A DNA stretch of 64,000 bases from contig JAZNPB010000140.1 of assembly GCA_045589435.1 (NCBI GenBank), positions 1,428 to 65,427 of the forward strand, in the 5' to 3' direction. Source of the stretch: Eubacteriales bacterium. Lineage in GTDB: Bacteria > Bacillota > Clostridia > Oscillospirales > CAG-272. Made by a program: the position numbers and the translations under genes. A model generated the notes under the pieces. The model had not been told where the DNA came from. It worked only from the letters and a program-made list of their open reading frames with translations, and made no database searches. This document shows positions 1-64,000 of this stretch, in pieces. The first letter of the stretch is position 1; every line of letters starts with the position of its first letter.

Positions 1-2
1 TG

Positions 3-1292
3 GTTTATGCTCTTGACAGATTTGGAAGAAACTCTGTTGAGATAGCATTGAACAAACAAAGGCTATCCAAAAACAAAATCATACTTATTTCGGCAACGCA
101 GAGAACTTCGGTCAATATTGACGGAAGTAAAAACCTTGACGGTATTCTTCTTGAAAACGTGCTTATATGTCTTTCTGAATACTACTCTGTCGAGCTTGCA
201 CAGAAGGTAAGAAGAGGTCAGAGGGAGAGCCGTCGCAAAGGCAACTTTCTTGGTGGCAGACCACCTTACGGATATAGGGTTGAAAACAAGAAAATCCTGA
301 TACATGAGGAGAGAGCTGAGGTTGTAAGGTTAATATTTGACCTATACGTATCCGGAAAATGTGTGCGAGAGATCCTTGAGGAGCTTAATAAACGAGGCAT
401 TCTCTATAACGGCAAACCGATATACCAAAGCACCTTATTTAAGATTTTGAAGCTTGAAAAATACACCGGTGTTTACAGATATGACGGTGAGGTTTACACG
501 GATATGTACCCTCAAATAGTAGATACGGCGGTATTTCAGCGAGTGCAACGAATGATGGATAAAAACAAGCACGGATCCAGCAGTCGAAATACCGATTTTC
601 TGTTGAAAGGAAAGCTTTACTGTGGTAGATGCGGTATGAAGATCAACGGCGACAGCGGAACGGCAAAAAACGGTGAAATGAAATTCTACTACACCTGCTC
701 TAACAAAAAGCGTTTCCGAGGTTGCAGCAAAACGAGTCTAAAGAAGGAGGCACTTGAAAAATGTGTGATAGATGCAACACTTAAGCTTCTGAACACCCCA
801 GAAAAAATATCCAGGCTTGCAGACGAGGTTGTTAATCTTAACGAACAGATATCTAAGGAACAAAGCATTCTTAATTTGCTTATTAGCGAAAGGGCTAAAA
901 TTCAAAAGTCACTTGATAACGTTATGATAGCGATTGAAGAAGGCATAATCACCTCAACCACTAAGGCGAGGATGACCGAGCTTGAAAATTCGCTTGCAGA
1001 AATCAATATGAAGATTGCTGCCGAAGAAAGTAAGCTTGACAGGACACTAAAAAAAGAAGACGTAGAAAAGTTTATAATTGAGGCTCTTGCATCCGAGCCG
1101 AAGGCGATGATTGAACTTTTGATTGACAAGATAATTCTCTATGAGGATAGGATAGAAATATTCTATGTATATGGCAATAATACTGATCCCGATGAACCCA
1201 ATTTGGAAGTTCATCGGGACTTCTTTTTATCTAATCAAAAAATAAAAATAACCCAAAGGGGCTTTGAAGCTACCTTTGAGCTAAAAATATAA
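3..1292 (+). CDS. large serine recombinase/integrase, N-terminus cut by window edge
   Basis: The frame is open from nt 3 (VYALDRFGRN = catalytic-Arg motif of the resolvase domain), so the ORF-track start at 48 is an edge artefact. Downstream are a recombinase domain, a Cys-rich zinc ribbon (CGRCG...YYTCSNKKRFRGCS) and a long coiled-coil tail. Confidence 0.85.
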   Translation, partial: VYALDRFGRNSVEIALNKQRLSKNKIILISATQRTSVNIDGSKNLDGILLENVLICLSEYYSVELAQKVRRGQRESRRKGNFLGGRPPYGYRVENKKILIHEERAEVVRLIFDLYVSGKCVREILEELNKRGILYNGKPIYQSTLFKILKLEKYTGVYRYDGEVYTDMYPQIVDTAVFQRVQRMMDKNKHGSSSRNTDFLLKGKLYCGRCGMKINGDSGTAKNGEMKFYYTCSNKKRFRGCSKTSLKKEALEKCVIDATLKLLNTPEKISRLADEVVNLNEQISKEQSILNLLISERAKIQKSLDNVMIAIEEGIITSTTKARMTELENSLAEINMKIAAEESKLDRTLKKEDVEKFIIEALASEPKAMIELLIDKIILYEDRIEIFYVYGNNTDPDEPNLEVHRDFFLSNQKIKITQRGFEATFELKI

Positions 1293-1308
1293 AAAGTCAT
1301 CAATCATA

Positions 1309-1477
1309 GTACGGGAATTTGCTCCGTCTGACGAGCTTCCCACAGGGAAGGGCGGAGCAATGTTTCGAACCCAATTCGCGCAAGCTAAAAAAAGCAAAAC
1401 AAGAAGATCAAAGCTATGAATTGCATAATTTGCAAAGCGCGAGTATGTTCGATTCCTTCGCACGAGTCACCACAATA
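1309..1477 (-). repeat. tRNA-Glu-derived structured element, copy L (inverted tRNA 3'-third plus split T-arm)
   Basis: 1447-1472 is an inverted, slightly diverged copy of the last 26 nt of the adjacent tRNA-Glu. There is a perfect 12-bp inverted repeat at 1466-1477 / 1511-1522 that includes 5 nt of flank. On the minus strand 1373->1309 reads TGGGTTCGA-AACA-[nested hairpin 1360->1319]-ATTCCCGTAC, i.e. a T-arm with a hairpin inserted in the T-loop. Confidence 0.5.
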
Positions 1478-1511
1478 AAAAAATAACCAGCCGAAATATT
1501 CGACTGGTTAT
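1477..1511 (-). terminator. intrinsic terminator downstream of tRNA-Glu(CUC)
   Basis: Minus strand: stem ATAACCAG.CGAA / TTCG.CTGGTTAT followed by a run of seven T. Confidence 0.6.
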
Positions 1512-1515
1512 ATTG

Positions 1516-1590
1516 TGGTGACCCGTACGGGAATCGAACCCATGTTTTCAGCGTGAGAGGCTGATGTCTTAACCGCTTGACCAACGGGCC
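1516..1590 (-). tRNA. tRNA-Glu (anticodon CUC)
   Basis: The reverse complement reads GGCCCGTTGGTCAAGCGGTTAAGACATCAGCCTCTCACGCTGAAAACATGGGTTCGATTCCCGTACGGGTCACCA. Cloverleaf with anticodon loop CT-CTC-AC and encoded CCA. Near-identical backbone to the tRNA-Glu at 48098. Confidence 0.9.
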
Positions 1591-1609
1591 GTCGTTTGGT
1601 TGCTAGGAT

Positions 1610-1638
1610 ATTATACTACAAATTGCGGAAAATGTCAA
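1610..1638 (-). promoter_or_regulatory. sigma-70 type promoter for tRNA-Glu(CUC)
   Basis: Minus strand: TTGACA, 17 nt spacer, TATAAT. It shares the extended context AAACCTATTGACATTTT...TATAATATCCTAGC with the promoter at 47956. Confidence 0.6.
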
Positions 1639-1777
1639 TAGGTTTCGAAAAAGTTTTTTAAGTTTTTTTCGTGACCTGAAAATACAGTGAATATATTAAC
1701 TGTATCCGCAAAGAAAACGTAAAAATTGTGATGCTTTTCGCTTTTTGTTATGCACCACCCGATGAGGGTGGTGCTGT

Positions 1778-2224
1778 TTAATTTGATTTTACGTAGGTGG
1801 GATCACCGTTTTTTGCAATAACATCATCTCGTTTTTTATATCCTCTTTTGGTATAGAAGAACTCCGCTGTATCAGTTGTTAAAATATACTGACGTATCCC
1901 AAGGCTTGAAAACTGCTTTTCTGCCAACGACAAAAGTTCCGTGCCAATGCCTTGTCTGCGACGCTCCGGAGAAACCCAAAACTCCCTGATAAATCCGTAT
2001 CTTTCGGTGAAAAACCAGCTTTCCGAGCATATGGGCTGACATTGGATAAATCCCTCTATTTTTCCTTCATCATTTGAATATACTATAGCAAAATTCTCTT
2101 CATTATTCATACAAGAAAACAGCGAGCCCCAATCCTTAACACTTATATCAAGCTCTGCAAAATACCTCTTAAAAGCTATGATAAATTCGGGATTTTCAAA
2201 GTCATCCAACAATTCATATCTCAT
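1778..2224 (-). CDS. GNAT family N-acetyltransferase
   Basis: 148 aa. Acetyl-CoA binding motif RRRQGIGTELLSLAEKQ. Lies 34 nt downstream of the ABC pair on the same strand. Confidence 0.8.
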   Translation of the reverse strand: MRYELLDDFENPEFIIAFKRYFAELDISVKDWGSLFSCMNNEENFAIVYSNDEGKIEGFIQCQPICSESWFFTERYGFIREFWVSPERRRQGIGTELLSLAEKQFSSLGIRQYILTTDTAEFFYTKRGYKKRDDVIAKNGDPTYVKSN

Positions 2225-2258
2225 ATCTAATCACCTTAATACCTGCGTTTTGACAATA

Positions 2259-4055
2259 TTACTTTGCATTTTGTGGCATTTGATATTGATCATAAACACT
2301 ATTTGGATACTGACTTCTGTGGATTTTTGCATAGAGCCCGTTTTGATTTATCAGCTCGGCATGGCTTCCCTGCTCTACTATATGACCGTTATCAACTACC
2401 AAAATCACGTCTGCATTTTCGATGGTGGACAGCCTATGAGCTATTACAAAGGCAGTGCGTCCTGCCATCAGCTCGTCCATGGTTTTCTGAATAATCAGCT
2501 CCGTTCTAGTGTCAACGTTGCTAGTTGCCTCGTCAAGAATGAGTATTGGGCGGTTTGAAAGGTAGGCGCGCGCTATCGTTAAGAGCTGCTTTTGACCTGC
2601 GCTGATATTTGTGCTATCTTCGTTTATTTCAGTGTCGTAACCCTTTGGCAGAGCGTTGATGAAGAGATCGATGTGAGCTTGTTTCGCTGCCTCCATCACC
2701 TCATCTCTCGTTGCATTCTCCTTGCCGTATGCTACGTTATCATAAACGGTGCCGGAAAACAGCATCGTATCCTGAAGCACCATGCCGAAAATGCCGCGAA
2801 CCTCTGAGCGATCCATTTTGCAGATATCCTTTCCGTCAACCAGGATCCGCCCCTCATTGGGATCGTAGAATCGCATGAGTAAGTTAACAATAGTGGTTTT
2901 TCCACCACCCGTGGGGCCGACTATTGCAACCTTTTGCCCCGGCTCTATTGTAAGATTCAAATTTTCTATCAGTGGAGTGTCCTCTTTGTATGAAAAGCTG
3001 ACGTTTTCGAAAACCACCCTTCCCACAACGCCACCGCTTTCAGTTTCGTGGGACTCCACCATTTCCTCGCTGTCGAGATACTCATAAACGCGCTTGGCAG
3101 AGGCAATGGTGGACTGGATCATCGACATTCCGTTTGCAATAGATTCAAGGGGACCCGCAAAGAGCTTTGTATACATAATGAACGCCACCATATCACCCAC
3201 CTCTACCTTATCAGTACTGATTACAAGATAAGCTCCTATAATACAGATAGCAACGTAGGAGAAATTATTTATGAGTGCCACGATCGGTCCTACTATGCCC
3301 GACGTGAAGAAACCACGCTCTGAAAGTTTGGCATATTTTTCAGTTATCTTCTTATATTTTTCGTTTTGCGTGTCCTCTGATGCAAAGGTTTTTACAACGT
3401 CAAATCCCGTAAGATTCTCCTCGCAAAGAGAATACATTTTTCCTGATGCCTCGCGGGATTTTTCGAAGTGTTTTTCGCTTCTTGAGGCTAAAATGGCAGA
3501 AATGATCATGGATATAGGTACGAAAATTATCACTGCAAATGCCATATCCGAATTTGCCTTAAAGATGATGATCACGATCATCAGAAGCCTGATAACACCG
3601 TTGATAATTACCCCGAAAATATCATGAACCGAGCCACCCATTACGGAAACGTCGTGAGTCATACGGGAGATAAACTCTCCGTTTGGCGTGGTATCTACGG
3701 ATTTTACAGGAATTTTTGCTATTTTTTCGCTCATGAGAACTCTTATTCTGCAAGTGAAGAAGCTTGTTACCGAATAATTCATAATCGCAGTTGTGAGCGC
3801 ACTGAAAAGGGTTGAAAGCAGATATACCACTGCGAGCAACAAGATCCCGTTCATAAAAGCAGAGCTATCAATGGCAGTGCCGTCATTCAAGAGATTATAG
3901 ATGCTGTTTGTCAGCTCGCCGAGTATCTCCGGTGCTTTCATAGCTGTGTAGGCAGAGCCTATGCTGAGGGCGGTTGCCAAGGCGAGAAAATGGGCTATTG
4001 GAAGTGAATCCTTAACGATTCTGCCGAGAACCTTAAATGAGGATTTATTCTTCAT
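2259..4055 (-). CDS. ABC transporter permease/ATP-binding protein (type I exporter half-transporter)
   Basis: N-terminal 6-TM domain. Walker A GPTGGGKTT, signature SAGQKQLLTIARA, Walker B ILILDEATS. Start moved to ATG 4055 (MKNKSS), which follows GGAGGTG; it overlaps the upstream stop by 11 nt. Confidence 0.9.
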   Translation of the reverse strand: MKNKSSFKVLGRIVKDSLPIAHFLALATALSIGSAYTAMKAPEILGELTNSIYNLLNDGTAIDSSAFMNGILLLAVVYLLSTLFSALTTAIMNYSVTSFFTCRIRVLMSEKIAKIPVKSVDTTPNGEFISRMTHDVSVMGGSVHDIFGVIINGVIRLLMIVIIIFKANSDMAFAVIIFVPISMIISAILASRSEKHFEKSREASGKMYSLCEENLTGFDVVKTFASEDTQNEKYKKITEKYAKLSERGFFTSGIVGPIVALINNFSYVAICIIGAYLVISTDKVEVGDMVAFIMYTKLFAGPLESIANGMSMIQSTIASAKRVYEYLDSEEMVESHETESGGVVGRVVFENVSFSYKEDTPLIENLNLTIEPGQKVAIVGPTGGGKTTIVNLLMRFYDPNEGRILVDGKDICKMDRSEVRGIFGMVLQDTMLFSGTVYDNVAYGKENATRDEVMEAAKQAHIDLFINALPKGYDTEINEDSTNISAGQKQLLTIARAYLSNRPILILDEATSNVDTRTELIIQKTMDELMAGRTAFVIAHRLSTIENADVILVVDNGHIVEQGSHAELINQNGLYAKIHRSQYPNSVYDQYQMPQNAK

Positions 4056-5787
4056 CGCTATCACCTCCCAGCATTTCTTTACCAAGCTGCGACTCTGCAA
4101 TTTCGCGATAAAGTGAGCATGACCTCATAAGTCCGTCGTGAGATCCTTCGGCAATTATTTTGCCTCCGTCCATTACGTAAATACGCTCTGCACTCATGGC
4201 AGTACTTATCCTCTGGGTGATGATCAATTGACTTTTACCACGTAGTATTCTACCGTAATTTTTTCTGATCTCGCTTTCGGTTAAAAAGTCGAGAGCACTG
4301 AAACTATCGTCGAATATGTAAATATTTGTTTGCTTAATAACCGCTCTTGCCATGTTGATTCTTTGTCTTTGTCCACCACTAATATTTTGTCCCATACCGA
4401 CAAGCAAGTAATCAAGCCCCTCTTTATGAGAGTCCACAAAATCGGACATCTTGGATAAGCGGAGAGCCTCGTAGATCTCCTCATCGGTAGCATCCGGCTT
4501 ACCCATCTTTACGTTATCGCGAACACTTCCCTCGAAAATTATCGCCTTTTGCTGCGCTGTGGAAAAGTTTGATCTTATCACAGATTTTGACAGATCGGCA
4601 TAGTCTGCACCACCGAGAGTTATGCTACCGCTATCTGCTTCAAATAGTCCTAAGAGCAACTTTGCAAATGTGGTTTTTCCACTTCCCGTGCCACCGATAA
4701 TAGCAACGCGCTCCCCCTCTTTGATTTCAAGCGAAAGATCTCGCAAGGAGGGCTCCGAGGCGCCGGGGTAGGAAAACGTCAGACCGTCAACGCGCAGATG
4801 AAATCCCTCAGGTACTCCGAGTTTATCACCGGGAGCTTCCTCGTTTTCAAGGCTGTGTATCTCGTTAATTCTTCTTATAGAAACCTTGAGTCGTGGCAGC
4901 CATGCAAGTGTCCACGAGAGGTTGATAAGAGCGTTTGAGATGAGAGCGACGTACTGCAAAACGGCAATAACGTCACCTGCGCCTATTCCTGCTCCCCCCT
5001 CTGCTCTCATCTTGCCAAAATACACCACCGCAACGGTCGCCATATTCAGAAGAAACATAGCGAAAGGATCAACCATTCCGCCTCTGATATTGGCTCTTAT
5101 CATGTATTTTGACATTTCCTCAGTAGCAAACTTTGCTCTCCCATGTTCGTGAGCCTCTTTGTTAAATGCACGAACGACACGGAGTCCGGAAAGCCTCTCT
5201 CTGACAACTTTATTTTGCATATCCACGTATTTATCCGACTTATCCCACATTTCATATAAAGGGCGCATAATGATAAGCACCAAAATAATCACGGGTGGGA
5301 TGGATAGCAAAAACACCAAGGACAGCACTCCGTCTGCCATGAAGGAAAGCACTGCCGATCCAATAAACATGAGAGGAACTGTGACGAAAGTATAAGGTAA
5401 GCTCGTGACAGCACCCTCTACGTTCCACACGTCATCCGTAGCCCTTGTGAGAAGTCCTGACGGGCCGATTTTTGAATAGTCGGAGTAGGAGAGCGAGTTA
5501 ATTTTCTCAAAGGTTTTTTGAAAGAGATTTGAGGTATAGCTTGCAGTAATGTGAGTGTTCAGCTTTGCAGATATTACGTTTACCAAGGTCGATATAACAG
5601 CCAAGCAAAGCATTACTATACCGTATTGCCATACAACTTTCATATTTCTTGCAGCTACACCGCGCTCTACGATCTCGCTCATAACGTAGGGAATAAACAG
5701 CGCGGTGATCATTCCCAATGCATCAAGCAATAGAACTGCGATCAGCTGCTTTTTGTAAGGTTTTAATAATTCTAATAGTTTTTTCAT
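4045..5787 (-). CDS. ABC transporter permease/ATP-binding protein (partner half-transporter)
   Basis: TM domain plus Walker A GGTGSGKTT, signature SGGQRQRINMARA, Walker B IYIFDDSFSALD. Translationally coupled to the downstream half, as in heterodimeric exporters. Confidence 0.9.
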   Translation of the reverse strand: MKKLLELLKPYKKQLIAVLLLDALGMITALFIPYVMSEIVERGVAARNMKVVWQYGIVMLCLAVISTLVNVISAKLNTHITASYTSNLFQKTFEKINSLSYSDYSKIGPSGLLTRATDDVWNVEGAVTSLPYTFVTVPLMFIGSAVLSFMADGVLSLVFLLSIPPVIILVLIIMRPLYEMWDKSDKYVDMQNKVVRERLSGLRVVRAFNKEAHEHGRAKFATEEMSKYMIRANIRGGMVDPFAMFLLNMATVAVVYFGKMRAEGGAGIGAGDVIAVLQYVALISNALINLSWTLAWLPRLKVSIRRINEIHSLENEEAPGDKLGVPEGFHLRVDGLTFSYPGASEPSLRDLSLEIKEGERVAIIGGTGSGKTTFAKLLLGLFEADSGSITLGGADYADLSKSVIRSNFSTAQQKAIIFEGSVRDNVKMGKPDATDEEIYEALRLSKMSDFVDSHKEGLDYLLVGMGQNISGGQRQRINMARAVIKQTNIYIFDDSFSALDFLTESEIRKNYGRILRGKSQLIITQRISTAMSAERIYVMDGGKIIAEGSHDGLMRSCSLYREIAESQLGKEMLGGDSDEE

Positions 5788-5811
5788 TTTTTGTTTCTAG
5801 GTTTTTTCGTC

Positions 5812-5857
5812 CGAAAAAGAACAGCACCCCTAAAGCGCAAGATACGCCGGGGCACTG
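5812..5857 (-). terminator. second intrinsic terminator of the leader region (attenuator candidate)
   Basis: Minus-strand RNA: CAGUGCCCC-18 nt loop-GGGGUGCUG (two G-U pairs) followed by UUCUUUUU. Ends 25 nt before the ABC start codon. Confidence 0.5.
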
Positions 5858-5868
5858 AAAATCCGTAT

Positions 5869-5904
5869 AAAAAGAAAAACCCCGAGGCGCACTCTACGCT
5901 CGGG
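5869..5904 (-). terminator. first intrinsic terminator directly after the leader ORF
   Basis: Minus strand: CCCGAG-12 nt-CTCGGG followed by GTTTTTCTTTTT. Confidence 0.6.
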
Positions 5905-5931
5905 AATTATAGCAAACGTGTGTCAGCTATT

Positions 5932-6009
5932 TTACGCTATTACTTCTCCGGAGGCGAGTACTTTGTTTGTGATATTGCCGATAGTGTTGTTTGTGTTACA
6001 GATTGTCAT
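5932..6009 (-). CDS. 25-codon leader ORF (MTICNTNNTIGNITNKVLASGEVIA) upstream of the ABC exporter pair
   Basis: AGGAGG lies 8 nt upstream of the ATG. The ORF sits between a consensus promoter and two terminators. It is too short for the ORF track and has no recognisable homology. Confidence 0.45.
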   Translation of the reverse strand: MTICNTNNTIGNITNKVLASGEVIA

Positions 6010-6048
6010 TGTTACTTCCTCCTTTCCTTGATATTTATTTACAAAAGT

Positions 6049-6077
6049 ATTCTAACACAATAGGAAGACTTTGTCAA
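6049..6077 (-). promoter_or_regulatory. sigma-70 type promoter of leader ORF/ABC operon
   Basis: Minus strand: TTGACA, 17 nt spacer, TAGAAT. Confidence 0.6.
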
Positions 6078-6170
6078 TAGGTTTTACATAATTTGTTAAA
6101 TGATATTTTTTTGACAAGTTATGTTTACTCTCTCGGTGCCTTTTTCGTGTTTTTCTCTTTACTTGAATTA

Positions 6171-6203
6171 CAAAAAAGAGCCTCCCAGATCCAGGGGAGG
6201 CTC
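6171..6203 (-). terminator. intrinsic terminator after the GtrA-like gene
   Basis: GAGCCTCCC/GGGAGGCTC stem. On the minus strand it is followed by TTTTTTG. Confidence 0.6.
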
Positions 6204-6209
6204 GCAACA

Positions 6210-6881
6210 CTACTGATGCGCAGATTCATTTTTCTTATCGTTAAAGACGATCTTATTGACTATGAAGAAAACAACCATAGAGATCGTGCCGTTTAACATG
6301 GTGGTTCCGATATTATAAAGCCAAGGACCAACGAAGTGGCCTGCAACGGCTGCCCAAGCACAGTTGATGGAGTTTACAACGCAAGTTACAGCGCAAAACG
6401 CCAAAAAATACCAGCCGCCTTGATACAGTATATTACCGTTTGACTTGAACACGTATTTCCTCTGCATGAAGAAATTAATGACCTCACCGATCACCATGGC
6501 AACCATGTATGCAGTAAAGTATGAAAGTCCTCCCTGATCTGCACCGTAGCCGATTATGTACCACTTAAACTCTATGCCAAAGAGAGTCACGTCAAGTCCC
6601 GGGAAGCCAAAATCACGGTTGCCCATAAATGAAAATGCCATTGGTAAAAACGTCAGGATCAGATATTTAAAAATTGTGATAAGAATGCTTACGATGAGGA
6701 ACAGACCGCCTTCCATCACCCACTGCGAGAGTTTTGGATTTTTCTCTGCAAACGCTCCCCAAACCGTCTTGAATTTTTCTTTTAGTTTGACTACAACGTC
6801 CTTTATCCACTCAAGAGCTTTAACAAAAAATGCTTTGATCTTATTTGTCACTTTTTTAAGAGATTCCTTTAATTTTTCCAT
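6210..6881 (-). CDS. GtrA-like polytopic membrane protein with amphipathic N-terminal extension
   Basis: Several TM segments and a GtrA-type FFMQRKYVFKS motif. Start moved to MEKLKE (ATG 6881), which follows GGAGGAG. The longer ORF-track start lacks an RBS. Confidence 0.5.
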   Translation of the reverse strand: MEKLKESLKKVTNKIKAFFVKALEWIKDVVVKLKEKFKTVWGAFAEKNPKLSQWVMEGGLFLIVSILITIFKYLILTFLPMAFSFMGNRDFGFPGLDVTLFGIEFKWYIIGYGADQGGLSYFTAYMVAMVIGEVINFFMQRKYVFKSNGNILYQGGWYFLAFCAVTCVVNSINCAWAAVAGHFVGPWLYNIGTTMLNGTISMVVFFIVNKIVFNDKKNESAHQ

Positions 6882-7198
6882 AACTCCTCCATAAAGCATG
6901 TCCATCAAGTTTAAGACCTTACATATATAATACCATAAATCCGCATCGAAAAAAATAGGTTCTGCAAAATTTAGCATATTTTTGTTGAAGTAGCACAAAA
7001 ACCTGACGTAGTTTATGTGCAATTTTCACAACTGCCTTGTGAGCTTTATAAGGAAACAAAAGTATCATGCCTATGACAATAAAAGAGATTTTTCAAAAAC
7101 AGCAATTCTGACATTTTCCTGCATTTCTCACATTTTTCCTTGTTTTTGACAATAATTATTTACAAACATCTTGACTTTCAGCAACTTCTATAAGGCAC

Positions 7199-7227
7199 TT
7201 GACAAACCTCGAAAAAAATAGTAGAAT
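7199..7227 (+). promoter_or_regulatory. sigma-70 type promoter
   Basis: TTGACA, 17 nt spacer, TAGAAT upstream of the HAD gene. Confidence 0.5.
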
Positions 7228-7262
7228 ATATCTATCGAAAACTTTTCAGGATGGAGACTTTT

Positions 7263-7964
7263 ATGAATTTTGTTTTTGACCTATACGGAACGCTGATAGA
7301 TATCTGGACTGATGAGGACTCACCGAGAGTTTGGCGAGCTCTTGCGGGAAGACTTCGCGGGTGCAAGAGGAAATACGCCTTTGCAAAGGATGAATACATG
7401 AGGCTTTGCAGCGAGGAAGTTCGCTACGAGGGACATGAGTTTGATCTTTTGCGCGTGTTTGAAAAGCTTCTGGAAAACGAAGGACAGAATAAGGCTTATG
7501 CAAAGGAGCTGGCACATGAATTTCGCGATGCTTCCATGGTGCGACTTACCCTGTTCCCTCTCGTAAAGGAGATGCTGACTGAGCTTAAGACAAGCGGTGC
7601 CGGAGTATATCTCTTATCCAACGCTCAAAGCTGTTTTACCATGCGAGAGCTTGATACCCTTGGACTGACAGAGCTTTTTGACGGTATTATAATCTCCTCT
7701 GACGTAGGATGGAAAAAGCCATACAGTGAAATTTTCAACATTGCCTTTCAGAAATTCGGCATTGATAAGAATGACTCCTTTTACGTTGGTAACGATCTTC
7801 GCGACGACATTTTGGGAGCAAGCCGTGCCGGTATGAAGACCGTATACATTAAAACAGAGCAATCCAGGGATTATCCGGATCGGTCACTTCCCTATCCGGA
7901 TTACGTAGCAAAAGACCATGAAGAGCTTTACGAGATACTTCTGAATTTAGCAAAAAAGGGATAA
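7263..7964 (+). CDS. HAD superfamily hydrolase (haloacid dehalogenase-like, subfamily IA)
   Basis: Motif I FDLYGTLID, motif II LSNA, motif III/IV K...GNDLRDD. ATG 7263 has GGAG 6 nt upstream; an alternative ATG is at 7251. Confidence 0.8.
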   Translation: MNFVFDLYGTLIDIWTDEDSPRVWRALAGRLRGCKRKYAFAKDEYMRLCSEEVRYEGHEFDLLRVFEKLLENEGQNKAYAKELAHEFRDASMVRLTLFPLVKEMLTELKTSGAGVYLLSNAQSCFTMRELDTLGLTELFDGIIISSDVGWKKPYSEIFNIAFQKFGIDKNDSFYVGNDLRDDILGASRAGMKTVYIKTEQSRDYPDRSLPYPDYVAKDHEELYEILLNLAKKG

Positions 7965-8001
7965 ATTACATAACATTTTTATCTTTTTGCACAAAAAGTA
8001 G

Positions 8002-8030
8002 TTGAAAAAGCAAAACAAATATGTTATAAT
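8002..8030 (+). promoter_or_regulatory. sigma-70 type promoter of pfk
   Basis: TTGAAA, 17 nt spacer, TATAAT. Confidence 0.55.
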
Positions 8031-8108
8031 TGTACATAGCGTAATTTTTTATACGCCCATCACCCGTTAGTAGACTAATTAAATATAATTTTACGGAGGA
8101 ACACCCCT

Positions 8109-9332
8109 ATGAAAAATGTAATCGTTGGACAGTCAGGCGGTCCTACATCAGTAATCAATTCCAGCCTTCTCGGAGTTTTCAAAACTGCAAAGGACAGAGG
8201 CGCAGATATCGTTTACGGCATGGTTCACGGTATAAAAGGCCTTCTCGATCGCGATATAGTTGATCTTTCTTCGCAGATCAAAACTGACCTTGATATGGAC
8301 CTTCTCAAGAGAACTCCCTCCTCGTTCCTCGGCTCGTGCCGTTATAAGCTCCCTGATATTAAGGGAAATGAAGAAACTTATGACAAGATCTTCGGTATTC
8401 TGAACGATCTTGAGATCTACGCCTTCTTCTACATTGGCGGTAACGACTCTATGGATACTATCAAAAAGCTTACCGACTACGGTAACATGATAAACAGTCC
8501 CATCAGATTCATCGGTGTTCCAAAAACAATCGACAATGACCTTGCCATCACAGATCACACCCCCGGTTTCGGCTCTGCGGCAAAATATATCGCAGCTACC
8601 ACAAAGGAAATAATTCGCGACGGTCTTGTTTACGACTATCCCGTAGTTTCCGTTATCGAAATAATGGGTAGAAACGCAGGTTGGCTCACAGCAGCTGCTG
8701 CTCTTTCAAAGGGCGAGGACTGCGAGGGCGTTGACCTAATTTATATGCCTGAAACAGTATTTGACGTTGATAAGTTTATAAACAAGGTTGGAGAGCTTCT
8801 TAAGGAAGAACGCTCTATCGTTATTGCAGTTTCCGAGGGTATCAAGGTTGCAGACGGAAGATACGTTTGCGAGCTTGCAGATCATATCGACTACGTTGAC
8901 GCATTCGGACACAAGCAGCTGGCAGGTACGGCAAGATATCTTACAGGCGAGATCTCAAAGAGATTCAAGGTTAAGACAAGAGCTATCGAGCTTTCATCTC
9001 TCCAAAGATGCGCGGCACACGTTACCAGCCGTATTGACATCACCGAGGCATTCAACGCAGGTGGCGCAGCAGTTAAGCTTGCTTTCGAGGGTAAGACCGG
9101 TCAGGTTATCACTCTCCAGAGAGTATCCGAGGATCCATATATGTGCATTACCGAGCCTGCTGACGTTCACTTCATCGCAAACGTTGAAAAGAAAGTTCCA
9201 AGAGAATGGATCAACGAGGACGGCACTTACGTAACTCCTGCTCTCGTTCACTACATAAGACCTCTCATTCAGGCAGAGATCGCGCCCCTTTGGGTTGACG
9301 GTCTTCCAAGACACCTGAAGCTTGAGAGATAA
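8109..9332 (+). CDS. 6-phosphofructokinase, PfkA family (phosphoryl donor ATP vs PPi unresolved)
   Basis: GQSGGPTSVIN, IGGNDSMDT, PKTIDNDL and MGRNAGWLTAA motifs. The GGNDS motif (not GGDGS) leaves the donor open. Confidence 0.9.
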   Translation: MKNVIVGQSGGPTSVINSSLLGVFKTAKDRGADIVYGMVHGIKGLLDRDIVDLSSQIKTDLDMDLLKRTPSSFLGSCRYKLPDIKGNEETYDKIFGILNDLEIYAFFYIGGNDSMDTIKKLTDYGNMINSPIRFIGVPKTIDNDLAITDHTPGFGSAAKYIAATTKEIIRDGLVYDYPVVSVIEIMGRNAGWLTAAAALSKGEDCEGVDLIYMPETVFDVDKFINKVGELLKEERSIVIAVSEGIKVADGRYVCELADHIDYVDAFGHKQLAGTARYLTGEISKRFKVKTRAIELSSLQRCAAHVTSRIDITEAFNAGGAAVKLAFEGKTGQVITLQRVSEDPYMCITEPADVHFIANVEKKVPREWINEDGTYVTPALVHYIRPLIQAEIAPLWVDGLPRHLKLER

Positions 9333-9333
9333 A
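9290..9333 (+). repeat. direct repeat, left copy (functional pfk 3' end)
   Basis: The last 28 nt (9306-9333, CCAAGACACCTGAAGCTTGAGAGATAAA) are identical to 9673-9700. The 17 nt upstream match 13/17. Confidence 0.85.
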
Positions 9334-9350
9334 ATTACAAGGGGGCAATC

Positions 9351-9665
9351 ATGAAATTATTTGACAGTCGCTTCGGTATGAAATTTGTTTTTATCGTAAG
9401 TTTTACGGTCTTCTTAATTTCTGCTTTATTGGGAATCATTTTCCCCATAATACCCTTTGAACTTAGTGCATTAATATTTGTATTTTTGGCTCCCTTCTCA
9501 TCAGCTACATACTGGCTCGTTCGATTAGTCAAAGGGGACGTATCGTTCTCTAGGGAAGGAAAAGACAGATATTTACACTTCAAGTATATTTCTAGCATAA
9601 TTAGTGGATATGCTTTCTCGGTTTTTGCTACTGTTTTGCTGTTGACACGATATTTTAGCAGTTAA
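9351..9665 (+). CDS. small hydrophobic protein (about 3 TM), cargo of the insertion between pfk and its terminator
   Basis: 104 aa. AAGGGGG RBS. No recognisable family. Confidence 0.5.
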   Translation: MKLFDSRFGMKFVFIVSFTVFLISALLGIIFPIIPFELSALIFVFLAPFSSATYWLVRLVKGDVSFSREGKDRYLHFKYISSIISGYAFSVFATVLLLTRYFSS

Positions 9666-9700
9666 CAGCCTGCCAAGACACCTGAAGCTTGAGAGATAAA
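9657..9700 (+). repeat. direct repeat, right copy (displaced relic of a pfk 3' end, reads VNSLPRHLKLER*)
   Basis: See 9290-9333. It is followed immediately by the terminator expected for pfk. Confidence 0.85.
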
Positions 9701-9708
9701 TCGATTTT

Positions 9709-9743
9709 AAATAGGTATGCGAACTTCGCATACCTATTTTTTT
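9709..9743 (+). terminator. intrinsic terminator
   Basis: AAATAGGTATGCG-AACTT-CGCATACCTATTT followed by a T-run. Confidence 0.75.
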
Positions 9744-9881
9744 ACAAAATACTGTATTTACTGTTGATTTTCTTTACAAAAAATGATAAAATATAACTAA
9801 ACAAAGATTTTATATTATTTTCGCGATAATTTTATAAAGTTTTTTCGCGAGGATTTAGTAAAAAATAACGGAAGGTGCAAT

Positions 9882-10718
9882 ATGAACTTTTTGAAGCTTA
9901 ATCCATATATTCGTTCGGTTTCTCTCTACGAAAAGCCGCCTATCGCAGGCGAGTGCATCGCTTATGACGAGAGGCTCATCTACGTTATCTCCGGCGACTT
10001 ACAAATTGCCGTTTGTGGAGAAAAATTCTCGCATCTTTCGGTTGGAAACACCATCTTTATCCCTCGCGGCACCCCATATAAGCTGAAAAGCAAATACGTT
10101 CGTATGGTGGTTGTAACTTTCGACCTGACTAGCGAAAACGTTACGGAGGCGGAAATAATTCACCCCGTATCTGCCGAGGAGTTTGATAAAGACAAGCTTC
10201 GTGAGATTCCGGACAGCCCCTTTGACAAGGTCATAAGGCTTGACGACATGGAAGCGGAGCGAGATAACTTTATTCGACTTGCAAATATTTTCACCTCTGC
10301 CGAGGGCAACTTCCGCGCCGAGCTTTCCGCAAGATTCAAGCTGATCCTCCTGAAAATTGCCGAAGTTTCCGACGAACATTCTCTACCTATGCGAATGGTT
10401 GAAAATCTTGATTCTTACATAAGAGAAAACTGTAGCGACGAGATCTCAAACACGGAGATAGGTGCAATTTTCGGCTACCACCCCTTCTATATCAGCAACG
10501 TGCTAAAGGACACAAAGGGTATGACCTTGCGACAGTACATTATCGCATACAGACTGAAGCTTTCAAAGAGAATGCTACGCGAAACCGACAAGACCACGGG
10601 CGAGATCGCAGAGGCGTGCGGTTTTACAGACGCATCCTATTTCACGAAAACGTTCAAGAATGCTTTTGGCGAAACCCCAAAGGAGTATAGAAACAAATTC
10701 AAGGATAAATTTATATAA
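9882..10718 (+). CDS. AraC family transcriptional regulator (cupin sensor + HTH)
   Basis: C-terminal AraC signature ...ACGFTDASYFTKTFKNAFGETPKEYR. Confidence 0.85.
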   Translation: MNFLKLNPYIRSVSLYEKPPIAGECIAYDERLIYVISGDLQIAVCGEKFSHLSVGNTIFIPRGTPYKLKSKYVRMVVVTFDLTSENVTEAEIIHPVSAEEFDKDKLREIPDSPFDKVIRLDDMEAERDNFIRLANIFTSAEGNFRAELSARFKLILLKIAEVSDEHSLPMRMVENLDSYIRENCSDEISNTEIGAIFGYHPFYISNVLKDTKGMTLRQYIIAYRLKLSKRMLRETDKTTGEIAEACGFTDASYFTKTFKNAFGETPKEYRNKFKDKFI

Positions 10719-10761
10719 ATCCTTTTTTTGACAAGCTCAGTTTACATTTTACGGAGTTTTT

Positions 10762-12153
10762 ATGAAACTAAAGAAAAATCAAATTTTAGAACTTGATATA
10801 ATTGATATAACGAATCTTGGCTTTGGCGTTGGAAAGATATCGGGGGAGGTCATCTTTATTTCCGACACAGTTCCTGGGGATAGAGTCCGCGCCAAGGTGA
10901 TAAAGGTTGCAAGCTCATATGCCATAGGTAAGGCGGAGGAGTTCATTTTCCTCTCTGACAAGCGCGACCATAGATGCGATAACAGACTCTGCAAGGCTTG
11001 TGCCTACAAGAACATATCCTATGCTCACGAGGCAGAGCTGAAAGCGGCGGCAGTTTGCCAGATCTTCAAAAAGGCAGGGCTTCCCGAGGTTGAGATCGGG
11101 AGCATAATCACATCACCAAAGACTTGCGGTTACAGAAACAAAGCGCAGTACCCCATCAGTCGTGACAAAAACGGGGATTATCAAATAGGATTCTTTGCGC
11201 CAAAGAGCCACCGCGTTACAGATGCTATCGATTGCCCTCTGGCACCAAAAATTTTCTCTGAAATCCTTGCTGAAGCACGGAAGTACTTCAAGGAAAACGA
11301 CCTTTCTGTATACGATGAAGAATCCGGATCGGGACTTCTGCGCCACATATATCTTCGCCGTGGTGAAGTGTCGGGAGAGGTGCTGCTCACCTTCGTTATT
11401 AACGGTGCTTCCTTGCCAAACGCCGACGATCTGGTTTCCCGAATGACCAAAAAATTCCCCCAGATCGTGGGGATCCTTATAAATGAGAATACAAAAAACA
11501 CCAACATAATTTTAGGTGAAAAATACACTGCTCTCTTTGGCAGAGATTATATATTCGACACCCTGGCAGGAGTGGAGCTGAAAATTACTGCTCCATCATT
11601 CTATCAAGTAAACCACGACTGCGCAGAGATACTCTATGCAAAAGCGCGCGAGCTAGCAGATCTCAAATCTGATGACGTTCTTCTCGATCTATATTGCGGC
11701 GCCGGATCTATCGGACTCTCAATGGCAAAAGACTGTAAAGAGGTTATAGGGATAGAAATTGTAGATAGCGCAGTTGAATGTGCAAAGTTCAATGCAGAAA
11801 ATAATGACATAAAAAACGCCTCTTTCTACACCGGAGATGCAAAGGATACAGAAAAGCTCCTTCATCCGGCAGAGGCAGCACGCGTAGAGAAGATTTTGCC
11901 CGACGTAGTTATATTTGATCCCCCGCGTGGTGGGTCAGACGAGGTGCTTCTCCATCACGTAGCTTCCCTCTCTCCAAGAAAAATCGTGTACATTTCATGC
12001 AATCCCGCCACCCTCGCAAGAGATATGGCAATCTTAAAAGAATTAGGCTACATTGGCGGCACGGTAACTCCAGTGGATATGTTCCCCGGAACAGGACATG
12101 TCGAGTCCGTCGTGTGTCTCACACGTCGGCTCGACGTCGATATGCGCCGTTGA
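10762..12153 (+). CDS. rlmD: 23S rRNA (uracil-C5)-methyltransferase, RumA/RlmD(RlmCD) family
   Basis: N-terminal TRAM domain, Cys cluster (CDNRLCKAC), SAM motif LDLYCGAGSIG, catalytic ISCNPATLARD. The last 6 codons are encoded by the 8-mer repeat array. Confidence 0.9.
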   Translation: MKLKKNQILELDIIDITNLGFGVGKISGEVIFISDTVPGDRVRAKVIKVASSYAIGKAEEFIFLSDKRDHRCDNRLCKACAYKNISYAHEAELKAAAVCQIFKKAGLPEVEIGSIITSPKTCGYRNKAQYPISRDKNGDYQIGFFAPKSHRVTDAIDCPLAPKIFSEILAEARKYFKENDLSVYDEESGSGLLRHIYLRRGEVSGEVLLTFVINGASLPNADDLVSRMTKKFPQIVGILINENTKNTNIILGEKYTALFGRDYIFDTLAGVELKITAPSFYQVNHDCAEILYAKARELADLKSDDVLLDLYCGAGSIGLSMAKDCKEVIGIEIVDSAVECAKFNAENNDIKNASFYTGDAKDTEKLLHPAEAARVEKILPDVVIFDPPRGGSDEVLLHHVASLSPRKIVYISCNPATLARDMAILKELGYIGGTVTPVDMFPGTGHVESVVCLTRRLDVDMRR

Positions 12154-12338
12154 TGCGTCGCTCGATATGTCTGCGACTCGATATGGCGCTAAAGCGCTCG
12201 ATATGCCCTGCGGGGCGAGGAGAAAAGGCGCAATCGACACTCGTTGCCAGAGGCAACATATCGAATTTCGAGCGAAGCGAGAAATATATCGAATGGTCGC
12301 AACGCGACCATATATCGAGTTGCGAAGCAACATATCGA
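12137..12338. repeat. mirror-symmetric array: 4 x TCGATATG, then 4 x (C)ATATCGA, each abutting a GC mini-hairpin
   Basis: Forward 8-mers at 12137, 12162, 12178 and 12198. Reverse copies at 12257, 12285, 12311 and 12331. Mini-hairpins at 12186-12197, 12205-12216, 12243-12257, 12295-12309 and 12319-12331. Confidence 0.8.
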
Positions 12339-12369
12339 CAAATGCTACAAAACAAAGGAGCAAGACAAA

Positions 12370-12720
12370 ATGACCGACAACAAGAACCAACTCCGAGAGG
12401 ACGCCATAGAATTTGCTATCCAAATATCCGACCTCTGTGATGAAATAAAAGGTTGCTCCGTTTATGTGAATCAGATTGTCCGTTCTTCATCGTCCATCGG
12501 AGCCAATATTCACGAAGCAAAATACGCACAGAGCAAAGCCGATTTTATAAATAAATTGGAAATCTCCTTAAAAGAGTCTTCGGAAACCGAATATTGGCTT
12601 GAGCTGATTTTTAGAAAAGGTAAAGTGACAGAAATAACCTACAAGGATTTACGCAACAAATGCGGTTCAATCAGGCGCAGACTTATTGCTTCCATCACCA
12701 CAGCCAAGGAAAACGGATAA
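12370..12720 (+). CDS. four-helix-bundle protein (23S rRNA intervening-sequence protein / Avd-like family)
   Basis: 116 aa from ATG 12370, after AAAGGAG. Family-typical ...IVRSSSSIGANIHEAKYAQSKADFINKLEISLKESSETEYWLELI. Confidence 0.75.
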   Translation: MTDNKNQLREDAIEFAIQISDLCDEIKGCSVYVNQIVRSSSSIGANIHEAKYAQSKADFINKLEISLKESSETEYWLELIFRKGKVTEITYKDLRNKCGSIRRRLIASITTAKENG

Positions 12721-12723
12721 GGA

Positions 12724-12793
12724 CAAATAATGAGTTCGAGCGAAACTCGAAACTTCAATTTACATCAGTTTGGTATAACATATCGAAAGGAGA
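12724..12793 (+). repeat. 70-nt conserved cassette leader, copy a (hairpin TTCGAG-CGAAA-CTCGAA, TGGTATAAC, CATATCGA, AAGGAGA)
   Basis: 67/70 identical to 13730-13799. Confidence 0.85.
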
Positions 12794-12802
12794 TTACCCA
12801 AA

Positions 12803-13489
12803 TTGACTTATGGAATTATAAAAAACAAAGACGGTTCGACCTATGTGTCACCGATATTTGCTTTGAAATATGCAGGTTGGAAATCAGAGGTGATTGTCTT
12901 TGATGAAACATTTGAAAAAATCAAAAAGATTGAAATGTGGAATTCTGGTTTTAGTGGAATCCACAGAATTGTATTTGTGCTTGAAAATGATTTTGACACA
13001 AACGGTGGAGAGTTTGCCGGATATGATTGGGTAATCAACGATAAAGCTCTTTTCAAGGCACTTCGGTCAAAGAAAGGTGCAAATATAGAGGATTTCCCTT
13101 TATTCAAAGAGTATTGCAAGGATATATGCGTGCCTGATCTCTTTGAGATAAAAGATGAGAAAGATATCGCTGCTCTCGAAGATGTTTCATTTGGATTTCA
13201 CGATTCCCTCATACAGGAGTATGAGGAAAAGGACGGCAGTATTGTAATACGCTTTGATACAACGTGGGATTGCTACATTACCGTAACCTTTGACGGAGTT
13301 GTCGAGGCTGATTTCAAAGAAAAAGTAGGTCAGATATTGGATTCGGAAATCAAGAAAACGGACGAAGGTTTTTCATTCACGGTATTAGACGGCTTTGCAG
13401 GTTGGATTGACGGCTGTGATTACGGGTCCGAGATTGGAGAGCCTTATATTAAGTGCAAAAGAATTTTTTGGCAAATTGAAATTGCCTAA
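12803..13489 (+). CDS. hypothetical soluble protein (228 aa), TTG start
   Basis: The SD of the conserved leader lies 9 nt upstream of the TTG. No family recognised. Confidence 0.5.
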   Translation: MTYGIIKNKDGSTYVSPIFALKYAGWKSEVIVFDETFEKIKKIEMWNSGFSGIHRIVFVLENDFDTNGGEFAGYDWVINDKALFKALRSKKGANIEDFPLFKEYCKDICVPDLFEIKDEKDIAALEDVSFGFHDSLIQEYEEKDGSIVIRFDTTWDCYITVTFDGVVEADFKEKVGQILDSEIKKTDEGFSFTVLDGFAGWIDGCDYGSEIGEPYIKCKRIFWQIEIA

Positions 13490-13523
13490 AATATACTTTT
13501 GAGAAGATTTACGATAAAAAGTG

Positions 13524-13610
13524 AGACTTTAAGGTATTACAACCCCCATTTTTCGACCGGTGTGAGACCTTTTGGAGTCCCCGCCCATGTCGAATCTGTC
13601 GTTTGTCTGA
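13524..13610 (+). repeat. decayed rumA 3'-end copy 1 (reads TLRYYNPHFSTGVRPFGVPAHVESVVCLTRKCAKNG*)
   Basis: It shares the HVESVVCLTR-coding core with resident rumA (12097-12125). About 80 percent identical to copy 2. Confidence 0.75.
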
Positions 13611-13729
13611 CGAGAAAATGCGCCAAAAACGGTTAAAAACAGGCAAAATCAAACCGTTTTTAACGTTTTTAAGATAATAATTCAAAAAACGGTGTTCAAA
13701 ATCAACCCCCAAAAAATTTTATGTTGGGG

Positions 13730-13799
13730 CAAATAATGATTTCGAGCTAAACTCGAAACTTCAATTTACATCTGTTTGGTATAACATATCGAAAGGAGA
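13730..13799 (+). repeat. 70-nt conserved cassette leader, copy b
   Basis: See 12724-12793. Here the SD serves an 11-codon ORF (MSKKSRKRTTK*, 13805-13840). Confidence 0.85.
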
Positions 13800-13860
13800 C
13801 CAAAATGTCTAAAAAATCACGCAAAAGAACGACGAAATAATAGACCAATCAATTCACGAT

Positions 13861-14367
13861 GTGTTATCAATGCAAAAGCAAACAATGAAAAAAGCTTTTC
13901 TTGATTATTTAGGAGCTACAATTATGTTTTTTGTGATGGCTCTCGTTGTATTTGTAGTTGGACTTTTGACAGAAGACGCTTCGCATTCAAAACGAATTGT
14001 TTTTGTCGCTACACCCATTATTCTTGGTTTTACCATGTTTTTCACTTTTCTTTTTATTCGACGATTTGTTATCTTTAAGGAAATCAACAAGATTACATCT
14101 TCAAGTGAACAGACTATCGAAATTACTTGCAAAAAGGTGGAATTTTTGACTCAACCTATATCCAAACATTCCGCCGTAATTATATGTATTGTATTAACAG
14201 ATGAAAATGGCAAAAAGTATTATGACATAGTAAACGGGATTTCTTATTGCGCAAAAAAGGCGACGCGAGCGGAGTTGTTAAACACAAAAATTACGCTTAA
14301 TTGCTATGTGAACACTAACTATGTGAGAACTCATAAAGTACATACAGAGGCTATAGGGGAAAATTAA
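13861..14367 (+). CDS. hypothetical membrane protein (2 TM)
   Basis: Start uncertain: GTG 13861, ATG 13870 or ATG 13885, none with a clear RBS. It may be the frameshifted continuation of the 11-codon ORF. Confidence 0.45.
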   Translation: MLSMQKQTMKKAFLDYLGATIMFFVMALVVFVVGLLTEDASHSKRIVFVATPIILGFTMFFTFLFIRRFVIFKEINKITSSSEQTIEITCKKVEFLTQPISKHSAVIICIVLTDENGKKYYDIVNGISYCAKKATRAELLNTKITLNCYVNTNYVRTHKVHTEAIGEN

Positions 14368-14452
14368 GACTTTAAGATATTACAACCCCCGTTTTTGACC
14401 GATTTTGAGGCCTTTTGGAGTCCCCTCCCACATTGAAAGTGTCGTTTATCTA
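14367..14452 (+). repeat. decayed rumA 3'-end copy 2 (TLRYYNPRF*PILRPFGVPSHIESVVYLSKE, internal stop)
   Basis: Aligns with copy 1 over 86 nt with one indel. Confidence 0.75.
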
Positions 14453-14477
14453 AGTAAAGAAAGCGAAAAACAGAAAA

Positions 14478-14954
14478 ATGAACTTCAAAAAAGCAAATCA
14501 AAGTGATACTGAGCATATCCTTTCCCTTTATCAAAATGCTAAAACAAGTGAGTTCTGCGTTTGGAACGATAGTTATCCTTCTATTGCGGAAATCCAGCAT
14601 GATTTAATCACAAATAATCTGTACGTTATGACCGATAAAAGCGAAATAATAGGAGCTATTTCTATTGTGCCAGAAAATGAAATGGACGGTTTCGATTGCT
14701 GGTCATATAAGGATGGCAAAGAAATTGCCAGAGTTGTAGTTGACAAGGCATACCAAGGTCATGGTCTGTCCTTTGAAATGGTGAAAAGCGTTGAGGCAAT
14801 TCTGCGGCAGAACGGCCGTAAGGCTATTCATTTATCTGTGGTAAAATCCAACCTGCCCGCCTATAAAACGTATATAAAAGCGGGATTTGCTGTGGTCGGA
14901 GAAGCGGATATGTACGGTAATAGTTACTACCTTATGGAGAAAGCAATCAATTAA
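14478..14954 (+). CDS. GNAT family N-acetyltransferase
   Basis: VVDKAYQGHGLSFEMV acetyl-CoA motif. 158 aa. Confidence 0.8.
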   Translation: MNFKKANQSDTEHILSLYQNAKTSEFCVWNDSYPSIAEIQHDLITNNLYVMTDKSEIIGAISIVPENEMDGFDCWSYKDGKEIARVVVDKAYQGHGLSFEMVKSVEAILRQNGRKAIHLSVVKSNLPAYKTYIKAGFAVVGEADMYGNSYYLMEKAIN

Positions 14955-15069
14955 GCTTTCATACCTAAATAAATCACAAACAAGCGAGCTCGTGACCCAC
15001 ATTTAGAACAATAACTAAGTTCGTCGTAGAGAAAAAACGAGCCCTGTTATTACAGTTAATAAAAAGAAC

Positions 15070-15516
15070 ATGAGAAAAACAGTAAAAAAAGAGGATGCTA
15101 CAATCGATTTTTCAAAAAAATATTCGAAGAAAAGGAAAACGCCAAAGACTGTCAAGCAAGAGAACGACATAGTTGTTGGAAAAATAATCTGCTGGGGATT
15201 TATTATTGCAGTACCTTTGATTCTACTTGCGTTTTTGATAGTTTCAAAAGCGAACGAATCTCCCGTATTTTCAAATTACGCTACGTTATCGATATTTATC
15301 CCGTGCATTGCTTTTGGCACGTATAATCTTTTAGGCTTGATTTTCAAGTGGAATCATGCGAGAGCTTGCGCGCAGACCTTCCTTCACAAGAGAATGATGG
15401 TCGACGTAAGGGATAAAATGTCCGATGAAGAAAAAAGAGAGACCTTGTTTTTAGTGATCGCCCTTTACGCTATCGGATTTTTGGGTACGGCATTCCAATT
15501 TATAGATATTTTATGA
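15070..15516 (+). CDS. hypothetical membrane protein
   Basis: 148 aa with a basic N-terminus and 3-4 hydrophobic segments. Confidence 0.45.
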   Translation: MRKTVKKEDATIDFSKKYSKKRKTPKTVKQENDIVVGKIICWGFIIAVPLILLAFLIVSKANESPVFSNYATLSIFIPCIAFGTYNLLGLIFKWNHARACAQTFLHKRMMVDVRDKMSDEEKRETLFLVIALYAIGFLGTAFQFIDIL

Positions 15517-15564
15517 CGTAAAAAGCGATCTATTAAAGTTACCGTTTTATAGAAAAGAGGATTA

Positions 15565-16158
15565 ATGAAAAACACAAATAAATCAAAAAATGCAGCTATA
15601 ATATTACTCATAGGCATCGGGGCGCTGCTGATCACGCTGGGAGCTTTTGCAAACCAAGGAAAGCTACCGCTGATATTGTGCGGTGCAGGATTTGTTGCCT
15701 TTGCACTGCTAATACTTTCAGGCGCTCTTGACGGCAAAAAAGACGATGAGGGTGATCACGCCTACACTATTACGAGTGTTACAAACGTTGACCGAATGGA
15801 GGGGCGAGAATTTGAGTATTTCTGTGCAGAGCTGCTGGAGCGATGCGGCTTTGAGGAGGTGGAAGTAACTCGCGGATCGGGAGATCAGGGCGTAGATATT
15901 CTCGCAAGAAAAGAGGATATAAAATACGCAATACAATGTAAAAACTACTCTCATCCTCTCGGAAACTCCCCCGTGCAGGAGGTCTACGCCGGCAAGACTT
16001 TCTATAAATGCCACGTAGGTGTGGTGATGACGAATTCCACCTTCACAAAAGGGGCGCGTCAGCTTGCAGACTCTGTAGGTATCATCCTGTGGGATAAAAG
16101 CAGGCTCGACAAAATGATGATCCGTACCGGAATGCAAGAATTTGTCAAAAAACAATAA
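15565..16158 (+). CDS. membrane-anchored Mrr-like restriction endonuclease domain protein
   Basis: Two N-terminal TM segments, then a PD-(D/E)xK Mrr_cat-type core (GSGDQGVDILA...IQCK...VQEV). Confidence 0.7.
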   Translation: MKNTNKSKNAAIILLIGIGALLITLGAFANQGKLPLILCGAGFVAFALLILSGALDGKKDDEGDHAYTITSVTNVDRMEGREFEYFCAELLERCGFEEVEVTRGSGDQGVDILARKEDIKYAIQCKNYSHPLGNSPVQEVYAGKTFYKCHVGVVMTNSTFTKGARQLADSVGIILWDKSRLDKMMIRTGMQEFVKKQ

Positions 16159-16219
16159 AATTGAAAATAATTATTTACATATTAAAATAAAAAAACACAA
16201 TAACAAAGGAGAATTAGTT

Positions 16220-16651
16220 ATGAGTATTTTCAACAAAACAAAAAAAGAAGCAAACGGTAATACCAAGGTTTGGGTTAACAAGAAGTCCAGAGTTCGCGTT
16301 GATAACGACCTTCGCTGGAACAAAATGTGGGATCTCTGGTGCGAGGGTAAAGTACCATCACCTTACGCTGATCTCATGTCTTACCAGAGCGACGTACATA
16401 CCATCGGCCATGCTAAATTCTTCGAGAAGATCGCTGCCGGCGACATGACAAAGACCCTCGCCTATATTTCAAAGATGCTCCCTGCTTCTATCAAGCTTCC
16501 CCTCCATGAGGCTTATCACGCATACAAGGTAAACGGCCCTGATGCAGAGGAAAACGGCGCATTCTTCGACCACTGCGACGAAGCTTTGTTTGCAAACGAA
16601 AAGGCTATTGACGATTTCCTTATGGAGTTTGCAAAGAACATTAAGATCTGA
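16220..16651 (+). CDS. hypothetical protein (143 aa)
   Basis: Start at ATG 16220 after AAAGGAGA. No family recognised with confidence. Confidence 0.5.
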   Translation: MSIFNKTKKEANGNTKVWVNKKSRVRVDNDLRWNKMWDLWCEGKVPSPYADLMSYQSDVHTIGHAKFFEKIAAGDMTKTLAYISKMLPASIKLPLHEAYHAYKVNGPDAEENGAFFDHCDEALFANEKAIDDFLMEFAKNIKI

Positions 16652-16653
16652 TA

Positions 16654-17526
16654 ATGCTATATCAGAAAATAGTAAAAAAAGAGCCCCTCCTCAAGGGCTG
16701 GTCAGGTGACAAAAAGTACAAAGTGACCACTGACGAGGGGCAGACTTTTCTATTGCGAATTTCTCCTAAAGAGCGGTTTGAAAACAGAAAAAAACTCTAT
16801 GAAATGCAAAAAGCCGTGGGGGAGCTTGAGGTGCCAATGTGCCACGCTGTGGAGTTTGGCTTATGCGATGAGGGGGTATACTCTCTTTTGGAATGGATCG
16901 ACGGCGATGATGCAGAAACGGTTATCCCCACCTTGCCTCTCTCCAAGCAATATGAGCTGGGACTTCGGGCGGGAGAGATCGTTCGCAAGATACACTCCAT
17001 CCCTGCGCCTGACGGAATACCCGATTGGGGCGAAAAAATGGGCAAGAAGATCGACGCAAAGATAAAGCTTTACGAGGAATGCCCGCTAAAACTCGAGGGT
17101 GGCGAATATATGCTGGATTACATAGCAAAAAACCGCCATCTGATCGTCGGACGTCCCCAATGCTTCCAGCACGGAGATTATCACATCGGAAACATGATGA
17201 TCAAGGATGGAGAACTGTATATTATCGACTTTGATCGATACGATTTCGGCGATCCATGGGAGGAATTTAACAGAGTTTGGTCGGCAGAGGCATCTGCTGA
17301 ATTTGCCAGAGGAACCATTGACGGCTATTTTGACGGTGAGGCTATTCCCGAAGAATTCTGGAGGCTGATACTGCTTTATATCTGCCGCAATATGCTCTCA
17401 TCTATTCCATGGGCAATACCGTTTGGAGATAAACAGGTGGAAGTAATGAGAAAGCAAGCAAAAAACATCCTCACCTGGTATAATAACATGACAACCGTGG
17501 TACCAAGCTGGTACAGAAAGGAATAA
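16654..17526 (+). CDS. aminoglycoside/small-molecule phosphotransferase (APH) family kinase
   Basis: Catalytic loop HGDYHIGNMM and IDFDRYDFGDPWEEF. Confidence 0.8.
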   Translation: MLYQKIVKKEPLLKGWSGDKKYKVTTDEGQTFLLRISPKERFENRKKLYEMQKAVGELEVPMCHAVEFGLCDEGVYSLLEWIDGDDAETVIPTLPLSKQYELGLRAGEIVRKIHSIPAPDGIPDWGEKMGKKIDAKIKLYEECPLKLEGGEYMLDYIAKNRHLIVGRPQCFQHGDYHIGNMMIKDGELYIIDFDRYDFGDPWEEFNRVWSAEASAEFARGTIDGYFDGEAIPEEFWRLILLYICRNMLSSIPWAIPFGDKQVEVMRKQAKNILTWYNNMTTVVPSWYRKE

Positions 17527-17528
17527 TA

Positions 17529-18260
17529 ATGAAAAGAAAAAACGAAAAATCACCAATGACGAAAAAGGAATACGTGACCTATCTCGTTTTGGGAGTAGGC
17601 TCTATCATTCTTTTCTTTGCGCCGTTAGTAACAGCTGCAATTCTTCAGGAGAACGGAGTCAGCTCCTCCATATACACTCCCATTGGTTTAGCTACTATTC
17701 CCTGCGCAATAATTTCTCTGGTCTTCCTGTTCGCAAACAATAAGAGGGCTACAGAATATGAGATAACAAGAAAGATCGATAAAATAGACCATCAAGAGGC
17801 AACGGTTATAGAAAACGTGTCGGAAGAAAAGTTAAAAGGCGCCCTTGCAGGTCAGAAATTTGAAGAAAGGGACGGATATTTCTACAAAAGAAAGTTCTCT
17901 TTGTCAAAGGACTACGTTAATTACTTTATCAGATTTTGCCATACTTCTGACGACGTTGCAAGCGATTTTGAGAGAGAAAACACCAGGATCGACTCTTTCG
18001 AATATAAGAACCAGAATATGTGCTTTATTTTGATAGATGTCGCTGAAAACGTCACAGAAGAAGACATAAATACCCTGCGCGATTTTAATAAAGTATTCAT
18101 GGTAGTGGAAGGCACTCTCCCATCACCACAGTTTAACAGCGCTGTATATATGCTGCTTGATAGCAACACGAAAAAGCTTTATTTATTTGAGATGGGAAAA
18201 ATGTCAATTTCAATTCATGCGCACGGCACTAACCTTATAAAGAAGCTGCAAAATAACTGA
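17529..18260 (+). CDS. hypothetical membrane-anchored protein
   Basis: Two N-terminal TM segments plus a roughly 160-aa soluble domain. No family recognised. Confidence 0.5.
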   Translation: MKRKNEKSPMTKKEYVTYLVLGVGSIILFFAPLVTAAILQENGVSSSIYTPIGLATIPCAIISLVFLFANNKRATEYEITRKIDKIDHQEATVIENVSEEKLKGALAGQKFEERDGYFYKRKFSLSKDYVNYFIRFCHTSDDVASDFERENTRIDSFEYKNQNMCFILIDVAENVTEEDINTLRDFNKVFMVVEGTLPSPQFNSAVYMLLDSNTKKLYLFEMGKMSISIHAHGTNLIKKLQNN

Positions 18261-18307
18261 TTTTGCAAATAATTGTTATCAAAACTATCCATTTTGGAGA
18301 TGAAAAT

Positions 18308-19237
18308 ATGAGTTATCTAGAATTCTTAAACGAAAACTTTGCTATAAGACGAAGCAAAAGTGAAAAGAAAGCGTTTCGGGACTACGTGATCTCGGAGATA
18401 GAAAAAAGGGGGCTTTCTGCTAAGGTGGAAACCACAGCAGACGGCAATAATGAAAACGTGATCGTAGGCGATCCTACCACTGCAAAGATAGTATTTTCTG
18501 CCCATTACGACACCCCTGCAAAATCCCTCTTCCCAAATATTATGATACCAAGAAATCAGCTTCTTTTCTGGTCTTATCAGTTTTTACCCATAATCTTTAT
18601 GCTGACTATTGGTCTTTCCCTTTCCTACCTCATCGGCATGGTTTGGTTAAAGGACGAGCGCGCCTATATGCTGACATTTCTCGCTATTTACTACTTTTTA
18701 TACTTTGCAATGTTTCGCGGAGCATCAAACCCAAAAAACTACAATGACAATACCTCCGGTGTCGCTACTCTGCTGTCTATAATCGAGGGGCTTTCAGAGG
18801 ACGATATGGACAAGGTTGCATTCATCTTCTTCGATAACGAGGAGCGTGGTAAGCGAGGCTCGAAAGCCTATTTTTACGATCACAAGGCAGATATGGAGGA
18901 TCGTTTGCTCCTGAATTTTGACTGCGTTGGAAACGGTAACACGGTAGTATTTATTGCCAAAGAAAAGGCAGAGACACGTGCTGAATATCAGGTGCTGAAA
19001 TCATGCTTTACCGCAAACGGTGATTACACCGCAGAGTTCTATCCCATGCGTGGCTCGGAGTCTAATTCCGACTACAAAAACTTCCCTGCCGGCATCGGCT
19101 GTATGGCGTGTAAGAAATCAAAAAAGGGACTTCTCTACACCCCCTATATCCATACGCCAAAGGATACCGAGGTAAGCGACGAGAATATACAGTATATAAC
19201 CAATGGTACCCTGAAATTCATAGGTGAAATCAAATGA
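18308..19237 (+). CDS. M28 family metallopeptidase with membrane insertion
   Basis: HYDTP, NTSGVATLL and FFDNEERGKRGS metal-ligand motifs. Start at ATG 18308 after GGAGA. Confidence 0.7.
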   Translation: MSYLEFLNENFAIRRSKSEKKAFRDYVISEIEKRGLSAKVETTADGNNENVIVGDPTTAKIVFSAHYDTPAKSLFPNIMIPRNQLLFWSYQFLPIIFMLTIGLSLSYLIGMVWLKDERAYMLTFLAIYYFLYFAMFRGASNPKNYNDNTSGVATLLSIIEGLSEDDMDKVAFIFFDNEERGKRGSKAYFYDHKADMEDRLLLNFDCVGNGNTVVFIAKEKAETRAEYQVLKSCFTANGDYTAEFYPMRGSESNSDYKNFPAGIGCMACKKSKKGLLYTPYIHTPKDTEVSDENIQYITNGTLKFIGEIK

Positions 19238-19896
19238 AATTAACAAAAGAGATGGTTCTTTCCGATGTAGCAGCACTTGGAAAAGGGCGAAAAACTGCCG
19301 ACATAGACAGGCTGATACGACGCTACGTAAGAGAAAAAGCCGATCCGTCAGCGCTCCGACCTCACATACTCGACCGGCAGGTGCTACATAGAATTTACTA
19401 TTACGTGGCGCTCTATCAGATCAATGATCCGAAAGACCGGGCAGAGTTTATTGACAGAAATCTGCTCTTTTCCGATTGGTGGCACACAGACCAAATTATA
19501 AAATTCGTAAGCGATCTCGATTTTAACCGTGCTCTCGAATATGCCAAGCGATACGTTGACAGCGATCATCCATTTATCCGCAGATGGGGTTACGTTATGT
19601 TCATATCAAAGATCTGCAGAAAAGAAGAAAATCTGGAAAAGATCCTTGAGCTTTTGAAAAACGACGATCATTACACTGTACAGATGGCTGAAGCTTGGCT
19701 GATATGCGAGCTTGCCGTATTCTTCCCCGAGAGGATGCTTTGCTGGTTTGGCGGAGAAAACAAGTTAAACTACAAGATAAATTCGAAGGCTATTCAAAAG
19801 ATCTGCGATTCTTTCAGGATCAGCGATGAAAACAAGGGACGCTTTCGCGCTATGCGACCTATCCTAAAAAACGGAGGAAATGCTAATGAATCCTAA
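19234..19896 (+). CDS. DNA alkylation repair (AlkD-like HEAT repeat) family protein
   Basis: Resembles PF08713-type proteins (WWHTDQI..., FIRRWGYVMF, YTVQMAEAWLICE). ATGA overlap with the upstream gene. Confidence 0.55.
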   Translation: MKLTKEMVLSDVAALGKGRKTADIDRLIRRYVREKADPSALRPHILDRQVLHRIYYYVALYQINDPKDRAEFIDRNLLFSDWWHTDQIIKFVSDLDFNRALEYAKRYVDSDHPFIRRWGYVMFISKICRKEENLEKILELLKNDDHYTVQMAEAWLICELAVFFPERMLCWFGGENKLNYKINSKAIQKICDSFRISDENKGRFRAMRPILKNGGNANES

Positions 19897-20521
19897 AATG
19901 AAAAATTACGAAAATCTCGCGGCAACTGTAATAAAAAACATGGAAAAGCGCGAGATGTGCGGCTACTATGCAAAAGATAAAAAGGAAGCACTTGAGGTGC
20001 TTCGCACTCTTATTCCCGAGGGAGCGTCCATTGGCTACGGTGGCTCCGTTACTCTTGGAGAGATCAGTGCGCTTTCAGCATTTGATAATGAAAAATACCG
20101 CCTCATAAAAAGAGAGGCGGCAAAGACCGAGGAGGAAACTAAGGAGGTATTCCGTGATATTCTTTTCTGTGATGCCTTTCTTATGAGCTCCAATGCCGTA
20201 AGCATTGACGGTCAGCTTATCAACGTTGACGGCAGAGGAAACCGCGTATGCTTCCTCGAATACGGTCCAAAGAGCGTTATTCTGATTTGTGGCATGAATA
20301 AGATCGTGCCAACGGTTGAAGCAGGTATACAGCGAATCAAGACTGTGGCAGCGCCTATGAATGCTGTTCGCCTTGACAGAAGCACCCCCTGCGCCACAAC
20401 GGGTATTTGCAGTGATTGTCAATCCCCCGACTGCATTTGCGCTAACACTGTAATAACCAGAAGATCCCACACTCCTGGAAGAATCAAAGTAATACTCGTT
20501 GGCGAGGAATTAGGTTATTGA
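19886..20521 (+). CDS. LUD-domain (lactate utilisation LutC/YkgG-like) protein with C-terminal Cys cluster
   Basis: GYGGSVTL..., NAVSIDGQLINVDGRGNRV, CSDCQSPDCIC. ATG 19886 has the better SD spacing. Confidence 0.65.
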   Translation: MNPKMKNYENLAATVIKNMEKREMCGYYAKDKKEALEVLRTLIPEGASIGYGGSVTLGEISALSAFDNEKYRLIKREAAKTEEETKEVFRDILFCDAFLMSSNAVSIDGQLINVDGRGNRVCFLEYGPKSVILICGMNKIVPTVEAGIQRIKTVAAPMNAVRLDRSTPCATTGICSDCQSPDCICANTVITRRSHTPGRIKVILVGEELGY

Positions 20522-20565
20522 TACCAAAATGAAAGGTTAAGTTTACTTTTTTAGGTGTTTTTGCT

Positions 20566-21411
20566 ATGAAACGACTTCTCATTGTTGACGGCATGAATCT
20601 GCATTTTCAAATGTTCTTCGGCATGCCGAGAAAAATATACAACGAAAATTCAATAGGAATATGGGGAGTTATCGGTTTTGTGGGAGCGCTGCGAAAGCTT
20701 ATACACTTAACCGAGCCCACCCACATTGCAGTTATTTTTGACGGGGAGGGACACAACCCGAGGTGCGATATTCTCGAGGAATATAAAGCCAACAGACCTG
20801 ATTATTCGCAAATGTCCGAGGAGGAGAATCCTTTTATTCAACTTCCTCTGGTTTACGAGGCTTTGGAGGCAATGAATATACCCTACTGCGAGGTTCACGG
20901 CTATGAATGTGATGACGTTATCGCCACGTATGCAAAGCGTTTTTCGGGAGAGTTTCAGGTGATTATTTCCTCTTTTGATAGTGACTATTTCCAGCTAATT
21001 TCCGACAATGTAAGTGTTATTCGCTACCGAGGTTTTTCATCCGTTATCTGTGACAGAGAGTATGTTCGCGAGCGTTACGGAATTGAACCTGAATACTATG
21101 CCGACATGAAAGCCATGGTGGGCGACACGGCAGATAACATTAATGGAGTCTATGGCATTGGGCCCAAGACTGCGGCAAGGCTTATTCTTGAATACGGAAC
21201 ACTTGCAGAGATCCTTTCAGATATAGAAAAAATCAAACCCGAGAAGCTCGGAGAAAAGATACGGGATAGCCGAGATATACTTCTTCTAAACTACACACTC
21301 ATCAAGCTTGATGACTGCGGAGTACTACCATTTGAGGTCGAGGAGCTTGTTTACGAACCTCAGCAAATAAAGACCATGGACGTTTTGCGAAAGATCGACC
21401 TTTTACCGTAG
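20566..21411 (+). CDS. 5'-3' exonuclease (FEN/Pol I N-terminal-like)
   Basis: LLIVDGMNL, YKANR, ECDDVIAT, DSDYFQL, and H3TH motif GDTADNINGVYGIGPKTAARL. Confidence 0.85.
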   Translation: MKRLLIVDGMNLHFQMFFGMPRKIYNENSIGIWGVIGFVGALRKLIHLTEPTHIAVIFDGEGHNPRCDILEEYKANRPDYSQMSEEENPFIQLPLVYEALEAMNIPYCEVHGYECDDVIATYAKRFSGEFQVIISSFDSDYFQLISDNVSVIRYRGFSSVICDREYVRERYGIEPEYYADMKAMVGDTADNINGVYGIGPKTAARLILEYGTLAEILSDIEKIKPEKLGEKIRDSRDILLLNYTLIKLDDCGVLPFEVEELVYEPQQIKTMDVLRKIDLLP

Positions 21412-21732
21412 AAGTGGTGATTTTCTTGATAATCAAGGTCATAAAAGATGAATTCATCGCCGTTTGGGACGGTGTTTTCTATAAAAAGCTCTCATGCTTC
21501 TCTACCGTCAGCGATTGGGCAATCTCTAGAGGACACACTCTCACCGCATATTAGCGAAGATCTTAGAGAAAAGGTGGTATATATACCTCACGATGGTGAA
21601 GATATTCGGGAATGAGTAAAAAAGCATGCTTCACCATTAAGTGGCAAAACACGAAAATTTGACAACAATTGTTCTCAAAAGTCAGGTTTTATTTGGACTT
21701 ACAGTAAAACTCAAAACTTTTTAATATCAAAA

Positions 21733-21763
21733 AGAGGCTTCAGATGAAGCCTCTTTTCTTTTT
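21733..21763 (-). terminator. bidirectional intrinsic terminator ending the giant-gene operon
   Basis: AGAGGCTTC-AGAT-GAAGCCTCT with T-runs on both strands. Confidence 0.65.
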
Positions 21764-21802
21764 ATGTCATGCAAGTAAATTGCATTTTTTGATAGGTTTG
21801 CA

Positions 21803-22189
21803 TTAAGCAGGACGGAACAGCTTTTGCGCAATTTCTCTTAAGAATCCTAAAACATCCAGATCGTATATCGTGATCACGCTATGGGCAATAAACAGACATA
21901 TTGCTATAACGGACAGTATGATAAGTACCTTTTGCCAGGTCTTAAGAATACGTCTTGAACCGTTGGGGTTAATGGTAGGCTTCCAGTCGTTAGGAGAGTA
22001 TCCCATTGTGTATCTACGGTAAGAAGCACTACGGTCGCCCGTGGCTTGAGCGTACTTTTTCATAAGACGCTCAAGCTTACGGTTAACTTCCAATCTCTGC
22101 TTTTCAAGCTTTTCAACCTCATCTCGTCTCGCGTTAATCATGTTAGAGGACGAAAGGTTTGAATCTTTATACTTTTTTAATTGTTTCAT
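21803..22189 (-). CDS. small C-terminally anchored coiled-coil protein (128 aa)
   Basis: TAAGGAGG RBS overlaps the giant gene stop (15-nt gap). Basic helical N-terminal part, one TM (VLIILSVIAICLFIAHSVITIY) and a 25-aa tail. Confidence 0.6.
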   Translation of the reverse strand: MKQLKKYKDSNLSSSNMINARRDEVEKLEKQRLEVNRKLERLMKKYAQATGDRSASYRRYTMGYSPNDWKPTINPNGSRRILKTWQKVLIILSVIAICLFIAHSVITIYDLDVLGFLREIAQKLFRPA

Positions 22190-22204
22190 ATTAACGCCTC
22201 CTTA

Positions 22205-25200
22205 TTACATTAACATAGATTTGATCTGGTCGATATAGGGTTTTACCATTGGATAGATCTTTTCATATACGCCATGTATCATGGTGAAGAGTTCATCTCC
22301 AAGAACAAGATATGCAGCGAGCAATACACCTGCACCGAGAAGTGCCACAAGACCTGCGATAGCAATGAAGTCGTGAGATGCATCAGGACCGTAGTAGTCG
22401 TTGAGAATTGCTCTCTTTCTACGTCTAATCTCTCTATCGATAAGCTTGTTGTTTCTACGAGCTTCCTTCATATCTCTCTTGATCTGTGAAGTTTCAGCAA
22501 TGCTGTTGCGCTCTTTTCTCAGTCTGTACTTGCAAAGGTCGATAGTTGCAAGTGCCTCAACCTTCGAGTCAAGCAAGCTGTTGAAGATATGGATCTTCTT
22601 TGCTCTGCCCTCGCCGAAGCCGGGAACAGTACGTTTAAGAGCGTCTGCCTTAGCCTTAAGCTTTCTTGCATGCTTCTTAGCAGCAGATACCTTGATATCA
22701 CGCCACTTTTCGCTATCAGAAACACCCGCGACGTCGCCAAGAGGTCCGCTGTAGATCGCATTAAGCTTGGAGTTAAGTTCATCTCTCTTCTTAAGCAGAT
22801 CGCTTACCTCGTAGATAATGCTGTTTACGCGCTTCTTCTTTGTATTATTATCGCCGTAAGGAGCGAGGTTGGTATCAGTTCTGAGAACTCTGTAATAACG
22901 CTTGTTATCGAAGCTCTCGAACTTGAGTGCCTTTGCCTTTTCCTTCTTAAGTGCTCTGAGTTTACGCTTGATAAATGCTTTTCTCTTATAGTTGTGAATG
23001 CTGTTCTTCGCAAACTTATAAGACATTATTTCTCTTTCACTCTCGAGAAGTGCCATCTCAAACTTGTAACGGTTTTCGATCAATGAAAGGTCATTCAGAT
23101 CCTCTTCATCGCATCTGTTAAGAAGCTTGATATCTGCTCGGTAACGATTTTCCTGATGGATACGGTTATCTTTCTTCTTTCTGCGTTTGCCCTTTCCTTC
23201 ATCTTTCTTAGGTTTATCGTTAGTGTCTTCGTTCTTCTTGTCACGTTTCTTGCCTTCGTGCTTCTTATCGCGAACTTTCTTTTCTTTCTTTGTTCTTCGC
23301 TTGTTGTCTTTCTCAGGCAATGCCTCGTTAGTTTCCGTATAGGTAATTCTCGTGAGATGCTCATATGCCTCACCAGCAAGAACTCTCTTAACAATACTCT
23401 TATCCGCAAGAGGAATATTGGAGTTTGTCATCTTGTTGTACTCTTTGACATAATCATTGTAGCATTTAATTTCTCTTGCAAGGATCTCTGCATTGGTTCT
23501 TGCGAGTTCCATAGCTTTAGAATAAACACAAACATTGATTCGCTCAATATAATTCTCACAGATTAAGCACTGATTATTAATCAACGCAATATGAGCTTTA
23601 ACCTTATCAGATGCCGATGTGTAAGAATCTCTCTTCTTCTTTGCATAGCTACGATCGAATTTGAGACGATTGATTTCTTTCTCTGACTCTTGGAGATGAC
23701 GAGTCATACCTCTGCCTGCAAGCACACCCATATTGCCCTTCTTGTACGGATCAATAAGAACGTCTACGATAGGCATATCGCCACGGATAACAATCTCAGT
23801 TCCATCATATGGTATAATGTTGTCCTTGAGCTTGTTTTTCACACCGCTTTCAACCTGGATATACATCTCGCTGCCGATTTCCTCATATACGAGAGGACGC
23901 TCGGGAATCTTATACTTATCCTTATCGATTATGTACTCGCTGTCGATCTCCTCGTAAACAAGAGGCTGTTCAGGCATCTTATACTTATCAGAATCAATAA
24001 TATGTGCACTATCAATCTCTTCGTACGGAAGAAGCTTATCATCGCTGAAGGTCTTATGTTCTGCTGCGCCAACCTTATGGGTCTTATCATGTCTTTCAGC
24101 AACATTGAACTTGCCCTTGCGCTTCTTACCGAAGACGGTTACGTACTCAGGTTCGCGATCTTCATCTTCCTCAACCTCGGGAATCTCTTCCGTGATCTTG
24201 TAAGAATTCTTGTTCTTTGCGGACTTAGTAGCCTTAGTCTTTGTGCCGTGTACAACTTCTTCATCAGGAATTGCGATAGGCTCAAATTCTTCTTCGTCCT
24301 CAATTTCAGCTGCCTTAGGATTAGGTGTTTCTAAGATCTTATAGCTTGTGTATGCAGCAGACTTATCAACGGGTTCTTCTACTGCCACGTCGGAATCGGG
24401 AGCAAGAACTGTGATCTCATCATCACCGAACGGTGCATCAGGATCAATAGGTGTAAGCTCTTCAAATTCTCCGGGCTGCTCATCAATAGTTCTGACGTTA
24501 AGGCTTTCAAGGAGTCTGTAAGATTTTGCCTTAGGAGCTTCAAGAACTTTGAAGTCGTCAGAAATTTCAGAAGTTACGGGAGTTTCCTCTGCGATAGCAG
24601 ATTCTTCCTCTGCAACAACCTCTGCCTTAGGCTCAATATCAGGACCGTGGTAGATAACGATAGGCTCGTCATCGATCACGTCTTCTGTGGAATCTTCCAC
24701 AGGATTTTCTCTTGCATCAATAACCTTTCTGCGAGACTCATCTATTACAATACCACGCTTTTCAGCCACAGGCTCGTCGGGAAGAACTGTTACGATCTCG
24801 TTATCATATACAACCTCTGGCTCTGCCTCAGATTCCTCTTCCTTAGCGGAGATAACCTTTGGAGCAGTTTCAACAAGAACGTATGTGTTGTTAGCCTTAG
24901 GTGCAGTGATAACTCTGGTTGCGGAGATGATAGTTTCGGAATCTTTAAGCTCGGATACAACCCTTGCAGGTTCATCAGCGATTTCTTCAACATCATCAAC
25001 AACTGTAACAACCTCGTCGCCTGTATGATCGGGAGCGTCGATTGTGAACATGTTGGATACTGCTTCTTCTGCAGAAGCTTCAGGCTCTGCCTTTCCGCCA
25101 ATAACAACGGTCTTGTTGCTATCCTCGGAGAGAACGTAGCCGGTAGCCTTAACAGTCTCTGTGGGTTCTTCTACTACTGCTGCGCTATGTTCTGTTGTTT

Positions 25201-28200
25201 CAACAACTTCCTCAGCAGGAACTACCTGCTCGATAACAACTTCCTCTGCAGCTGCAGCGGAAATAACCTTAGTCTTATTAGAGTCTTCTGTAAGAATGTA
25301 TCCTGTATAGGTCTTTTCAGGTTCGGTTTCAGGAGCTTCGGAAACTTCTTCTACAGTCTCTACTTCATCGGGAAGAACTGTTACGATTTCCTCACCGGTG
25401 TGAAGAACCTCATCAACAGCGTCTTCCTTAACAGGAGTTTCTCTGAACTTCTCTGTGATTGTGTATTCGCCGTTTGCCTTTGGAGCTACAACAAGCTTTT
25501 CTTCAATAGGAGCATCTTCCATTGCTACTGCAGGAATGATAAGCTCGCTATCCTCATGAGACTTAACTGCATAGTCAAGCTCAAATCTTGCTTCGATAAC
25601 CTTTGTCTTGGAAGGGTCGATAGAAAGCTTATAGCCACCCTTATCGATCTCGGTTACAGGCTCTGCCGCAAACTTCTTCGCAGAATCGGGCTCCTCTGTA
25701 ATTACGAACGCGCCTTCAGCAGTCTTTTCGGGAGCTGCCTTCTTGGTCTTTTCAGCTGCTTTCTTAACCTTTTCAGGTACAGCCTTCTTAGCCTTCTTGG
25801 AAGTTGCCTTCTCCTCTGTAGGCTCGTCGTCGGAAACAACGGTTACGATCTCTTCGCCAACGTGAAGAATTTCATCTTCAACTGCAGCGGGAGCTTCAGG
25901 CTTAGAAACCTTTCTGATTTCTTCTGTAATTGTGTATTTGCTGTTAGCCTTGGGAGCTTCAACCTTTGTAACGGTTGTCTGTTCGGGCTCTGTAGTAGCA
26001 GCTCTCTCTACGATAACCTTTGCAGAGGACTTATCCTCGGTGATAACGCGCTTTGCCTCGTGTACAACGATCGTTCCAATGCTATCGTAATCAGACTTTT
26101 CAGTCTTTTCAGCAACTTCAACGTCGCTTGTAAGAATAGCGTAGGAATCTTCCTCCACAGGTTCGCTGTGAACTGCATTTACGGATTCAGGAGTGATAAC
26201 GGATACGTCATCAGCCTCTGTAAGGAATCCGTCTTCCTCATCAAGAATCTTGCCGGGCTCGCCTCTCTGTGCTGTCCATGTGGATTCTCTCTTTTCCTCA
26301 TGGATGGAGTATGCGCCCTTCTTTGCCTTGGTTGTCTTCTGGGCGCCGCCCTCGATAACCTTGGTAGATTCTTCGTCTATCACAACCTCGTGAGCCTCTT
26401 CGCCGGCTGGGATAGTCTTTGTATATTCATCAAGAACGAAAACTTCATGCTTTTCCTCGTCAGAAGGTGCCGCCTCAATTGTCTTGGTGCTGTCATCAAG
26501 AACAAGGATCTCGCGCTTTCCTTCTGCGTCGGATGCTGCATCGATAACCAACGACTGATTGTCAGCCTCAGTTATTTCATATACAGTAAGAGGCTTTTCT
26601 GCTTCAACAGGTGTTGCGGAAACGATCTTCTTACCGTTTTCGTCAGATGTTACTGTGTACTTAAGCTCGGATCTGCCTTCGATCTTCTTCGCCTGTGCAG
26701 GATCTACGGAAATCTTGTATGTTTCCTTTTCGATCTCGGTTACAGGTGCCGCCTCAAATCTCTTTGCAGAATCGGGCTCTTCGGTAATGGTATAGCCTGC
26801 CGCGGTCTTGGGTGCTTCTGCTACAGGAGCATCTTCAACTACGGTTACTATTTCATCACCTGTATGAAGAACTTCATCTTCGATAGCCGCAGGCTCGGAA
26901 GCCTTGGGAGCTACTCTGATTTCCTCTGTGATGGAGTATACGTTGTTACCCTTAGGTGCGCTGATTGTTTTAACCTCGGATACCTTTTCAGGAACCTTAG
27001 CTGTAACGATCTTTGTTGCATCCTCATCAACGGCAACAACCTTCTGTACGGGAGCTTCTTCAACAGTTGCTTCCTCTACAGGAGCATCCTCAACCACTGT
27101 TACGATCTCTTCACCTACGTGGAGAACCTCATCAGAAGCCTCGGGAGCTTCCTCAACAGCAGCTACGCCTGCAATAGTCTTTGCCTTAGTAGGATCAACT
27201 GTGAGTGTATAACCGCCCTTAAGAGGAGCTGCTTCAAAGGTCTTTGCAGAGCCGGGCTCTTCTGTAATAGCGTAGGTTCCTTCTGCCTTGGGAGATTCGG
27301 TAACCTCGGTTACGATCTCCTCTGCCTCGTGAGCTTCGGTATCGATAGCCTGATCTACTACGAAGCGGCGATCGTCTGCGATCTCATCAGCGGGAGCTTC
27401 AGATTCAACAGTCTGTCTGAGTTCTTCTGTGATTGTGTATGCGTTATTAGCCTTTGGAGCTTCAACAACTCTGGTTTCTCTCTTTTCGATAACCTTTGCA
27501 GAAGCCTCGTCAACTACAACGTCGCGCTTTTCAGCTGCAGGCTCATCTGCAAGTACGGTTACAACTTCCTCGCCTTCGTAAACGACGTCGTCTACTACTT
27601 CAGCTACAGCCTCAGGCTCTGCTGCCGCGGGAATATCTCTGATATCCTCGATAAGCATGTATGAGCCGTGCTTCTTGCCCTCGATAACCTTTGTTGCGGT
27701 TGTATCGATGGTGATTACCTTTTCAGGAGCAGCCTCGGAAACAACCTCCTCTGCGATTTCATCAACAGGACTTTCCTCTATGATCTCAGGAATAGTTCCG
27801 TCAAACTCAACTTCCATAAGCTGAGGCTCAACTGCTTCTTCTGTTACAGACTCAACAGTTTCCTCATCAGCTACAGCTTCTTCAGCTACAGGAGCAGATA
27901 CAGGTTTTCTGAATTCTTCGGTGATCGTGTAAACGCCGTATGCCTTTGGTGCGGAAACTACCTTGGTCTCGGTAGCCTCTGTTGCAACTTCGCTTACTTC
28001 GTCATCGAGTACCGCTACGGTTTCTTCTGCCTCGGAAGTAGACTCAACTACCTCAGGTGCTTCCTCTACCGTAGGAGCCTCTTGAGGAGCCATTTCTCTG
28101 ATCTCTTCAGTAATTATATATGAACCTTCAGCAGCAGGTGCCTTGATGGCTGCACCTTCAATAACCTTCGTTGCCTGGGTGTCAATTACTATCTTGCGAA

Positions 28201-31200
28201 CCGCAGCAGGAGCTTCCTCTGCAGGTGCTTCGGATGCATCGGGCGCGCTTTCAGTATCAGATGTAGACTCAACAGTTTCAGGAGCTGCAATGTCAACTAC
28301 TTCAACTACATCAGAAGTTCCTTCAGCTCTTTCTTCTGTTTCTTTTATGTCCTCTGTAACATCATGAACAACCTCTTCGCTTGGAGCTTCAGCTACGCCT
28401 GCAAGCTTGAGAGCAGAATCAGCGTGTTCAACAATTACATAAGATTCGCCATTACCCATTCCAGCGATCTTCTTCGCTTCGTCGGGTTTTTCGGTTAAAA
28501 TGTAACCTTTAGTTATGGTTTCGATAGGTTCTGCATGAGTTTCCTCTACTTCGTCAGTAACGGTCTCTTCAGAATCAGGTGTTTCATCAGCAGGAGCTTC
28601 CTCTGTGGTAGCAGCCTCAACAACCTTTTCGATCTCGGGCTCTGCTACTGCCTCAACTACCTCTTCTTCTGCAGAATCTTCTGCTTTTTCTGTTATTACG
28701 ATGGTGTCACCGTATTCGGGACGATCAGACTTATCAGCCTCTACCTGGTGGTCGGAGGTGAGAGTCGCGTACTCGGAAACGGGTTCATCGGGAGCGCTTT
28801 CGGTAGCAGGAGCTTCTTCTACAGATTCCTCTGCTACAGTTTCTTCGCCAGCTGCACGAACAGGAGGCTCAACAGAAACGTCCTCATATCCCTCACCGGT
28901 GCTCTCGTCGGAAACGTCAACCTCGCCGGGCTCAACTGCCTCTGCAGACACAGGAGCTGCCAGAACTTCTTCAGCTTCAGCTACTTCCTCAGCTACTTCT
29001 TCAGCCACTTCCGCAACAGTTGCGGGAACGGATCTTGAGAAGTCCTCGGTGATTACATATCCACCGTTGCCCTTAGCCTTTTTGGAAACCTTTGCTTCGA
29101 CAGCTGCGGGTGCTTCGTCTTCAACAACTGTTACGATCTCCTCTGCAGCGTCAGCCTCAGATACAGATTCTTCAGCTGCAGCCTCTTCGGGTGCCTCTGG
29201 AACAACGATCTCACGAATTTCCTGCTTAATGGAAGATGGGATCTCGCATATCAGTTCTCTGCGTCCATCCTCGTAAACGAGATAGTAAGCATCGTTTTCT
29301 TCTTCAATCTCCTTACCGAGAGATGCGAAGACGAATATGGACAGGTGGCTAATGGGAACAAGGTAAATGTGTTCCGATGTAATTCTATCGATGATAGAGT
29401 CTTGACTCTTTGCAGCATCTACGGAAGACATATGCTTTCCGAGCATAGACTTCACGATGTTTGCATAAGCTATGGCTCTGATCTCATCGGTGATTCTGGG
29501 ATTATTGATATTACTTACAATGTCCTTACAGAACTTGATAAACTTGTTATCGTAAGGAATCGCAATGTAAATGTGTCCGTTACCGTCAGTATCCTTGAAG
29601 TCGGATACCTGAGATCTGGTGTTTGCACCGTAAACGTTGATGTCACATTTTGCGGAGAACTTGTGCTTCTGGTATCCATTGTAAACGGATCTGATAGCGC
29701 TTGCAAGCTTTCTGTCGATCTTGAACTCGCCAAGGTCATTACCCTTGAGTGCCTTATAGGAGATTGCGGCTCTTGTATCGCCGTTTGCCTCAAGTGTTTC
29801 ACAAAGCTTTGTAAGTGCTGCCTTGTCGAACGCCATGTTGAAGGCCTTAACCTTCGCAGGAATATCAACGAATACGATAAGCTTGAAGTTTTCCTTATCG
29901 CCATACTTATGAAGTACACGGCGAAGTTCATTTACTTCAACGGTAGTAACTCCGCTATTATGCTTAACGGTAGCGTTAACTACGTTAATGATAGGATCCT
30001 TTTCAACTTCTTCAGCAGTTGTACCTGCGTACGAATAAGTTACGTAAAGGTGAGAATCAAACTTATAATCACGAGCACTGTAATTTATGAGATCGTTAAC
30101 GTTCATGCGCTGTGCGCCAGGCTTGGATTCCTCGGAACTTGCGCCATCGGAAACGCTCTCAACGATCTTATAACCACTCTTCTTTGTGATTACCGTAGGA
30201 TCTTCCTCAACAGGTGCATCCTTATATGCTTCTACGATTGTATAAGCGGGCTTATGAGCTCTGATGATAACGTTTTCAGGCTCTTTTGCCGCAGTTTCTT
30301 CTGCGGGAGCTTCCTCTACAGGCTCGTCATCAACACGAACAGGCTCCGGCTTATCAGTAGGAGTAACTTCAGGAGCGTCGCAAACAACTACGTCATCAGC
30401 AGCATCCTTTGCCTTCTCTACAGGAGTTTCGTAGATTGCATAACCCATGCTGTGCTTGGGTGCGGGAGTTTCTTCTGCCTCGGGAGCAGGCTCCTCTGCA
30501 GGAGTTTCCTCAACGGGAGTTTCTTCAACAGGTGCATCCTCAACTACGGATACCTCACCTGCCTCATCTCCCTCGGGAGCAGTTTCTTCAGCAGGCTCTG
30601 CTACGACTTCGGATACTTCCTCTGCCTCGCCCATTGGGATAGTATCAACGTCATCCTTTTCACCGGGAACAACGTCATCAACATCAAGAATGTATCCCAT
30701 GAACTCCTCAGCAGTTGTTTCAGGAGGAAGATCAACCTTAACCGACTTCATCTCCTCGAAGTTCTCGACAATGTGACGATGTCCTTCTTCTTCAACCACT
30801 ACAGGCTCTGCTTCCTTATTGATGAGACTTGCATCTGTTACTACATATGCATTGATAGGATTCTCATCATCGGGATTTATGATAATTGGAATTACATTTG
30901 CGTTAGGATCGATAGTTGTCAAAGGCTTAGCCTCAGACTCAACTTCGATAGCCTCTTTTTCTTCTGCTTCGGCAAGAGTGAACTTTGCAAGCTTAGGAAG
31001 AACTGTATCGGAATCCTCAACGTTCTTTGCACTTGCGCGAGCAATGTGTGCCTCAGCGATCTGACCCTCTGCAAGAGGTACTGCCTCGTAGCTCTTATCG
31101 TCTGCGCGAGCGATCTGAACTGCGGCAAGCTGACCAATAGCTGCCTCACCTGCATCATAGGTCTTACCGTCTGCCTTTGCGATGCTTGCTTCAGCAACGT

Positions 31201-34200
31201 GGCCTACTGCTGCATCGGTATCGGAAACAGTCTTTTCATCTGCAGATGCAAGAGTGAATGTAGCAAGCTTAGGAATAGTTGTTTCTCTATCATCTGCCGC
31301 CTTCTCACCTGCATGAGCGATTTCAACTTCTGCAAGCTGGCCGATCACAGTTTCGCCTGCATCATATGTCTTACCGTCCGCACTTGCAACGTAAACGTCA
31401 GCGAGTCTACCCTCAACAGGTGTTATCTCGTCAAATACCTTTTCGTCTGCGCGAGCGATCTGGGTTTCAATGATCTTGCCCTTGATACCATCGTTGGTTT
31501 CAAGAACTCTGGACTCTGCACGAGCAATATCAACTGTAGCAAGTCTACCGTCAACCACTACCGCGTCAAATGCCTTTTCATCTGCGCGAGCAACGTCTAC
31601 TGCTGCGAGTTTTCCGTCAACAGAAGCTACCTCGCCAAGATCTGCTACGTCTGCACGAGCGATCTGAGTTTCGATGATCTTGCCCTTGATAGTATCCTTG
31701 GTTTCGAGAACCTTGGACTCTGCACGAGCGATATTAACCTCTGCAAGTCTTGCTTCGGCAGAACCTGCATCACCAAGAGTTACCTCGTCAGCACTTGCAA
31801 GATCTGCATCAGCGAGTTTGCTTTCAACATGATCTGCATCGCCGAGATCAGCAGCGTCTGCACGGGCGATTTCTACACCGGCAAGTTTAGCGTCAACAGA
31901 AGCTACCTCGCCAAGATCTGCTACGTCTGCGCGAGCGATCTGAGTTTCGATGATCTTGCCCTTGATTGTGTCCTTAGTTTCGAGAACCTTGGACTCTGCA
32001 TGAGCGATCTTAACCTCTGCAAGTCTTGCTTCAGCAGAACCTGCATCACCAAGAGTTACCTCGTCAGCACTTGCAACGCTTACTTCAGCCAGTTTTGCCT
32101 TAACGTCAGCTACCTCGCCAAGATCTGCCACGTCTGCACGAGCAATCTGGGTTTCAATGATCTTGCCCTTGATAGTATCCTTTGTTTCAAGAACTCTGGA
32201 CTCTGCACGAGCAATATTTGTTTCTGCAATTCTGCCTTCAACAGAATCAACGTCACCTGCATCCTTTATATCAGCATGAGCGATATTAGTAGCAGCGATG
32301 TGACCGATGACGTTATCAGTTTCGCTTGTTTCTACTGTTTCAGCCTGTGCAACTGCGGATTTAGCAACGTGTCCCTCTGCTGCTACAAACTCGTCGCCGA
32401 TCTTTGTATCAGCCTGTGCAACGACAACGTCCTCGATAGCAAGCAGCTCTGTGGGAGCAGATTCTTCTATCACCTCAGGAAGTTCAGTCTTAATAACTGT
32501 CTTAATATCGTGGTCCTCGATAATGCGAGGCATGTAAGAATAGTAATCAGTTTCAGACTCGATGCTTTCTTCGGTAGTTCCTACATTATTATTGATAAAG
32601 CGAACTTCAGTATGGGATCCTTCACCATCTGCAAGAGGAGCAGACTCGGAAAGAGCGCTCTCTGTTTCGGGAGATTCTTCGGATGCTTCGCCATCTATGG
32701 GAGTAATCATCTCAACGGAAGCAGCATCCTCATATTCCATCTCAAGAACTACGCCTGGGATAACCTTCGCAGAGTCAACGTCCTCAAATATGATAGGTGT
32801 ACGAGGACGGAGATAAGAGCAGATCTCGGTTACTACTGTATCCTTGAAGGTATCACAGCTTGTAACGTAATCAGCAATTTCTTCGATAGTTACGCCGGTT
32901 TCACCGATATCAATTCCGCGAGCGGCAAGATATTCAGCGATAGCCTGATGAAGTTCTTCTTTGGTTGTATCTTCAGGTATACCGGAAATTATTCTTACTG
33001 AATCCGCATCCTCATAAATACGAGGATAAATGAATGGAATAAATTCTGTATACTCTGTGGTTTCAGTTGTGGATTCGGTGGAATTAAGGTAATCAGCAGA
33101 TGCGGATGCAGGCTCTACGGGCTCTACAGACTCGAACATGGAAGAATGAACAACGTCATTATCTGCCACTACTCTGGAGAGAACTTCTTCGAACTCTTCA
33201 TCATCAACTACGGAGATTATACTGTCATCCTCGAATACGGGTTTAGGTGTTTCGGCTTCCTCACTAGCTGCGGGAGCTTTTTCTTCAGCAGGTGCTACAG
33301 GTTCGCCGATAACGGGACCTGTTTCATCTCTTGAAAGCTTAGCGCCCTCGTCCAGAGGCTTAGTTTCTTCTTTTGGAGCAGCCTTTGGCTCTTCTGCAGG
33401 AGCTTTTGCTTCCTCAGTAGTTTCAGCAGCTTTTTCAGGAGGTGTTACAGTAACATTATCAAATACTTCAACGTGTCCGGGCTCGGATGCGCTTTCTGCA
33501 CTCTTGGGAGCCACTTTATCTGTAACTACCAGCTGCTTGCCCTCAAGGCTCTTAAGAAGATCGTAAACGGGACAAGTGAGAGGTACCTGAACCTGAGGCT
33601 GAGCCTTTGCTTCCTCCTCGGGCTGTGCAGAAGATCTAGACTTTTCAGATACGATACCCTTTACGGAATCGTCTTCTCTTGCACCATAGTTAATGGGAGA
33701 ATCAACGCCCATTCCTGCGTAAGGAGCGGAAGTGCTGGAAACAGCATCATTTACATTCATGCCACTGCGGCCCTGACCACCGTAAACTACAGAATCAGCA
33801 GCAGCTGTTCCTTCACCTGCGCCCTGTGCTGCATCAGCAGTGCTTTCGCCCTTGCCGTCAACGCGTGTGGTTGCATCAACATTTTCGAAGATGTAAGGAA
33901 TATTAGGCATGATAAGCGTGTCACTCTCTGCAGCATCAGCCTTTTCAGCATCTGTCGCGGGAGCTACGCCGTCTTTTCTTGCAGCTTCCTTTGCATATTC
34001 AGCAGCTTCTTTTGCATACATTGCTGCTTCTTTTGCATATTCAGCTACGGATTTATCATCTGCTTCAACATCAGCAACGACAGCAGCAACAGAACCGTCT
34101 GCCTCATCCTTTGTGCCTGGGATTACCAACGCAGCGTCTGCATCCTCGAAGATACGGTTCATAAGAGGACGAATCGCGGACTCATCTTCCTCTGCGCTTG

Positions 34201-37200
34201 CCTTTTCCTTCTCGGGCTCTGCTACGGTAGAAGCAGCAGTCTTTTCTCCTGCTTCCTTAGCTCTGATGTATTCAGCAATTTCTTTTGCATACATTGCCGC
34301 TTCTTTTGCATATTCAGCGGCAGTCTTGTCATCTGCGGGAGCAGATCCTTCATTGGTGTCAGTAACTACGGCAGCTACAACTGCAGAATCGTCTGCCTTT
34401 TCTTCCTCGGTCTTTGTGCCGGGAATTACCAATGCGGCGTCTGCATCCTCAAAGATGCGATTCATAAGAGGACGAAGCTTGGACTCGTCTTCCTCTGTGT
34501 GAGCTTTTGCCTTTTCGGGCTCTGCTGCAACAGCGGTAGCCTCAGTTTCGGACTCTTTTGTCTTTTCTGCTGTCTCGAGAGTCTTCTCGGAAACAGCCTT
34601 TTCGTCTGCAGGAGCAGATCCATCCTTAGTATCAGCAACTACGGCTGCTACAAGTGTGGAATCCTCTACCTTTTCTTCCTCGGCCTTTGTACCGGGGATG
34701 ATCATTGTAGCGTCGGCATCCTCAAAGATACGGTTCATGAATGGACGAAGCTTGGATTCATCTTCCTCTACACGTACCTTTCCTGCAGCATCGGCAGCAT
34801 TTTCTGCACCAAGAGCTGCACCGTCAGCTGAAATAGCAACGGCATCACCGGATCTGGATTCTATTACCTTGCCGTTTGCAACGCACTCACCATCTGTGAT
34901 TACGATAGTAACATCAGCATCCTCATGGATGATTGGAGCGCCGGAACGGATGATAACGGTTTCATCAGATTCAACACCTGCTGCACCGGCAGCTTCTCTT
35001 GCGAGAGCATCAGCCTTTGCAACTGCCTCACCTGCAGGAGATTCTGCATTCGCCTTTGCAAGGTCAACTGCTTCTTTTGCATATCTTGCAGCTTCTCTTG
35101 CGTATTCAGCAGCTTCCTTGGCATAGTCGGCAGCGGATTTTTCTGCATCATCAGCTTTTTCGTCTGCAGAAACAGCAGCTATTACTACGTCTGCATCGGA
35201 CTTATCGCCGGAATCTTTACCTGCGATTATCAATGCAGCATCTACATCCTCAAAGATGCGGTTCATGAGAGGACGGAGCTTGGACTCATCTTCCTCTGCA
35301 CGTGCCTTTCCTGCTGCACCTTCAGTTTCGGTAGCATTTTCTGCACCGTCTACTGTCTTGTCAGCTGCATCTGTATCAGCCGCGCTCTTCTGGCGATCAT
35401 CGGATACTGCAGCGGATTTTTCTTTATCATCAGCTACTGCATCACTTCTGTCATCAACGAAGAGAACAGCCTCTGTATCGGACTCGCCACCCTTTGCGGT
35501 TTCGAGACCTGGGATAATTTTTGTGGAATCGAAGTCTTCGAAGATATAAGGAGTGCTGGGACGAAGACCGGGAACTTCAGGATCTTCTTCCTCGTCTGCC
35601 TCATATTTTGATTTTGATCTTAATTTAGACTTCTTGGAAGCCTTGGATTTCTTGGAAGCCTTTTCATCTCTGCCTTCTTCAGAGGAATCAACGTCATCTG
35701 CGCCTTCAGCGGAAATAACCTTCTCTGTGCCATCGGCAGAAACAACTTCCTTTTCAGCCTCGCCGGAAAGAACCTTTTCTGTTCCGTCAGCTGTAACAAC
35801 TTCTCTTGCACCGTCAGCATCAGCGCGCTGTACGCCCTCTGCCGCCTCAACAACCTTTGCATCTCTCTTTTCAAGAGTATAGGTAGTAGCGCCGGTAGCG
35901 TCGCTCTTTTCAGCAGTAATAATTTCATCTGCAGGACGAGCCGATCCATCAGCTGCTACATGGCGGCCTTCTTCATCAACTCTTGCATAATGCTCTGCTG
36001 CTGCAGCTTCCTTTGCAGTCTTGATTGCTTCTTTTGCATATTCAGCAGCTTCTCTTGCAGAAACAGCAGCCTCTCTTGCGGATTCGGCAGCAGCTCTTGC
36101 GGATTCAGCAGCTTCTTTTGCGGATGCAACTACCTCGCTTGTGTCAGTAGAATCACCAACAGATCTTGCTGCATCGGTGGATTCAACAACACCGGAGGTC
36201 TTTGCCTTATCTGCAGATTCCGAAGCACCGGAACCTACTCTTGTATCATCAGATGCTACAGAAGCTACAACAAGAGCATCCATACCATCTTTCTTATCAT
36301 CAGCAACGTCAACCTTGTTGATGATCTTTGTAGAATCAATATCCTCAAAGATGCGTGAAAGGATAGGACGAATGTTTGCTTCATCCTCTACGTCTGTGTC
36401 GGCAGATGTCTTTACAACCTTTCTGCCATCAGCAGTCTTTTCTGCGCCTCTATCGGATTTAGCAGCTGCCTTGTCATCGGACTTTCCGGAGCCGTAAACT
36501 TTTTCAGCATCTGCGGATTCGCTGATAGCACCTGCCTTTGTAGACTTGATATGCTCGTCAGCTACGCTATCCTTACCGGATCTTTCTTTGTTATCTGCAT
36601 CAACGTCGCGAACTCTTGCAACGTGGTAATCGTAATCGTCACTTGCAGTGCCGGGCCATGGAGCAAGATCATCAGAGATGTCAGTTTCAACAACGGGTGC
36701 CTCTTTCGCACCGGAGATAACAAGCTCGGAATCGGTGTATTCAGCTATATTGGTAGCGATCTGGCGTTTTTCGCCCTTTACGGCATCCTTGCTTGATCTT
36801 CTTCTATTGTCAGCTGCCTTATCAGCGCTATCCTGAGGTCTACCTTCAGATTCGCTGATCTTCTTTTCACCGGATTCAGCTGATGCGTCAGCACCGGCAG
36901 CTCTGTCCTCGGATCTTACATATCTTGCGGACTCTCCGGATGAATCTTTATGATCGGAAGACTTGGTTGCATACGCTTTTTCATCTGCGCTGGCAACGTC
37001 AACGTCAGCAATGCGGCCGTCTGCAGGTCTGCCCTGATCGTAATACTTTTCGTCAGCACCGGCAATTCTGCTGTCAGCGATGCGACCGTCTACAGGTCTG
37101 CCCGCATCATAAGTTCTACCCTCGGCACCGGCGATCTCTGCATCAGCAAGGCGACCTTCAGCGCCTCTACCGGAGCTATAGGTCTTTCCGTCAGCACCTG

Positions 37201-40200
37201 CAACCTCAACGTCGGATATGCGACCGTCTGCAGGTCTACCTGCATCGTAATATTTTTCATCAGCACCGGCAATTCTGCTGTCGGCAACACGGCCGTCTGC
37301 ATCTCTGCCGTACTCATAATATCTTTCATCAGCACCGGCAATTCTGCTATCGGCAACACGACCGTCTGCATCTCTGCCGTACTCATAGTATTTCTCGTCG
37401 GCACCGGCAATTCTGCTGTCGACAATGCGACCTTCTGCATCTCTGCCTGCCTCAGGAGCGTTTTTATCAACACGTACGTACTGTGTTTCTACGAGCTTGC
37501 CCTTGATGCTTGGATCAGTGTCAAGAACCTTGGAGTCTACGGGAACGATCTTGGTTTCTACAAGATAGCCCTTATCTGTCTTATGGGCAGACTTATCCTT
37601 GGTATCACGAGATTCAGCAGCACTGCCTGTGTATCTGGAGTCACGAGTGCCATCACCGGCGTATTCGCCTGCAACGCCATCGGATTCACCATGTCTCTTT
37701 GCACCGTCAACATGGATGCCTTCTGTTATCTCGATTCTTCCGCCTGCTTTGGAATCCTTTTCAGCAGATTTCTCTGTTCTGTCTGCAGACTCTCTTGCAG
37801 CATCGGCAGATTCGTCGGAAACGAAAGTACCGTCAACGTATTCACCTGCAGATCTATCTCTTCTTGCGTCGGATTCAGATGCGCGACCAACAGAATCAGC
37901 TGCTTCTCTGCCATCGGCAGTTTCTCTGCCGTCAACAGACTCGCCTGCGTATTCTGTATCTTTCGCGGATCTTGCACCCCTAGATGCATCGTCTGCAGTG
38001 GATTTTCTTGCTTTTGCGGTTGTCTTTTCTTCTCCGTCAGCTGTGAAGTCGTCGAAGTTAGTAACAGGTCTTGGCTTTCTGGAGTCAGCAGCGTCGCCGG
38101 ACTTATGGATTACAGTACCGTCTTCGTCGGAAGCTGCACTCTTATCACCGGAAGTTTCGTAAACGCCTCCAAAGGCATCTTCGGACGCATTCTTATCTAC
38201 GACAACAGAAGCTACAGACTGATCTGCATCTTCGCCATCTGTGGAGGATGTATCTGCGATAGGCTCTCTTGCGGTAGCATCTTCGATATTGGAGAATGGC
38301 TCTTCGATAGGCTCCGCGAGGTCGCCAGCCTGAGCTGTACCCTTTGCAGCAGAACCATCCTTTGCAGCAACCATCTGGTCAAGCTCGGATGCAACAACAA
38401 CAAGCTCATCAGAATCTTCGGAAGCATCTCTGCTTCTAACGTGAGCGAATGGATCAAAGTTAGCAACGTCATCCTTGTGCGTGCGGCTACCCTGTCCCTC
38501 ACCGGGAAGAGGAAGAATGAAGGAAGCATCAAATGCGCCGCCCTTACCGTCAGCAACGTATGTGTTATCCTCTTCACCATCTGCACCTATACCAATTGCA
38601 GGACGTACAGCATCAGCGCCGGCACCCTCGTAAGGAGCATCTTTCCATCCGTCGATGGTAACAGCAGCACCTTCGCTCTCTACGATGCGCGCGTTAAGAG
38701 GACGAAGAACCTTTTCGTCGCGAAGGATTTCTTCCTTATTATTAATAGTAGCATGCTGATCCGAGACATCTGCACCACTGCCGATTTCGTAGCCGTATTC
38801 TGCGGTCTGACGGCCCTGTTCTCTGCTCTGGGAATCGATATTGTATCCATCTCTTGCAGAACCGGAAATAACGCCGGGCTCTCCGGTAACGATAGTACCT
38901 GCAGCTGCAGGGATCTTCTTGGCAGAATCTGCCTCTTCAACAACTCGCTCGGAAATATCGCGCTTCGTTTCGGGAGCGTCGATAATGAACGTTGAAGGCT
39001 GTGCAGACTGAGCTGCCTGAGCCTGATCAACATTGGACATTGCAGGGATAAACATACCCTGCTGATTGATATAGGATGCAGGGAAGCAGATCATAGGCTC
39101 CTGAGGCTGCTGTGCCTGAGGTGCTACTGCGTTACGATCGGTTTCCGTGATCTTGTATGTGGATGTGGAGAGGATCTCCTGAGTATTTGCTGCCTGGGAA
39201 TCACCAATAACAACTACCTGACCCTGTTCAACACCTGTAGGACCTACAACCATAGGAGCTGCAGTGCTTACCGCGCCTGCTACAGGAACTGTTCCAAGAT
39301 CGTCGATAACAACTATACCTGCATCCTGAGGCTGTGCAGTACGTGTTTCCTTACCGAGCTGAACTATCTTTTCAGTTCCGCCCTCTTCGGTAACGATTGG
39401 CTTATCAAGCTTTGTAATATCATCAGAATCGGTAAACGTACCCTCTACCATGCCTGCGCCGTATCTTACGAGAGGAGGAAGCTTGGTCTTTCTGTTTTCA
39501 GCAAGATCCTTCGCGTAAGTATTATAAGCGCGCGGAAGGGTCTGACCTACTCTCTTTTCAACTTCGCGAGCGAGGTCATTATATACCTTGATTTCTTTGT
39601 TGATTCTGGAGGACAGACGTCTTGCCTTTGCAGTATCGCCTGTTCTGATAGCGTCGGTATAAGTATCGCCAAGAATAGCAATAACCTCACGCTGGTGGTT
39701 AAGGGCTGAAACGAGATGCTCTGTCTTCTGACCGTACTCGGTATTCTCAGCATTGCGCATCTGATCCTTGAAGTCGCCCTTATTCTCCTTGATAAGACGC
39801 TTGCTTTCTTCAAGTTTCTGGCGAAGCTCACGCTTGCTTCTTCTGAGCTCACGCTTGCTGATCTTATACTTCTTGCCCTTCTTGCCCTTGCCTGCTCTGC
39901 CGCCTACTGCAGCAACGCCGTCTTCATCGTTATCGATCTGGCTGACGTAGGAAAGAGGTGACTTCTTATCGCCGTCCTTTTCATCCTCGTAAAGGTCTTT
40001 TTCAAGGATCTGAGGAAGCTTCTGAATTTCTTTTCCTGCAAGAACGTCGTCAGGAAGAGTCGCAGACGCTCTTGTAATCTTATTGAGAGAATATTTTTCA
40101 AGCTTCTTTGCATAGCCGTTATACTTGTTAACGTCACGCTGAAGCTCTCTCTTACGAGAATCTGTATTTCTGCCAAGAGCTTTTGTAGCTGCAAGGCTTT

Positions 40201-42220
40201 CGGCGTCAAACTCAAGGATACTTCTCTGGAACTCTGCACAGTTGGTAAGAGCGTCCATCTTTTCTTCCTTGGTCTTTGCCAACTTGTATTTTCTATCAGC
40301 TTCGGCAAGCTTCTTCTTAAGGCTTCTTACAACCTTATCGTTATCTCTGATCTTTTTCTTGAGTCCGCTCTCGCCAAGTCCCGCAAGACCGGAAAGAAGA
40401 CCAAGAGCGCCAAGACCAGCCGCCTCGCCGATAGGCATACCGAGTACCTTGCCATCTTCATCACCGTAATTGTTGGTGATATAGGTATAGTTGTCGCCTG
40501 TACCTGCATAACCGTCAGCGCCTACAAGACCTTCGCCTCTGCCCTGATAGTTGATGATAAGCTCGGAATCGGGAATTTCTTCGATAATTCTGTTTGCTGC
40601 ACCGCGGTTAAGAACCTTGGATGCAGAACCGTCCTGGGAGATGCCGGTAATAGCAGTATCGTCGCCAAGCTCAGAGAACTCGCCATCCTCGCTGGTGAAG
40701 AACTTCATGTCATCGCCAACTACAGGAATACCGTCTTCTGCAACAGCAAACGTGGGGCTATCACTTGGAACGGTAAGCTCGTGATCTGCATCAACGTCAA
40801 TACCGTCAGCCGTAGCCTCAGTAATGGAATAACCACCTTCTCCTACCGCATCACCGGCAGCAGAGAGAGGAGTTTCGTTTATAGAGTAACCGCCGCGTCC
40901 TTCTTTGTCAGCAGCGAGGGTTTCATCATCAGTAAAGTAGCGGCCTGCTTCATCAGCGTCGGGGGAAACGCCGTCTTTAGCATCGCCAACAAATATTGTT
41001 TCAAGTTCGGGAGCATATTCTTCCTCAGGGGTTTCGGAATCTTCTGCCATATCAGACGCAGGGGAAACGTCCAATGTACCTAACTGTTCAGCCTTTCTAC
41101 GACGAAGTTCGTCAATATTCTCACGGAGAAGCTCTGCATTTTCTTCAAGGAGCTTTGCAATTGCGTCATCAATGCCCTCACCGTTAATGTTAACGATAGG
41201 TGCAACGACAGCAGGAGCTGACTTCTTTGCAACCGGCTTTTTAGGTATAGCTCGAGCTTTTTTAGGAGTTCTAACGGCTTTCTTCGGTTTTTTCTTTCTC
41301 TTCTTCTTTCTGGGAGCTACGACAGCAGCAGGTGCCGCGGGTGCCGGAGCTTCGAAGGAAGGCATAGCCATAGGCTCGGGCATAGGAGCAGGCTCGGGTT
41401 CGGGCGCAGGAGCAGGTTTCTCGTCTTCTGGGATCTCACCGTAGGTAATATTATCTACCTCGTAGGTAAGGATCATGCTCTCGGGCTCTTCCTCGGGCTC
41501 TTCTTCAGGATGCTCGTAGTCATATGTAAATGACATTCCGTCATCGGTTTTTTCGTCTTCTTCACCGTCAAGATTGTCAGGATCAATGGAGAGAACCATA
41601 TCAACAGGCTCATCAGCAGCGGTTTCCTCAACTGGAGCTTCCTCTGCAACAGGCTCGTCAGCAGGAGTTTCCTCAACTGGAGTTTCCTCTGCAACAGGCT
41701 CGTCAGTAGCGGTTTCCTCAACAGGAATTTCATTTTTTGCTTCTTCCATAGCCTTCTTCTCTGCAAGGCTCTTTTCAACCTTTTCGAGGAGGGCTGCGGC
41801 GTTTTCAGCTCTGCGTTTTGCCTCTTCCTTTTCCTTTCTGATCTCTTCCTCGATCGCTTCCTTGATTGCTCTTTCGCGATCTTCCTTCTCCTTGGCGATA
41901 GCGGCTTCTTTCTCAGCCTTCTTACGTCTTTGAGCAGGTGTCATAGGACGCTCTTCTGCATCTTTCTTAAGCTTCTGTCTGTAATTGTCAGCATAAGCGA
42001 AAGAATCTTGCTTCTGCTTTCTCAAGCGAGCTACCTGCTCCTCGCGAGTTTCGCCAGGATCACTGTTTCCGTCATCACTCTGACGTGGTTTGGCATCAGC
42101 GCCCGCGATGTCGACGTTATTTTCCCCTACGTCAACCACGGAATCAGGCGCGTTAGTCTCCGCTACAGAAGCTTCATTCTCTAAAGCCTCGGCAGTCGGA
42201 TTTTTTCTTTTCTCTGCCAT
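22205..42220 (-). CDS. giant (6,671 aa) hyper-acidic, repeat-rich, C-terminally membrane-anchored protein of unknown function
   Basis: 20,016 nt with no stop. GGGGGAA lies 7 nt upstream of the ATG. There is no N-terminal hydrophobic signal. The only TM (FIAIAGLVALLGAGVLLAAYLVLG) is about 30 aa from the C-terminus, after an Arg/Lys-rich stretch. It has multiple protein-level repeat families. The opposite-strand ORFs are Cys/Phe/Leu/Ser-rich shadows. Confidence 0.85.
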   Translation of the reverse strand: MAEKRKNPTAEALENEASVAETNAPDSVVDVGENNVDIAGADAKPRQSDDGNSDPGETREEQVARLRKQKQDSFAYADNYRQKLKKDAEERPMTPAQRRKKAEKEAAIAKEKEDRERAIKEAIEEEIRKEKEEAKRRAENAAALLEKVEKSLAEKKAMEEAKNEIPVEETATDEPVAEETPVEETPADEPVAEEAPVEETAADEPVDMVLSIDPDNLDGEEDEKTDDGMSFTYDYEHPEEEPEEEPESMILTYEVDNITYGEIPEDEKPAPAPEPEPAPMPEPMAMPSFEAPAPAAPAAVVAPRKKKRKKKPKKAVRTPKKARAIPKKPVAKKSAPAVVAPIVNINGEGIDDAIAKLLEENAELLRENIDELRRRKAEQLGTLDVSPASDMAEDSETPEEEYAPELETIFVGDAKDGVSPDADEAGRYFTDDETLAADKEGRGGYSINETPLSAAGDAVGEGGYSITEATADGIDVDADHELTVPSDSPTFAVAEDGIPVVGDDMKFFTSEDGEFSELGDDTAITGISQDGSASKVLNRGAANRIIEEIPDSELIINYQGRGEGLVGADGYAGTGDNYTYITNNYGDEDGKVLGMPIGEAAGLGALGLLSGLAGLGESGLKKKIRDNDKVVRSLKKKLAEADRKYKLAKTKEEKMDALTNCAEFQRSILEFDAESLAATKALGRNTDSRKRELQRDVNKYNGYAKKLEKYSLNKITRASATLPDDVLAGKEIQKLPQILEKDLYEDEKDGDKKSPLSYVSQIDNDEDGVAAVGGRAGKGKKGKKYKISKRELRRSKRELRQKLEESKRLIKENKGDFKDQMRNAENTEYGQKTEHLVSALNHQREVIAILGDTYTDAIRTGDTAKARRLSSRINKEIKVYNDLAREVEKRVGQTLPRAYNTYAKDLAENRKTKLPPLVRYGAGMVEGTFTDSDDITKLDKPIVTEEGGTEKIVQLGKETRTAQPQDAGIVVIDDLGTVPVAGAVSTAAPMVVGPTGVEQGQVVVIGDSQAANTQEILSTSTYKITETDRNAVAPQAQQPQEPMICFPASYINQQGMFIPAMSNVDQAQAAQSAQPSTFIIDAPETKRDISERVVEEADSAKKIPAAAGTIVTGEPGVISGSARDGYNIDSQSREQGRQTAEYGYEIGSGADVSDQHATINNKEEILRDEKVLRPLNARIVESEGAAVTIDGWKDAPYEGAGADAVRPAIGIGADGEEDNTYVADGKGGAFDASFILPLPGEGQGSRTHKDDVANFDPFAHVRSRDASEDSDELVVVASELDQMVAAKDGSAAKGTAQAGDLAEPIEEPFSNIEDATAREPIADTSSTDGEDADQSVASVVVDKNASEDAFGGVYETSGDKSAASDEDGTVIHKSGDAADSRKPRPVTNFDDFTADGEEKTTAKARKSTADDASRGARSAKDTEYAGESVDGRETADGREAADSVGRASESDARRDRSAGEYVDGTFVSDESADAARESADRTEKSAEKDSKAGGRIEITEGIHVDGAKRHGESDGVAGEYAGDGTRDSRYTGSAAESRDTKDKSAHKTDKGYLVETKIVPVDSKVLDTDPSIKGKLVETQYVRVDKNAPEAGRDAEGRIVDSRIAGADEKYYEYGRDADGRVADSRIAGADERYYEYGRDADGRVADSRIAGADEKYYDAGRPADGRISDVEVAGADGKTYSSGRGAEGRLADAEIAGAEGRTYDAGRPVDGRIADSRIAGADEKYYDQGRPADGRIADVDVASADEKAYATKSSDHKDSSGESARYVRSEDRAAGADASAESGEKKISESEGRPQDSADKAADNRRRSSKDAVKGEKRQIATNIAEYTDSELVISGAKEAPVVETDISDDLAPWPGTASDDYDYHVARVRDVDADNKERSGKDSVADEHIKSTKAGAISESADAEKVYGSGKSDDKAAAKSDRGAEKTADGRKVVKTSADTDVEDEANIRPILSRIFEDIDSTKIINKVDVADDKKDGMDALVVASVASDDTRVGSGASESADKAKTSGVVESTDAARSVGDSTDTSEVVASAKEAAESARAAAESAREAAVSAREAAEYAKEAIKTAKEAAAAEHYARVDEEGRHVAADGSARPADEIITAEKSDATGATTYTLEKRDAKVVEAAEGVQRADADGAREVVTADGTEKVLSGEAEKEVVSADGTEKVISAEGADDVDSSEEGRDEKASKKSKASKKSKLRSKSKYEADEEEDPEVPGLRPSTPYIFEDFDSTKIIPGLETAKGGESDTEAVLFVDDRSDAVADDKEKSAAVSDDRQKSAADTDAADKTVDGAENATETEGAAGKARAEEDESKLRPLMNRIFEDVDAALIIAGKDSGDKSDADVVIAAVSADEKADDAEKSAADYAKEAAEYAREAARYAKEAVDLAKANAESPAGEAVAKADALAREAAGAAGVESDETVIIRSGAPIIHEDADVTIVITDGECVANGKVIESRSGDAVAISADGAALGAENAADAAGKVRVEEDESKLRPFMNRIFEDADATMIIPGTKAEEEKVEDSTLVAAVVADTKDGSAPADEKAVSEKTLETAEKTKESETEATAVAAEPEKAKAHTEEDESKLRPLMNRIFEDADAALVIPGTKTEEEKADDSAVVAAVVTDTNEGSAPADDKTAAEYAKEAAMYAKEIAEYIRAKEAGEKTAASTVAEPEKEKASAEEDESAIRPLMNRIFEDADAALVIPGTKDEADGSVAAVVADVEADDKSVAEYAKEAAMYAKEAAEYAKEAARKDGVAPATDAEKADAAESDTLIMPNIPYIFENVDATTRVDGKGESTADAAQGAGEGTAAADSVVYGGQGRSGMNVNDAVSSTSAPYAGMGVDSPINYGAREDDSVKGIVSEKSRSSAQPEEEAKAQPQVQVPLTCPVYDLLKSLEGKQLVVTDKVAPKSAESASEPGHVEVFDNVTVTPPEKAAETTEEAKAPAEEPKAAPKEETKPLDEGAKLSRDETGPVIGEPVAPAEEKAPAASEEAETPKPVFEDDSIISVVDDEEFEEVLSRVVADNDVVHSSMFESVEPVEPASASADYLNSTESTTETTEYTEFIPFIYPRIYEDADSVRIISGIPEDTTKEELHQAIAEYLAARGIDIGETGVTIEEIADYVTSCDTFKDTVVTEICSYLRPRTPIIFEDVDSAKVIPGVVLEMEYEDAASVEMITPIDGEASEESPETESALSESAPLADGEGSHTEVRFINNNVGTTEESIESETDYYSYMPRIIEDHDIKTVIKTELPEVIEESAPTELLAIEDVVVAQADTKIGDEFVAAEGHVAKSAVAQAETVETSETDNVIGHIAATNIAHADIKDAGDVDSVEGRIAETNIARAESRVLETKDTIKGKIIETQIARADVADLGEVADVKAKLAEVSVASADEVTLGDAGSAEARLAEVKIAHAESKVLETKDTIKGKIIETQIARADVADLGEVASVDAKLAGVEIARADAADLGDADHVESKLADADLASADEVTLGDAGSAEARLAEVNIARAESKVLETKDTIKGKIIETQIARADVADLGEVASVDGKLAAVDVARADEKAFDAVVVDGRLATVDIARAESRVLETNDGIKGKIIETQIARADEKVFDEITPVEGRLADVYVASADGKTYDAGETVIGQLAEVEIAHAGEKAADDRETTIPKLATFTLASADEKTVSDTDAAVGHVAEASIAKADGKTYDAGEAAIGQLAAVQIARADDKSYEAVPLAEGQIAEAHIARASAKNVEDSDTVLPKLAKFTLAEAEEKEAIEVESEAKPLTTIDPNANVIPIIINPDDENPINAYVVTDASLINKEAEPVVVEEEGHRHIVENFEEMKSVKVDLPPETTAEEFMGYILDVDDVVPGEKDDVDTIPMGEAEEVSEVVAEPAEETAPEGDEAGEVSVVEDAPVEETPVEETPAEEPAPEAEETPAPKHSMGYAIYETPVEKAKDAADDVVVCDAPEVTPTDKPEPVRVDDEPVEEAPAEETAAKEPENVIIRAHKPAYTIVEAYKDAPVEEDPTVITKKSGYKIVESVSDGASSEESKPGAQRMNVNDLINYSARDYKFDSHLYVTYSYAGTTAEEVEKDPIINVVNATVKHNSGVTTVEVNELRRVLHKYGDKENFKLIVFVDIPAKVKAFNMAFDKAALTKLCETLEANGDTRAAISYKALKGNDLGEFKIDRKLASAIRSVYNGYQKHKFSAKCDINVYGANTRSQVSDFKDTDGNGHIYIAIPYDNKFIKFCKDIVSNINNPRITDEIRAIAYANIVKSMLGKHMSSVDAAKSQDSIIDRITSEHIYLVPISHLSIFVFASLGKEIEEENDAYYLVYEDGRRELICEIPSSIKQEIREIVVPEAPEEAAAEESVSEADAAEEIVTVVEDEAPAAVEAKVSKKAKGNGGYVITEDFSRSVPATVAEVAEEVAEEVAEAEEVLAAPVSAEAVEPGEVDVSDESTGEGYEDVSVEPPVRAAGEETVAEESVEEAPATESAPDEPVSEYATLTSDHQVEADKSDRPEYGDTIVITEKAEDSAEEEVVEAVAEPEIEKVVEAATTEEAPADETPDSEETVTDEVEETHAEPIETITKGYILTEKPDEAKKIAGMGNGESYVIVEHADSALKLAGVAEAPSEEVVHDVTEDIKETEERAEGTSDVVEVVDIAAPETVESTSDTESAPDASEAPAEEAPAAVRKIVIDTQATKVIEGAAIKAPAAEGSYIITEEIREMAPQEAPTVEEAPEVVESTSEAEETVAVLDDEVSEVATEATETKVVSAPKAYGVYTITEEFRKPVSAPVAEEAVADEETVESVTEEAVEPQLMEVEFDGTIPEIIEESPVDEIAEEVVSEAAPEKVITIDTTATKVIEGKKHGSYMLIEDIRDIPAAAEPEAVAEVVDDVVYEGEEVVTVLADEPAAEKRDVVVDEASAKVIEKRETRVVEAPKANNAYTITEELRQTVESEAPADEIADDRRFVVDQAIDTEAHEAEEIVTEVTESPKAEGTYAITEEPGSAKTFEAAPLKGGYTLTVDPTKAKTIAGVAAVEEAPEASDEVLHVGEEIVTVVEDAPVEEATVEEAPVQKVVAVDEDATKIVTAKVPEKVSEVKTISAPKGNNVYSITEEIRVAPKASEPAAIEDEVLHTGDEIVTVVEDAPVAEAPKTAAGYTITEEPDSAKRFEAAPVTEIEKETYKISVDPAQAKKIEGRSELKYTVTSDENGKKIVSATPVEAEKPLTVYEITEADNQSLVIDAASDAEGKREILVLDDSTKTIEAAPSDEEKHEVFVLDEYTKTIPAGEEAHEVVIDEESTKVIEGGAQKTTKAKKGAYSIHEEKRESTWTAQRGEPGKILDEEDGFLTEADDVSVITPESVNAVHSEPVEEDSYAILTSDVEVAEKTEKSDYDSIGTIVVHEAKRVITEDKSSAKVIVERAATTEPEQTTVTKVEAPKANSKYTITEEIRKVSKPEAPAAVEDEILHVGEEIVTVVSDDEPTEEKATSKKAKKAVPEKVKKAAEKTKKAAPEKTAEGAFVITEEPDSAKKFAAEPVTEIDKGGYKLSIDPSKTKVIEARFELDYAVKSHEDSELIIPAVAMEDAPIEEKLVVAPKANGEYTITEKFRETPVKEDAVDEVLHTGEEIVTVLPDEVETVEEVSEAPETEPEKTYTGYILTEDSNKTKVISAAAAEEVVIEQVVPAEEVVETTEHSAAVVEEPTETVKATGYVLSEDSNKTVVIGGKAEPEASAEEAVSNMFTIDAPDHTGDEVVTVVDDVEEIADEPARVVSELKDSETIISATRVITAPKANNTYVLVETAPKVISAKEEESEAEPEVVYDNEIVTVLPDEPVAEKRGIVIDESRRKVIDARENPVEDSTEDVIDDEPIVIYHGPDIEPKAEVVAEEESAIAEETPVTSEISDDFKVLEAPKAKSYRLLESLNVRTIDEQPGEFEELTPIDPDAPFGDDEITVLAPDSDVAVEEPVDKSAAYTSYKILETPNPKAAEIEDEEEFEPIAIPDEEVVHGTKTKATKSAKNKNSYKITEEIPEVEEDEDREPEYVTVFGKKRKGKFNVAERHDKTHKVGAAEHKTFSDDKLLPYEEIDSAHIIDSDKYKMPEQPLVYEEIDSEYIIDKDKYKIPERPLVYEEIGSEMYIQVESGVKNKLKDNIIPYDGTEIVIRGDMPIVDVLIDPYKKGNMGVLAGRGMTRHLQESEKEINRLKFDRSYAKKKRDSYTSASDKVKAHIALINNQCLICENYIERINVCVYSKAMELARTNAEILAREIKCYNDYVKEYNKMTNSNIPLADKSIVKRVLAGEAYEHLTRITYTETNEALPEKDNKRRTKKEKKVRDKKHEGKKRDKKNEDTNDKPKKDEGKGKRRKKKDNRIHQENRYRADIKLLNRCDEEDLNDLSLIENRYKFEMALLESEREIMSYKFAKNSIHNYKRKAFIKRKLRALKKEKAKALKFESFDNKRYYRVLRTDTNLAPYGDNNTKKKRVNSIIYEVSDLLKKRDELNSKLNAIYSGPLGDVAGVSDSEKWRDIKVSAAKKHARKLKAKADALKRTVPGFGEGRAKKIHIFNSLLDSKVEALATIDLCKYRLRKERNSIAETSQIKRDMKEARRNNKLIDREIRRRKRAILNDYYGPDASHDFIAIAGLVALLGAGVLLAAYLVLGDELFTMIHGVYEKIYPMVKPYIDQIKSMLM

Positions 42221-42265
42221 GTTAAATTCCCCCTGTTTTACTTATATATTTTTATTAATAACACA

Positions 42266-43108
42266 TTAAAACTCCGATCCGCTGATCGCCGCACCGATTG
42301 CGGTAGCAAAGCCGGACCGTTCGGGTATTACGAAGTTAACTCCGTAACCCAAGGTATTAAATTCTCGGAATTTTCGTTTGCATTCTGCAAGGATGGTAAC
42401 GTTTCCTGTGAGGATTATGTCCTTCACCCCTCTGGATCTTGCAGCGAATATGGAAACCATTCCAACCACCTCGTATACCAGATTCATAATTCCAAGAGCG
42501 ATATCACTTTTCTCTGCCGAGGAGGAGAGATTTGCAAAATTCGAAGCCGTAAGGTTTCTGCTAAGTTCCTCTAGAGCATCTCCGCGAACCAGATCCTTGA
42601 TCCTGAGGTCGATCTTATCAAGATTGCCTCCGTCAGCGAGCTCTGCTATATCGGAGATATTGTCCGAATTGAGCAACAGCTTTGAGAGCCCCATCAGCGT
42701 TCCTCCGCCAACCCCTGTTCCACCCAGGTATTCGTAAGCTCCGTCAGGCATCGTATGTACTATTGCAGTACCGGTACCCATACTGACTACGAGAGCATTA
42801 TCAAACCCCGATAAGTACGAGCCGCCTTTTGCGATGCATTGGAACTCCTCTACCCTATGGCAGTCCAGACCATAAATACCGCCGCTTATGTGCGAAGCGC
42901 CAACCCCCGTGATCATCACCTTGGAAATGTCCGAGAGCGAAAGCCGATTTTCATCGGTGAATCTTCCGAAAGCTCCGTAGGTAGCGGTGAGCGGATCGTT
43001 TGCCGTGATAACCATGGGCTCTATCCATTGTTTTTCACCACCGTTTTCGCAGAAGCCAATTATTTTCGTAGTGCTTCCACCGACGTCTATGCCTATAATC
43101 GTTTTCAT
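42266..43108 (-). CDS. coaW: type II pantothenate kinase (Fumble/CoaW-type)
   Basis: IGIDVGGSTTKIIGF phosphate-1 motif and GGTGVGGGTLMGLSKLL, typical of type II PanK. Confidence 0.75.
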   Translation of the reverse strand: MKTIIGIDVGGSTTKIIGFCENGGEKQWIEPMVITANDPLTATYGAFGRFTDENRLSLSDISKVMITGVGASHISGGIYGLDCHRVEEFQCIAKGGSYLSGFDNALVVSMGTGTAIVHTMPDGAYEYLGGTGVGGGTLMGLSKLLLNSDNISDIAELADGGNLDKIDLRIKDLVRGDALEELSRNLTASNFANLSSSAEKSDIALGIMNLVYEVVGMVSIFAARSRGVKDIILTGNVTILAECKRKFREFNTLGYGVNFVIPERSGFATAIGAAISGSEF

Positions 43109-43194
43109 GCGAGTACCTTCCTTTCGTAGTTTTCGTGAATCCAGCGCTTATAATATATATAATATTTTGCGCCCATATGCAAATATACAAAAAT

Positions 43195-43223
43195 ATTATA
43201 CCACATATTTCTTTAATGTGCAA
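43195..43223 (-). promoter_or_regulatory. sigma-70 type promoter upstream of coaW (candidate operon promoter)
   Basis: Minus strand: TTGCAC, 17 nt spacer, TATAAT with an extended -10 TG. Confidence 0.55.
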
Positions 43224-43457
43224 GTACTTTTTCATATTTTTTTCATTTTTTTCGCATTTTTTTATTAATTTTGCATTTTCCGACACACAATCCTGAAGAT
43301 AATGAGCAAAAAGATGATGAAAGTACGACATCTCATCATCCATAAGCTCAAAAAAACACCCGATTTTATCTTCCAAACGGAGAAATTACAAACAAATTCA
43401 CAGGCCAAATCAAAAATGCTATAATAATGATGTAGAAAAACGCAAAGGTGGTACGAT

Positions 43458-44072
43458 ATGAAAGCTCTATTGATCAACGGAAGTCCAAGGGTAAACGGAA
43501 CAACAAAAAGAGCCCTTTTGGAAATAGAAAAACCCCTCAGAAGCGAGGGGTTTGACTGTGAAATTGCAGACGTAAAATCCGACGTTACCGGCTGCCGCGC
43601 CTGTGGGTACTGCAAAAAGGCAGGAAAATGCGTAATAAACGACCAGGTAAATCTACTTTTGCCAAAATTTGAGGAGGCAGACGTAATGATCATAGGCAGC
43701 CCGGTTTATTACGCTTCACCAAACGGCACTCTGATATCACTGCTTGATAGACTTTTCCACAGCGCAAGCTTCGACAAACGAATGAAAGTGGGGGCGGCAG
43801 TAGTTGTGGCAAGACGCGGCGGTCTAACTGCCACCTTTGACGTCATCAACAAGTACTTTACCATATCCGGAATGCCCATTGCATCATCAAGATATTGGAA
43901 TCAACTCCACGGCAGAAATGCAACAGAGGCAGAGGGAGATGCGGAGGGGCTCGCAACACTGCGAGAACTCGGACGAAATGCCGCATTCCTTGCCAAAAGC
44001 ATCAAGCTTGGCAAGGAGGCATATGGGATGCCAAAACAAGAAAATCCAATACTGACAAATTTCATACGATAA
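43458..44072 (+). CDS. flavodoxin-like NAD(P)H-dependent FMN reductase / iron-sulfur flavoprotein family
   Basis: MKALLINGSPRVNGTTK FMN-binding start and CRACGYCKKAGKC cluster motif. Confidence 0.8.
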   Translation: MKALLINGSPRVNGTTKRALLEIEKPLRSEGFDCEIADVKSDVTGCRACGYCKKAGKCVINDQVNLLLPKFEEADVMIIGSPVYYASPNGTLISLLDRLFHSASFDKRMKVGAAVVVARRGGLTATFDVINKYFTISGMPIASSRYWNQLHGRNATEAEGDAEGLATLRELGRNAAFLAKSIKLGKEAYGMPKQENPILTNFIR

Positions 44073-44230
44073 TCAGTTTTTGTGAAAAAGTGGCATTTTT
44101 GTCAATAATTGTTTGCTTATTTGGTGGTTTTTGCAAATAAAAAACAAAAAGCTTGCAAATCGCACTCTGTCAAAAATGCAACTTGCAAGCTCGTTTTTTA
44201 GTTTTGTTTTCCCAATAATTTACCGACAAA

Positions 44231-47200
44231 TCACCGTTTTATCTCAAGCGGCGTTTCATCTTGAGTTTCATAAAGTCTTGCCGCTATGGCAAACGCTATA
44301 ACGTAATAGAACGTGGTAAACACCTGGAAAACGTAATTGTCAAGAAGGCTCTCAACCGCCAGAACGGATGCGCCGAGAATCAGCATGAAACGATCAAGAC
44401 AGAACTTCTTAAACGCAAATCTGATAGTAGCAATACGGTAGAATCCGTAGCAAAGAGTACCAACAACGCCAGTCGCGGCAATAAGCTCGAAAATGGTATT
44501 GTGGGCGTATTCAGGGATATACTCTGCGGGAACAAACTGTGCAGAAACACGCATTCCAAAGAAGCCTGCTCCGAACACGGGATGTTCCTTGAATATCTCA
44601 ACGCATTCTTTCCATATGGTAGTTCTGCTGCTGCTTGATAATCCACGGTCAATATACTGCTTTACTACACCGTTAACGTTGGTGATAATAGAGCCCAATG
44701 CTCCTTCGGGTGCCTGGCCGGGATTGATATAATAGTAACCGAAGTATGCTACAAGCGCTATCACGATCGCTCCGATAATCATTCCAACTATTCTGCCGGC
44801 TCTCTTATTATTTCCGGCAAACATAGAGATAACAAGACAGATTATGAAGTACAGCGTACCCATGAGCATAGCGTTTCTCGAGGTAGTGGCACAACTGGCG
44901 ATCCAGAGAGCAAACGTCGTAACCAAGGAAAGGGCCGGCATCTTGCCTTTTATAAATCCGTAGAAGCTTACGGGTATCATGGTTGACACATGGAAACCAA
45001 CAAGCGTACAAACGCCGTATCCCATAGTCAGCGCATCACGATTCACATATCCGTTAACCAAAACACCATCAAAGATGTAAACCTTTGCAATTTGGATGAT
45101 GAGAATCCACGATGTTAATATAGTAATATAGATGAAGTAATCAACGAGTTTTTTAGGATCATCAAGCTTCAGACCCCAATAAATTATCACGTAAAGAACG
45201 AGATAAACCAGCATCATAAGCGCCGCCCACACAAGGTTCATAATCTTGTATTCGGGGTTAAATGCACCGTTAAGGAACATACCAACGGCAAAGACGCAGA
45301 GCGGAATTATCAGTGGTATCTTTGAAAGCTTTCCTCGGTAGAAGATCCTGTTTCTGAAGATGAATGCAATAAGTGCCACAAAGAGGATCACCATTGCAGC
45401 CATAAGAACGTAAGGACGAGGTCCTGTGTAGTAGTAATCAGATGGATATAGATGCTCCTTAGGAAGCTGATATGCAAAGGTGATAAGGAAAAACAGGAAG
45501 GGCTTTATCGTATTGGACTTGAACATCGCAAAGGAAACCAGGCAAACGTTCACGAATGCAAGGTACACCTCAAGTCCGGTAAGATTGCCTACAAGCACCA
45601 AAACAGCAACGATTATCGGATATATCCAACCGGTAAAGAAGTTCGACGTTGCCCTGCTCTTTTCCTGTGTGGTATCATAAATCTTTTTGTCGGCATCGCC
45701 ACCGGGTTTTGTACCAGGTTTTGTTTTTTTATCATCTTGGCGAGGCTTACGTTTTTTGATGATTACAGGTTCTTTTGTAAATGTAAGTTTGCATAATGCT
45801 GACTTATCAGCATATTTATCTACCTTTTCGAGTTTCGCGATCTTTTCATCATCAGGAACAAGTTTAAGATACTCGATAGGAACGAACTTGCTGATTCTCT
45901 TGTGATCAGCAAGATGAATTTCATCGTCGCGACTTCCTTTTCCACCCTTGATCTCATCTCTGTAAAGCAAAGCGGCTACAGCCACCAAAATGGTGTAGAA
46001 AACAGGGGAGAAAATCTGGAAATTGAAGTTATCCACAAGGCTGGAAACCATAACGTAAGACGCAGAAAGCATCAGCAAAAATCTATCCAGCGAGGCGCGT
46101 CTAAACGCCACAACAAAGGTTGAAATTCTGTAAATTGAGTAGCTGATAAAGCCTACGATACCCGTGGCTCCGAGAAGCTCAAAAACGGTATTATGCGCAA
46201 AATCAGGTATCAGATCCATGCCGAACTCTTTGTCAAACTGTGCAAATGAATTTGGCGTTGTAAGCTCGAGGGTGAAGAAGCCTTTTCCAAATATTGGGCT
46301 CTCAAGGAAGGCTTCAAACGCAGCTATCCAAAGAGTTTTTCTGCCGTTATTGCCCATTCCGCGCTGAATGTAAAGATCAATAATGGACATTAGCTGCTCG
46401 CGGAAGACGATAGCCAAAACGGCAACAATAGCAACGAATGCTATCAAGAGCTTTATCATCTGCTTTCCTCTCTGTCCGGAGACAATCGAGATAATGAAGC
46501 AAAGTATAAAGTAAAGGCCGCCAAATAGCATGGCGTTTCTCGAGGTAGTTGTCAGTGCTATTGCATAAACGCAAACGGCTGTAAAAATTGAGAGATACGG
46601 GCGCTTGCCCTTGATAAATCCGTGGAAGTTCGCGGGAATGAGCATAGCCACGTGCGCACCAACGATATTACAGCTACCGACACCGAGTACAATGAATTTA
46701 CGGTCGGAAACAGCGCCAAGAGTTGCCTCGCCGCTGATGAAAACGTACGCAACCTGAATTATCAGTACCCATGACATCAAAATTACAATGTGGTGTATGT
46801 AGTCTAGGAGATTTTTGCGGTTTTCTCTGCGCAAGCCAAGGTAGCAAAAAACGTAAATTATCAGGTAAACGAACACCTGACCAAGTCCCCAAAGCAAATC
46901 TTCAAGATCGTCGCCCTCAACCAAAAGTCCGTTAAGAAGCATCGCCACCGAGAATATCAAAAGCGGAATCAAAAGCGGTATCTCACGCCATGACACCTTA
47001 AAGAGCCTTGCTCTGAACACAAATATGACGAATGACAGAACAAGTATCGCCGCCGTTGCAATAAGAAGATATGGATTTATGCCCTCAAAATAATGCTTTG
47101 ACTCATAAGGCTTCATATACAGATGCCTGGGATTGAACTGCAGCATGAAGGTCATAATATAGAAAAGCATCGGCTTTATCGTCTTGGTTTTTACGATGGC

Positions 47201-47341
47201 AAATCCCACAAGAATGGCAGATGCGAGTATCGTATATACCTCAAATCCGCTGAAGAATCCAAAAATTATCAGCAAAAAATGCAGTACCGGATACCATTCT
47301 CCCAATAAGAATTTGTCAATCTTCTTTGACGTAGTTGACAT
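44231..47341 (-). CDS. fused tandem O-antigen ligase/polymerase-like (Wzy_C) membrane protein
   Basis: Two homologous polytopic halves of about 480 aa. Each has TTSRNAML, (F)GKGFF/GAGFF and AHNT(V/I)FEL motifs. They are joined by a basic soluble linker. Start at ATG 47341 after AAGGAGA. Confidence 0.75.
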   Translation of the reverse strand: MSTTSKKIDKFLLGEWYPVLHFLLIIFGFFSGFEVYTILASAILVGFAIVKTKTIKPMLFYIMTFMLQFNPRHLYMKPYESKHYFEGINPYLLIATAAILVLSFVIFVFRARLFKVSWREIPLLIPLLIFSVAMLLNGLLVEGDDLEDLLWGLGQVFVYLIIYVFCYLGLRRENRKNLLDYIHHIVILMSWVLIIQVAYVFISGEATLGAVSDRKFIVLGVGSCNIVGAHVAMLIPANFHGFIKGKRPYLSIFTAVCVYAIALTTTSRNAMLFGGLYFILCFIISIVSGQRGKQMIKLLIAFVAIVAVLAIVFREQLMSIIDLYIQRGMGNNGRKTLWIAAFEAFLESPIFGKGFFTLELTTPNSFAQFDKEFGMDLIPDFAHNTVFELLGATGIVGFISYSIYRISTFVVAFRRASLDRFLLMLSASYVMVSSLVDNFNFQIFSPVFYTILVAVAALLYRDEIKGGKGSRDDEIHLADHKRISKFVPIEYLKLVPDDEKIAKLEKVDKYADKSALCKLTFTKEPVIIKKRKPRQDDKKTKPGTKPGGDADKKIYDTTQEKSRATSNFFTGWIYPIIVAVLVLVGNLTGLEVYLAFVNVCLVSFAMFKSNTIKPFLFFLITFAYQLPKEHLYPSDYYYTGPRPYVLMAAMVILFVALIAFIFRNRIFYRGKLSKIPLIIPLCVFAVGMFLNGAFNPEYKIMNLVWAALMMLVYLVLYVIIYWGLKLDDPKKLVDYFIYITILTSWILIIQIAKVYIFDGVLVNGYVNRDALTMGYGVCTLVGFHVSTMIPVSFYGFIKGKMPALSLVTTFALWIASCATTSRNAMLMGTLYFIICLVISMFAGNNKRAGRIVGMIIGAIVIALVAYFGYYYINPGQAPEGALGSIITNVNGVVKQYIDRGLSSSSRTTIWKECVEIFKEHPVFGAGFFGMRVSAQFVPAEYIPEYAHNTIFELIAATGVVGTLCYGFYRIATIRFAFKKFCLDRFMLILGASVLAVESLLDNYVFQVFTTFYYVIAFAIAARLYETQDETPLEIKR

Positions 47342-47394
47342 TTGCGGCTCTCCTTTATAAAACGAAAATTCAAGAAAAAACAATTAGATATTTT

Positions 47395-47423
47395 ATTATA
47401 CAATATAAAGAGTTTTTTGTCAA
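47395..47423 (-). promoter_or_regulatory. sigma-70 type promoter
   Basis: Minus strand: TTGACA, 17 nt spacer, TATAAT. Confidence 0.6.
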
Positions 47424-47955
47424 TATTAATGCGGCTAAAAAATATTAAATAATATTAATTTTTTTGCGCAAAGCTACTAAAAACACTTAAAAACCGAGCG
47501 ACATCAAAGTGCCCTATGCGTGAACTTTTCTAACACAGGCTCTTACGATAATCGCCAGCAAACTCCGCTTTTTCCTTCACATTTGATAATATAAGTTTAC
47601 ATTTATATGTATTTCGAGCCAAAAAGCAACGTAATCCAAAAACATTTATTTAGAATGTGTATTGATTATCACAAAAAAACCGAGAGTATAATCCAAACCC
47701 ACAACCAGTATTAACAGCCATTTTTTACAACCTGATATTTCCCATAAAACCACTGATTAAAAAGTGCTTTTTCGCAGCAGGCAGTCATGTACTTAAAAGC
47801 TACTTTAATCAACCATTATGTCAAGTGAAAAGGGAAATCCGCTTGCATATTTAATCCAAAAAAAGTAAAAACCGAAATCACCACATGGAGAGAAACCGAT
47901 AACAAAAGCATTTTCAAATAATGACAAAAAAATTGAAAAACTTTTAAAAAACCTA

Positions 47956-47984
47956 TTGACATTTTGTTTTAGGTGTGATATAAT
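47956..47984 (+). promoter_or_regulatory. sigma-70 type promoter of the tRNA-Met/tRNA-Glu operon
   Basis: TTGACA, 17 nt spacer, TATAAT. Extended identity with the promoter at 1610-1638. Confidence 0.65.
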
Positions 47985-48015
47985 ATCCTAGCGTTGGAAT
48001 TCCAGCGAAGTTTGT

Positions 48016-48092
48016 GGCGGATTAGCTCAGCTGGCTAGAGCGCCCGGTTCATACCCGGTAGGTCGTTGGTTCAAATCCGACATCCGCTACCA
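48016..48092 (+). tRNA. tRNA-Met (anticodon CAU; elongator-type backbone)
   Basis: GGCGGATTAGCTCAGCTGGCTAGAGCG...TTCATAC...GGTTCAAATCC...CGCTACCA. A lysidine-modified tRNA-Ile2 cannot be formally excluded. Confidence 0.85.
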
Positions 48093-48097
48093 CAAGC

Positions 48098-48172
48098 GGC
48101 CCGTTGGTCAAGCGGTTAAGACACGGCCCTTTCACGGCTGTAACATGGGTTCGATTCCCGTACGGGTCACCA
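48098..48172 (+). tRNA. tRNA-Glu (anticodon UUC)
   Basis: GGCCCGTTGGTCAAGCGGTTAAGACACGGCCCTTTCACGGCTGTAACATGGGTTCGATTCCCGTACGGGTCACCA. Confidence 0.9.
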
Positions 48173-48175
48173 AAA

Positions 48176-48216
48176 ACAACCTAATCCTATTCCGGATTGG
48201 GTTGTTTTTCTTTTTT
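48176..48216 (+). terminator. intrinsic terminator of the tRNA operon
   Basis: 12-bp stem ACAACCTAATCC/GGATTGGGTTGT, 6-nt loop, then TTTTTCTTTTTT. Confidence 0.7.
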
Positions 48217-48347
48217 GGGTGACCTGTACGAGGAATCTCACACAGCGACGTATGTCGCATGGGTTCGCATACCCCACCCGAAGATCTGAAAGCTCGCTTT
48301 CAAGGCGTAGGGTGTGGGTATATTCATCTTTGATGAAATTCCCGTAC
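48216..48347 (+). repeat. tRNA-Glu-derived structured element, copy A
   Basis: 48216-48240 is an inverted, diverged tRNA-Glu 3'-third (TGGGTGACCTGTACGAGGAATCTCAC). GGGTTCG follows at 48261, then a nested hairpin (48269-48321), a small hairpin, and ATTCCCGTAC (48338-48347). Confidence 0.55.
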
Positions 48348-48384
48348 ATTCTATTAAAACTAATAAATAGTTAACGTCGCAAAA

Positions 48385-48589
48385 CTCGGATTGGGTGGTG
48401 CTTTTCTTTCCTTTGGTGATCCGTCGGGATCGACCCACCCTGAAAATTGCAAATTTTTCAGGATATGGGTATTGCCGCTCGGAGATTGGCAAGCTTGTTT
48501 GCCAGGCGGAGAGCGAGCAAATATTCACCCTCGGCGAAATTCCTGTGTCGGAAGTTTTATAGGGTGAGCAAATTCTCGTACGGTTCACA
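48385..48589 (+). repeat. tRNA-Glu-derived structured element, copy B (includes a copy of the terminator 3' arm)
   Basis: 48385-48437 aligns with 48193-48240 (CGGATTGGGT.GT..TTTTC.. + TGGTGATCCGTCGGGATCGACCCA). GGGTA follows at 48467, then a nested hairpin (48472-48520), a second hairpin, and AATTCTCGTACGGTTCACA (48571-48589). Confidence 0.55.
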
Positions 48590-48677
48590 CGCCTTGGTGC
48601 TACATAGTTGACTTTTGAGTTTGATTATAGTATAATTAACTTACCAAAAATCCAGAATTTACGGAGGAGTAAACAAA

Positions 48678-49079
48678 ATGAGACTTGATGGATTTGGGTT
48701 ATTTGTAAATGACATGGCTAATATGATTCGCTTTTATAGAGATGTTTTAGGCTTTGAAATAAAGGAAAGTGAAAATACCTCAAATGTATATTTGATCAAG
48801 GATGACACATTATTTCTTTTGTACGGAAGAAAAGATTTTGAAAAAATGACAAGCCGTAAATATGAATATGTAAAAGGACTCAATGGTCATACAGAAATTG
48901 CATTGTATGTTGATACTTTTGAAGAAGTTGATGCTGAATACGAAAGAGCGATCTCTAATGGTGCCGTTTCTGTATTGGAGCCCGAAACAGAGCCTTGGGG
49001 ACAAAGAACTTGCTATATTGCAGACCCTGAAGGAAATCTGATCGAAATAGGTTCTTTTAACAAGCCATTTAGAAGCTGA
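48678..49079 (+). CDS. VOC family protein (glyoxalase/bleomycin-resistance fold)
   Basis: 133 aa. Typical ...FYRDVLGFE... and C-terminal WGQRTCYIADPEGNLIEI. Confidence 0.8.
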   Translation: MRLDGFGLFVNDMANMIRFYRDVLGFEIKESENTSNVYLIKDDTLFLLYGRKDFEKMTSRKYEYVKGLNGHTEIALYVDTFEEVDAEYERAISNGAVSVLEPETEPWGQRTCYIADPEGNLIEIGSFNKPFRS

Positions 49080-49139
49080 CATTTTATTTGTCAGGGCATA
49101 GCCAATTACTGTACACTTTTTACTAAAAATAAGAAAAAA

Positions 49140-49162
49140 GCGCCTCGCTTGAGGCGCGTTTT
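49140..49162. terminator. bidirectional intrinsic terminator
   Basis: GCGCCTC-GCTT-GAGGCGC flanked by an A-run and a T-run, between convergent genes. Confidence 0.65.
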
Positions 49163-49252
49163 ATGTTTCTACTATATCTTTATCTTTATAATCCTGAATT
49201 GATAGCTGCTTTTATAAAAAACTCTCTAACCACTAGTTCAATCATTCAATAA

Positions 49253-50068
49253 TCAAAGATTTAAGAAATCCTTTCTGTACTTCACACCAAAGAATTCAGC
49301 AAGCTCTACCATTTCCTCATCTTTGATGGTATTGATGCGAGGGAGATGGGCTGTCAGCATATAGATTTCAGCTGCCTTTTCTACGGTTTCGATAAGACCA
49401 AAGGTTTCGTCCATAGTTTTTCCTGCTCCATAGATGCCGTGCATTCCCCAGACCACAAGGCGAAATTCCTTCATTTTTTTTGCTGTGGCTTCGCCAATTT
49501 CGTTGGTGCCGCAGAGCATCCAAGGGAGAACACCTATGCCGTCGGGGAACACAACGATGCACTCGGTGCACATTTCCCAAAGGGTGTGAGTGAATTTCTT
49601 TTCGTCAAGCTCATGAACATAGTTCATAGCCAGAGTATGCGTGGGGTGAGAGTGCATTACCACTCTGTTATCAGGATCGACCGAAAGGCGAGCGATATGA
49701 CTCATAAGGTGAGCGGGAAGCTCGCTTGTAAAGCGTCCGCCGTCTGAATAACCCCAGAGGAGATTTGCAGTCTTTCCGTCTTCTGCAATGCGGATTATAC
49801 CAAGATTTGTTTCGGGATCATCATTTACATTCTTAAAATATTTACCCGTTCCTGTAACAATAAAAATTTTGCCAATCAACGCCATGGCATCAAATCCGAG
49901 AGGAATCTGGCGAAGTGAATTGTCTATATCAAGATATTCTGCAACCTCATTTTCATCCAGCATATAGCTGATGTTTCCGCCGTTACGCTCATCCCAACCA
50001 AGACGATACATATTGGCGCAGGTCTTTATCATTTCTGTAACAAAGGGGGCTTCAAGTATATTTTTCAT
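49253..50068 (-). CDS. rhaD: rhamnulose-1-phosphate aldolase
   Basis: Class II aldolase. N-terminus ...MYRLGWDERNGGNISYML and His ligands (MHSHPTH). ATGA overlap with rhaA. Confidence 0.85.
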   Translation of the reverse strand: MKNILEAPFVTEMIKTCANMYRLGWDERNGGNISYMLDENEVAEYLDIDNSLRQIPLGFDAMALIGKIFIVTGTGKYFKNVNDDPETNLGIIRIAEDGKTANLLWGYSDGGRFTSELPAHLMSHIARLSVDPDNRVVMHSHPTHTLAMNYVHELDEKKFTHTLWEMCTECIVVFPDGIGVLPWMLCGTNEIGEATAKKMKEFRLVVWGMHGIYGAGKTMDETFGLIETVEKAAEIYMLTAHLPRINTIKDEEMVELAEFFGVKYRKDFLNL

Positions 50069-51303
50069 CTCTTTGATAAAACCTCACTTTCGTATTTTCT
50101 GACCTCGGAGAGATAGTTTTTAGGCACATTTTCGCGCGTAAGGAACTCATCCCAAACATCACCAAACGGCATTATTTTCATCTCCTCGGAGAGGTACATA
50201 ATTTCCGTAAAATCATTTTTGTCCTGAAGTTCTTTCATTTTAGAATCGGGCTGAAGAAGGGCAAAAAGCAAACTTTTCTGTACATTTCGTACGCCTGTAA
50301 CCCATGCAGAGATACGGTTGATTGAAGCGTCAAAATAATCTGTTGCGATAAACACGCGATCTAAAGCGTCATTTCTCACGATTTCCTTTGCGATCTCTTT
50401 TGTTTCATCATCAAATATAACAACGTGGTCGGAATCCCAGCGAACGGCGCGAGTTACGTGGAGAGCGATCTTCTCGTTAAAGAGGAGAAGCGAGGAGATC
50501 TTGTCGCTTACCATTTCGGTCGGATGATAGTGACCGTTGTCCATAAGAGGAGTGATACCCTTATAGTCCGAATAAGAAAGGCAGAATTCTGCACTTCCTA
50601 CGGTGTAACTCTCAAGACCGATTCCAAAAACCTTAGATTCAAGAGTTACGTAAACCTTGCTCTTGTCGTAGGGAGTATCAAGGATCTCATCAAGACTAGC
50701 CTTGAATCTCGCTCTGGGGGAAAGTCGATCTGCGGGAATGTCCTTATATCCGTCGGGGATCCATATGTTCATAACACAGGGGATACCCGTTTCGGTGGCA
50801 AAGTATTCTGCTATTTTAAGGCAGGCAATACCGTGGTTTATCCAATACTTTCTGACTTCCTCATCAGGAGATGAAAGTGTGAGATTATCTTTTACCATAG
50901 GGTGGGAAAAGAAGGTAGGGTTAAAGTCAATTCCCATTTTTCTTGCTTTCGCAAATTCTACCCATCTCTTAAAGTGCTTTGGCTGGATCTTATCTCTGCC
51001 CACCGCTTCTCCGTCTTCGAAGATTGCATAGGACGCGTGAAGATTCAGTTTCTTCTTTCCCGGGATCAGGGAGAACGCCTTATCATAGTCTGCCATAAGC
51101 TCATCCGGGGTGTTTGCCTTGCCGGGATAGTTGCCCGTTGTCTGTATTCCTCCGGAAAGGCTCTCACGGCTATCAAAGCCAATTACGTCGTCACCCTGCC
51201 AACAATGCACACTAATATTTACATTTTTAAGAATTTCGATAGCTTTTTCCGTATCAATGCCAAAAACAGCATAAACCTTTTTTGCTTCTGTATATCTGCT
51301 CAT
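50065..51303 (-). CDS. rhaA: L-rhamnose isomerase
   Basis: 412 aa. ...ISVHCWQGDDVIGF..., ...LNLHASYA..., MDNGHYHPTE. Confidence 0.9.
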   Translation of the reverse strand: MSRYTEAKKVYAVFGIDTEKAIEILKNVNISVHCWQGDDVIGFDSRESLSGGIQTTGNYPGKANTPDELMADYDKAFSLIPGKKKLNLHASYAIFEDGEAVGRDKIQPKHFKRWVEFAKARKMGIDFNPTFFSHPMVKDNLTLSSPDEEVRKYWINHGIACLKIAEYFATETGIPCVMNIWIPDGYKDIPADRLSPRARFKASLDEILDTPYDKSKVYVTLESKVFGIGLESYTVGSAEFCLSYSDYKGITPLMDNGHYHPTEMVSDKISSLLLFNEKIALHVTRAVRWDSDHVVIFDDETKEIAKEIVRNDALDRVFIATDYFDASINRISAWVTGVRNVQKSLLFALLQPDSKMKELQDKNDFTEIMYLSEEMKIMPFGDVWDEFLTRENVPKNYLSEVRKYESEVLSKR

Positions 51304-52598
51304 TTATCTCTCTCCATCTGTATTTTTAAGTTTCCAATGGCAGTTGCCTCAATAGGCAGAGCCACCACTTTTTTGCCCGTGGCAGCCTCAGTAAGATCAT
51401 TGAGGAACTTATTCCTTGCGCCACCACCTACAATGTATATTTTATCATATTTTTGATTTGTATTTGCTTCAAGCTCCTCGATGGCAACTCGATAGCTCTG
51501 TGCCAGACTACGATAAGCACAACGGAAATAATCCCCCATATTTTCAAGACCACTCGTAGCTTTATCGAATGCCGCCTTCATACTATCCGGAGCAAGAAAT
51601 TCTCTGGCGTTTGCATCTACCAGTCCATCATATCTGCTCGCCTCTGCCATCCTCACGATTTCTGAAAACGACGTGTCAGGGCAAAGCTCTTTTTGAAGCT
51701 CGTTTACAAGCCACATTCCCATAATATTTTTCTGATAGCGGTTATATCCAACGCCGCCCTCGTTTGAGTAATTTGCCACCTCGCTGCCTTTATCGGTTAT
51801 AGGCTTTTCGGTCTTTACTCCAAGGAGCGACCAAGTGCCGGAAGAAATATAGGGGTGATTTCCCACCATGGGGATACCCTCCACCGCAGAACCTGTATCA
51901 TGAGTCGCGCAGAATATCACCTTGCAGTCGCCACCTACCGTCTCCCTCACCTCGGGAAGGAGATTTCCAAGCACAGTGCCAGGTTGCATAAGAGTCGGAA
52001 ACAGATGCTGTGGATACCCAAGCGACTCAATGATTTCTTTATCAAACTCGCCCTCCTCGGCATTTATCATGCCGGTAGTGGTAGCGTTAGTATACTCGCG
52101 AGCCTTAACTCCACACAGTCGCCACATCAGGTATTCAGGGATCATAAGCATATCGGTTGCCTCGTCTAAACGACCGTCAACCTTGTCGCAATACAACTGA
52201 TATATTGTATTAAAAGGTTGGAACTGACAGCCAACTCGACTATATAATCTTGAAAATGGGGTTTTTTCATGAACTGTCGGAATCACAGCCTCTGTTCTGC
52301 CATCTCTGTAAGCATAAACCGGCATAATTTCCCTATCGCCTGCCAGCAGCACGTAATCAACACCCCATGTGTCGATAGACAAGCTTTCTATTTTCGGATA
52401 AAAGCGAAATGCCTCAGCAATTCCTTCAAGAACGCTTTTGTACAGCGCTTTCATATCCCAAACCAAGTGACCGTTTTCCTTTTTTACGCCGTTCGGAAAG
52501 CGGAAGACCTCTTTTGTTTTTATTTCACTTCCCTCGCACCATCCAACGATGTGCCTGCCAGAAGATGCGCCAATGTCTATTGCTAAATAATATGCCAA
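51300..52598 (-). CDS. rhaB: rhamnulokinase (FGGY family)
   Basis: AIDIGASSGRHIVG phosphate-binding start. The start is set to TTG 52598, which lies 6 nt after AAAGGAGA. The longer ORF-track start has no RBS. Confidence 0.85.
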   Translation of the reverse strand: MAYYLAIDIGASSGRHIVGWCEGSEIKTKEVFRFPNGVKKENGHLVWDMKALYKSVLEGIAEAFRFYPKIESLSIDTWGVDYVLLAGDREIMPVYAYRDGRTEAVIPTVHEKTPFSRLYSRVGCQFQPFNTIYQLYCDKVDGRLDEATDMLMIPEYLMWRLCGVKAREYTNATTTGMINAEEGEFDKEIIESLGYPQHLFPTLMQPGTVLGNLLPEVRETVGGDCKVIFCATHDTGSAVEGIPMVGNHPYISSGTWSLLGVKTEKPITDKGSEVANYSNEGGVGYNRYQKNIMGMWLVNELQKELCPDTSFSEIVRMAEASRYDGLVDANAREFLAPDSMKAAFDKATSGLENMGDYFRCAYRSLAQSYRVAIEELEANTNQKYDKIYIVGGGARNKFLNDLTEAATGKKVVALPIEATAIGNLKIQMERDK

Positions 52599-52739
52599 GA
52601 TAGATCTCCTTTCATAGTTAGCTATTCTAATGATATCATAAAATATGCAAAAATAAAAGGACATAATTTGCTTAAAAAAGTGTCCTTATTTGTATTGATT
52701 TTTCATTGATTGTATGCTAAAATAAAGCGAGGTGATTTT

Positions 52740-53696
52740 ATGATTAAACAGGAAATACTAAAGGAGCTTATTCCTATAACCGATGAGGAACGAGCTATAC
52801 TTGACGGAGCGGGTGTGGACAAAAGCATTTACACGACACATGGCGGAAGCGTTATCAGACACAAAAAGCTGCTATCCGACGGAAAGCTCATCCGTATCAG
52901 AGCTCATACCCGATTTGTGCATTTTCCGGAGCATACACACGATTATATCGAGGCGGTTTATATGTGCGCAGGCGAAACCGTCCACATAATCAACGGTAAA
53001 AAGCTGACACTGAAAGAGGGGGAGCTGCTGTTTCTTGGTCAGAATGCAAAGCAAGAAATTCTACCTGCCGGAGATGGAGACATAGCGGTGAACTTCATTA
53101 TTCAGCCCGTCTTTTTTGATAAAACACTTGAGATGCTTGGCGCAGAGGATACTCCCATTAAAAACTTTCTTTTAAGGTCACTTTTTGGCGACGATAATCA
53201 AGGATATTTATACTTTAAGGTGTCTGGAGTGCTTCCCGTGCAGAACCTTATTGAAAACCTGATCTGGACACTAATAAACAATACCCGTTCAAAAAGAAAT
53301 ATCAATCAGATAACCATGGCGCTCCTCTTTATGCAACTGCTGAATCATACAGACAAGCTGGTATATGAGAGCCGCGAAGACGAGGCGATTGTCAAGGTGC
53401 TGCAATACGTGGAAGAAAACTACAAAGACGGCTCCCTATCCGAAGCATCAAAGCTTTTGCACTACGACTTTTATTGGCTGAGTCATGAAATCAAAAATCG
53501 CACAGGCAGAACGTATACCGAGCATTTGCAAGAAAAAAGACTATCCCAGGCGGCGTTTCTCCTAAAAAACACCAATCTGTCAGCAGAGGAGATCGCCCTT
53601 GCGGTAGGATATGAAAACAAGAGTTATTTTTATAGGATATTCAGTGCAAAATACGGCACCAGCCCTAAGAAATACAAAGCAAATGAAACCAAATGA
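52740..53696 (+). CDS. AraC family regulator (cupin + HTH), divergent from rhaBAD
   Basis: Cupin motif FVHFPEHTHDYIE. C-terminal AVGYENKSYFYRIFSAKYGTSPKKYK. Start at ATG 52740 after GAGGTGA. Confidence 0.8.
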   Translation: MIKQEILKELIPITDEERAILDGAGVDKSIYTTHGGSVIRHKKLLSDGKLIRIRAHTRFVHFPEHTHDYIEAVYMCAGETVHIINGKKLTLKEGELLFLGQNAKQEILPAGDGDIAVNFIIQPVFFDKTLEMLGAEDTPIKNFLLRSLFGDDNQGYLYFKVSGVLPVQNLIENLIWTLINNTRSKRNINQITMALLFMQLLNHTDKLVYESREDEAIVKVLQYVEENYKDGSLSEASKLLHYDFYWLSHEIKNRTGRTYTEHLQEKRLSQAAFLLKNTNLSAEEIALAVGYENKSYFYRIFSAKYGTSPKKYKANETK

Positions 53697-53703
53697 CACA
53701 AAA

Positions 53704-53732
53704 ATGACAAGCGATAAGGCTTGTCATTTTTC
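53704..53732. terminator. bidirectional intrinsic terminator
   Basis: ATGACAAGC-6 nt-GCTTGTCAT with flanking A- and T-runs. Confidence 0.65.
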
Positions 53733-53774
53733 GTTATAAATGTGCTGTTTTGTAAACAATATTTTTTAAAATAC

Positions 53775-55055
53775 TTATTTTGTGTAACTGCCAAGAAGAT
53801 ACAGACTTTCCTTTGGATGTCTTTGTTGGGTACTTCTGTCAACCGCGATAAGACCAAAGGTGATAGAATATCCCTTCTGCCACTCAAAGTTATCAAGCAA
53901 GCTCCAATGGCAATATCCACGCAGCTTTATGCCGTCATTTACACACTTTTCAATGCCTTCCATAGCAGTCTTGATGAAGCGACATCTCTCATTATCATCA
54001 CTTGTGGAAATGCCGTTTTCGGTAATTAGGATCTCGCCGCCAAATTCCTTTGCAACGGCTCTTACCACGTTGGCAATAGCTTCAGGATAATACTCATACT
54101 TCATCTGTGTTAGGGGCGCGTCCTTTGCAGGATCCTTCTGACCGAAGAAGCCAAACTCATATCGGGTGTAGTTTTGAACGCCGATAAAATCGTCATCCTT
54201 GATAAAGGGTAGATAGTGACCGAACTCTCTGTACCACTCTTTCTTTGCATGATGCTTTCCCCATTTACCGGGCTGCATATCGTGGAGGCTTAAGGTAAGC
54301 CCAACCTTCGTGTGAGGGGCGTGTTTTTTTATTACCTCTTTTGCTGCAACGTGCGCTCTGGCAATAAGCAGATCCCCCTGTTCACTTCTCGAGGAAACGA
54401 AGGAATTGAGCTTTTCCGTGCCGAAGACTTCAAGGTTTTCGGTCTTGGCGATCTTCATATTCTCGATCATATGCTGAAGATTAACGCCAACCTGAGCCTT
54501 GCCGTCTGTCTGCTTTTTCTTGCCGAAGATCAGCTCCTTCATATATCTCTTTGCGATTGCCGCAAGCTGAAGTCCCATATTCGCCTCGTTTATTGTGCAG
54601 ATATAGTTCAGCTTATGTCCGAGCCTTTCGGCAACGAAACCACAGTATCTTGCAAAATATTTTACTGTTTCCTCGCTCTCCCAACCGCCTTTCTCAATAA
54701 GCCATTTGGGACTTGTAAAGTGGTGAAGCGTTACGATGGGCTCAACTCCAAGAGAATAGCAGCAATCAAGCATATTTTCGTAATGCTGAATTTCGGTCTC
54801 ATCAAATTCTCCCTCACGAGGCTCTATTCTTGCCCACTCGATGGAGAAACGGTAAGCATTCAGTCCCGCCTCAGAAAGAAGTCTTATATCTTCTTCATAT
54901 CTATTGTAATGGTCAACTGCATCAAGGCTGGGCTCGAGGAAGCTTGTGGAGCGCATCTGCTCCATTGTCCAATAATCACTGTGTATGTTATTGCCTTCTA
55001 CCTGATGAGCGGCGGTTGATGCGCCGACAAGAAAGCCTTCAGGAAATCTTTTCAT
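53775..55055 (-). CDS. GH1 family beta-glucosidase
   Basis: FPEGFLVGASTAAHQVEGN, acid/base TINEANM, nucleophile ITENGIS. Confidence 0.9.
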   Translation of the reverse strand: MKRFPEGFLVGASTAAHQVEGNNIHSDYWTMEQMRSTSFLEPSLDAVDHYNRYEEDIRLLSEAGLNAYRFSIEWARIEPREGEFDETEIQHYENMLDCCYSLGVEPIVTLHHFTSPKWLIEKGGWESEETVKYFARYCGFVAERLGHKLNYICTINEANMGLQLAAIAKRYMKELIFGKKKQTDGKAQVGVNLQHMIENMKIAKTENLEVFGTEKLNSFVSSRSEQGDLLIARAHVAAKEVIKKHAPHTKVGLTLSLHDMQPGKWGKHHAKKEWYREFGHYLPFIKDDDFIGVQNYTRYEFGFFGQKDPAKDAPLTQMKYEYYPEAIANVVRAVAKEFGGEILITENGISTSDDNERCRFIKTAMEGIEKCVNDGIKLRGYCHWSLLDNFEWQKGYSITFGLIAVDRSTQQRHPKESLYLLGSYTK

Positions 55056-57231
55056 CTTCTTCTCCTATCAAAAATGTATATTCTCCCGCGCATTTTTCAA
55101 ATTCTCTGCCATCGGGTAAAATGATTTTTACATCCTTATTTGTGGAAATATGTAAATTACCATTGTCATATTCTACATAAACCCCCTTATAATTGCCTCT
55201 AAATGCTCCAATGCGAGAATCAACAAATGGCTTGATTTGCACTTTTGCAAAACCGGGCTCAAGCGGCTTTATTCCAAGTATGTATTCATAGTAAAACTCA
55301 CCAACACTGCCAAAGGAATAATGGTTGAATGACACCATATTATCGCTTGACATTTTGCTTTCATTCACGCTTCCGTCAGGGCGGAGAGCATCCCAGCGCT
55401 CCCAGGTCGTAGTGGCGCCGCGCTCAACCTGATACATCCAGCCGCCAAGCTTCGGGCTGAGGAGAAGGTCGAACGCAAGCTCCTTATCACCGTTATCCGC
55501 CAGAAGCGGCAGAATATACTCTGTGGCAAAGAAGCCTGTCTGCATACCATCGCTACGCAGCTTCTCGATGAGCTTATTGTAGATCTTATCCCACAGCTCA
55601 CCCTTTGGAACTACCATTTTCAGTGCCATAACGTATGCGCCCTGATAGTCGTCACGCATTGTGCCATCCTTTTTGATAAAGGCCTTGATATATGCCTCGC
55701 GAGTTTTTTCAAGCTGTTCTTTATATCGGAGAGTGTCCTCATTTTTGCCTAGCAGCTCGGATGCCCAGATCATAATCCGAAGATCATTTATTATAAAAGC
55801 ATTTGAAACGGGGCCGTTATGCATCGCCATATATTTCACATCTCTGCCCATTGCCAACCAGTCACCAAGGCTTGGCGCGATCCAGAGATTTTTCTTGCCA
55901 AAAATACCACCCATTTTGCTTATTTCGAGATCAACGAATCTTTTCATGCAATCGTAGTATTCCCTGACGTAAGAGTCCTTGCCGAAGTGGTGATAAAGCA
56001 GCTCGGGAATGATGCAAATGCAGTTTCCCCAGCCAAGCATTGACATAAAACCAACGCCCTGCTCACCGGGGGGCGCAGGAACAGTAGGCGCTACGTAGCC
56101 AAACTTGTTTCTAGCCTGTGAATAGCGAATATCGCGAAGGAATTTTGCCCAGAATTTTTCTGTATCGAAGTTGTACGCACCCGTTTTTGCAAAAACCTGA
56201 CCATCGCCGGTGTAGCCCATTCGCTCATCACGCTGAGGACAGTCCGTGGGAACCTCAACGTAGTTTGATTTCTGTCCCCAGACTTGATTTTTAAATAATC
56301 TGTCAACCAGCGGATTCTCGCAGGTGAAGTCACCTACCCTATCCATATCGGAGTAGATAGCGTGAGCGGTAATCAGCCCCTCCTCGTACGGAACACCCGA
56401 AAGCTCTGCATAGCGGAAGCCCATGTATGTAAATCTGGGGCGATAAACCTCATCGCTTTCTCCCTTATGGTAAACAATTTCCGCCTTTGCCTTCCGAAGA
56501 TTCGCAGTATAAAGACTGCCGTCGGAATTTAAGATCTCGCCATGGCGAAGCTTCAACTCCTGTCCTTTCATTTTAGTGGGGTCAATAGAAACGATGCCTG
56601 CAAAGTTCTGACCGAAATCAATAATTGTGCTATCATCGCGTACAGTTACGGATTTTATAGGCATCTGCTCGCGAATACGAACCGAAATGATGCTCTCCTC
56701 AATATTTTCGGGAATATGCCCCTCAAATTTCACCTTTGGGAAGACCTCGGTGCCGCTATTTTCGTCGTAAATTTCCCCATCATAAAATCCTGCATAAACG
56801 TATGGTGAAGGCTCTGCTTTTACGTTTTCATCATCGGAAAAATACGTGTTTGTTCCGCTATTGTCGACAACTATCAGCTCCCAGGAAACTGCTGGGGAGC
56901 TGCCGTAGATTTGGTTTTTGTTTTCAAAGGTAAATCTGCCCGCGTACCAGCCTTGACCAAGAAGGACGCGAAGTATATTTTCTCCATCACCTAACATATC
57001 GGTCACGTCATAACTCTGATAGTAAAGGTGGTCGGGATAGTACGTAAACCCTGGCGCAAAAAGGCGGTTCCCCGCCTTTTTGCCATTTATCTCTGCTTCA
57101 TAAACACCGAGAGCGGTGATTTTCAGGGTAGCACTTTTAATGCCGGAAACTGCGATAGTCTGACTAAAAATCTCCACAGCACCTTCGGTATATTCGCGAG
57201 ACGTTGTTATAAAATGTTTTTTCAAATCCAT
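55039..57231 (-). CDS. alpha-L-rhamnosidase (GH78)
   Basis: 730 aa. The six-hairpin catalytic region has DCPQRDERMGYTGDGQVF. 17-nt overlap with the GH1 gene. Confidence 0.85.
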   Translation of the reverse strand: MDLKKHFITTSREYTEGAVEIFSQTIAVSGIKSATLKITALGVYEAEINGKKAGNRLFAPGFTYYPDHLYYQSYDVTDMLGDGENILRVLLGQGWYAGRFTFENKNQIYGSSPAVSWELIVVDNSGTNTYFSDDENVKAEPSPYVYAGFYDGEIYDENSGTEVFPKVKFEGHIPENIEESIISVRIREQMPIKSVTVRDDSTIIDFGQNFAGIVSIDPTKMKGQELKLRHGEILNSDGSLYTANLRKAKAEIVYHKGESDEVYRPRFTYMGFRYAELSGVPYEEGLITAHAIYSDMDRVGDFTCENPLVDRLFKNQVWGQKSNYVEVPTDCPQRDERMGYTGDGQVFAKTGAYNFDTEKFWAKFLRDIRYSQARNKFGYVAPTVPAPPGEQGVGFMSMLGWGNCICIIPELLYHHFGKDSYVREYYDCMKRFVDLEISKMGGIFGKKNLWIAPSLGDWLAMGRDVKYMAMHNGPVSNAFIINDLRIMIWASELLGKNEDTLRYKEQLEKTREAYIKAFIKKDGTMRDDYQGAYVMALKMVVPKGELWDKIYNKLIEKLRSDGMQTGFFATEYILPLLADNGDKELAFDLLLSPKLGGWMYQVERGATTTWERWDALRPDGSVNESKMSSDNMVSFNHYSFGSVGEFYYEYILGIKPLEPGFAKVQIKPFVDSRIGAFRGNYKGVYVEYDNGNLHISTNKDVKIILPDGREFEKCAGEYTFLIGEEDEKIS

Positions 57232-57284
57232 ATTGTTTTTTGCTTAAACGGACTATTTGTAAATAATAGTTTTCAAATATAGGA

Positions 57285-58721
57285 TTATTTGCGGATTACT
57301 GTGTATCCGTGCTCGGTAACTTCTTCGCCAGACTCGTTTTTTTCTTCTTTTTCTGCAGCCGCAGCTGTGATCTCTGCTTCATACTCAGGAATTCTCTTTG
57401 AGAGCTTTGTAAGAGCGAAAGCAGTGATTGCGAGAAGAACCATAAGAGCCAGAGGAATAAGGCTATAAAGAAGTCTGATCATTGTAATAGCGCTCTCGGG
57501 CTGAGCTACTACTGCATCACCATCGGAAGCAACGTAGCCCGCTGCTGTAAGAGCGAAGCCGAGAAGCCAACCACCGAAGCCCTGACCAAGCTGTGTACCA
57601 AATCCGTTAAAGAGCGCGGAAATGGAAGCGTCCATTCTGGGAAGACCGAGGTGCTGGTTATATGTACAGAGATCCATCTGTACCATGTTTCCAAGGTAGG
57701 AAATGGGAAGCATTGCAAGAGCTGTAACGATAGAACCAACGATGAGCATTGTCATGCTGCCGCCTGCGAAGTAGTTAATTACATAACCAACGCAGGAAAC
57801 TGCCGCGCCAAGACCGATGATCTGGTTTGCGGTGAACTTTCTCATAAGAAGTGGGAAGAGGAACATTACGGGCATAATAACGAAGCTCATAATGCTGAGA
57901 AGACCTGCAGACTCAATATCGCCAACTATGTACTTGAAGTAGTAAGAAAGCGCAGAAATAGACTGAATGGTCTGGAAGAGGAACATGATTACAAGGTAGA
58001 GCCAAGCGTAGCCATTCTTGCGGATCATTGTGAAGATATCCTTAAGAGAAACCTTATCTCTGATTTGACCTGCATCAATTGCGGGATTTTCCTTAACGAA
58101 GATGAAGCGGAAGATACCGAGAACCGTAAGAGGAAGCATATAGATAAGAATGAGCTTTGCCCAGCCCGCCTGGGATGTAGCCATGGAAGCCATAGCCTTG
58201 GGGAACGTAAGGGAAACTACCATAGCGCCCATTGTTGTTACAAAGCCGCCGAAGGAAGAAACCTTACCGATAAGCTTTCTATCGTTATCGAAGGCACGAA
58301 CGAGGTATGGAACGTTTGCAGTTGTACGAGCAGTATTGAATACGCCGTAGAGGAAGGTATACATAGAGAAGATCCAGATAACCTTAATAGTGTCACTCCA
58401 TCCAACGGGCGTGAGATAGATCAGGGTTGTGCAAAGAGTCATACCCAAGATGCCAATCTCGTAGGGACGTGCTTTACCAAGCTTTGACTTGGTGTTATCC
58501 ACAAGGAATGCGAAAATAAGATCTGTTATAAAGTCGAGAATATTACTGATAAGGATGATGTTACCAACTACCAAGGGCTCCATACCAAGGAAGTCGGTGC
58601 AGAACATAGTCATATACGTTCCGACAATGAGGAATATACCCGCTGCGGTAATATCCGAGGATTTCCAGGCTAAAAATTTGCCTAAGGGGAAGCGTTTCTT
58701 TTCAGTCGCTTGATTTTTCAT
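57285..58721 (-). CDS. glycoside-pentoside-hexuronide (GPH):cation symporter family transporter
   Basis: 12-TM MelB-like protein. LVDNTKSKLGKARPY loop motif. Start at ATG 58721 after AAAGGAGA. Confidence 0.8.
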   Translation of the reverse strand: MKNQATEKKRFPLGKFLAWKSSDITAAGIFLIVGTYMTMFCTDFLGMEPLVVGNIILISNILDFITDLIFAFLVDNTKSKLGKARPYEIGILGMTLCTTLIYLTPVGWSDTIKVIWIFSMYTFLYGVFNTARTTANVPYLVRAFDNDRKLIGKVSSFGGFVTTMGAMVVSLTFPKAMASMATSQAGWAKLILIYMLPLTVLGIFRFIFVKENPAIDAGQIRDKVSLKDIFTMIRKNGYAWLYLVIMFLFQTIQSISALSYYFKYIVGDIESAGLLSIMSFVIMPVMFLFPLLMRKFTANQIIGLGAAVSCVGYVINYFAGGSMTMLIVGSIVTALAMLPISYLGNMVQMDLCTYNQHLGLPRMDASISALFNGFGTQLGQGFGGWLLGFALTAAGYVASDGDAVVAQPESAITMIRLLYSLIPLALMVLLAITAFALTKLSKRIPEYEAEITAAAAEKEEKNESGEEVTEHGYTVIRK

Positions 58722-58877
58722 TTTGTTTTCTCCTTTATCTCTTTTTTTGGTTTTATTTTTCCAAAAGTGGTAAAATTTCACAAAATTCATTTCACCTCTT
58801 TACTTTTATTATACAATATGCTACAATCTAAAACAAGAAACAAATTGCAACAAAGTGTCGCACTTTTGGGAGGTAAC

Positions 58878-59447
58878 ATGGACATTTCAACAAGAACAAG
58901 CTCGTATAAAAAGGCTGACGCAGCTATAACGGGGGCGCTTTTTTCACTTTTGGAAACCAAAGATTTTCATAAAATCAGCGTTTCGGACATTATCAAGAAG
59001 GCGAAGATAAACCGCTCTACCTTTTACCGTCATTATGTTGATAAATACGACATTCTTGACAATATTAAGGAGATGGCGGCGCCGATGGGAGAAAAAATGA
59101 TCTCGGGATCAACGGATGATTCGAGAAGTCATTTTGATCTTCTTTTTAACAGCGATTACCTCAAGCATGGCGTTCCCGAGCATTATAAAAAGACCCTGCT
59201 TCTTTTGATGAAGGTGAGAACAGAAAATTTTGATATGGAAAAAATCGTCAAGGCAGGATTTGCCTCGCAATATAAACCGGGAGAAACCTCCGGCGCCGTG
59301 ATCCTCGAGAGAGAGCTATACTCTGACGTATGCTATAGACTCCTCATAAGATATATTTCAGATGATGGTGCAGCAGAAAATGCAGACGCTAGTGAAATAT
59401 TAAAAAATCTTGTGAATTATATTTGTGAAAAAAATAATTTTGATTAA
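58878..59447 (+). CDS. TetR family transcriptional regulator
   Basis: N-terminal HTH ...FHKISVSDIIKKAKINRSTFYRHY. Start at ATG 58878 after GGGAGG. Confidence 0.7.
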   Translation: MDISTRTSSYKKADAAITGALFSLLETKDFHKISVSDIIKKAKINRSTFYRHYVDKYDILDNIKEMAAPMGEKMISGSTDDSRSHFDLLFNSDYLKHGVPEHYKKTLLLLMKVRTENFDMEKIVKAGFASQYKPGETSGAVILERELYSDVCYRLLIRYISDDGAAENADASEILKNLVNYICEKNNFD

Positions 59448-59498
59448 AAAGCTCAAAAAAGACTACCAATATTTACATTTTGGCAGTCTTTTTTTCTT

Positions 59499-60698
59499 TT
59501 ATGTGTGCATTTCACGATATTCGGCCGGAGTTTTATTTGTATATTTTTTGAACACCTTAGAAAAGTGGCTATGGGATGAAAAGCCCAGGTACTGTCCTAT
59601 GGTAGTGAGGGATTTATCGCTATAACGAAGAAGCCTTTTTGCCTCTTCGATTTTTTCTTTTAAGATAAAGTCCGTCAGGGTAAAACCCGTTTCCTTTTTA
59701 AATTTCGCCGACAGATGAGTTCTGCTTATGAACATGGATTTTGCCATCTCGTCTACGTTCATGGGCTTTGATAAATTATGCTGTACATAGTTTGTCACCT
59801 GCATCAGTAGCTTCGACGGGTTTTTACCGAGGCGCACGCGCTCGACTCTGCGAGTATAGTCCAACACCATATGATATTGGAGATTTACTATCTGCTCCAC
59901 ATCCGAAAGAAGTTCACATTTTTTGATATAATCGTCAGAGAGCGAAAGGGCATCCTCTGTATCAAGTCCTCCCTTAATAGCAGCACGGGATGCAAGAGTT
60001 GCGGTAACGATAAAGGTGTTTTTCAGCTGCCGGAGAGCATCGTTTGCTATAATTCCACCACGAACACTGGGAGCATGAGAGAGCCATTCGCAGAGTGCGC
60101 CCACATCCCCTTTTGTAATCATCTGCATCAGGGTCTGCTCAAGAGCCAGCGTGTTATGTACCTCTCTGGGCGAATACTCCCCACCTTGCTCGTAATTTCT
60201 GGCTATTCTTTCGTTTTCGATGGTCTTTTCAATACTCATTTGCTCAAAATCAAAAATACTCACGTCTTCAAGCGACAGCTTTTCCCCATTCATCACGTAA
60301 TTCATAGTACAGAGTATCTGCAAAATACTTCCGAGTGGCATCTGAACCAGGCTCCGCATTGCAGAGATAAACTCCTCTGCCCTATCGGGTGAAAGATCGC
60401 ATTCGAATGCCAGAGAACGCATATCCCTCTCATTCATCGGTGTCTGCCTTGAGGGGCCAAGCACTACCGTATATGCGCCCGAACGAACAACGCCGTAGTA
60501 ATTGAAGTAGGGCGTGGTGAAATATCCCACCTTTTCGGTGATTTCAAACACGCGCTCCGCATACGGCTTTATCGGGTCGGCTGGAATATCAACCACCGAA
60601 TAGTGAAATATCTCTGCTTTATTCTTGTAAATTCTTATAGGTATGCCCGCAAGGTTGCCTATGACCCTGCAAATATATTCAATGTCAATTTTCTTCAT
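59499..60698 (-). CDS. AraC family transcriptional regulator
   Basis: C-terminal GFSSHSHFSKVFKKYTNKTPAEYR. Large N-terminal sensor domain. Confidence 0.8.
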   Translation of the reverse strand: MKKIDIEYICRVIGNLAGIPIRIYKNKAEIFHYSVVDIPADPIKPYAERVFEITEKVGYFTTPYFNYYGVVRSGAYTVVLGPSRQTPMNERDMRSLAFECDLSPDRAEEFISAMRSLVQMPLGSILQILCTMNYVMNGEKLSLEDVSIFDFEQMSIEKTIENERIARNYEQGGEYSPREVHNTLALEQTLMQMITKGDVGALCEWLSHAPSVRGGIIANDALRQLKNTFIVTATLASRAAIKGGLDTEDALSLSDDYIKKCELLSDVEQIVNLQYHMVLDYTRRVERVRLGKNPSKLLMQVTNYVQHNLSKPMNVDEMAKSMFISRTHLSAKFKKETGFTLTDFILKEKIEEAKRLLRYSDKSLTTIGQYLGFSSHSHFSKVFKKYTNKTPAEYREMHT

Positions 60699-60831
60699 TT
60701 TTCATCGTCCTCCACCGCAAAACAATACAATTATATCATAAATAAGACAAAAATGCAAGAAATATGAGATTATTTTATGCTAAAATATATGTAAACAGAT
60801 AACAAGAATATTTTAAGAAGGGATAGTTCTT

Positions 60832-63207
60832 ATGAATATTAAAGAAATAATTTCTAAAATGACCCTTGAGGACAAGATTTCACTTTGTACCGGAGAAGAC
60901 TTCTGGCATACAAAAAAGATGGAAAAATACGGCATACCATCTATTATGATGTGTGACGGCCCACATGGCTTGCGGTGCCAAAAGGGTGCTGCTGACATTA
61001 TGGGCATCAATGATTCCTTGCCCGCCACTTGTTTCCCTACCGCAGTGACCGCAGGTGCTACATGGAATAGGGATCTTTACAGAAAAGAGGGTGAGGCGAT
61101 AGGTAGAGAAGCACTCGGATATGAGGTTTCCGTGGTTTTAGGACCCGGCTGTAACATAAAGAGAAATCCCCTCGGAGGCCGAAACTTTGAATACTTGTCC
61201 GAAGATCCATACGTTGCAGGTCATATGGCGGCTTCTTTTATTTCGGGAGTGGAGAGCGTAGGTGTTGGAACGAGCTTAAAGCACTTCGCAGTCAACAACC
61301 AAGAATACAAGAGAATGAACGGCGATTCAAGACTTGACGACAGAGCTTTCAGAGAGATCTATCTTGCTCCATTTGAGATCGCGGTAAAAAACGGACGCCC
61401 ATCCACAATCATGTGCTCCTACAACAAAATAAATGGCGTCCATGCCAGTGATAATAAGAAACTCCTTACAGATATTCTCCGAGAGGAATGGGGATTTGAC
61501 GGCATGGTCGTTACCGACTGGGGCGCACTTTATAACAGGATAGACGCTTACAAAGCAGGTTGCGACCTGAATATGCCCGGCGGTTCAAAATATATGGAAA
61601 AGGACGCTATTGCAGCAGTAAAAAACGGTGAGCTGGACGAGAGTCTTGTTGACAGAGCTGTAGAAAGGATACTTCGCGTCGTGGAACGCGGCACCGAAAT
61701 TCAACCATATAGCGTTGATTTCGAGGCGCATCATAACCTTGCCCGTGAGATCGCAACGGAGGGAGCGGTTCTACTAAAAAATGAGGACAATATCCTGCCC
61801 CTTGATGAAAAGGAAACCGTGCTTATCGGTTACATGGCAGATCATATTCGCTATCAAGGTAGCGGTAGTAGCCATATCAATCCCTCAAAGATAATAAATC
61901 CCAGCGATGCTATGCCTGACTCTCTCCATTTCTCTTGTTCTGACGAACATGGAAACGTTTCTGCTGAGGAGATAGAGAGTGCTGTGCAGATAGCAAAGGA
62001 CAGAAAAACAGCTGTGATCATAGTGGGTCTTCCCGATAGCTATGAGTCGGAGGCATTTGACCGCGATCATATGAGAATCCCCGATGGTTACTGTGCATTG
62101 GTTGATGCGGTAGCAGAGGCAAATTCAAATACTGTTGTGGTACTTCTTGGCGGAAGTGTAATGGAGATACCATTTGCTGATAAAGCAAAGGCTATTCTCT
62201 ACATGGGACTTCCCGGCCAGGCAGGCGGAGAGGCGATTGCCGATCTTCTTACGGGTAGAGCCAATCCCTCTGGCAAGCTCACCGAATCTTGGCCCATGAG
62301 CTATGAGGACGTAGTATCGAAGGATACTTTCGGAGTGCGCGACCCCGAGTACCGCGAGAGCGTATACGTTGGCTATCGTTATTACGATAAGTCAAATAAG
62401 CAGGTACGTTTTCCCTTCGGTCACGGACTTTCTTACACAAACTTTAAATACAAAAACCTTAGCGTAAACGGACGCGAGGTTTCTCTTGAAGTGGAGAATG
62501 TAGGTAGCGTAGCAGGCAAAGAGGTTATAGAGCTTTATATCGCTCCTAAAACCGAGGGCATTTTCCGCCCCGTAAGAGAGCTTCGCGGATTTGAAAAAGT
62601 GGAGCTTATGCCAGGTGAAAGCAAGGTAGTACGCTTCACGCTTGACGACCGCAGCTTTGCTATATGGGCTGACGGTTGGAGAATACCCGGTGGAGAATAC
62701 GATATCGAGGTGGGAAGCTCCAGCCGCGACATTCGATTAAGTCAGATCATTACGGTGGAAGGGGAGGACATTTCCGTGCCACAGTGGCAGAAGGATAGCT
62801 GGTATGAAAATCCCAATGGAACACCTACTCGCAAAGAATGGGAAGTTCTGATGGGCAGAAGCATCCCACTTACTGCTGAACCAAAAAAAGGCTCGTTCAA
62901 CATGGATAACACCTGCATGGAAATGAAGGATCATTCCTTTATGATGAAGATGCAGTACAAGGTGACCGAGGGCATTGTAGCCAAAGGATTCGGCGGAAAG
63001 CGGGATATGAGTGACCCCGCCTTCAAGATGATGATCCTCAGCGCAACGGATTGCCCAATGAGATCTGTGGTTATCAGCAGCAGCGGTGCAATGAATGATA
63101 CGCTGGCAAGATTCATGCTGTTTATGGCAAACGGCGTCTTCAGTAAAATCAAAAATCTATTTACGGGAGTTAAAGCTTCCGTTCTTCCGAAAGGAAAGGA
63201 GATATAA
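60832..63207 (+). CDS. GH3 family beta-glucosidase
   Basis: [12 protein letters not shown], nucleophile region [12 protein letters not shown], and a C-terminal FnIII-like domain. Confidence 0.9.
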
Positions 63208-63209
63208 AA

Positions 63210-64000
63210 ATGGAAAGAATACTTGACAAAAAGGCTTTTAATTCTCGTATTACGAGTGAAAGTGTAACAAACAAAGAAAAGTGGCTTGGTTATCTTCTGG
63301 GCCCCGCAGGCGCACTGCTTCTCAATGCAGTTCTTGCAACTTATCTCAACGTTTACTATACCGACGTTCTAAATCTGACTCATATTTGGGGAGGACTTTT
63401 CCTCACTGTATTTCCTATAATTTCTAAGATAATTGACGCTATTACCAACGTGATTATGGGCTACATAATCGACAGAACGAAGACAAGACACGGCAAGGCA
63501 CGTCCCTGGCTGCTCCTTTCTGCACCACTTGTTGCAATATCGGGAATTTTGCTCTTTACAGTTCCTAATGCTGGTGAGGCGGTGCAGGTTATCTGGGTAA
63601 TGGTATCTTATAACTTATTCTATTCATTTGCATACACCATTTTCAATATGAGCCATAACCTCATGGTACCTCTTTCAACCAGAAACACCACAGAGCGCGG
63701 CGGTCTTTCTGTATTTAACCAGATCGCATCTATTATGATGAGCGGTATTCTTGTAGCACTTATCTTCCCAATGGTTATTATGCCTATGCTGGGCGTTGAC
63801 AAGGCAAAATGGATAATGACTATGTCCATCATTTCCATTATTTCTCTTCCTCTCATTCTTCTTGAATATTACTACACAAAGGAGAGAGTTACAGAGGAAA
63901 GCGCGGATGCAGAGGATAAGAAAATCCCATTCCTTACCCAGCTTCGCATAATCCTTACGGATAAATATATGGTAATAATTTTCGCATATTTCCTTATTTA
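63210..64000 (+). CDS. GPH:cation symporter family transporter, C-terminus beyond window
   Basis: ATG 63210 follows AAGGAGA. Open to the window end. [14 protein letters not shown] loop motif. Absent from the ORF track because it has no stop in the window. Confidence 0.75.

Follow-up and report, generated by a model that had tools for sequence, protein, structure and literature searches.

How is a tandem 23-residue repeat encoded, what would it fold into, and how does its copy number change? These questions are raised by a locus in the window, the 64,000-nt stretch of DNA analysed here, whose source is an uncultured gut Clostridia bacterium. Two arrays of the repeat (A and B) are encoded there within a single giant ORF. 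The ORF, its ribosome-binding site and the surroundings of array B are as follows.

22205..42220, minus strand: giant ORF, a single frame of 6,671 aa (~720 kDa, pI 4.5; ORF listing)
42228..42234, minus strand: Shine-Dalgarno sequence AGGGGGA, 7 nt 5' of the ATG at 42220, read from the sequence
30929..32374, minus strand: array B, 21 tandem 23-aa units (aa 3283-3764; iterated HMM and manual phasing)
32507..32545, minus strand: conserved motif upstream of array B, YYSYMPRIIEDHD (aa 3226-3238)
30821..30898, minus strand: conserved motif downstream of array B, NVIPIIINPDDENPINAYVVTDASLI (aa 3775-3800)

We considered whether the periodicity could be that of repeated DNA without coding function, or of the product of an opposite-strand ORF. 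A plus-strand ORF of 1,218 aa (29345-33001) does span the repeat region, and gene callers annotated antisense ORFs over the giant gene of L007, a metagenome scaffold that carries the orthologous gene from a related species distinct from that of the window. The plus-strand translation, however, is nonsense rich in Cys, Leu, Phe and Ser, whereas the minus frame has collinear homologs and most differences within the near-identical core of the repeat (5 of 7 in the 180-nt core) are synonymous in it. Given a minus-strand ORF open for 20 kb with a strong ribosome-binding site, collinearity with the L007 ortholog and these mostly synonymous differences, the repeat is real and coding; the non-coding or plus-strand reading is effectively refuted and retains a negligible probability.

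The giant protein is high in A, E, D, V and K, with 0.3% Cys. Searches of Pfam and NCBIfam matched no family anywhere along its 6,671 residues, arrays included, and by sequence it is an orphan without recognisable domains. The earlier note mentioned neither this 6,671-aa orphan host nor the second array and the OspA-unit likeness taken up below. A Kyte-Doolittle scan found no N-terminal hydrophobic signal. Three further features lie near the ends of the gene.

22295..22372, minus strand: sole strongly hydrophobic segment of the giant protein (aa ~6617-6642; Kyte-Doolittle scan)
42266..43108, minus strand: upstream ATPase gene, co-oriented with the giant ORF and 45 nt from it (Pfam)
21803..22189, minus strand: 128-aa ORF that starts 15 nt past the giant ORF stop and has its own hydrophobic C-terminal segment

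Because this lone C-terminal transmembrane helix follows a basic stretch (RRRKR), with ~30 residues after it, and no hydrophobic segment occurs at the N terminus, we predict a tail anchor, and by the positive-inside rule the bulk of the protein would lie in the cytoplasm. The layout of the L003 homolog matches, and in both L003 and L006 (two Clostridia MAGs) this ATPase gene stands immediately 5' of a large tail-anchored protein. The ATPase of the window matches the Pfam families Fumble (type II pantothenate kinase) and BadF/BcrA. At the position equivalent to that of the downstream ORF, L007 has a 128-aa gene that resembles it when the translations are compared by eye.

Giant repeat-rich bacterial proteins have been described (Reva and Tummler 2008, as relayed in PMC10756260; West-Roberts et al., bioRxiv 10.1101/2023.11.21.568195). 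The protein of the window is like them in exceeding 5,000 aa and in being Ala/Asp/Glu-rich, Cys-poor and internally repetitive; their fragmentation in short-read assemblies has a parallel in L007, which breaks inside the array. In those giants, however, domains can be identified (Ig, Fn3, RCC1, beta-helix, dockerin, SecA-like), and most have a secretion signal or numerous transmembrane segments; the 6,671-aa protein has none of those domains or signals and only the one C-terminal helix.

The 21 units of array B agree with the roughly 21 copies counted in the earlier note, and over aa 3290-3760 identity at lag 23 is 0.324 versus 0.097 in shuffles (z 17.5), with z values of 15.1, 17.5 and 22.5 at lags 46, 69 and 92, respectively. 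The period, earlier called strict, is not perfectly so, since unit 12 (aa 3536-3557) has 22 residues. The placement first given for the array, 30975-32440, lies ~46-66 nt to the right of its true span, 30929-32374. Per-position counts over 20 units bear out the consensus proposed earlier, x-[KR]-[IL]-[AI]-E-[VT]-x-[IV]-A-x-A-[DE] with 11 variable acidic residues after it, which we now write as G-[KR]-[LI]-A-[ED]-x-x-[IV]-A-[RHS]-A-[DE] with a variable acidic half making up the other 11 residues. Position 1 is G in 13/20 units, position 2 is K, R, H or Q, position 3 is L, I or V, and positions 4 and 5 are A and E in 16/20 and 11/20, respectively. Position 8 is I, V or L, A stands at both 9 and 11 in 20/20, and D or E at position 12 in 18/20; the stretch from 13 to 23 is acidic and variable.

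The gene encodes another array of this family 4.6 kb from array B, outside the coordinates first noted.

36950..37570, minus strand: array A, nine units of array B's 23-aa family, GRxADSRIAGADEKYYxxGRxAD (aa 1551-1757)

Lag-23 identity reaches 0.72 in array A, and an HMM derived from array B gives 13-16 bits on each of seven of its units. Array A can be aligned to units 13-21 of array B in phase and without gaps.

Comparison with relatives reveals which parts of this architecture persist. The L007 homolog is collinear with the giant protein at 33-40% identity, and the C-terminal region of the giant protein is 61% identical to P0004. The YYSYMPRIIEDHD motif also stands directly before the arrays of P0001 and L007, and the L007 counterpart of the NVIPIIINPDDENPINAYVVTDASLI motif, at the equivalent place, is NIIPIIINPDDKPISAYIVTDAELI. 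Between these same flanking motifs the L007 array has at least 30 units, versus 21 here; the scaffold breaks inside the array, and 28 units were phased. Period and motif are therefore conserved while copy number differs. Across both arrays of the window and the 28 L007 units that were phased, the 23-residue spacing is kept with only two exceptions (one 22-aa unit in the window and one 24-aa unit in L007), and G1, L/I3, A4, I/V8, A9, A11 and D/E12 are conserved in all three sets. Among 1.84 billion representative proteins, a profile search returned one true relative, a 302-aa fragment; together with the lack of a Pfam or NCBIfam match, this agrees with the initial impression that the 23-mer belongs to no described repeat family. 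The best reading of these comparisons is that the unit would be a lineage-specific, previously undescribed structural repeat.

At the DNA level, array B contains longer repeats.

31581..32339, no strand assigned: DNA super-repeats, three 276-nt copies with every offset a multiple of 69 nt
31616..32029, no strand assigned: most similar DNA pair, 31616-31753 (units 10-11) and 31892-32029 (units 6-7), identical at 132/138 nt

The copies start at 31581, 31857 and 32064, spacings of 276 and 207 nt. TRF reports a 276-bp period across 31608-32140 (1.9 copies, 89% matches), and the 483-bp (seven-unit) lag has runs of at least 90% identity. The three- and four-unit blocks described earlier are thus recovered in the DNA (207 and 276 bp), with the seven-unit lag besides. 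Near-identity had been claimed for both the 207- and 276-bp repeats; it holds for a core of ~140-200 nt within the 276-bp repeat, whereas the full copies 31581-31856 and 31857-32132 are 86% identical and the third, 32064-32339, at the 207-nt offset, is only 70% identical overall. Between 31621-31810 and 31897-32086 we counted 13 mismatches in 190 nt, not about 7 as first reported: the first 180 nt hold seven of them, 5 synonymous and 2 non-synonymous, and the final 10 nt the other six.

The peptides encoded by units 7 and 11 are identical, and their DNA differs at one synonymous base; units 6-7 and units 3-4 are identical at 112/138 nt (81%). In the variable half, units of the window are more alike mutually than they are to the ortholog's units (7.5/11 vs 5.3/11), whereas in the conserved half they are equally like each other and the ortholog's units (9.1 and 9.0 of 12). 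The near-identity of units 7 and 11 and the likeness of variable halves within the array support the earlier suggestion of recent duplication or gene conversion. The suggested substrate for length variation is also supported, as a difference between species, by the unit counts of the window and L007. Array length probably changes by unequal recombination, which, judging from the pattern, would act between the 207-, 276- and 483-bp super-repeats and shift the array by whole units (multiples of 69 bp).

In searches by sequence, the sole informative and significant similarity of the array is to engineered Borrelia OspA chains in the PDB (2FKJ, 2FKG and 2HKD), which are built from a repeated 23-residue unit. 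The whole array gives an E-value of 7.4e-8 and a 2-unit profile one of 2.2e-5. The matched OspA unit, GELSEKKITRADKSSTEEKFNEK, is likewise 23 aa long and in register, sharing G-x-[LV]-x-E-x-x-I-x-R-A-D-[GK] with the array unit, and the match arises from tandem copies of the unit. In a column-permutation control that preserves period and composition, array B, L007 and array A had in-register OspA scores 6.1, 5.2 and 4.2 sd above the null, respectively. The OspA unit is a hairpin of the solvent-exposed, single-layer central sheet of Borrelia OspA; the natural protein has one such hairpin, and multi-copy proteins are laboratory constructs, the engineered peptide self-assembly mimics, which Makabe et al. 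(2006, cited in PMC3776556) reportedly made as beta-hairpin insertions extending the single-layer sheet. Unlike OspA, the giant protein lacks a lipoprotein signal and OspA-type globular caps, and it matches no OspA family in Pfam; compared with the OspA unit, array B has both greater hydrophobicity and greater acidity. Most of the similarity falls in the N-terminal, conserved portion of the unit, and wild-type OspA was not above threshold. We speak of a likeness rather than of homology, and its origin could be convergent.

Our best explanation, held at slightly better than even confidence, is a beta-hairpin-type structural repeat that would form an elongated module of a very acidic, probably tail-anchored megaprotein. 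Residues 2-11 of each 23-aa unit would form the first strand of a hairpin, the conserved A-D-x-K (positions 11-14) the first turn, the variable half the return strand and the conserved G-[KR] (positions 1-2) the second turn; neighbouring hairpins would hydrogen-bond side by side into a single elongated beta-rich module. The unit has a strand-like alternation (positions 4-6-8 hydrophobic, 5 and 7 polar), and the clearest turn propensity is at position 1, with a weaker signal at 12 and raised values also at 17, 20 and 21. Two AlphaFold models contain strands only; both are unreliable (mean pLDDT 45.7 and 34.1) and they conflict, the first making one long strand segment of each unit (residues 4-18) and the second a hairpin with a turn at positions 12-13.

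The first model would also suit a beta-solenoid, in which each 23-residue unit would make up one coil of a beta-helix with two or three sides, A4, V6, I8, L16 and V22 pointing into a hydrophobic core and the invariant A9 and A11 at a tight corner. Curli CsgA units and pectate-lyase-type coils have ~22-23 residues per coil, and here the repeat strictly keeps its coil length and has the small residues A9 and A11 in every unit (20/20). Non-polar residues are relatively frequent in array B (GRAVY -0.13; ~11/23 in some units), more so than in the OspA unit, a content no less suited to a two-layer solenoid than to a single sheet exposed to solvent. Foldseek gave no significant structural match; the weak ones were beta-helices and solenoids, not OspA, and the best were left-handed beta-helix proteins, a pectinase, tapirin and VacA. 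Every one of them, however, had E >0.1 and a TM-score <0.35, and the first model has a pLDDT of 45.7. Pfam gave no match to any known solenoid family, the second-half hydrophobic positions 16, 19 and 22 lack inward-strand alternation, and in sequence nothing but the OspA unit is significantly similar. We regard a solenoid as rather unlikely.

Conservation bears on a further reading, that the acidic repeat has no stable fold and acts as an entropic spring or polyanion, its periodicity recording only amplification history. A net charge of ~-0.10 per residue, the very low AlphaFold confidence, the clearly disordered acidic Pro/Glu/Val-rich linkers elsewhere in the giant protein and the classing of array A as disordered by the charge-hydropathy boundary would all agree with this; the same boundary, however, puts array B among folded sequences. 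Between orthologs only 33-40% identical overall, the same hydrophobic and small residues persist at an exact 23-residue spacing, and old units preserve length and motif while their remaining positions have diverged, which argues for structural constraint rather than drift. Disorder thus seems quite improbable to us. Slightly less probable still is an alpha-helical repeat, with a ~20-residue helix per unit, a Gly/Pro break at position 1 and assembly into a helical bundle or rod, for which the 22-mer apolipoprotein repeats and the 23-residue DC-SIGN neck repeats are parallels. Helix is favoured by simple propensity given the abundant Ala (20%) and Glu (11%), mean helix propensity is above 1 at most positions, every unit is punctuated by Gly or Pro, and units like PKLAKFTLAEAEEKEAIEVESEA look helical by eye. 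On a wheel read by eye, however, the conserved hydrophobics (3, 4, 6, 8, 9, 11, 16, 19, 22) lie all round the helix with no stripe, beta-branched I, V and T are frequent, neither AlphaFold model has a helix, and no helical protein is among the PDB sequence matches.

The preferred hairpin repeat can be set beside two natural systems. YD repeats form beta-hairpins of ~20-22 residues and build large shells, and array A units (KYYDQGRPADGRIAD) have a Y-D-x-x-G-R-like core resembling the YD motif of RHS/YD repeats (PF05593). The Pfam match to PF05593 falls short of significance (E 2.4; 9.1 bits, where the cut-off is 22), and, unlike RHS/YD proteins, array B has no YD motif and the giant protein no toxin or Rhs core domain. 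The TCP (G-box) domain of CPAP/SAS-4 is a natural free-standing, elongated open beta-sheet with no conventional hydrophobic core, likened by its authors to the engineered self-assembly mimics (PMC3776556), and is a possible structural analogue of the array if the single-sheet reading is right. Unlike the array, it is eukaryotic and much shorter, with no sequence similarity detected, and its function, binding a proline-rich STIL peptide (PMC3776556), is unrelated to anything known for the giant protein.

As a hairpin repeat, the array would, to judge from the architecture of the protein, be a rod or spacer of fixed geometry between disordered acidic linkers and other repeat modules. If each unit does add two strands, array B would be ~20 nm long.

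The repeat array studied here (array B) lies inside a single minus-strand open reading frame, 22205..42220, which encodes 6,671 residues and has AGGGGGA 7 nt upstream of its ATG. A second array of the same gene (array A) and the two genes on either side are listed with it.

Repeat arrays of the giant gene and its flanking genes (window positions)
30929-32374, minus strand: array B, aa 3283-3764, 21 units (HMM seeded on nine units and iterated; manual phasing)
36950-37570, minus strand: array A, aa 1551-1757, 9 units of GRxADSRIAGADEKYYxxGRxAD (GRIADSRIAGADEKYYDQGRPAD)
42266-43108, upstream of the giant gene: Fumble-type ATPase gene, with Pfam matches to Fumble (type II pantothenate kinase) and BadF/BcrA ATPase
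21803-22189, minus strand: 128-aa ORF with a hydrophobic C-terminal segment, starting 15 nt past the giant gene's stop

An earlier note, written from the sequence by a model, had described a strict 23-residue tandem repeat in this region, and formal analysis bore out the repeat. Across aa 3290-3760, residue identity at lag 23 was 0.324 compared with 0.097 in shuffled sequences (z 17.5), further strong lags occurred at 46 (z 15.1), 69 (z 17.5) and 92 (z 22.5), and the HMM with phasing resolved 21 units. The array is present where the note had placed it, but its limits had to be corrected to 30929-32374. Similarly, the period is strict for 20 units, each of 23 residues, but not for unit 12, which has 22. 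The position-specific profile matches the consensus that had been proposed.

Composition of the array B unit by position (counts out of 20 units)
Position 1: G in 13/20
Position 2: K, R, H or Q
Position 3: L, I or V
Position 4: A in 16/20
Position 5: E in 11/20
Position 8: I, V or L
Position 9: A in 20/20
Position 11: A in 20/20
Position 12: D or E in 18/20
Positions 13-23: variable, acidic

The multi-unit DNA super-repeats that the note had pointed out are also present. TRF found a 276-bp period over 31608-32140, 276-nt copies start at 31581, 31857 and 32064 (spacings of 276 and 207 nt), and runs at least 90% identical occur at a lag of 483 bp. The best block aligns units 10-11 with units 6-7 at 132 of 138 identical nt; a single synonymous base separates units 7 and 11, whose peptides are identical. 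The count of about 7 mismatches in 190 nt between 31621-31810 and 31897-32086 was too low, as we found 13 of 190 (7 in the first 180 nt and 6 in the last 10). Tandem structural repeats that grow and shrink by recombination are already familiar from giant bacterial proteins.

Array A, 4.6 kb from array B, is related to it. Its units are more uniform than those of array B (lag-23 identity up to 0.72), seven of them were recognised by the HMM built from array B, and its alignment with units 13-21 of array B needs no gaps and keeps the phase. A two-unit signature, SKVL[DE]T…IKGK[LI][VI]ETQ, is common to both. The repeat is absent from the other ORFs of the window.

The giant gene holds several further repeats on the minus strand. 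A module with the pattern …[LI]RP…[RY]I[FIY]E[DN]xD[AS]…[IV]I[PA]G… occurs in 10 copies at about 32500-36350 (aa 1957-3240), at intervals of about 70-290 aa; the last of them directly precedes array B, and the motif of the module is conserved in a 302-aa relative of the repeat (P0001) and in the metagenome scaffold L007, both described below. Alanine-rich short repeats (AAEYAKEAAxYAKEAA) are found at five sites between about 33980 and 36100 (aa ~2044-2746). Most of the C-terminal third is occupied by a third module, centred on APKAxxxY[TSV]ITEE, with about 17 copies at about 24200-29060 (aa 4388-6007), often paired with V[VI]DExxxKVIE and having no Pfam match. At 23855-24031 (aa 6064-6122), about 2.5 copies of a sequence with a 23-aa period (LPYEEIDSAHIIDSDKYKMPEQP / LVYEEIDSEYIIDKDKYKIPERP) are unrelated to the arrays. 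The long acidic linkers rich in Pro, Glu and Val (EETPVEETPADEPVAEE…) resemble titin PEVK segments.

The encoded protein combines at least five mutually unrelated repeat families, with Pro/Glu/Val-rich acidic linkers between them. It has a mass of about 720 kDa, a pI of 4.5 and a composition of 13.6% Ala, 13.3% Glu, 8.8% Asp and 0.3% Cys. Its N-terminus is hydrophilic, with no hydrophobic segment or signal, and the single strongly hydrophobic helix is at aa ~6617-6642, with a basic stretch before it and about 30 residues after it. From this arrangement and the positive-inside rule, we read the helix as a predicted tail anchor that would leave the bulk of the protein on the cytoplasmic side. 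Giant Gram-positive surface proteins of the Ebh type differ in having an N-terminal Sec or YSIRK signal peptide and FIVAR/GA-type modules, both of which are missing here; a C-terminal membrane helix is the sole feature in common. A plus-strand ORF of 1,218 aa (29345..33001) runs antisense across the gene, but its translation is nonsense rich in Cys, Leu, Phe and Ser, and the biased composition accounts for the ORF.

We evaluated membership in known families as a match at or above the curated score cut-off of a Pfam-A or NCBIfam family. The whole 6,671-aa protein matched no family in either collection at E < 0.01, and a homolog search with the globular-looking region at aa 4037-4335 returned no matches. 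When the arrays alone were compared with Pfam at E up to 10, the only matches were below cut-off: DUF1269 (16 bits against 26.9), DUF6751, FLIC_barrel and RHS_repeat. For the RHS/YD repeat (PF05593, cut-off 22 bits, YD motif), array A scored 9.1 bits (E 2.4) and array B had no match. Families with periods near 23 residues (MORN, leucine-rich repeat, IQ, STPR and choline-binding) were absent from the Pfam matches even at E up to 10, and no OspA/OspB match was found in Pfam for the giant protein or the arrays. The note's statement that the 23-mer falls outside described repeat families is therefore supported by the absence of any Pfam or NCBIfam match at the curated cut-off; its observation of the repeat is confirmed and its interpretation supported. 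The 23-aa unit defines a new repeat family, carried by an orphan megaprotein.

Relatives of the repeat are rare. A word-indexed search of 5.8 billion proteins with array B identified a single one, P0001, a 302-aa fragment on a 1.5-kb metagenome contig, and an exhaustive profile search of 1.84 billion representative proteins recovered P0001 again with two other matches. Both were rejected: P0003 has an 11-mer coiled-coil-like repeat, and P0002, a protein of 1,587 aa with repeated domains and the recurring motif EGRVAEIRIVSADGK, was set aside after reading and by eye looks like a Bacteroidetes-type surface lipoprotein. No relative was found in GTDB genomes scanned for the flanking motifs of the array, in JGI metagenomes scanned with the array end plus flank and with the conserved two-unit core, or in viral contigs.

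The C-terminal part of the protein was more productive. Its last 591 residues have six unannotated homologs (E 7e-223 to 2e-29), which defines a conserved region of about 590 aa at the C-terminus of the giant protein, with the transmembrane helix at its end. One of these homologs (P0004) sits on L007, a 30-kb metagenome scaffold, where its frame extends upstream for more than 4,300 codons across two assembly gaps and encodes a protein collinear with ours at 33-40% identity. The orthologous array has 16 units, then a run of N, then about 14 units, and is bordered in both species by the same motifs (…YMPxIIEDHD… upstream, …IPIIINPDD… downstream). Copy number is thus 21 in the window and at least 30 in L007, where the assembly gap lies inside the array. 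While the count differs, the two species have the same repeat period and conserve the same positions. In the variable half of the unit, window units share on average 7.5/11 positions among themselves and 5.3/11 with L007 units; in the conserved half, the corresponding values are 9.1/12 and 9.0/12. This contrast is the pattern expected if an old, constrained unit had been amplified independently and recently in each species. The gene calls across the giant gene on L007 are antisense ORFs (2320-4971 and 7562-8806, both minus strand) in place of the real frame. Given these calls and the assembly gap inside the array, the rarity of the repeat in protein databases is partly an artefact.

The genes beside the giant gene link it to a wider family. 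The Fumble-type ATPase has homologs that are 56-61% identical in five Clostridia/Eubacteriales MAGs, and in two of these Clostridia MAGs, at the loci L003 (from sheep colon; L003:10859-18757) and L006 (L006:10806-13961), a large tail-anchored protein is encoded directly after it. In these large proteins, a helical module of about 200 aa with an …[AV]YN… motif occurs repeatedly. The L003 protein has 2,633 residues, is rich in Ala and Glu and has no Pfam domains; it matches the window protein weakly at an N-terminal helical module and the C-terminal region, and it has no 23-mers. As this relative matches at both ends of the protein and yet lacks the 23-mers, the arrays are a sub-lineage-specific insertion in a larger, unnamed protein family of Clostridia. 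On the other side of the giant gene, the 128-aa protein may be its partner. A 128-aa gene visibly similar by eye is found at the same position in L007 (L007:12802-13188), and two further loci (L008 and L009) have a called gene there that is alike by size only. The ATPase gene and the 128-aa gene flank together in no single comparison locus examined.

Some features of the wider window can be recorded here. A large serine recombinase gene at 48-1292 (plus strand), with weak matches to CcrA, XisF and CcrB models, adjoins a tRNA gene at 1519-1590 (minus strand) at the left edge of the window, and the two could indicate the boundary of an integrated element. The gene at 44231-47383 (minus strand), two genes upstream of the giant one, encodes an unusually long protein of 1,050 aa with a Wzy_C (O-antigen ligase) domain close to the C-terminus. 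A rhamnose-utilisation cluster at 49253-58790 (minus strand) encodes a class II aldolase, L-rhamnose isomerase, rhamnulokinase, GH1 beta-glucosidase, alpha-L-rhamnosidase and GPH-family transporter, with an AraC-type regulator and a GH3 glycosidase nearby. The cluster is in keeping with a gut bacterium that degrades plant fibre, and the neighbouring genes and homologs point to an uncultured member of the Clostridia/Eubacteriales from a ruminant-type gut.

Of the annotated resources searched, the PDB alone gave an informative match. There, by sequence, the array matched engineered chains of the Borrelia protein OspA (2FKJ, 2FKG, 2HKD and related entries), with E 7.4e-8 for the whole array and 2.2e-5 for a two-unit profile. 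Constructs of this kind, from Makabe et al. 2006, reportedly multiply a beta-hairpin of the OspA single-layer beta-sheet. In the literature, OspA single-layer constructs appear in passages of PMC3776556 (which cites Makabe et al. 2006) and PMC9523718. The matched OspA unit, GELSEKKITRADKSSTEEKFNEK, also has 23 residues and is in register with the array unit at G1, L3, E5, I8 and R10-A11-D12. Because a match between two periodic sequences can score too high, we ran a control in which the 23 columns were permuted, keeping period and composition and allowing any cyclic shift. The in-register score exceeded this null by 6.1 sd for array B (0 of 5,000 permutations reached it), 5.2 sd for the L007 array and 4.2 sd for array A. 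The 23-residue unit carries the OspA-unit motif I-T-R-A-D-G/K, a likeness at motif level only, and this is not evidence of homology to OspA. OspA/OspB lipoproteins carry an N-terminal lipoprotein signal and have a central sheet that is capped by a globular domain at either end (N- and C-terminal), whereas the giant protein has no N-terminal signal.

Other properties of the unit are in line with a hairpin. Positions 4, 6 and 8 are hydrophobic and positions 5 and 7 polar; turn propensity is clearest at position 1, weaker at 12 and raised also at 17, 20 and 21. Two AlphaFold models of the array were all-strand, at unreliable pLDDT values of 45.7 (7 alignment rows) and 34.1 (5 rows), and disagree on whether each unit is one long strand or a hairpin; the second has a strand at 2-11, a turn at 12-13 and a strand at 14-17 in several units. 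Staggered self-alignment, tried as a way to deepen the alignment, added no information, as MAFFT shifts the overlapping rows back onto identical units. Among 56 distinct units, the top position pairs by mutual information fell on no hairpin anti-diagonal or other pattern, and the signal is probably dominated by duplication history. The match to the OspA unit, the permutation control, the polarity and turn pattern and the all-strand models together give moderate evidence that each unit would fold as a beta-hairpin or, failing that, as some strand-turn-strand element; for the array, helix or disorder is less likely. A beta-solenoid, with each unit as a coil and its small residues at a tight corner, would also suit the array: the small residues at positions 9 and 11 are invariant, hydrophobicity is higher in array B than in the OspA unit, and a Foldseek search with the first model, which gave no significant match, returned non-significant ones that are beta-helix-like.

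If the units are hairpins of the OspA type, the arrays might be natural, very long single-layer beta-sheets, free of caps and core, on the cytoplasmic side of a 720-kDa tail-anchored protein, a proposal that we regard as speculative and rather unlikely. In the single-layer class, the strands of the sheet are antiparallel, its two faces are both open to solvent, and a second layer is lacking. Array B would then contribute at least 42 antiparallel strands in the window and at least 60 in the L007 ortholog, in sheets without globular caps or a hydrophobic core, built from the hairpin type of which engineered OspA carries extra copies as a mimic of amyloid-like assemblies. A role of the array as a spacer or rod is inferred from the architecture of the protein.

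The interest of the finding lies in the motif-level link to OspA and in the possible existence of a very long natural open beta-sheet. Such giant proteins are largely invisible to protein databases, which makes them a blind spot. The protein described here, at 720 kDa, with no recognisable domain and with a predicted cytoplasmic tail-anchored topology, represents an unexplored kind of protein in gut Clostridia. Should the arrays be single-layer sheets, they would be the longest natural soluble open beta-sheets known and would offer a natural answer to how cells prevent the aggregation of such sheets. More generally, if the fold prediction holds, the unit would add a new beta-hairpin repeat to those found in nature, one whose period is unusually strict, and could be a model for the solubility of long open beta-sheets or narrow solenoids as well as a modular scaffold in which copy number determines the length.

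Follow-up and report, generated by a model that had tools for sequence, protein, structure and literature searches.

The tRNA-Glu(UUC) operon and two tandem units behind its terminator

The 64-kb stretch of DNA analyzed here, referred to as the window, contains genes for tRNA-Met(CAU) (48016-48092, + strand) and tRNA-Glu(UUC) (48098-48172, +). A consensus sigma-70 promoter for this operon lies on the same strand at 47956..47984 (TTGACA, a 17 nt spacer and TATAAT, with TG) and is the sole promoter-like site 5' of the elements described below, inside which no promoter was found when we looked for one. The last 26-30 nt of tRNA-Glu(UUC), GGGTTCGATTCCCGTACGGGTCACCA, here called X, include the 10-nt palindrome CCCGTACGGG and are the source sequence of both the inverted and the direct copies found downstream. 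The operon is closed by an intrinsic terminator at 48172..48216 (+) with a 16-bp stem and a T-run (hairpin and T-run lie within 48172-48209), the hairpin being G+C-rich. This terminator is the centre of a longer palindrome, the arms of which are the tRNA 3' end and an inverted copy of it, I_A. Further downstream are a glyoxalase gene, which has its own promoter and is located 3' of the units, and rhamnose genes; an exact look-up of the glyoxalase protein of the window returned no record.

The segment at 48176-48589 carries two tandem, diverged copies, A and B, of a tRNA-tail unit of about 180-200 nt. A preliminary description of this DNA had proposed two tandem elements derived from the tRNA-Glu 3' end directly after tRNA-Glu(UUC), and this was confirmed by shuffle tests. 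In local alignment with the reverse complement of the last 30 nt of the tRNA, I_A (48216..48241, +, TGGGTGACCTGTACGAGGAATCTCAC) scored 28, against 13.3 ± 2.0 for shuffled sequences (0 of 2000 reached its score), while the direct counterpart, a diverged version of the tRNA 3' end (ATTCTCGTACGGTTCACA, 48572-48589, +), scored 24, against 13.7 ± 2.0 (1 of 2000).

The layout given for copy A, i.e., inverted tRNA 3' end, hairpin and split T-arm, was likewise recovered at 48216-48347. I_A is followed by a small variable hairpin, h1_A (48245..48258, +, GCGAC GTAT GTCGC), and by core A (48259..48347, +), which scores 111.8 bits with our family model R1. Core A starts with a copy of the T-stem (P1, ATGGG/CCCGT; GGGTTCG at 48261-48267, +), has TTCGC as J12, and continues with a nested hairpin, P2 (48269-48321, +), composed of an outer stem (48269-48279/48310-48321), the internal loops GAAGATC/AGGCGTA and an inner stem (48287-48292/48297-48302) with loop CTCG. 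A further hairpin, P3 (48323-48337, +), and J31 (ATT) follow, and the core ends in the direct T-arm piece ATTCCCGTAC (48338-48347, +). The insert had been described as a two-stem hairpin; the nested hairpin is present, but the module has three hairpin elements (P2 outer, P2 inner and P3).

Unit B starts at a 78% copy of part of the operon terminator (3' arm and T-run, 48387..48409, +), which is also the boundary of the tandem duplication. It continues with a second inverted tRNA 3' end, I_B (48414..48437, +, TGGTGATCCGTCGGGATCGACCCA), of a sequence type that also occurs in related loci L031, L032 and L038, with hairpin h1_B (48439..48462, +, CCTGAAAA...TTTTTCAGG), of a type common to L001, L031 and L032, and with core B (48462..48551, +; 72.9 bits with R1), in which the P2/P3 layout of A is built from other stem sequences. 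The claim that B repeats the architecture of A stands for the terminator copy and the layout, with two corrections: the TTCGC of J12, part of the T-loop, is deleted at 48468/48469, and 48546..48589 (+) holds the 3' half of another, single-hairpin (L-type) core (GTCGGAAG...GGTGAGCAA) with the direct copy ATTCTCGTACGGTTCACA behind it, a stretch homologous to L053 and L064. A and B are about 75% identical, and the inserted hairpins indeed differ in sequence while keeping the same layout, with stems swapped for other complementary sequences and loops retained. Folding of the segment compared to shuffled sequences gave z = -5.8 for the + strand and z = -6.3 for the - strand.

A third unit beside a serine-recombinase element

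The copy L that the preliminary description had named also exists. The gene for tRNA-Glu(CUC) (1516-1590, -) is followed by its terminator and then by unit L (1306..1476, -). In this unit an inverted copy (1476-1447) is followed by a long hairpin (1442-1375), then by GGGTTCGAAAC and one covarying hairpin, with ATTCCCGTAC at 1318-1309. A large serine recombinase gene (1..1292, +), which extends beyond the start of the window, converges on L, with its stop codon 16 nt from the ATTCCCGTAC of the unit. The gene belongs to a small integrated element, the ortholog of which in L038 also encodes a rolling-circle Rep protein; element genes are also present at unit locus L027. Relatives of this element integrate into the 3' end of tRNA-Glu and supply a replacement 3' end and terminator. 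Unit L is located between the terminator of the element and the recombinase gene and is followed by a degenerate second T-run. Comparing L070, which has no unit, to L of the window and L038 placed the boundaries directly after the T-run and at CCCGTA(C/T). Furthermore, a 'tail' that recurs in many arrays resembles the 3' end of a recombinase gene.

These observations support part of the earlier suggestion that the copies are stacked attachment-site scars. The tRNA-derived flanks and the tandem arrangement fit such scars, as do the integrated element at tRNA-Glu(CUC), its relatives that target the same tRNA end, and the recombinase-like tail. The inserted junction module does not fit, because it shows compensatory changes and invariant loops and shares no sequence with the available element interiors. 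In blastn comparisons with these interiors, the units had only the tRNA and terminator in common. Related recombinase elements at tRNA-Glu occur without a unit, no element genes adjoin A and B, and most arrays likewise have no neighboring element genes. The far end of the recombinase/Rep element, sought in order to learn if units form its other att junction, was not found: 0.2-1.5 kb upstream of the recombinase gene the contigs all end, save for a longer one (L077) in which no copy of the tRNA end was seen, and no direct repeat was seen for a relative of the element at tRNA-Ala.

Distribution and arrangement of the units

A search with model R1 gave 57 copies, spread over 39 of the 42 sequence sources that were covered. 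The copies originate from a genome scan, a metagenome scan (21 loci) and contigs of relatives; the genome scan yielded 19 real matches against about 5 chance matches, as expected. About 40 further loci, from rumen and gut Clostridia (Ruminococcus, Acutalibacteraceae), carry the unit. At 21 loci it follows a tRNA gene and is always on the tRNA strand, and at two sites that have no tRNA it has the orientation of the upstream gene. The tRNA is mostly tRNA-Glu but can also be tRNA-Val(GAC) or a Ser-like tRNA, so that the proposed link to tRNA-Glu holds for most loci and is too narrow for the family. Where the unit follows another tRNA type, its flanks match the local tRNA.

The order of parts is terminator, inverted tRNA 3' end, variable hairpin and T-arm copy with inserted module, and the core starts 78-141 nt past the tRNA end (17 loci measured). 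Units in arrays are usually each followed by an intact-looking terminator, the sequences of which are unrelated (four in L040), although L033 and L036 contain units without a terminator of their own. The 'pristine' units of L066 and L032 end in a full ATTCCCGTACG(A/G)GTCACCA and a second terminator, whereas many others, window copy A among them, lack an acceptor 3' strand, ending at CCCGTAC. Agreement with the tRNA sequence repeatedly stops at CCCGTA|C, in the middle of the palindrome CCCGTACGGG. Many loci have a degenerate inverted copy, and an inverted copy is absent at a control tRNA (Thr, L062) that does have a terminator. Truncated pieces give several arrays a mosaic makeup (window B, L040 and L038), and many copies lie at contig ends.

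Copies are clustered, with 2-5 per locus, and nearly all clusters adjoin tRNA genes. No R1 matches were found outside clusters in the 64 kb window and about 270 kb of related loci, and motif searches of the window returned only A and B plus one chance match with 3 mismatches. The idea that the units are a MITE or satellite, also raised in the preliminary description, was not supported, since there are no dispersed matches and the copies within a genome are old and diverged. It is hardly credible that they represent a dispersed MITE- or REP-like repeat or, as another option, a small protein-coding ORF (48238-48588, minus strand, 116 aa). Palindromic units in alternating orientation do resemble BIME architecture, and mechanically called ORFs do overlap the region. 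However, the clusters are nearly all tRNA-linked, and the inverted copy and 3' copy form inverted repeats with a 9 nt offset at which no target-site duplication was seen; the ORF matches no Pfam family and its substitutions are pairwise-compensatory rather than codon-like.

Conserved structure of the core

The insert is a module of about 70 nt with two hairpins, P2 and P3, placed in the T-loop between G57 and A58. Together with the T-stem copy it forms a three-way junction of about 90 bases, with a folded shape that is kept in many uncultured Clostridia of gut and rumen; when the inverted copy acts as closing strand, a cloverleaf-like four-way junction results. P2 has two conserved internal loops and a CUYG tetraloop. 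Loops and junctions (GGTTCGCAT, GAAGATC, AGCTYGCT, AGGCG, ATATTC and GAAATTCC) are nearly invariant, whereas the stems vary.

That structure is more conserved than sequence had been proposed from two copies and is now strongly supported by 57. In a first set of 21 sequences, 16 of the 28 pairs changed on both sides and 95% of cells were paired, compared to 30-53% when the 3' partners were slid. The covariation that had been sought among copies was also found in all 57 sequences: 18 of the 28 pairs changed on both sides (232 cells), and 91% of cells were paired against 28-52% after sliding, a value reached by none of 500 shuffles. RNAalifold independently recovered the same core helices.

Which strand is folded is suggested by several features. 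Only the tRNA-sense strand has the G-closed CUYG tetraloop, 25 G.U pairs were counted against 13 A.C pairs (excluding the T-stem U.G pair and a misaligned variant), and with R1 the reverse strand scores only about 17 bits. This is modest evidence for an RNA of tRNA sense. Whole units fold into a long hairpin and a four-way junction (74-80% paired bases, z between about -9 and -11). In 13 of 17 minimum free energy folds the inverted copy is the partner of the 5' side of the T-stem copy, and in 2 of 17 this side pairs with the 3' side of the T-stem copy.

Because of the cloverleaf-like four-way junction, and because in some units a terminal ...TCACCA precedes a terminator, we considered a tRNA-like gene or pseudogene, producing a tRNA-shaped RNA that ends in CCA and is processed like tRNA. 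Its acceptor-like stem would consist of the inverted copy and the 3' copy, and its T-arm would carry the insert. Such a gene is very unlikely. ARAGORN and the Rfam tRNA model (RF00005) reported only the three genuine tRNAs in the window and did not detect the units, here or in related loci. The acceptor pairing itself was rejected for L031 and L045, in which the upstream tRNA end differs from the downstream tail and the inverted copy matches the upstream tRNA, not the 3' tail of the unit, and the many units that stop at CCCGTAC have no acceptor 3' strand to pair with.

The covariation also bears on whether the units are neutral debris, i.e., stacked integration remnants combined with fold-back and tandem duplications of the tRNA 3' end, in which hairpin complementarity is maintained by template-switch ('quasi-palindrome') correction and gene conversion instead of selection. 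Three observations agree with debris: the first palindrome is continuous, spanning the tRNA 3' end, the terminator and the inverted copy, the arrays are mosaics that include truncated parts, and the tail module is similar to a recombinase gene at its 3' end. Templated correction, however, does not hold unpaired loops invariant across many genomes. The core is also better conserved than neighboring intergenic DNA (95.6% identity over 91 nt between window and L001, compared to 76% for adjacent promoter DNA), and its 87-nt length and layout are kept in over 50 copies even though terminators and h1 were wholly replaced. The tRNA-Thr control, with a terminator and no inverted copy, also argues against debris, which we regard as rather improbable.

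Comparison with known elements

At gathering score, Rfam 15 returned only tRNAs and, at a distant position in L050, one unrelated group II intron fragment; with E<=10, 48210-48600 gave only spurious miRNA-type hairpin matches. Units had no blastn match in phages and plasmids, pattern scans of viral contigs did not find them, and a literature search found no earlier description.

Candidate classes were examined individually. A T-box leader was rejected since there is no Rfam T-box match and the glyoxalase gene is served by a separate promoter past the units. GTACGGTTC resembles the 3' strand of group II intron domain V, yet the region has no Rfam intron match, and hammerhead and other small ribozymes were excluded by unfit junction sequences and absent Rfam matches (both by inspection). 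A K-turn in the internal loop of P2 is suggested by CCC-GAA-GA, which fits the bulged strand, but the opposite strand does not have the conserved G at position 2n. Inspection also dismissed an IS200/IS605-type miniature element, since P2 is unlike P3 and a TnpA/TnpB gene is absent, and guides of the bridge-RNA or omega-RNA type, since no cognate recombinase or nuclease gene is adjacent.

The attL/attR repeats of integrated elements are similar to the units in that direct partial copies of a tRNA 3' end lie downstream of the intact tRNA gene (ATTCCCGTAC and ATTCTCGTACGGTTCACA here, full-length in L066 and L032), an integrase, here the large serine recombinase, occurs at the same tRNA end in the window and in relatives, and the element supplies a replacement 3' end and terminator. 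Unlike such repeats, the units contain an additional inverted copy, most arrays are not adjacent to element genes, and the family is conserved across many genomes; the sequence between the repeats does not show neutral decay but is a covarying, conserved 70-nt T-loop insert. In the tyrT-type tandem repeats of E. coli, repeat units after the tRNA gene each start with a tRNA 3' end. They share the tandem tRNA 3' copies with our units, and unequal crossing-over has been invoked for both, but they differ in sequence and clade, and terminators, inverted copies and a structured junction module are features of our units.

3'ETS RNAs, ROOL and GOLLD are also located just after tRNA genes and have conserved structure, and by analogy the units may share with 3'ETS-type RNAs an origin in the tRNA transcript. 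The units match none of these RNAs by sequence or Rfam model and are much smaller than ROOL or GOLLD, and they differ from all three in being placed behind a terminator and built on copies of the tRNA's own T-arm. Alternating palindromes separated by short motifs, in intergenic positions after genes, relate the units to BIME/REP arrays and REPIN doublets. REP palindromes are about 35 nt, of high copy number and associated with RAYT, whereas the unit is about 190 nt, of low copy number and tRNA-linked, with sequence-conserved loops; no RAYT-type transposase was found in the loci examined. Many dispersed copies per genome, as expected of a MITE, were likewise not seen. Finally, inverted target-like copies that can fold into a duplex target mimic, structure conserved above sequence, and strand specificity are shared with the CTX phage attP hairpin and integron attC sites. 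This likeness is one of folding potential, and the enzymes differ: attP and attC use tyrosine recombinases (XerCD and IntI), whereas those near the units are serine recombinases.

Proposed origin and mode of action

We tentatively favor, at somewhat less than even confidence, the view that the units are a new structured RNA domain in the read-through trailer of the tRNA operon, close to the read-through ncRNA pairing with the tRNA 3' end that the preliminary description had listed as a candidate. The core would be the functional part, present as a structured domain on the tRNA-sense strand. Since the units lie behind a strong terminator, they could only be transcribed by read-through: the strong tRNA promoter and passage of the first terminator would give a unit transcript, ending at the unit's own terminator where present, and this RNA would be the active form. 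The read-through RNA may then contain a pairing switch. The inverted copy could pair with the 3' end of the tRNA itself, which would give the hairpin of the terminator a long extension, or alternatively with the T-arm copy as a decoy, and the junction domain, alone or with a bound factor, might decide between these pairings. One outcome would be a correctly folded tRNA and a stable trailer RNA capped by a hairpin; the other would be a long duplex serving as a cleavage mark on the read-through transcript. Pairing of the inverted copy is not strictly maintained, given its degeneracy in many loci, and since copy B lacks part of the conserved junction and the core of L is reduced, not all copies can be functional.

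The tRNA-derived flanks are, in part demonstrably, recombination products formed at the tRNA 3' end as an attachment site. Small serine-recombinase elements use this end for integration, and unequal crossing-over or gene conversion among tRNA 3' copies would produce and remodel the tandem arrays and keep the copies in line with the local tRNA. Copying by gene conversion or templated palindrome correction can suffice to explain flanks that track the local tRNA, with no selection on pairing.

Hairpin covariation would fit a folded single-stranded DNA site equally well, and a module that acts as DNA is a possible, though less likely, explanation. The unit would then be a non-autonomous integrative mini-element or an attachment-site cassette, with a circular form containing, in order, the tRNA 3' remainder, terminator, inverted copy, hairpin, 5' part of the T-arm, insert and ATTCCCGTA. 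Campbell-style integration at the tRNA 3' end could be carried out by co-resident serine recombinases or rolling-circle machinery, with ATTCCCGTA|CGGGTCACCA as putative unit-borne recombination sites, possibly on folded single-stranded DNA, where pairing of the inverted with the direct copy would rebuild a duplex target. The ends of L066 and L032 are exactly the product expected from a Campbell event or unequal crossover, tRNA matches repeatedly end at the centre of CCCGTACGGG, and elements with a serine recombinase and rolling-circle Rep integrate into the same tRNA end. The position of L between element terminator and recombinase gene, with a degenerate T-run behind it, also agrees with a mobile module, as do movement between tRNA types (Glu, Val and Ser-like) with flanks matching the new tRNA, the almost complete self-pairing of a circular unit, and the frequent location at contig ends. 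On the other hand, copies within a genome are few, and they are old and diverged (A and B being about 75% identical), so that recent movement is not seen, related recombinase elements at tRNA-Glu have no unit, no sequence is shared with available element interiors, and copies were not found in viral contigs. Furthermore, serine recombinases use plain duplex sites, and branching at 7 bp from the crossover would interfere with a half-site. RNA is also the more usual setting for invariant loops and a CUYG tetraloop.

More speculatively, and with little likelihood in our view, the unit could be a replicon-like or recombination-competent mini-circle of about 180-200 nt, of DNA or RNA, or its junction could be a sensor domain that governs tRNA maturation. 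The mini-circle would be a rod in which a duplex copy of the tRNA 3' end is closed by two hairpin caps, with the conserved junction as side branch, and it would enter and leave tRNA genes through the recombinases or rolling-circle proteins of co-resident elements. As a sensor, the junction would control maturation of the upstream tRNA by the choice between tRNA pairing and decoy pairing. If the mini-circle proposal is true, the unit would be close to the smallest integrative genetic element so far described for bacteria.

The family adds a well-supported structured element, which has no curated RNA family and no match in the phage, plasmid and viral collections searched, to the known conserved non-coding motifs; it comes from rumen and gut Oscillospirales, a clade known mostly through metagenome bins. 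Its construction is unusual in that a tRNA fragment carries a functional-looking junction within its T-loop, next to an antisense copy of the tRNA 3' end. Should the trailer RNA proposed above be correct, the units would represent a novel kind of trailer element in tRNA operons and could offer a way to study the fate of read-through tRNA transcripts; should they act as DNA, they would show how very small sequences can hitch onto the tRNA attachment sites of serine-recombinase elements. For annotation, there is a risk that units pass for tRNA pseudogenes or prophage scars. They also cause assembly breaks and mark synteny break points: between the window and its closest relatives, synteny breaks exactly inside a unit.

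Units downstream of the two tRNA-Glu genes

Copies A and B follow the tRNA-Met(CAU) and tRNA-Glu(UUC) genes (48016-48092 and 48098-48172), a pair with a perfect sigma-70 promoter upstream and a strong intrinsic terminator downstream. The layout that the preliminary description gave for copy A was found in full at 48216-48347: past the terminator T-run, the tRNA 3' end recurs as an inverted, degenerate copy (48216-48241), and after it come a small hairpin (48245-48258), GGGTTCG, a hairpin with nested stems, another small hairpin and ATTCCCGTAC (48338-48347). The claimed matches to the tRNA 3' end stood out from shuffles of the region, with a score of 28 for the inverted copy (shuffles 13.3 ± 2.0; 0/2000 reached 28) and 24 for the best direct copy (13.7 ± 2.0; 1/2000 reached 24). 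Copy B indeed starts with a copy (78%) of the terminator 3' arm and T-run; A and B align at about 75% identity, with loops kept and stems swapped for other complementary sequences. Folding of these 428 nt gives z = -5.8 for the plus strand and -6.3 for the minus strand.

A third copy, L (1306-1476), follows tRNA-Glu(CUC) (1516-1590, minus strand). The two tRNA-Glu loci are paralogous, since their promoters are homologous (1600-1680, minus strand, and 47930-47990, plus strand; aaaaaactt...cctattgacatttt...tataatatcctagc), and nearly all differences between the genes lie in the anticodon arm. One locus therefore duplicates the other, with an anticodon change.

Wherever the flank suffices, the order of the unit is constant: tRNA, terminator, inverted copy of the tRNA 3' end (I), a variable hairpin (h1), the T-stem 5' strand with TTCG, C followed by P2 (outer stem, 7x7 internal loops GAAGAUC/AGGCGYA, inner stem, CUYG loop with G-C closing pair), P3, and AUU with the T-stem 3' strand and GUA(C). 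Units often continue into the remainder of the tRNA 3' end, or into a diverged tail whose last bases are GGCTCACCA, and then a further terminator. The insert separates T-loop position 57 from position 58. Besides the canonical core there is a second type with GCAGAGCGCG...AAGCGGCAAG and a reduced type with one hairpin; this last type, too, shows covariation between loci, and window copy L and the last part of B belong to it. Pristine units at two related loci (L066, L032) close with the complete 3' end of the tRNA plus a second terminator, the expected product of Campbell-type insertion or unequal crossing-over.

Distribution and covariation

Scanning one genome per species with a degenerate pattern yielded 24 loci. 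Of these, 19 are real, and every one belongs to a MAG classed as Eubacteriales, Clostridia, Ruminococcus or Acutalibacteraceae; the other five or so were chance matches in other phyla, equal to the expected number. A broader pattern added 21 loci from metagenomes. With the covariance model of the core (R1), 57 copies were found in these loci, and most of the loci are from fragmented MAGs; as loci were collected by searching for the core, the counts apply to core-bearing loci and not to tRNA-Glu genes at large. Over the 64-kb window and some 270 kb of DNA from related loci, R1 found nothing beyond the 57 copies, and a MITE, one of the readings first proposed, is judged less likely. Rfam, phage, plasmid and viral-contig searches gave no match and literature searches no description; the element is absent from every curated family and searched collection.

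The proposal that structure is more conserved than sequence was borne out. In a MAFFT alignment of 21 sequences, 16 of 28 pairs changed on both sides and 95% of cells are paired, against 30-53% with the partners slid. Among the 57 model-aligned copies the figures are 18 of 28 pairs (232 cells) and 91%, against 28-52%. No shuffle out of 500 matched the observed covariation in either alignment, RNAalifold independently recovered identical helices, and loop and junction nucleotides are nearly invariant. The strand evidence leans modestly to the tRNA-sense strand: the CUYG tetraloop with its G-C closing pair exists on that strand only, G.U exceeds A.C by 25 to 13 when the count leaves out the U.G inherited with the T-stem and one misaligned variant, and R1 reaches only about 17 bits on the reverse strand.

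Linkage to the local tRNA

A tRNA lies upstream on the same strand in 21 loci, and the core starts 78-141 nt past the tRNA end (17 loci measured). Most are tRNA-Glu(UUC) or tRNA-Glu(CUC); L050 and L065 have tRNA-Val(GAC), L060 a Ser-like tRNA, and L054 a Glu-like body with anticodon CAC. This last gene (L054:8021-8095, minus strand), near-identical in body to tRNA-Glu(CUC) and followed by three units, is labeled Val by ARAGORN because of its anticodon and may reflect either a shift of anticodon or an assembly variant.

The 5' part of I extends the terminator palindrome into the local tRNA 3' end and matches local variants (L025, L040, L045, L050, L065), and through its 3' part the h1 helix reaches into the T-stem copy. 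Local T-stem variants also recur in this copy: GGGG/CCCC (L025, L063), GCGG/CCGC (L059) and CTGG/CCAG (L065). No inverted copy accompanies a control tRNA-Thr that has a terminator. Tracking and helix continuity thus make two alternative closings of the junction possible. As modeled, the T-stem copy may pair with itself (P1), or both its strands may pair with I in a cloverleaf-like four-way junction, which MFE folds favor in 13 of 17 units. A tRNA-like gene is a less likely reading of the unit.

Judging from sequence, we tentatively favor the core as a structured RNA domain within the read-through trailer of the tRNA operon, because the unit is always on the tRNA strand and near the tRNA end, has no promoter of its own, usually has intact terminators in arrays, and carries a tetraloop of RNA type. 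The tRNA's own 3' end and its decoy copy might then be alternatives in a pairing switch.

Mobile-element context

A large serine recombinase gene, of which the window has the 3' four-fifths (1-1292, plus strand), is convergent with the L unit, its stop codon 16 nt from the unit's ATTCCCGTAC. In the orthologous contig L038 the gene is complete, with Resolvase, Recombinase and zinc-ribbon domains, and a rolling-circle Rep (PF23343) lies upstream. Together with an ORF of about 60 aa, Rep and the 500-aa recombinase make up a small integrative element (window 1-1292; L038:17-2345; L069-L076). Other genomes have homologous elements with these three genes, at least 3 kb in total, at the 3' ends of their tRNA-Glu(UUC) and tRNA-Glu(CUC) genes; in L078 a relative lies at tRNA-Ala. 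Identity between element sequences extends into the 3' half of the tRNA that they share; integration therefore occurs within the tRNA end, and the replacement end and terminator come from the element. The far junction was not recovered, contigs almost always breaking 0.2-1.5 kb upstream of the recombinase gene.

These homologous elements of other genomes carry no unit, and units have no sequence in common with the element interiors available. Compared with them, the unit in window L and L038 is an extra block between element terminator and recombinase stop, bounded directly past the T-run and by CCCGTA(C/T) at the center of the tRNA palindrome CCCGTACGGG. In tRNA-Glu(UUC) this perfect 10-nt palindrome (48158-48167) spans the 3' strand of the T-stem and the first bases of the acceptor's 3' strand. 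Unit matches to the tRNA repeatedly stop at its center, between CCCGTA and C, a candidate crossover point for serine recombinases.

Flanks and tandem layout are best explained by recombination at the attachment site, then unequal crossing-over and gene conversion, and the stacked att-site scars of the preliminary description are supported for these parts. The inserted junction cannot be a passive scar, because its length, layout and loop sequence stay conserved over dozens of genomes in which h1 and the terminators have been wholly exchanged. It is also more conserved than adjoining intergenic DNA, and neutral debris is a less likely account of it. The main rival to the RNA domain, a DNA-level module that would recombine, perhaps as a folded strand, at the end of the tRNA, seems rather unlikely to us; as a circle, the unit is 74-80% self-paired, which speaks for it.

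The glyoxalase gene downstream of the units places the organism as a Ruminococcus-like Clostridia MAG. In its closest relatives (L001-L009) no tRNA precedes this gene, and an AraC-type gene is found there. These genomes still carry one core copy, 95.6% identical to core A; promoter DNA adjoining the core is only 76% identical to that of the window. At the synteny break (window 47383-48016 versus L001:1-1500), the relatives' AraC-family gene stands against the window's Wzy_C-domain gene (44231-47383, minus strand) and tRNA-Met/tRNA-Glu operon, and the break point falls inside the unit, between h1 and core. With the core retained and the upstream genes different, the window is therefore rearranged relative to these genomes, with the break within the unit.

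L038 also has a second serine-recombinase ORF (3234-4493, minus strand) upstream of the array. With no stop codon before the array, it continues through the tail module, a terminator hairpin, an inverted copy and part of a core; this suggests a recombinase whose 3' end spans the attachment site and alters upon integration. Between two units of this array lies a small membrane-protein gene (L038:2633-2959, minus strand; DUF3784, weak match) with its own promoter. In another related contig, an ArdA antirestriction gene and two serine-recombinase genes (L027:4295-7921, minus strand) form the end of a conjugative element; 1.2 kb away is a unit array that has no tRNA and follows a metK gene. A group II intron D1-D4 fragment (L050:10033-10092, minus strand; Rfam RF01998, 49 bits), about 2.3 kb from the tRNA-Val-linked units, is probably unrelated to them.
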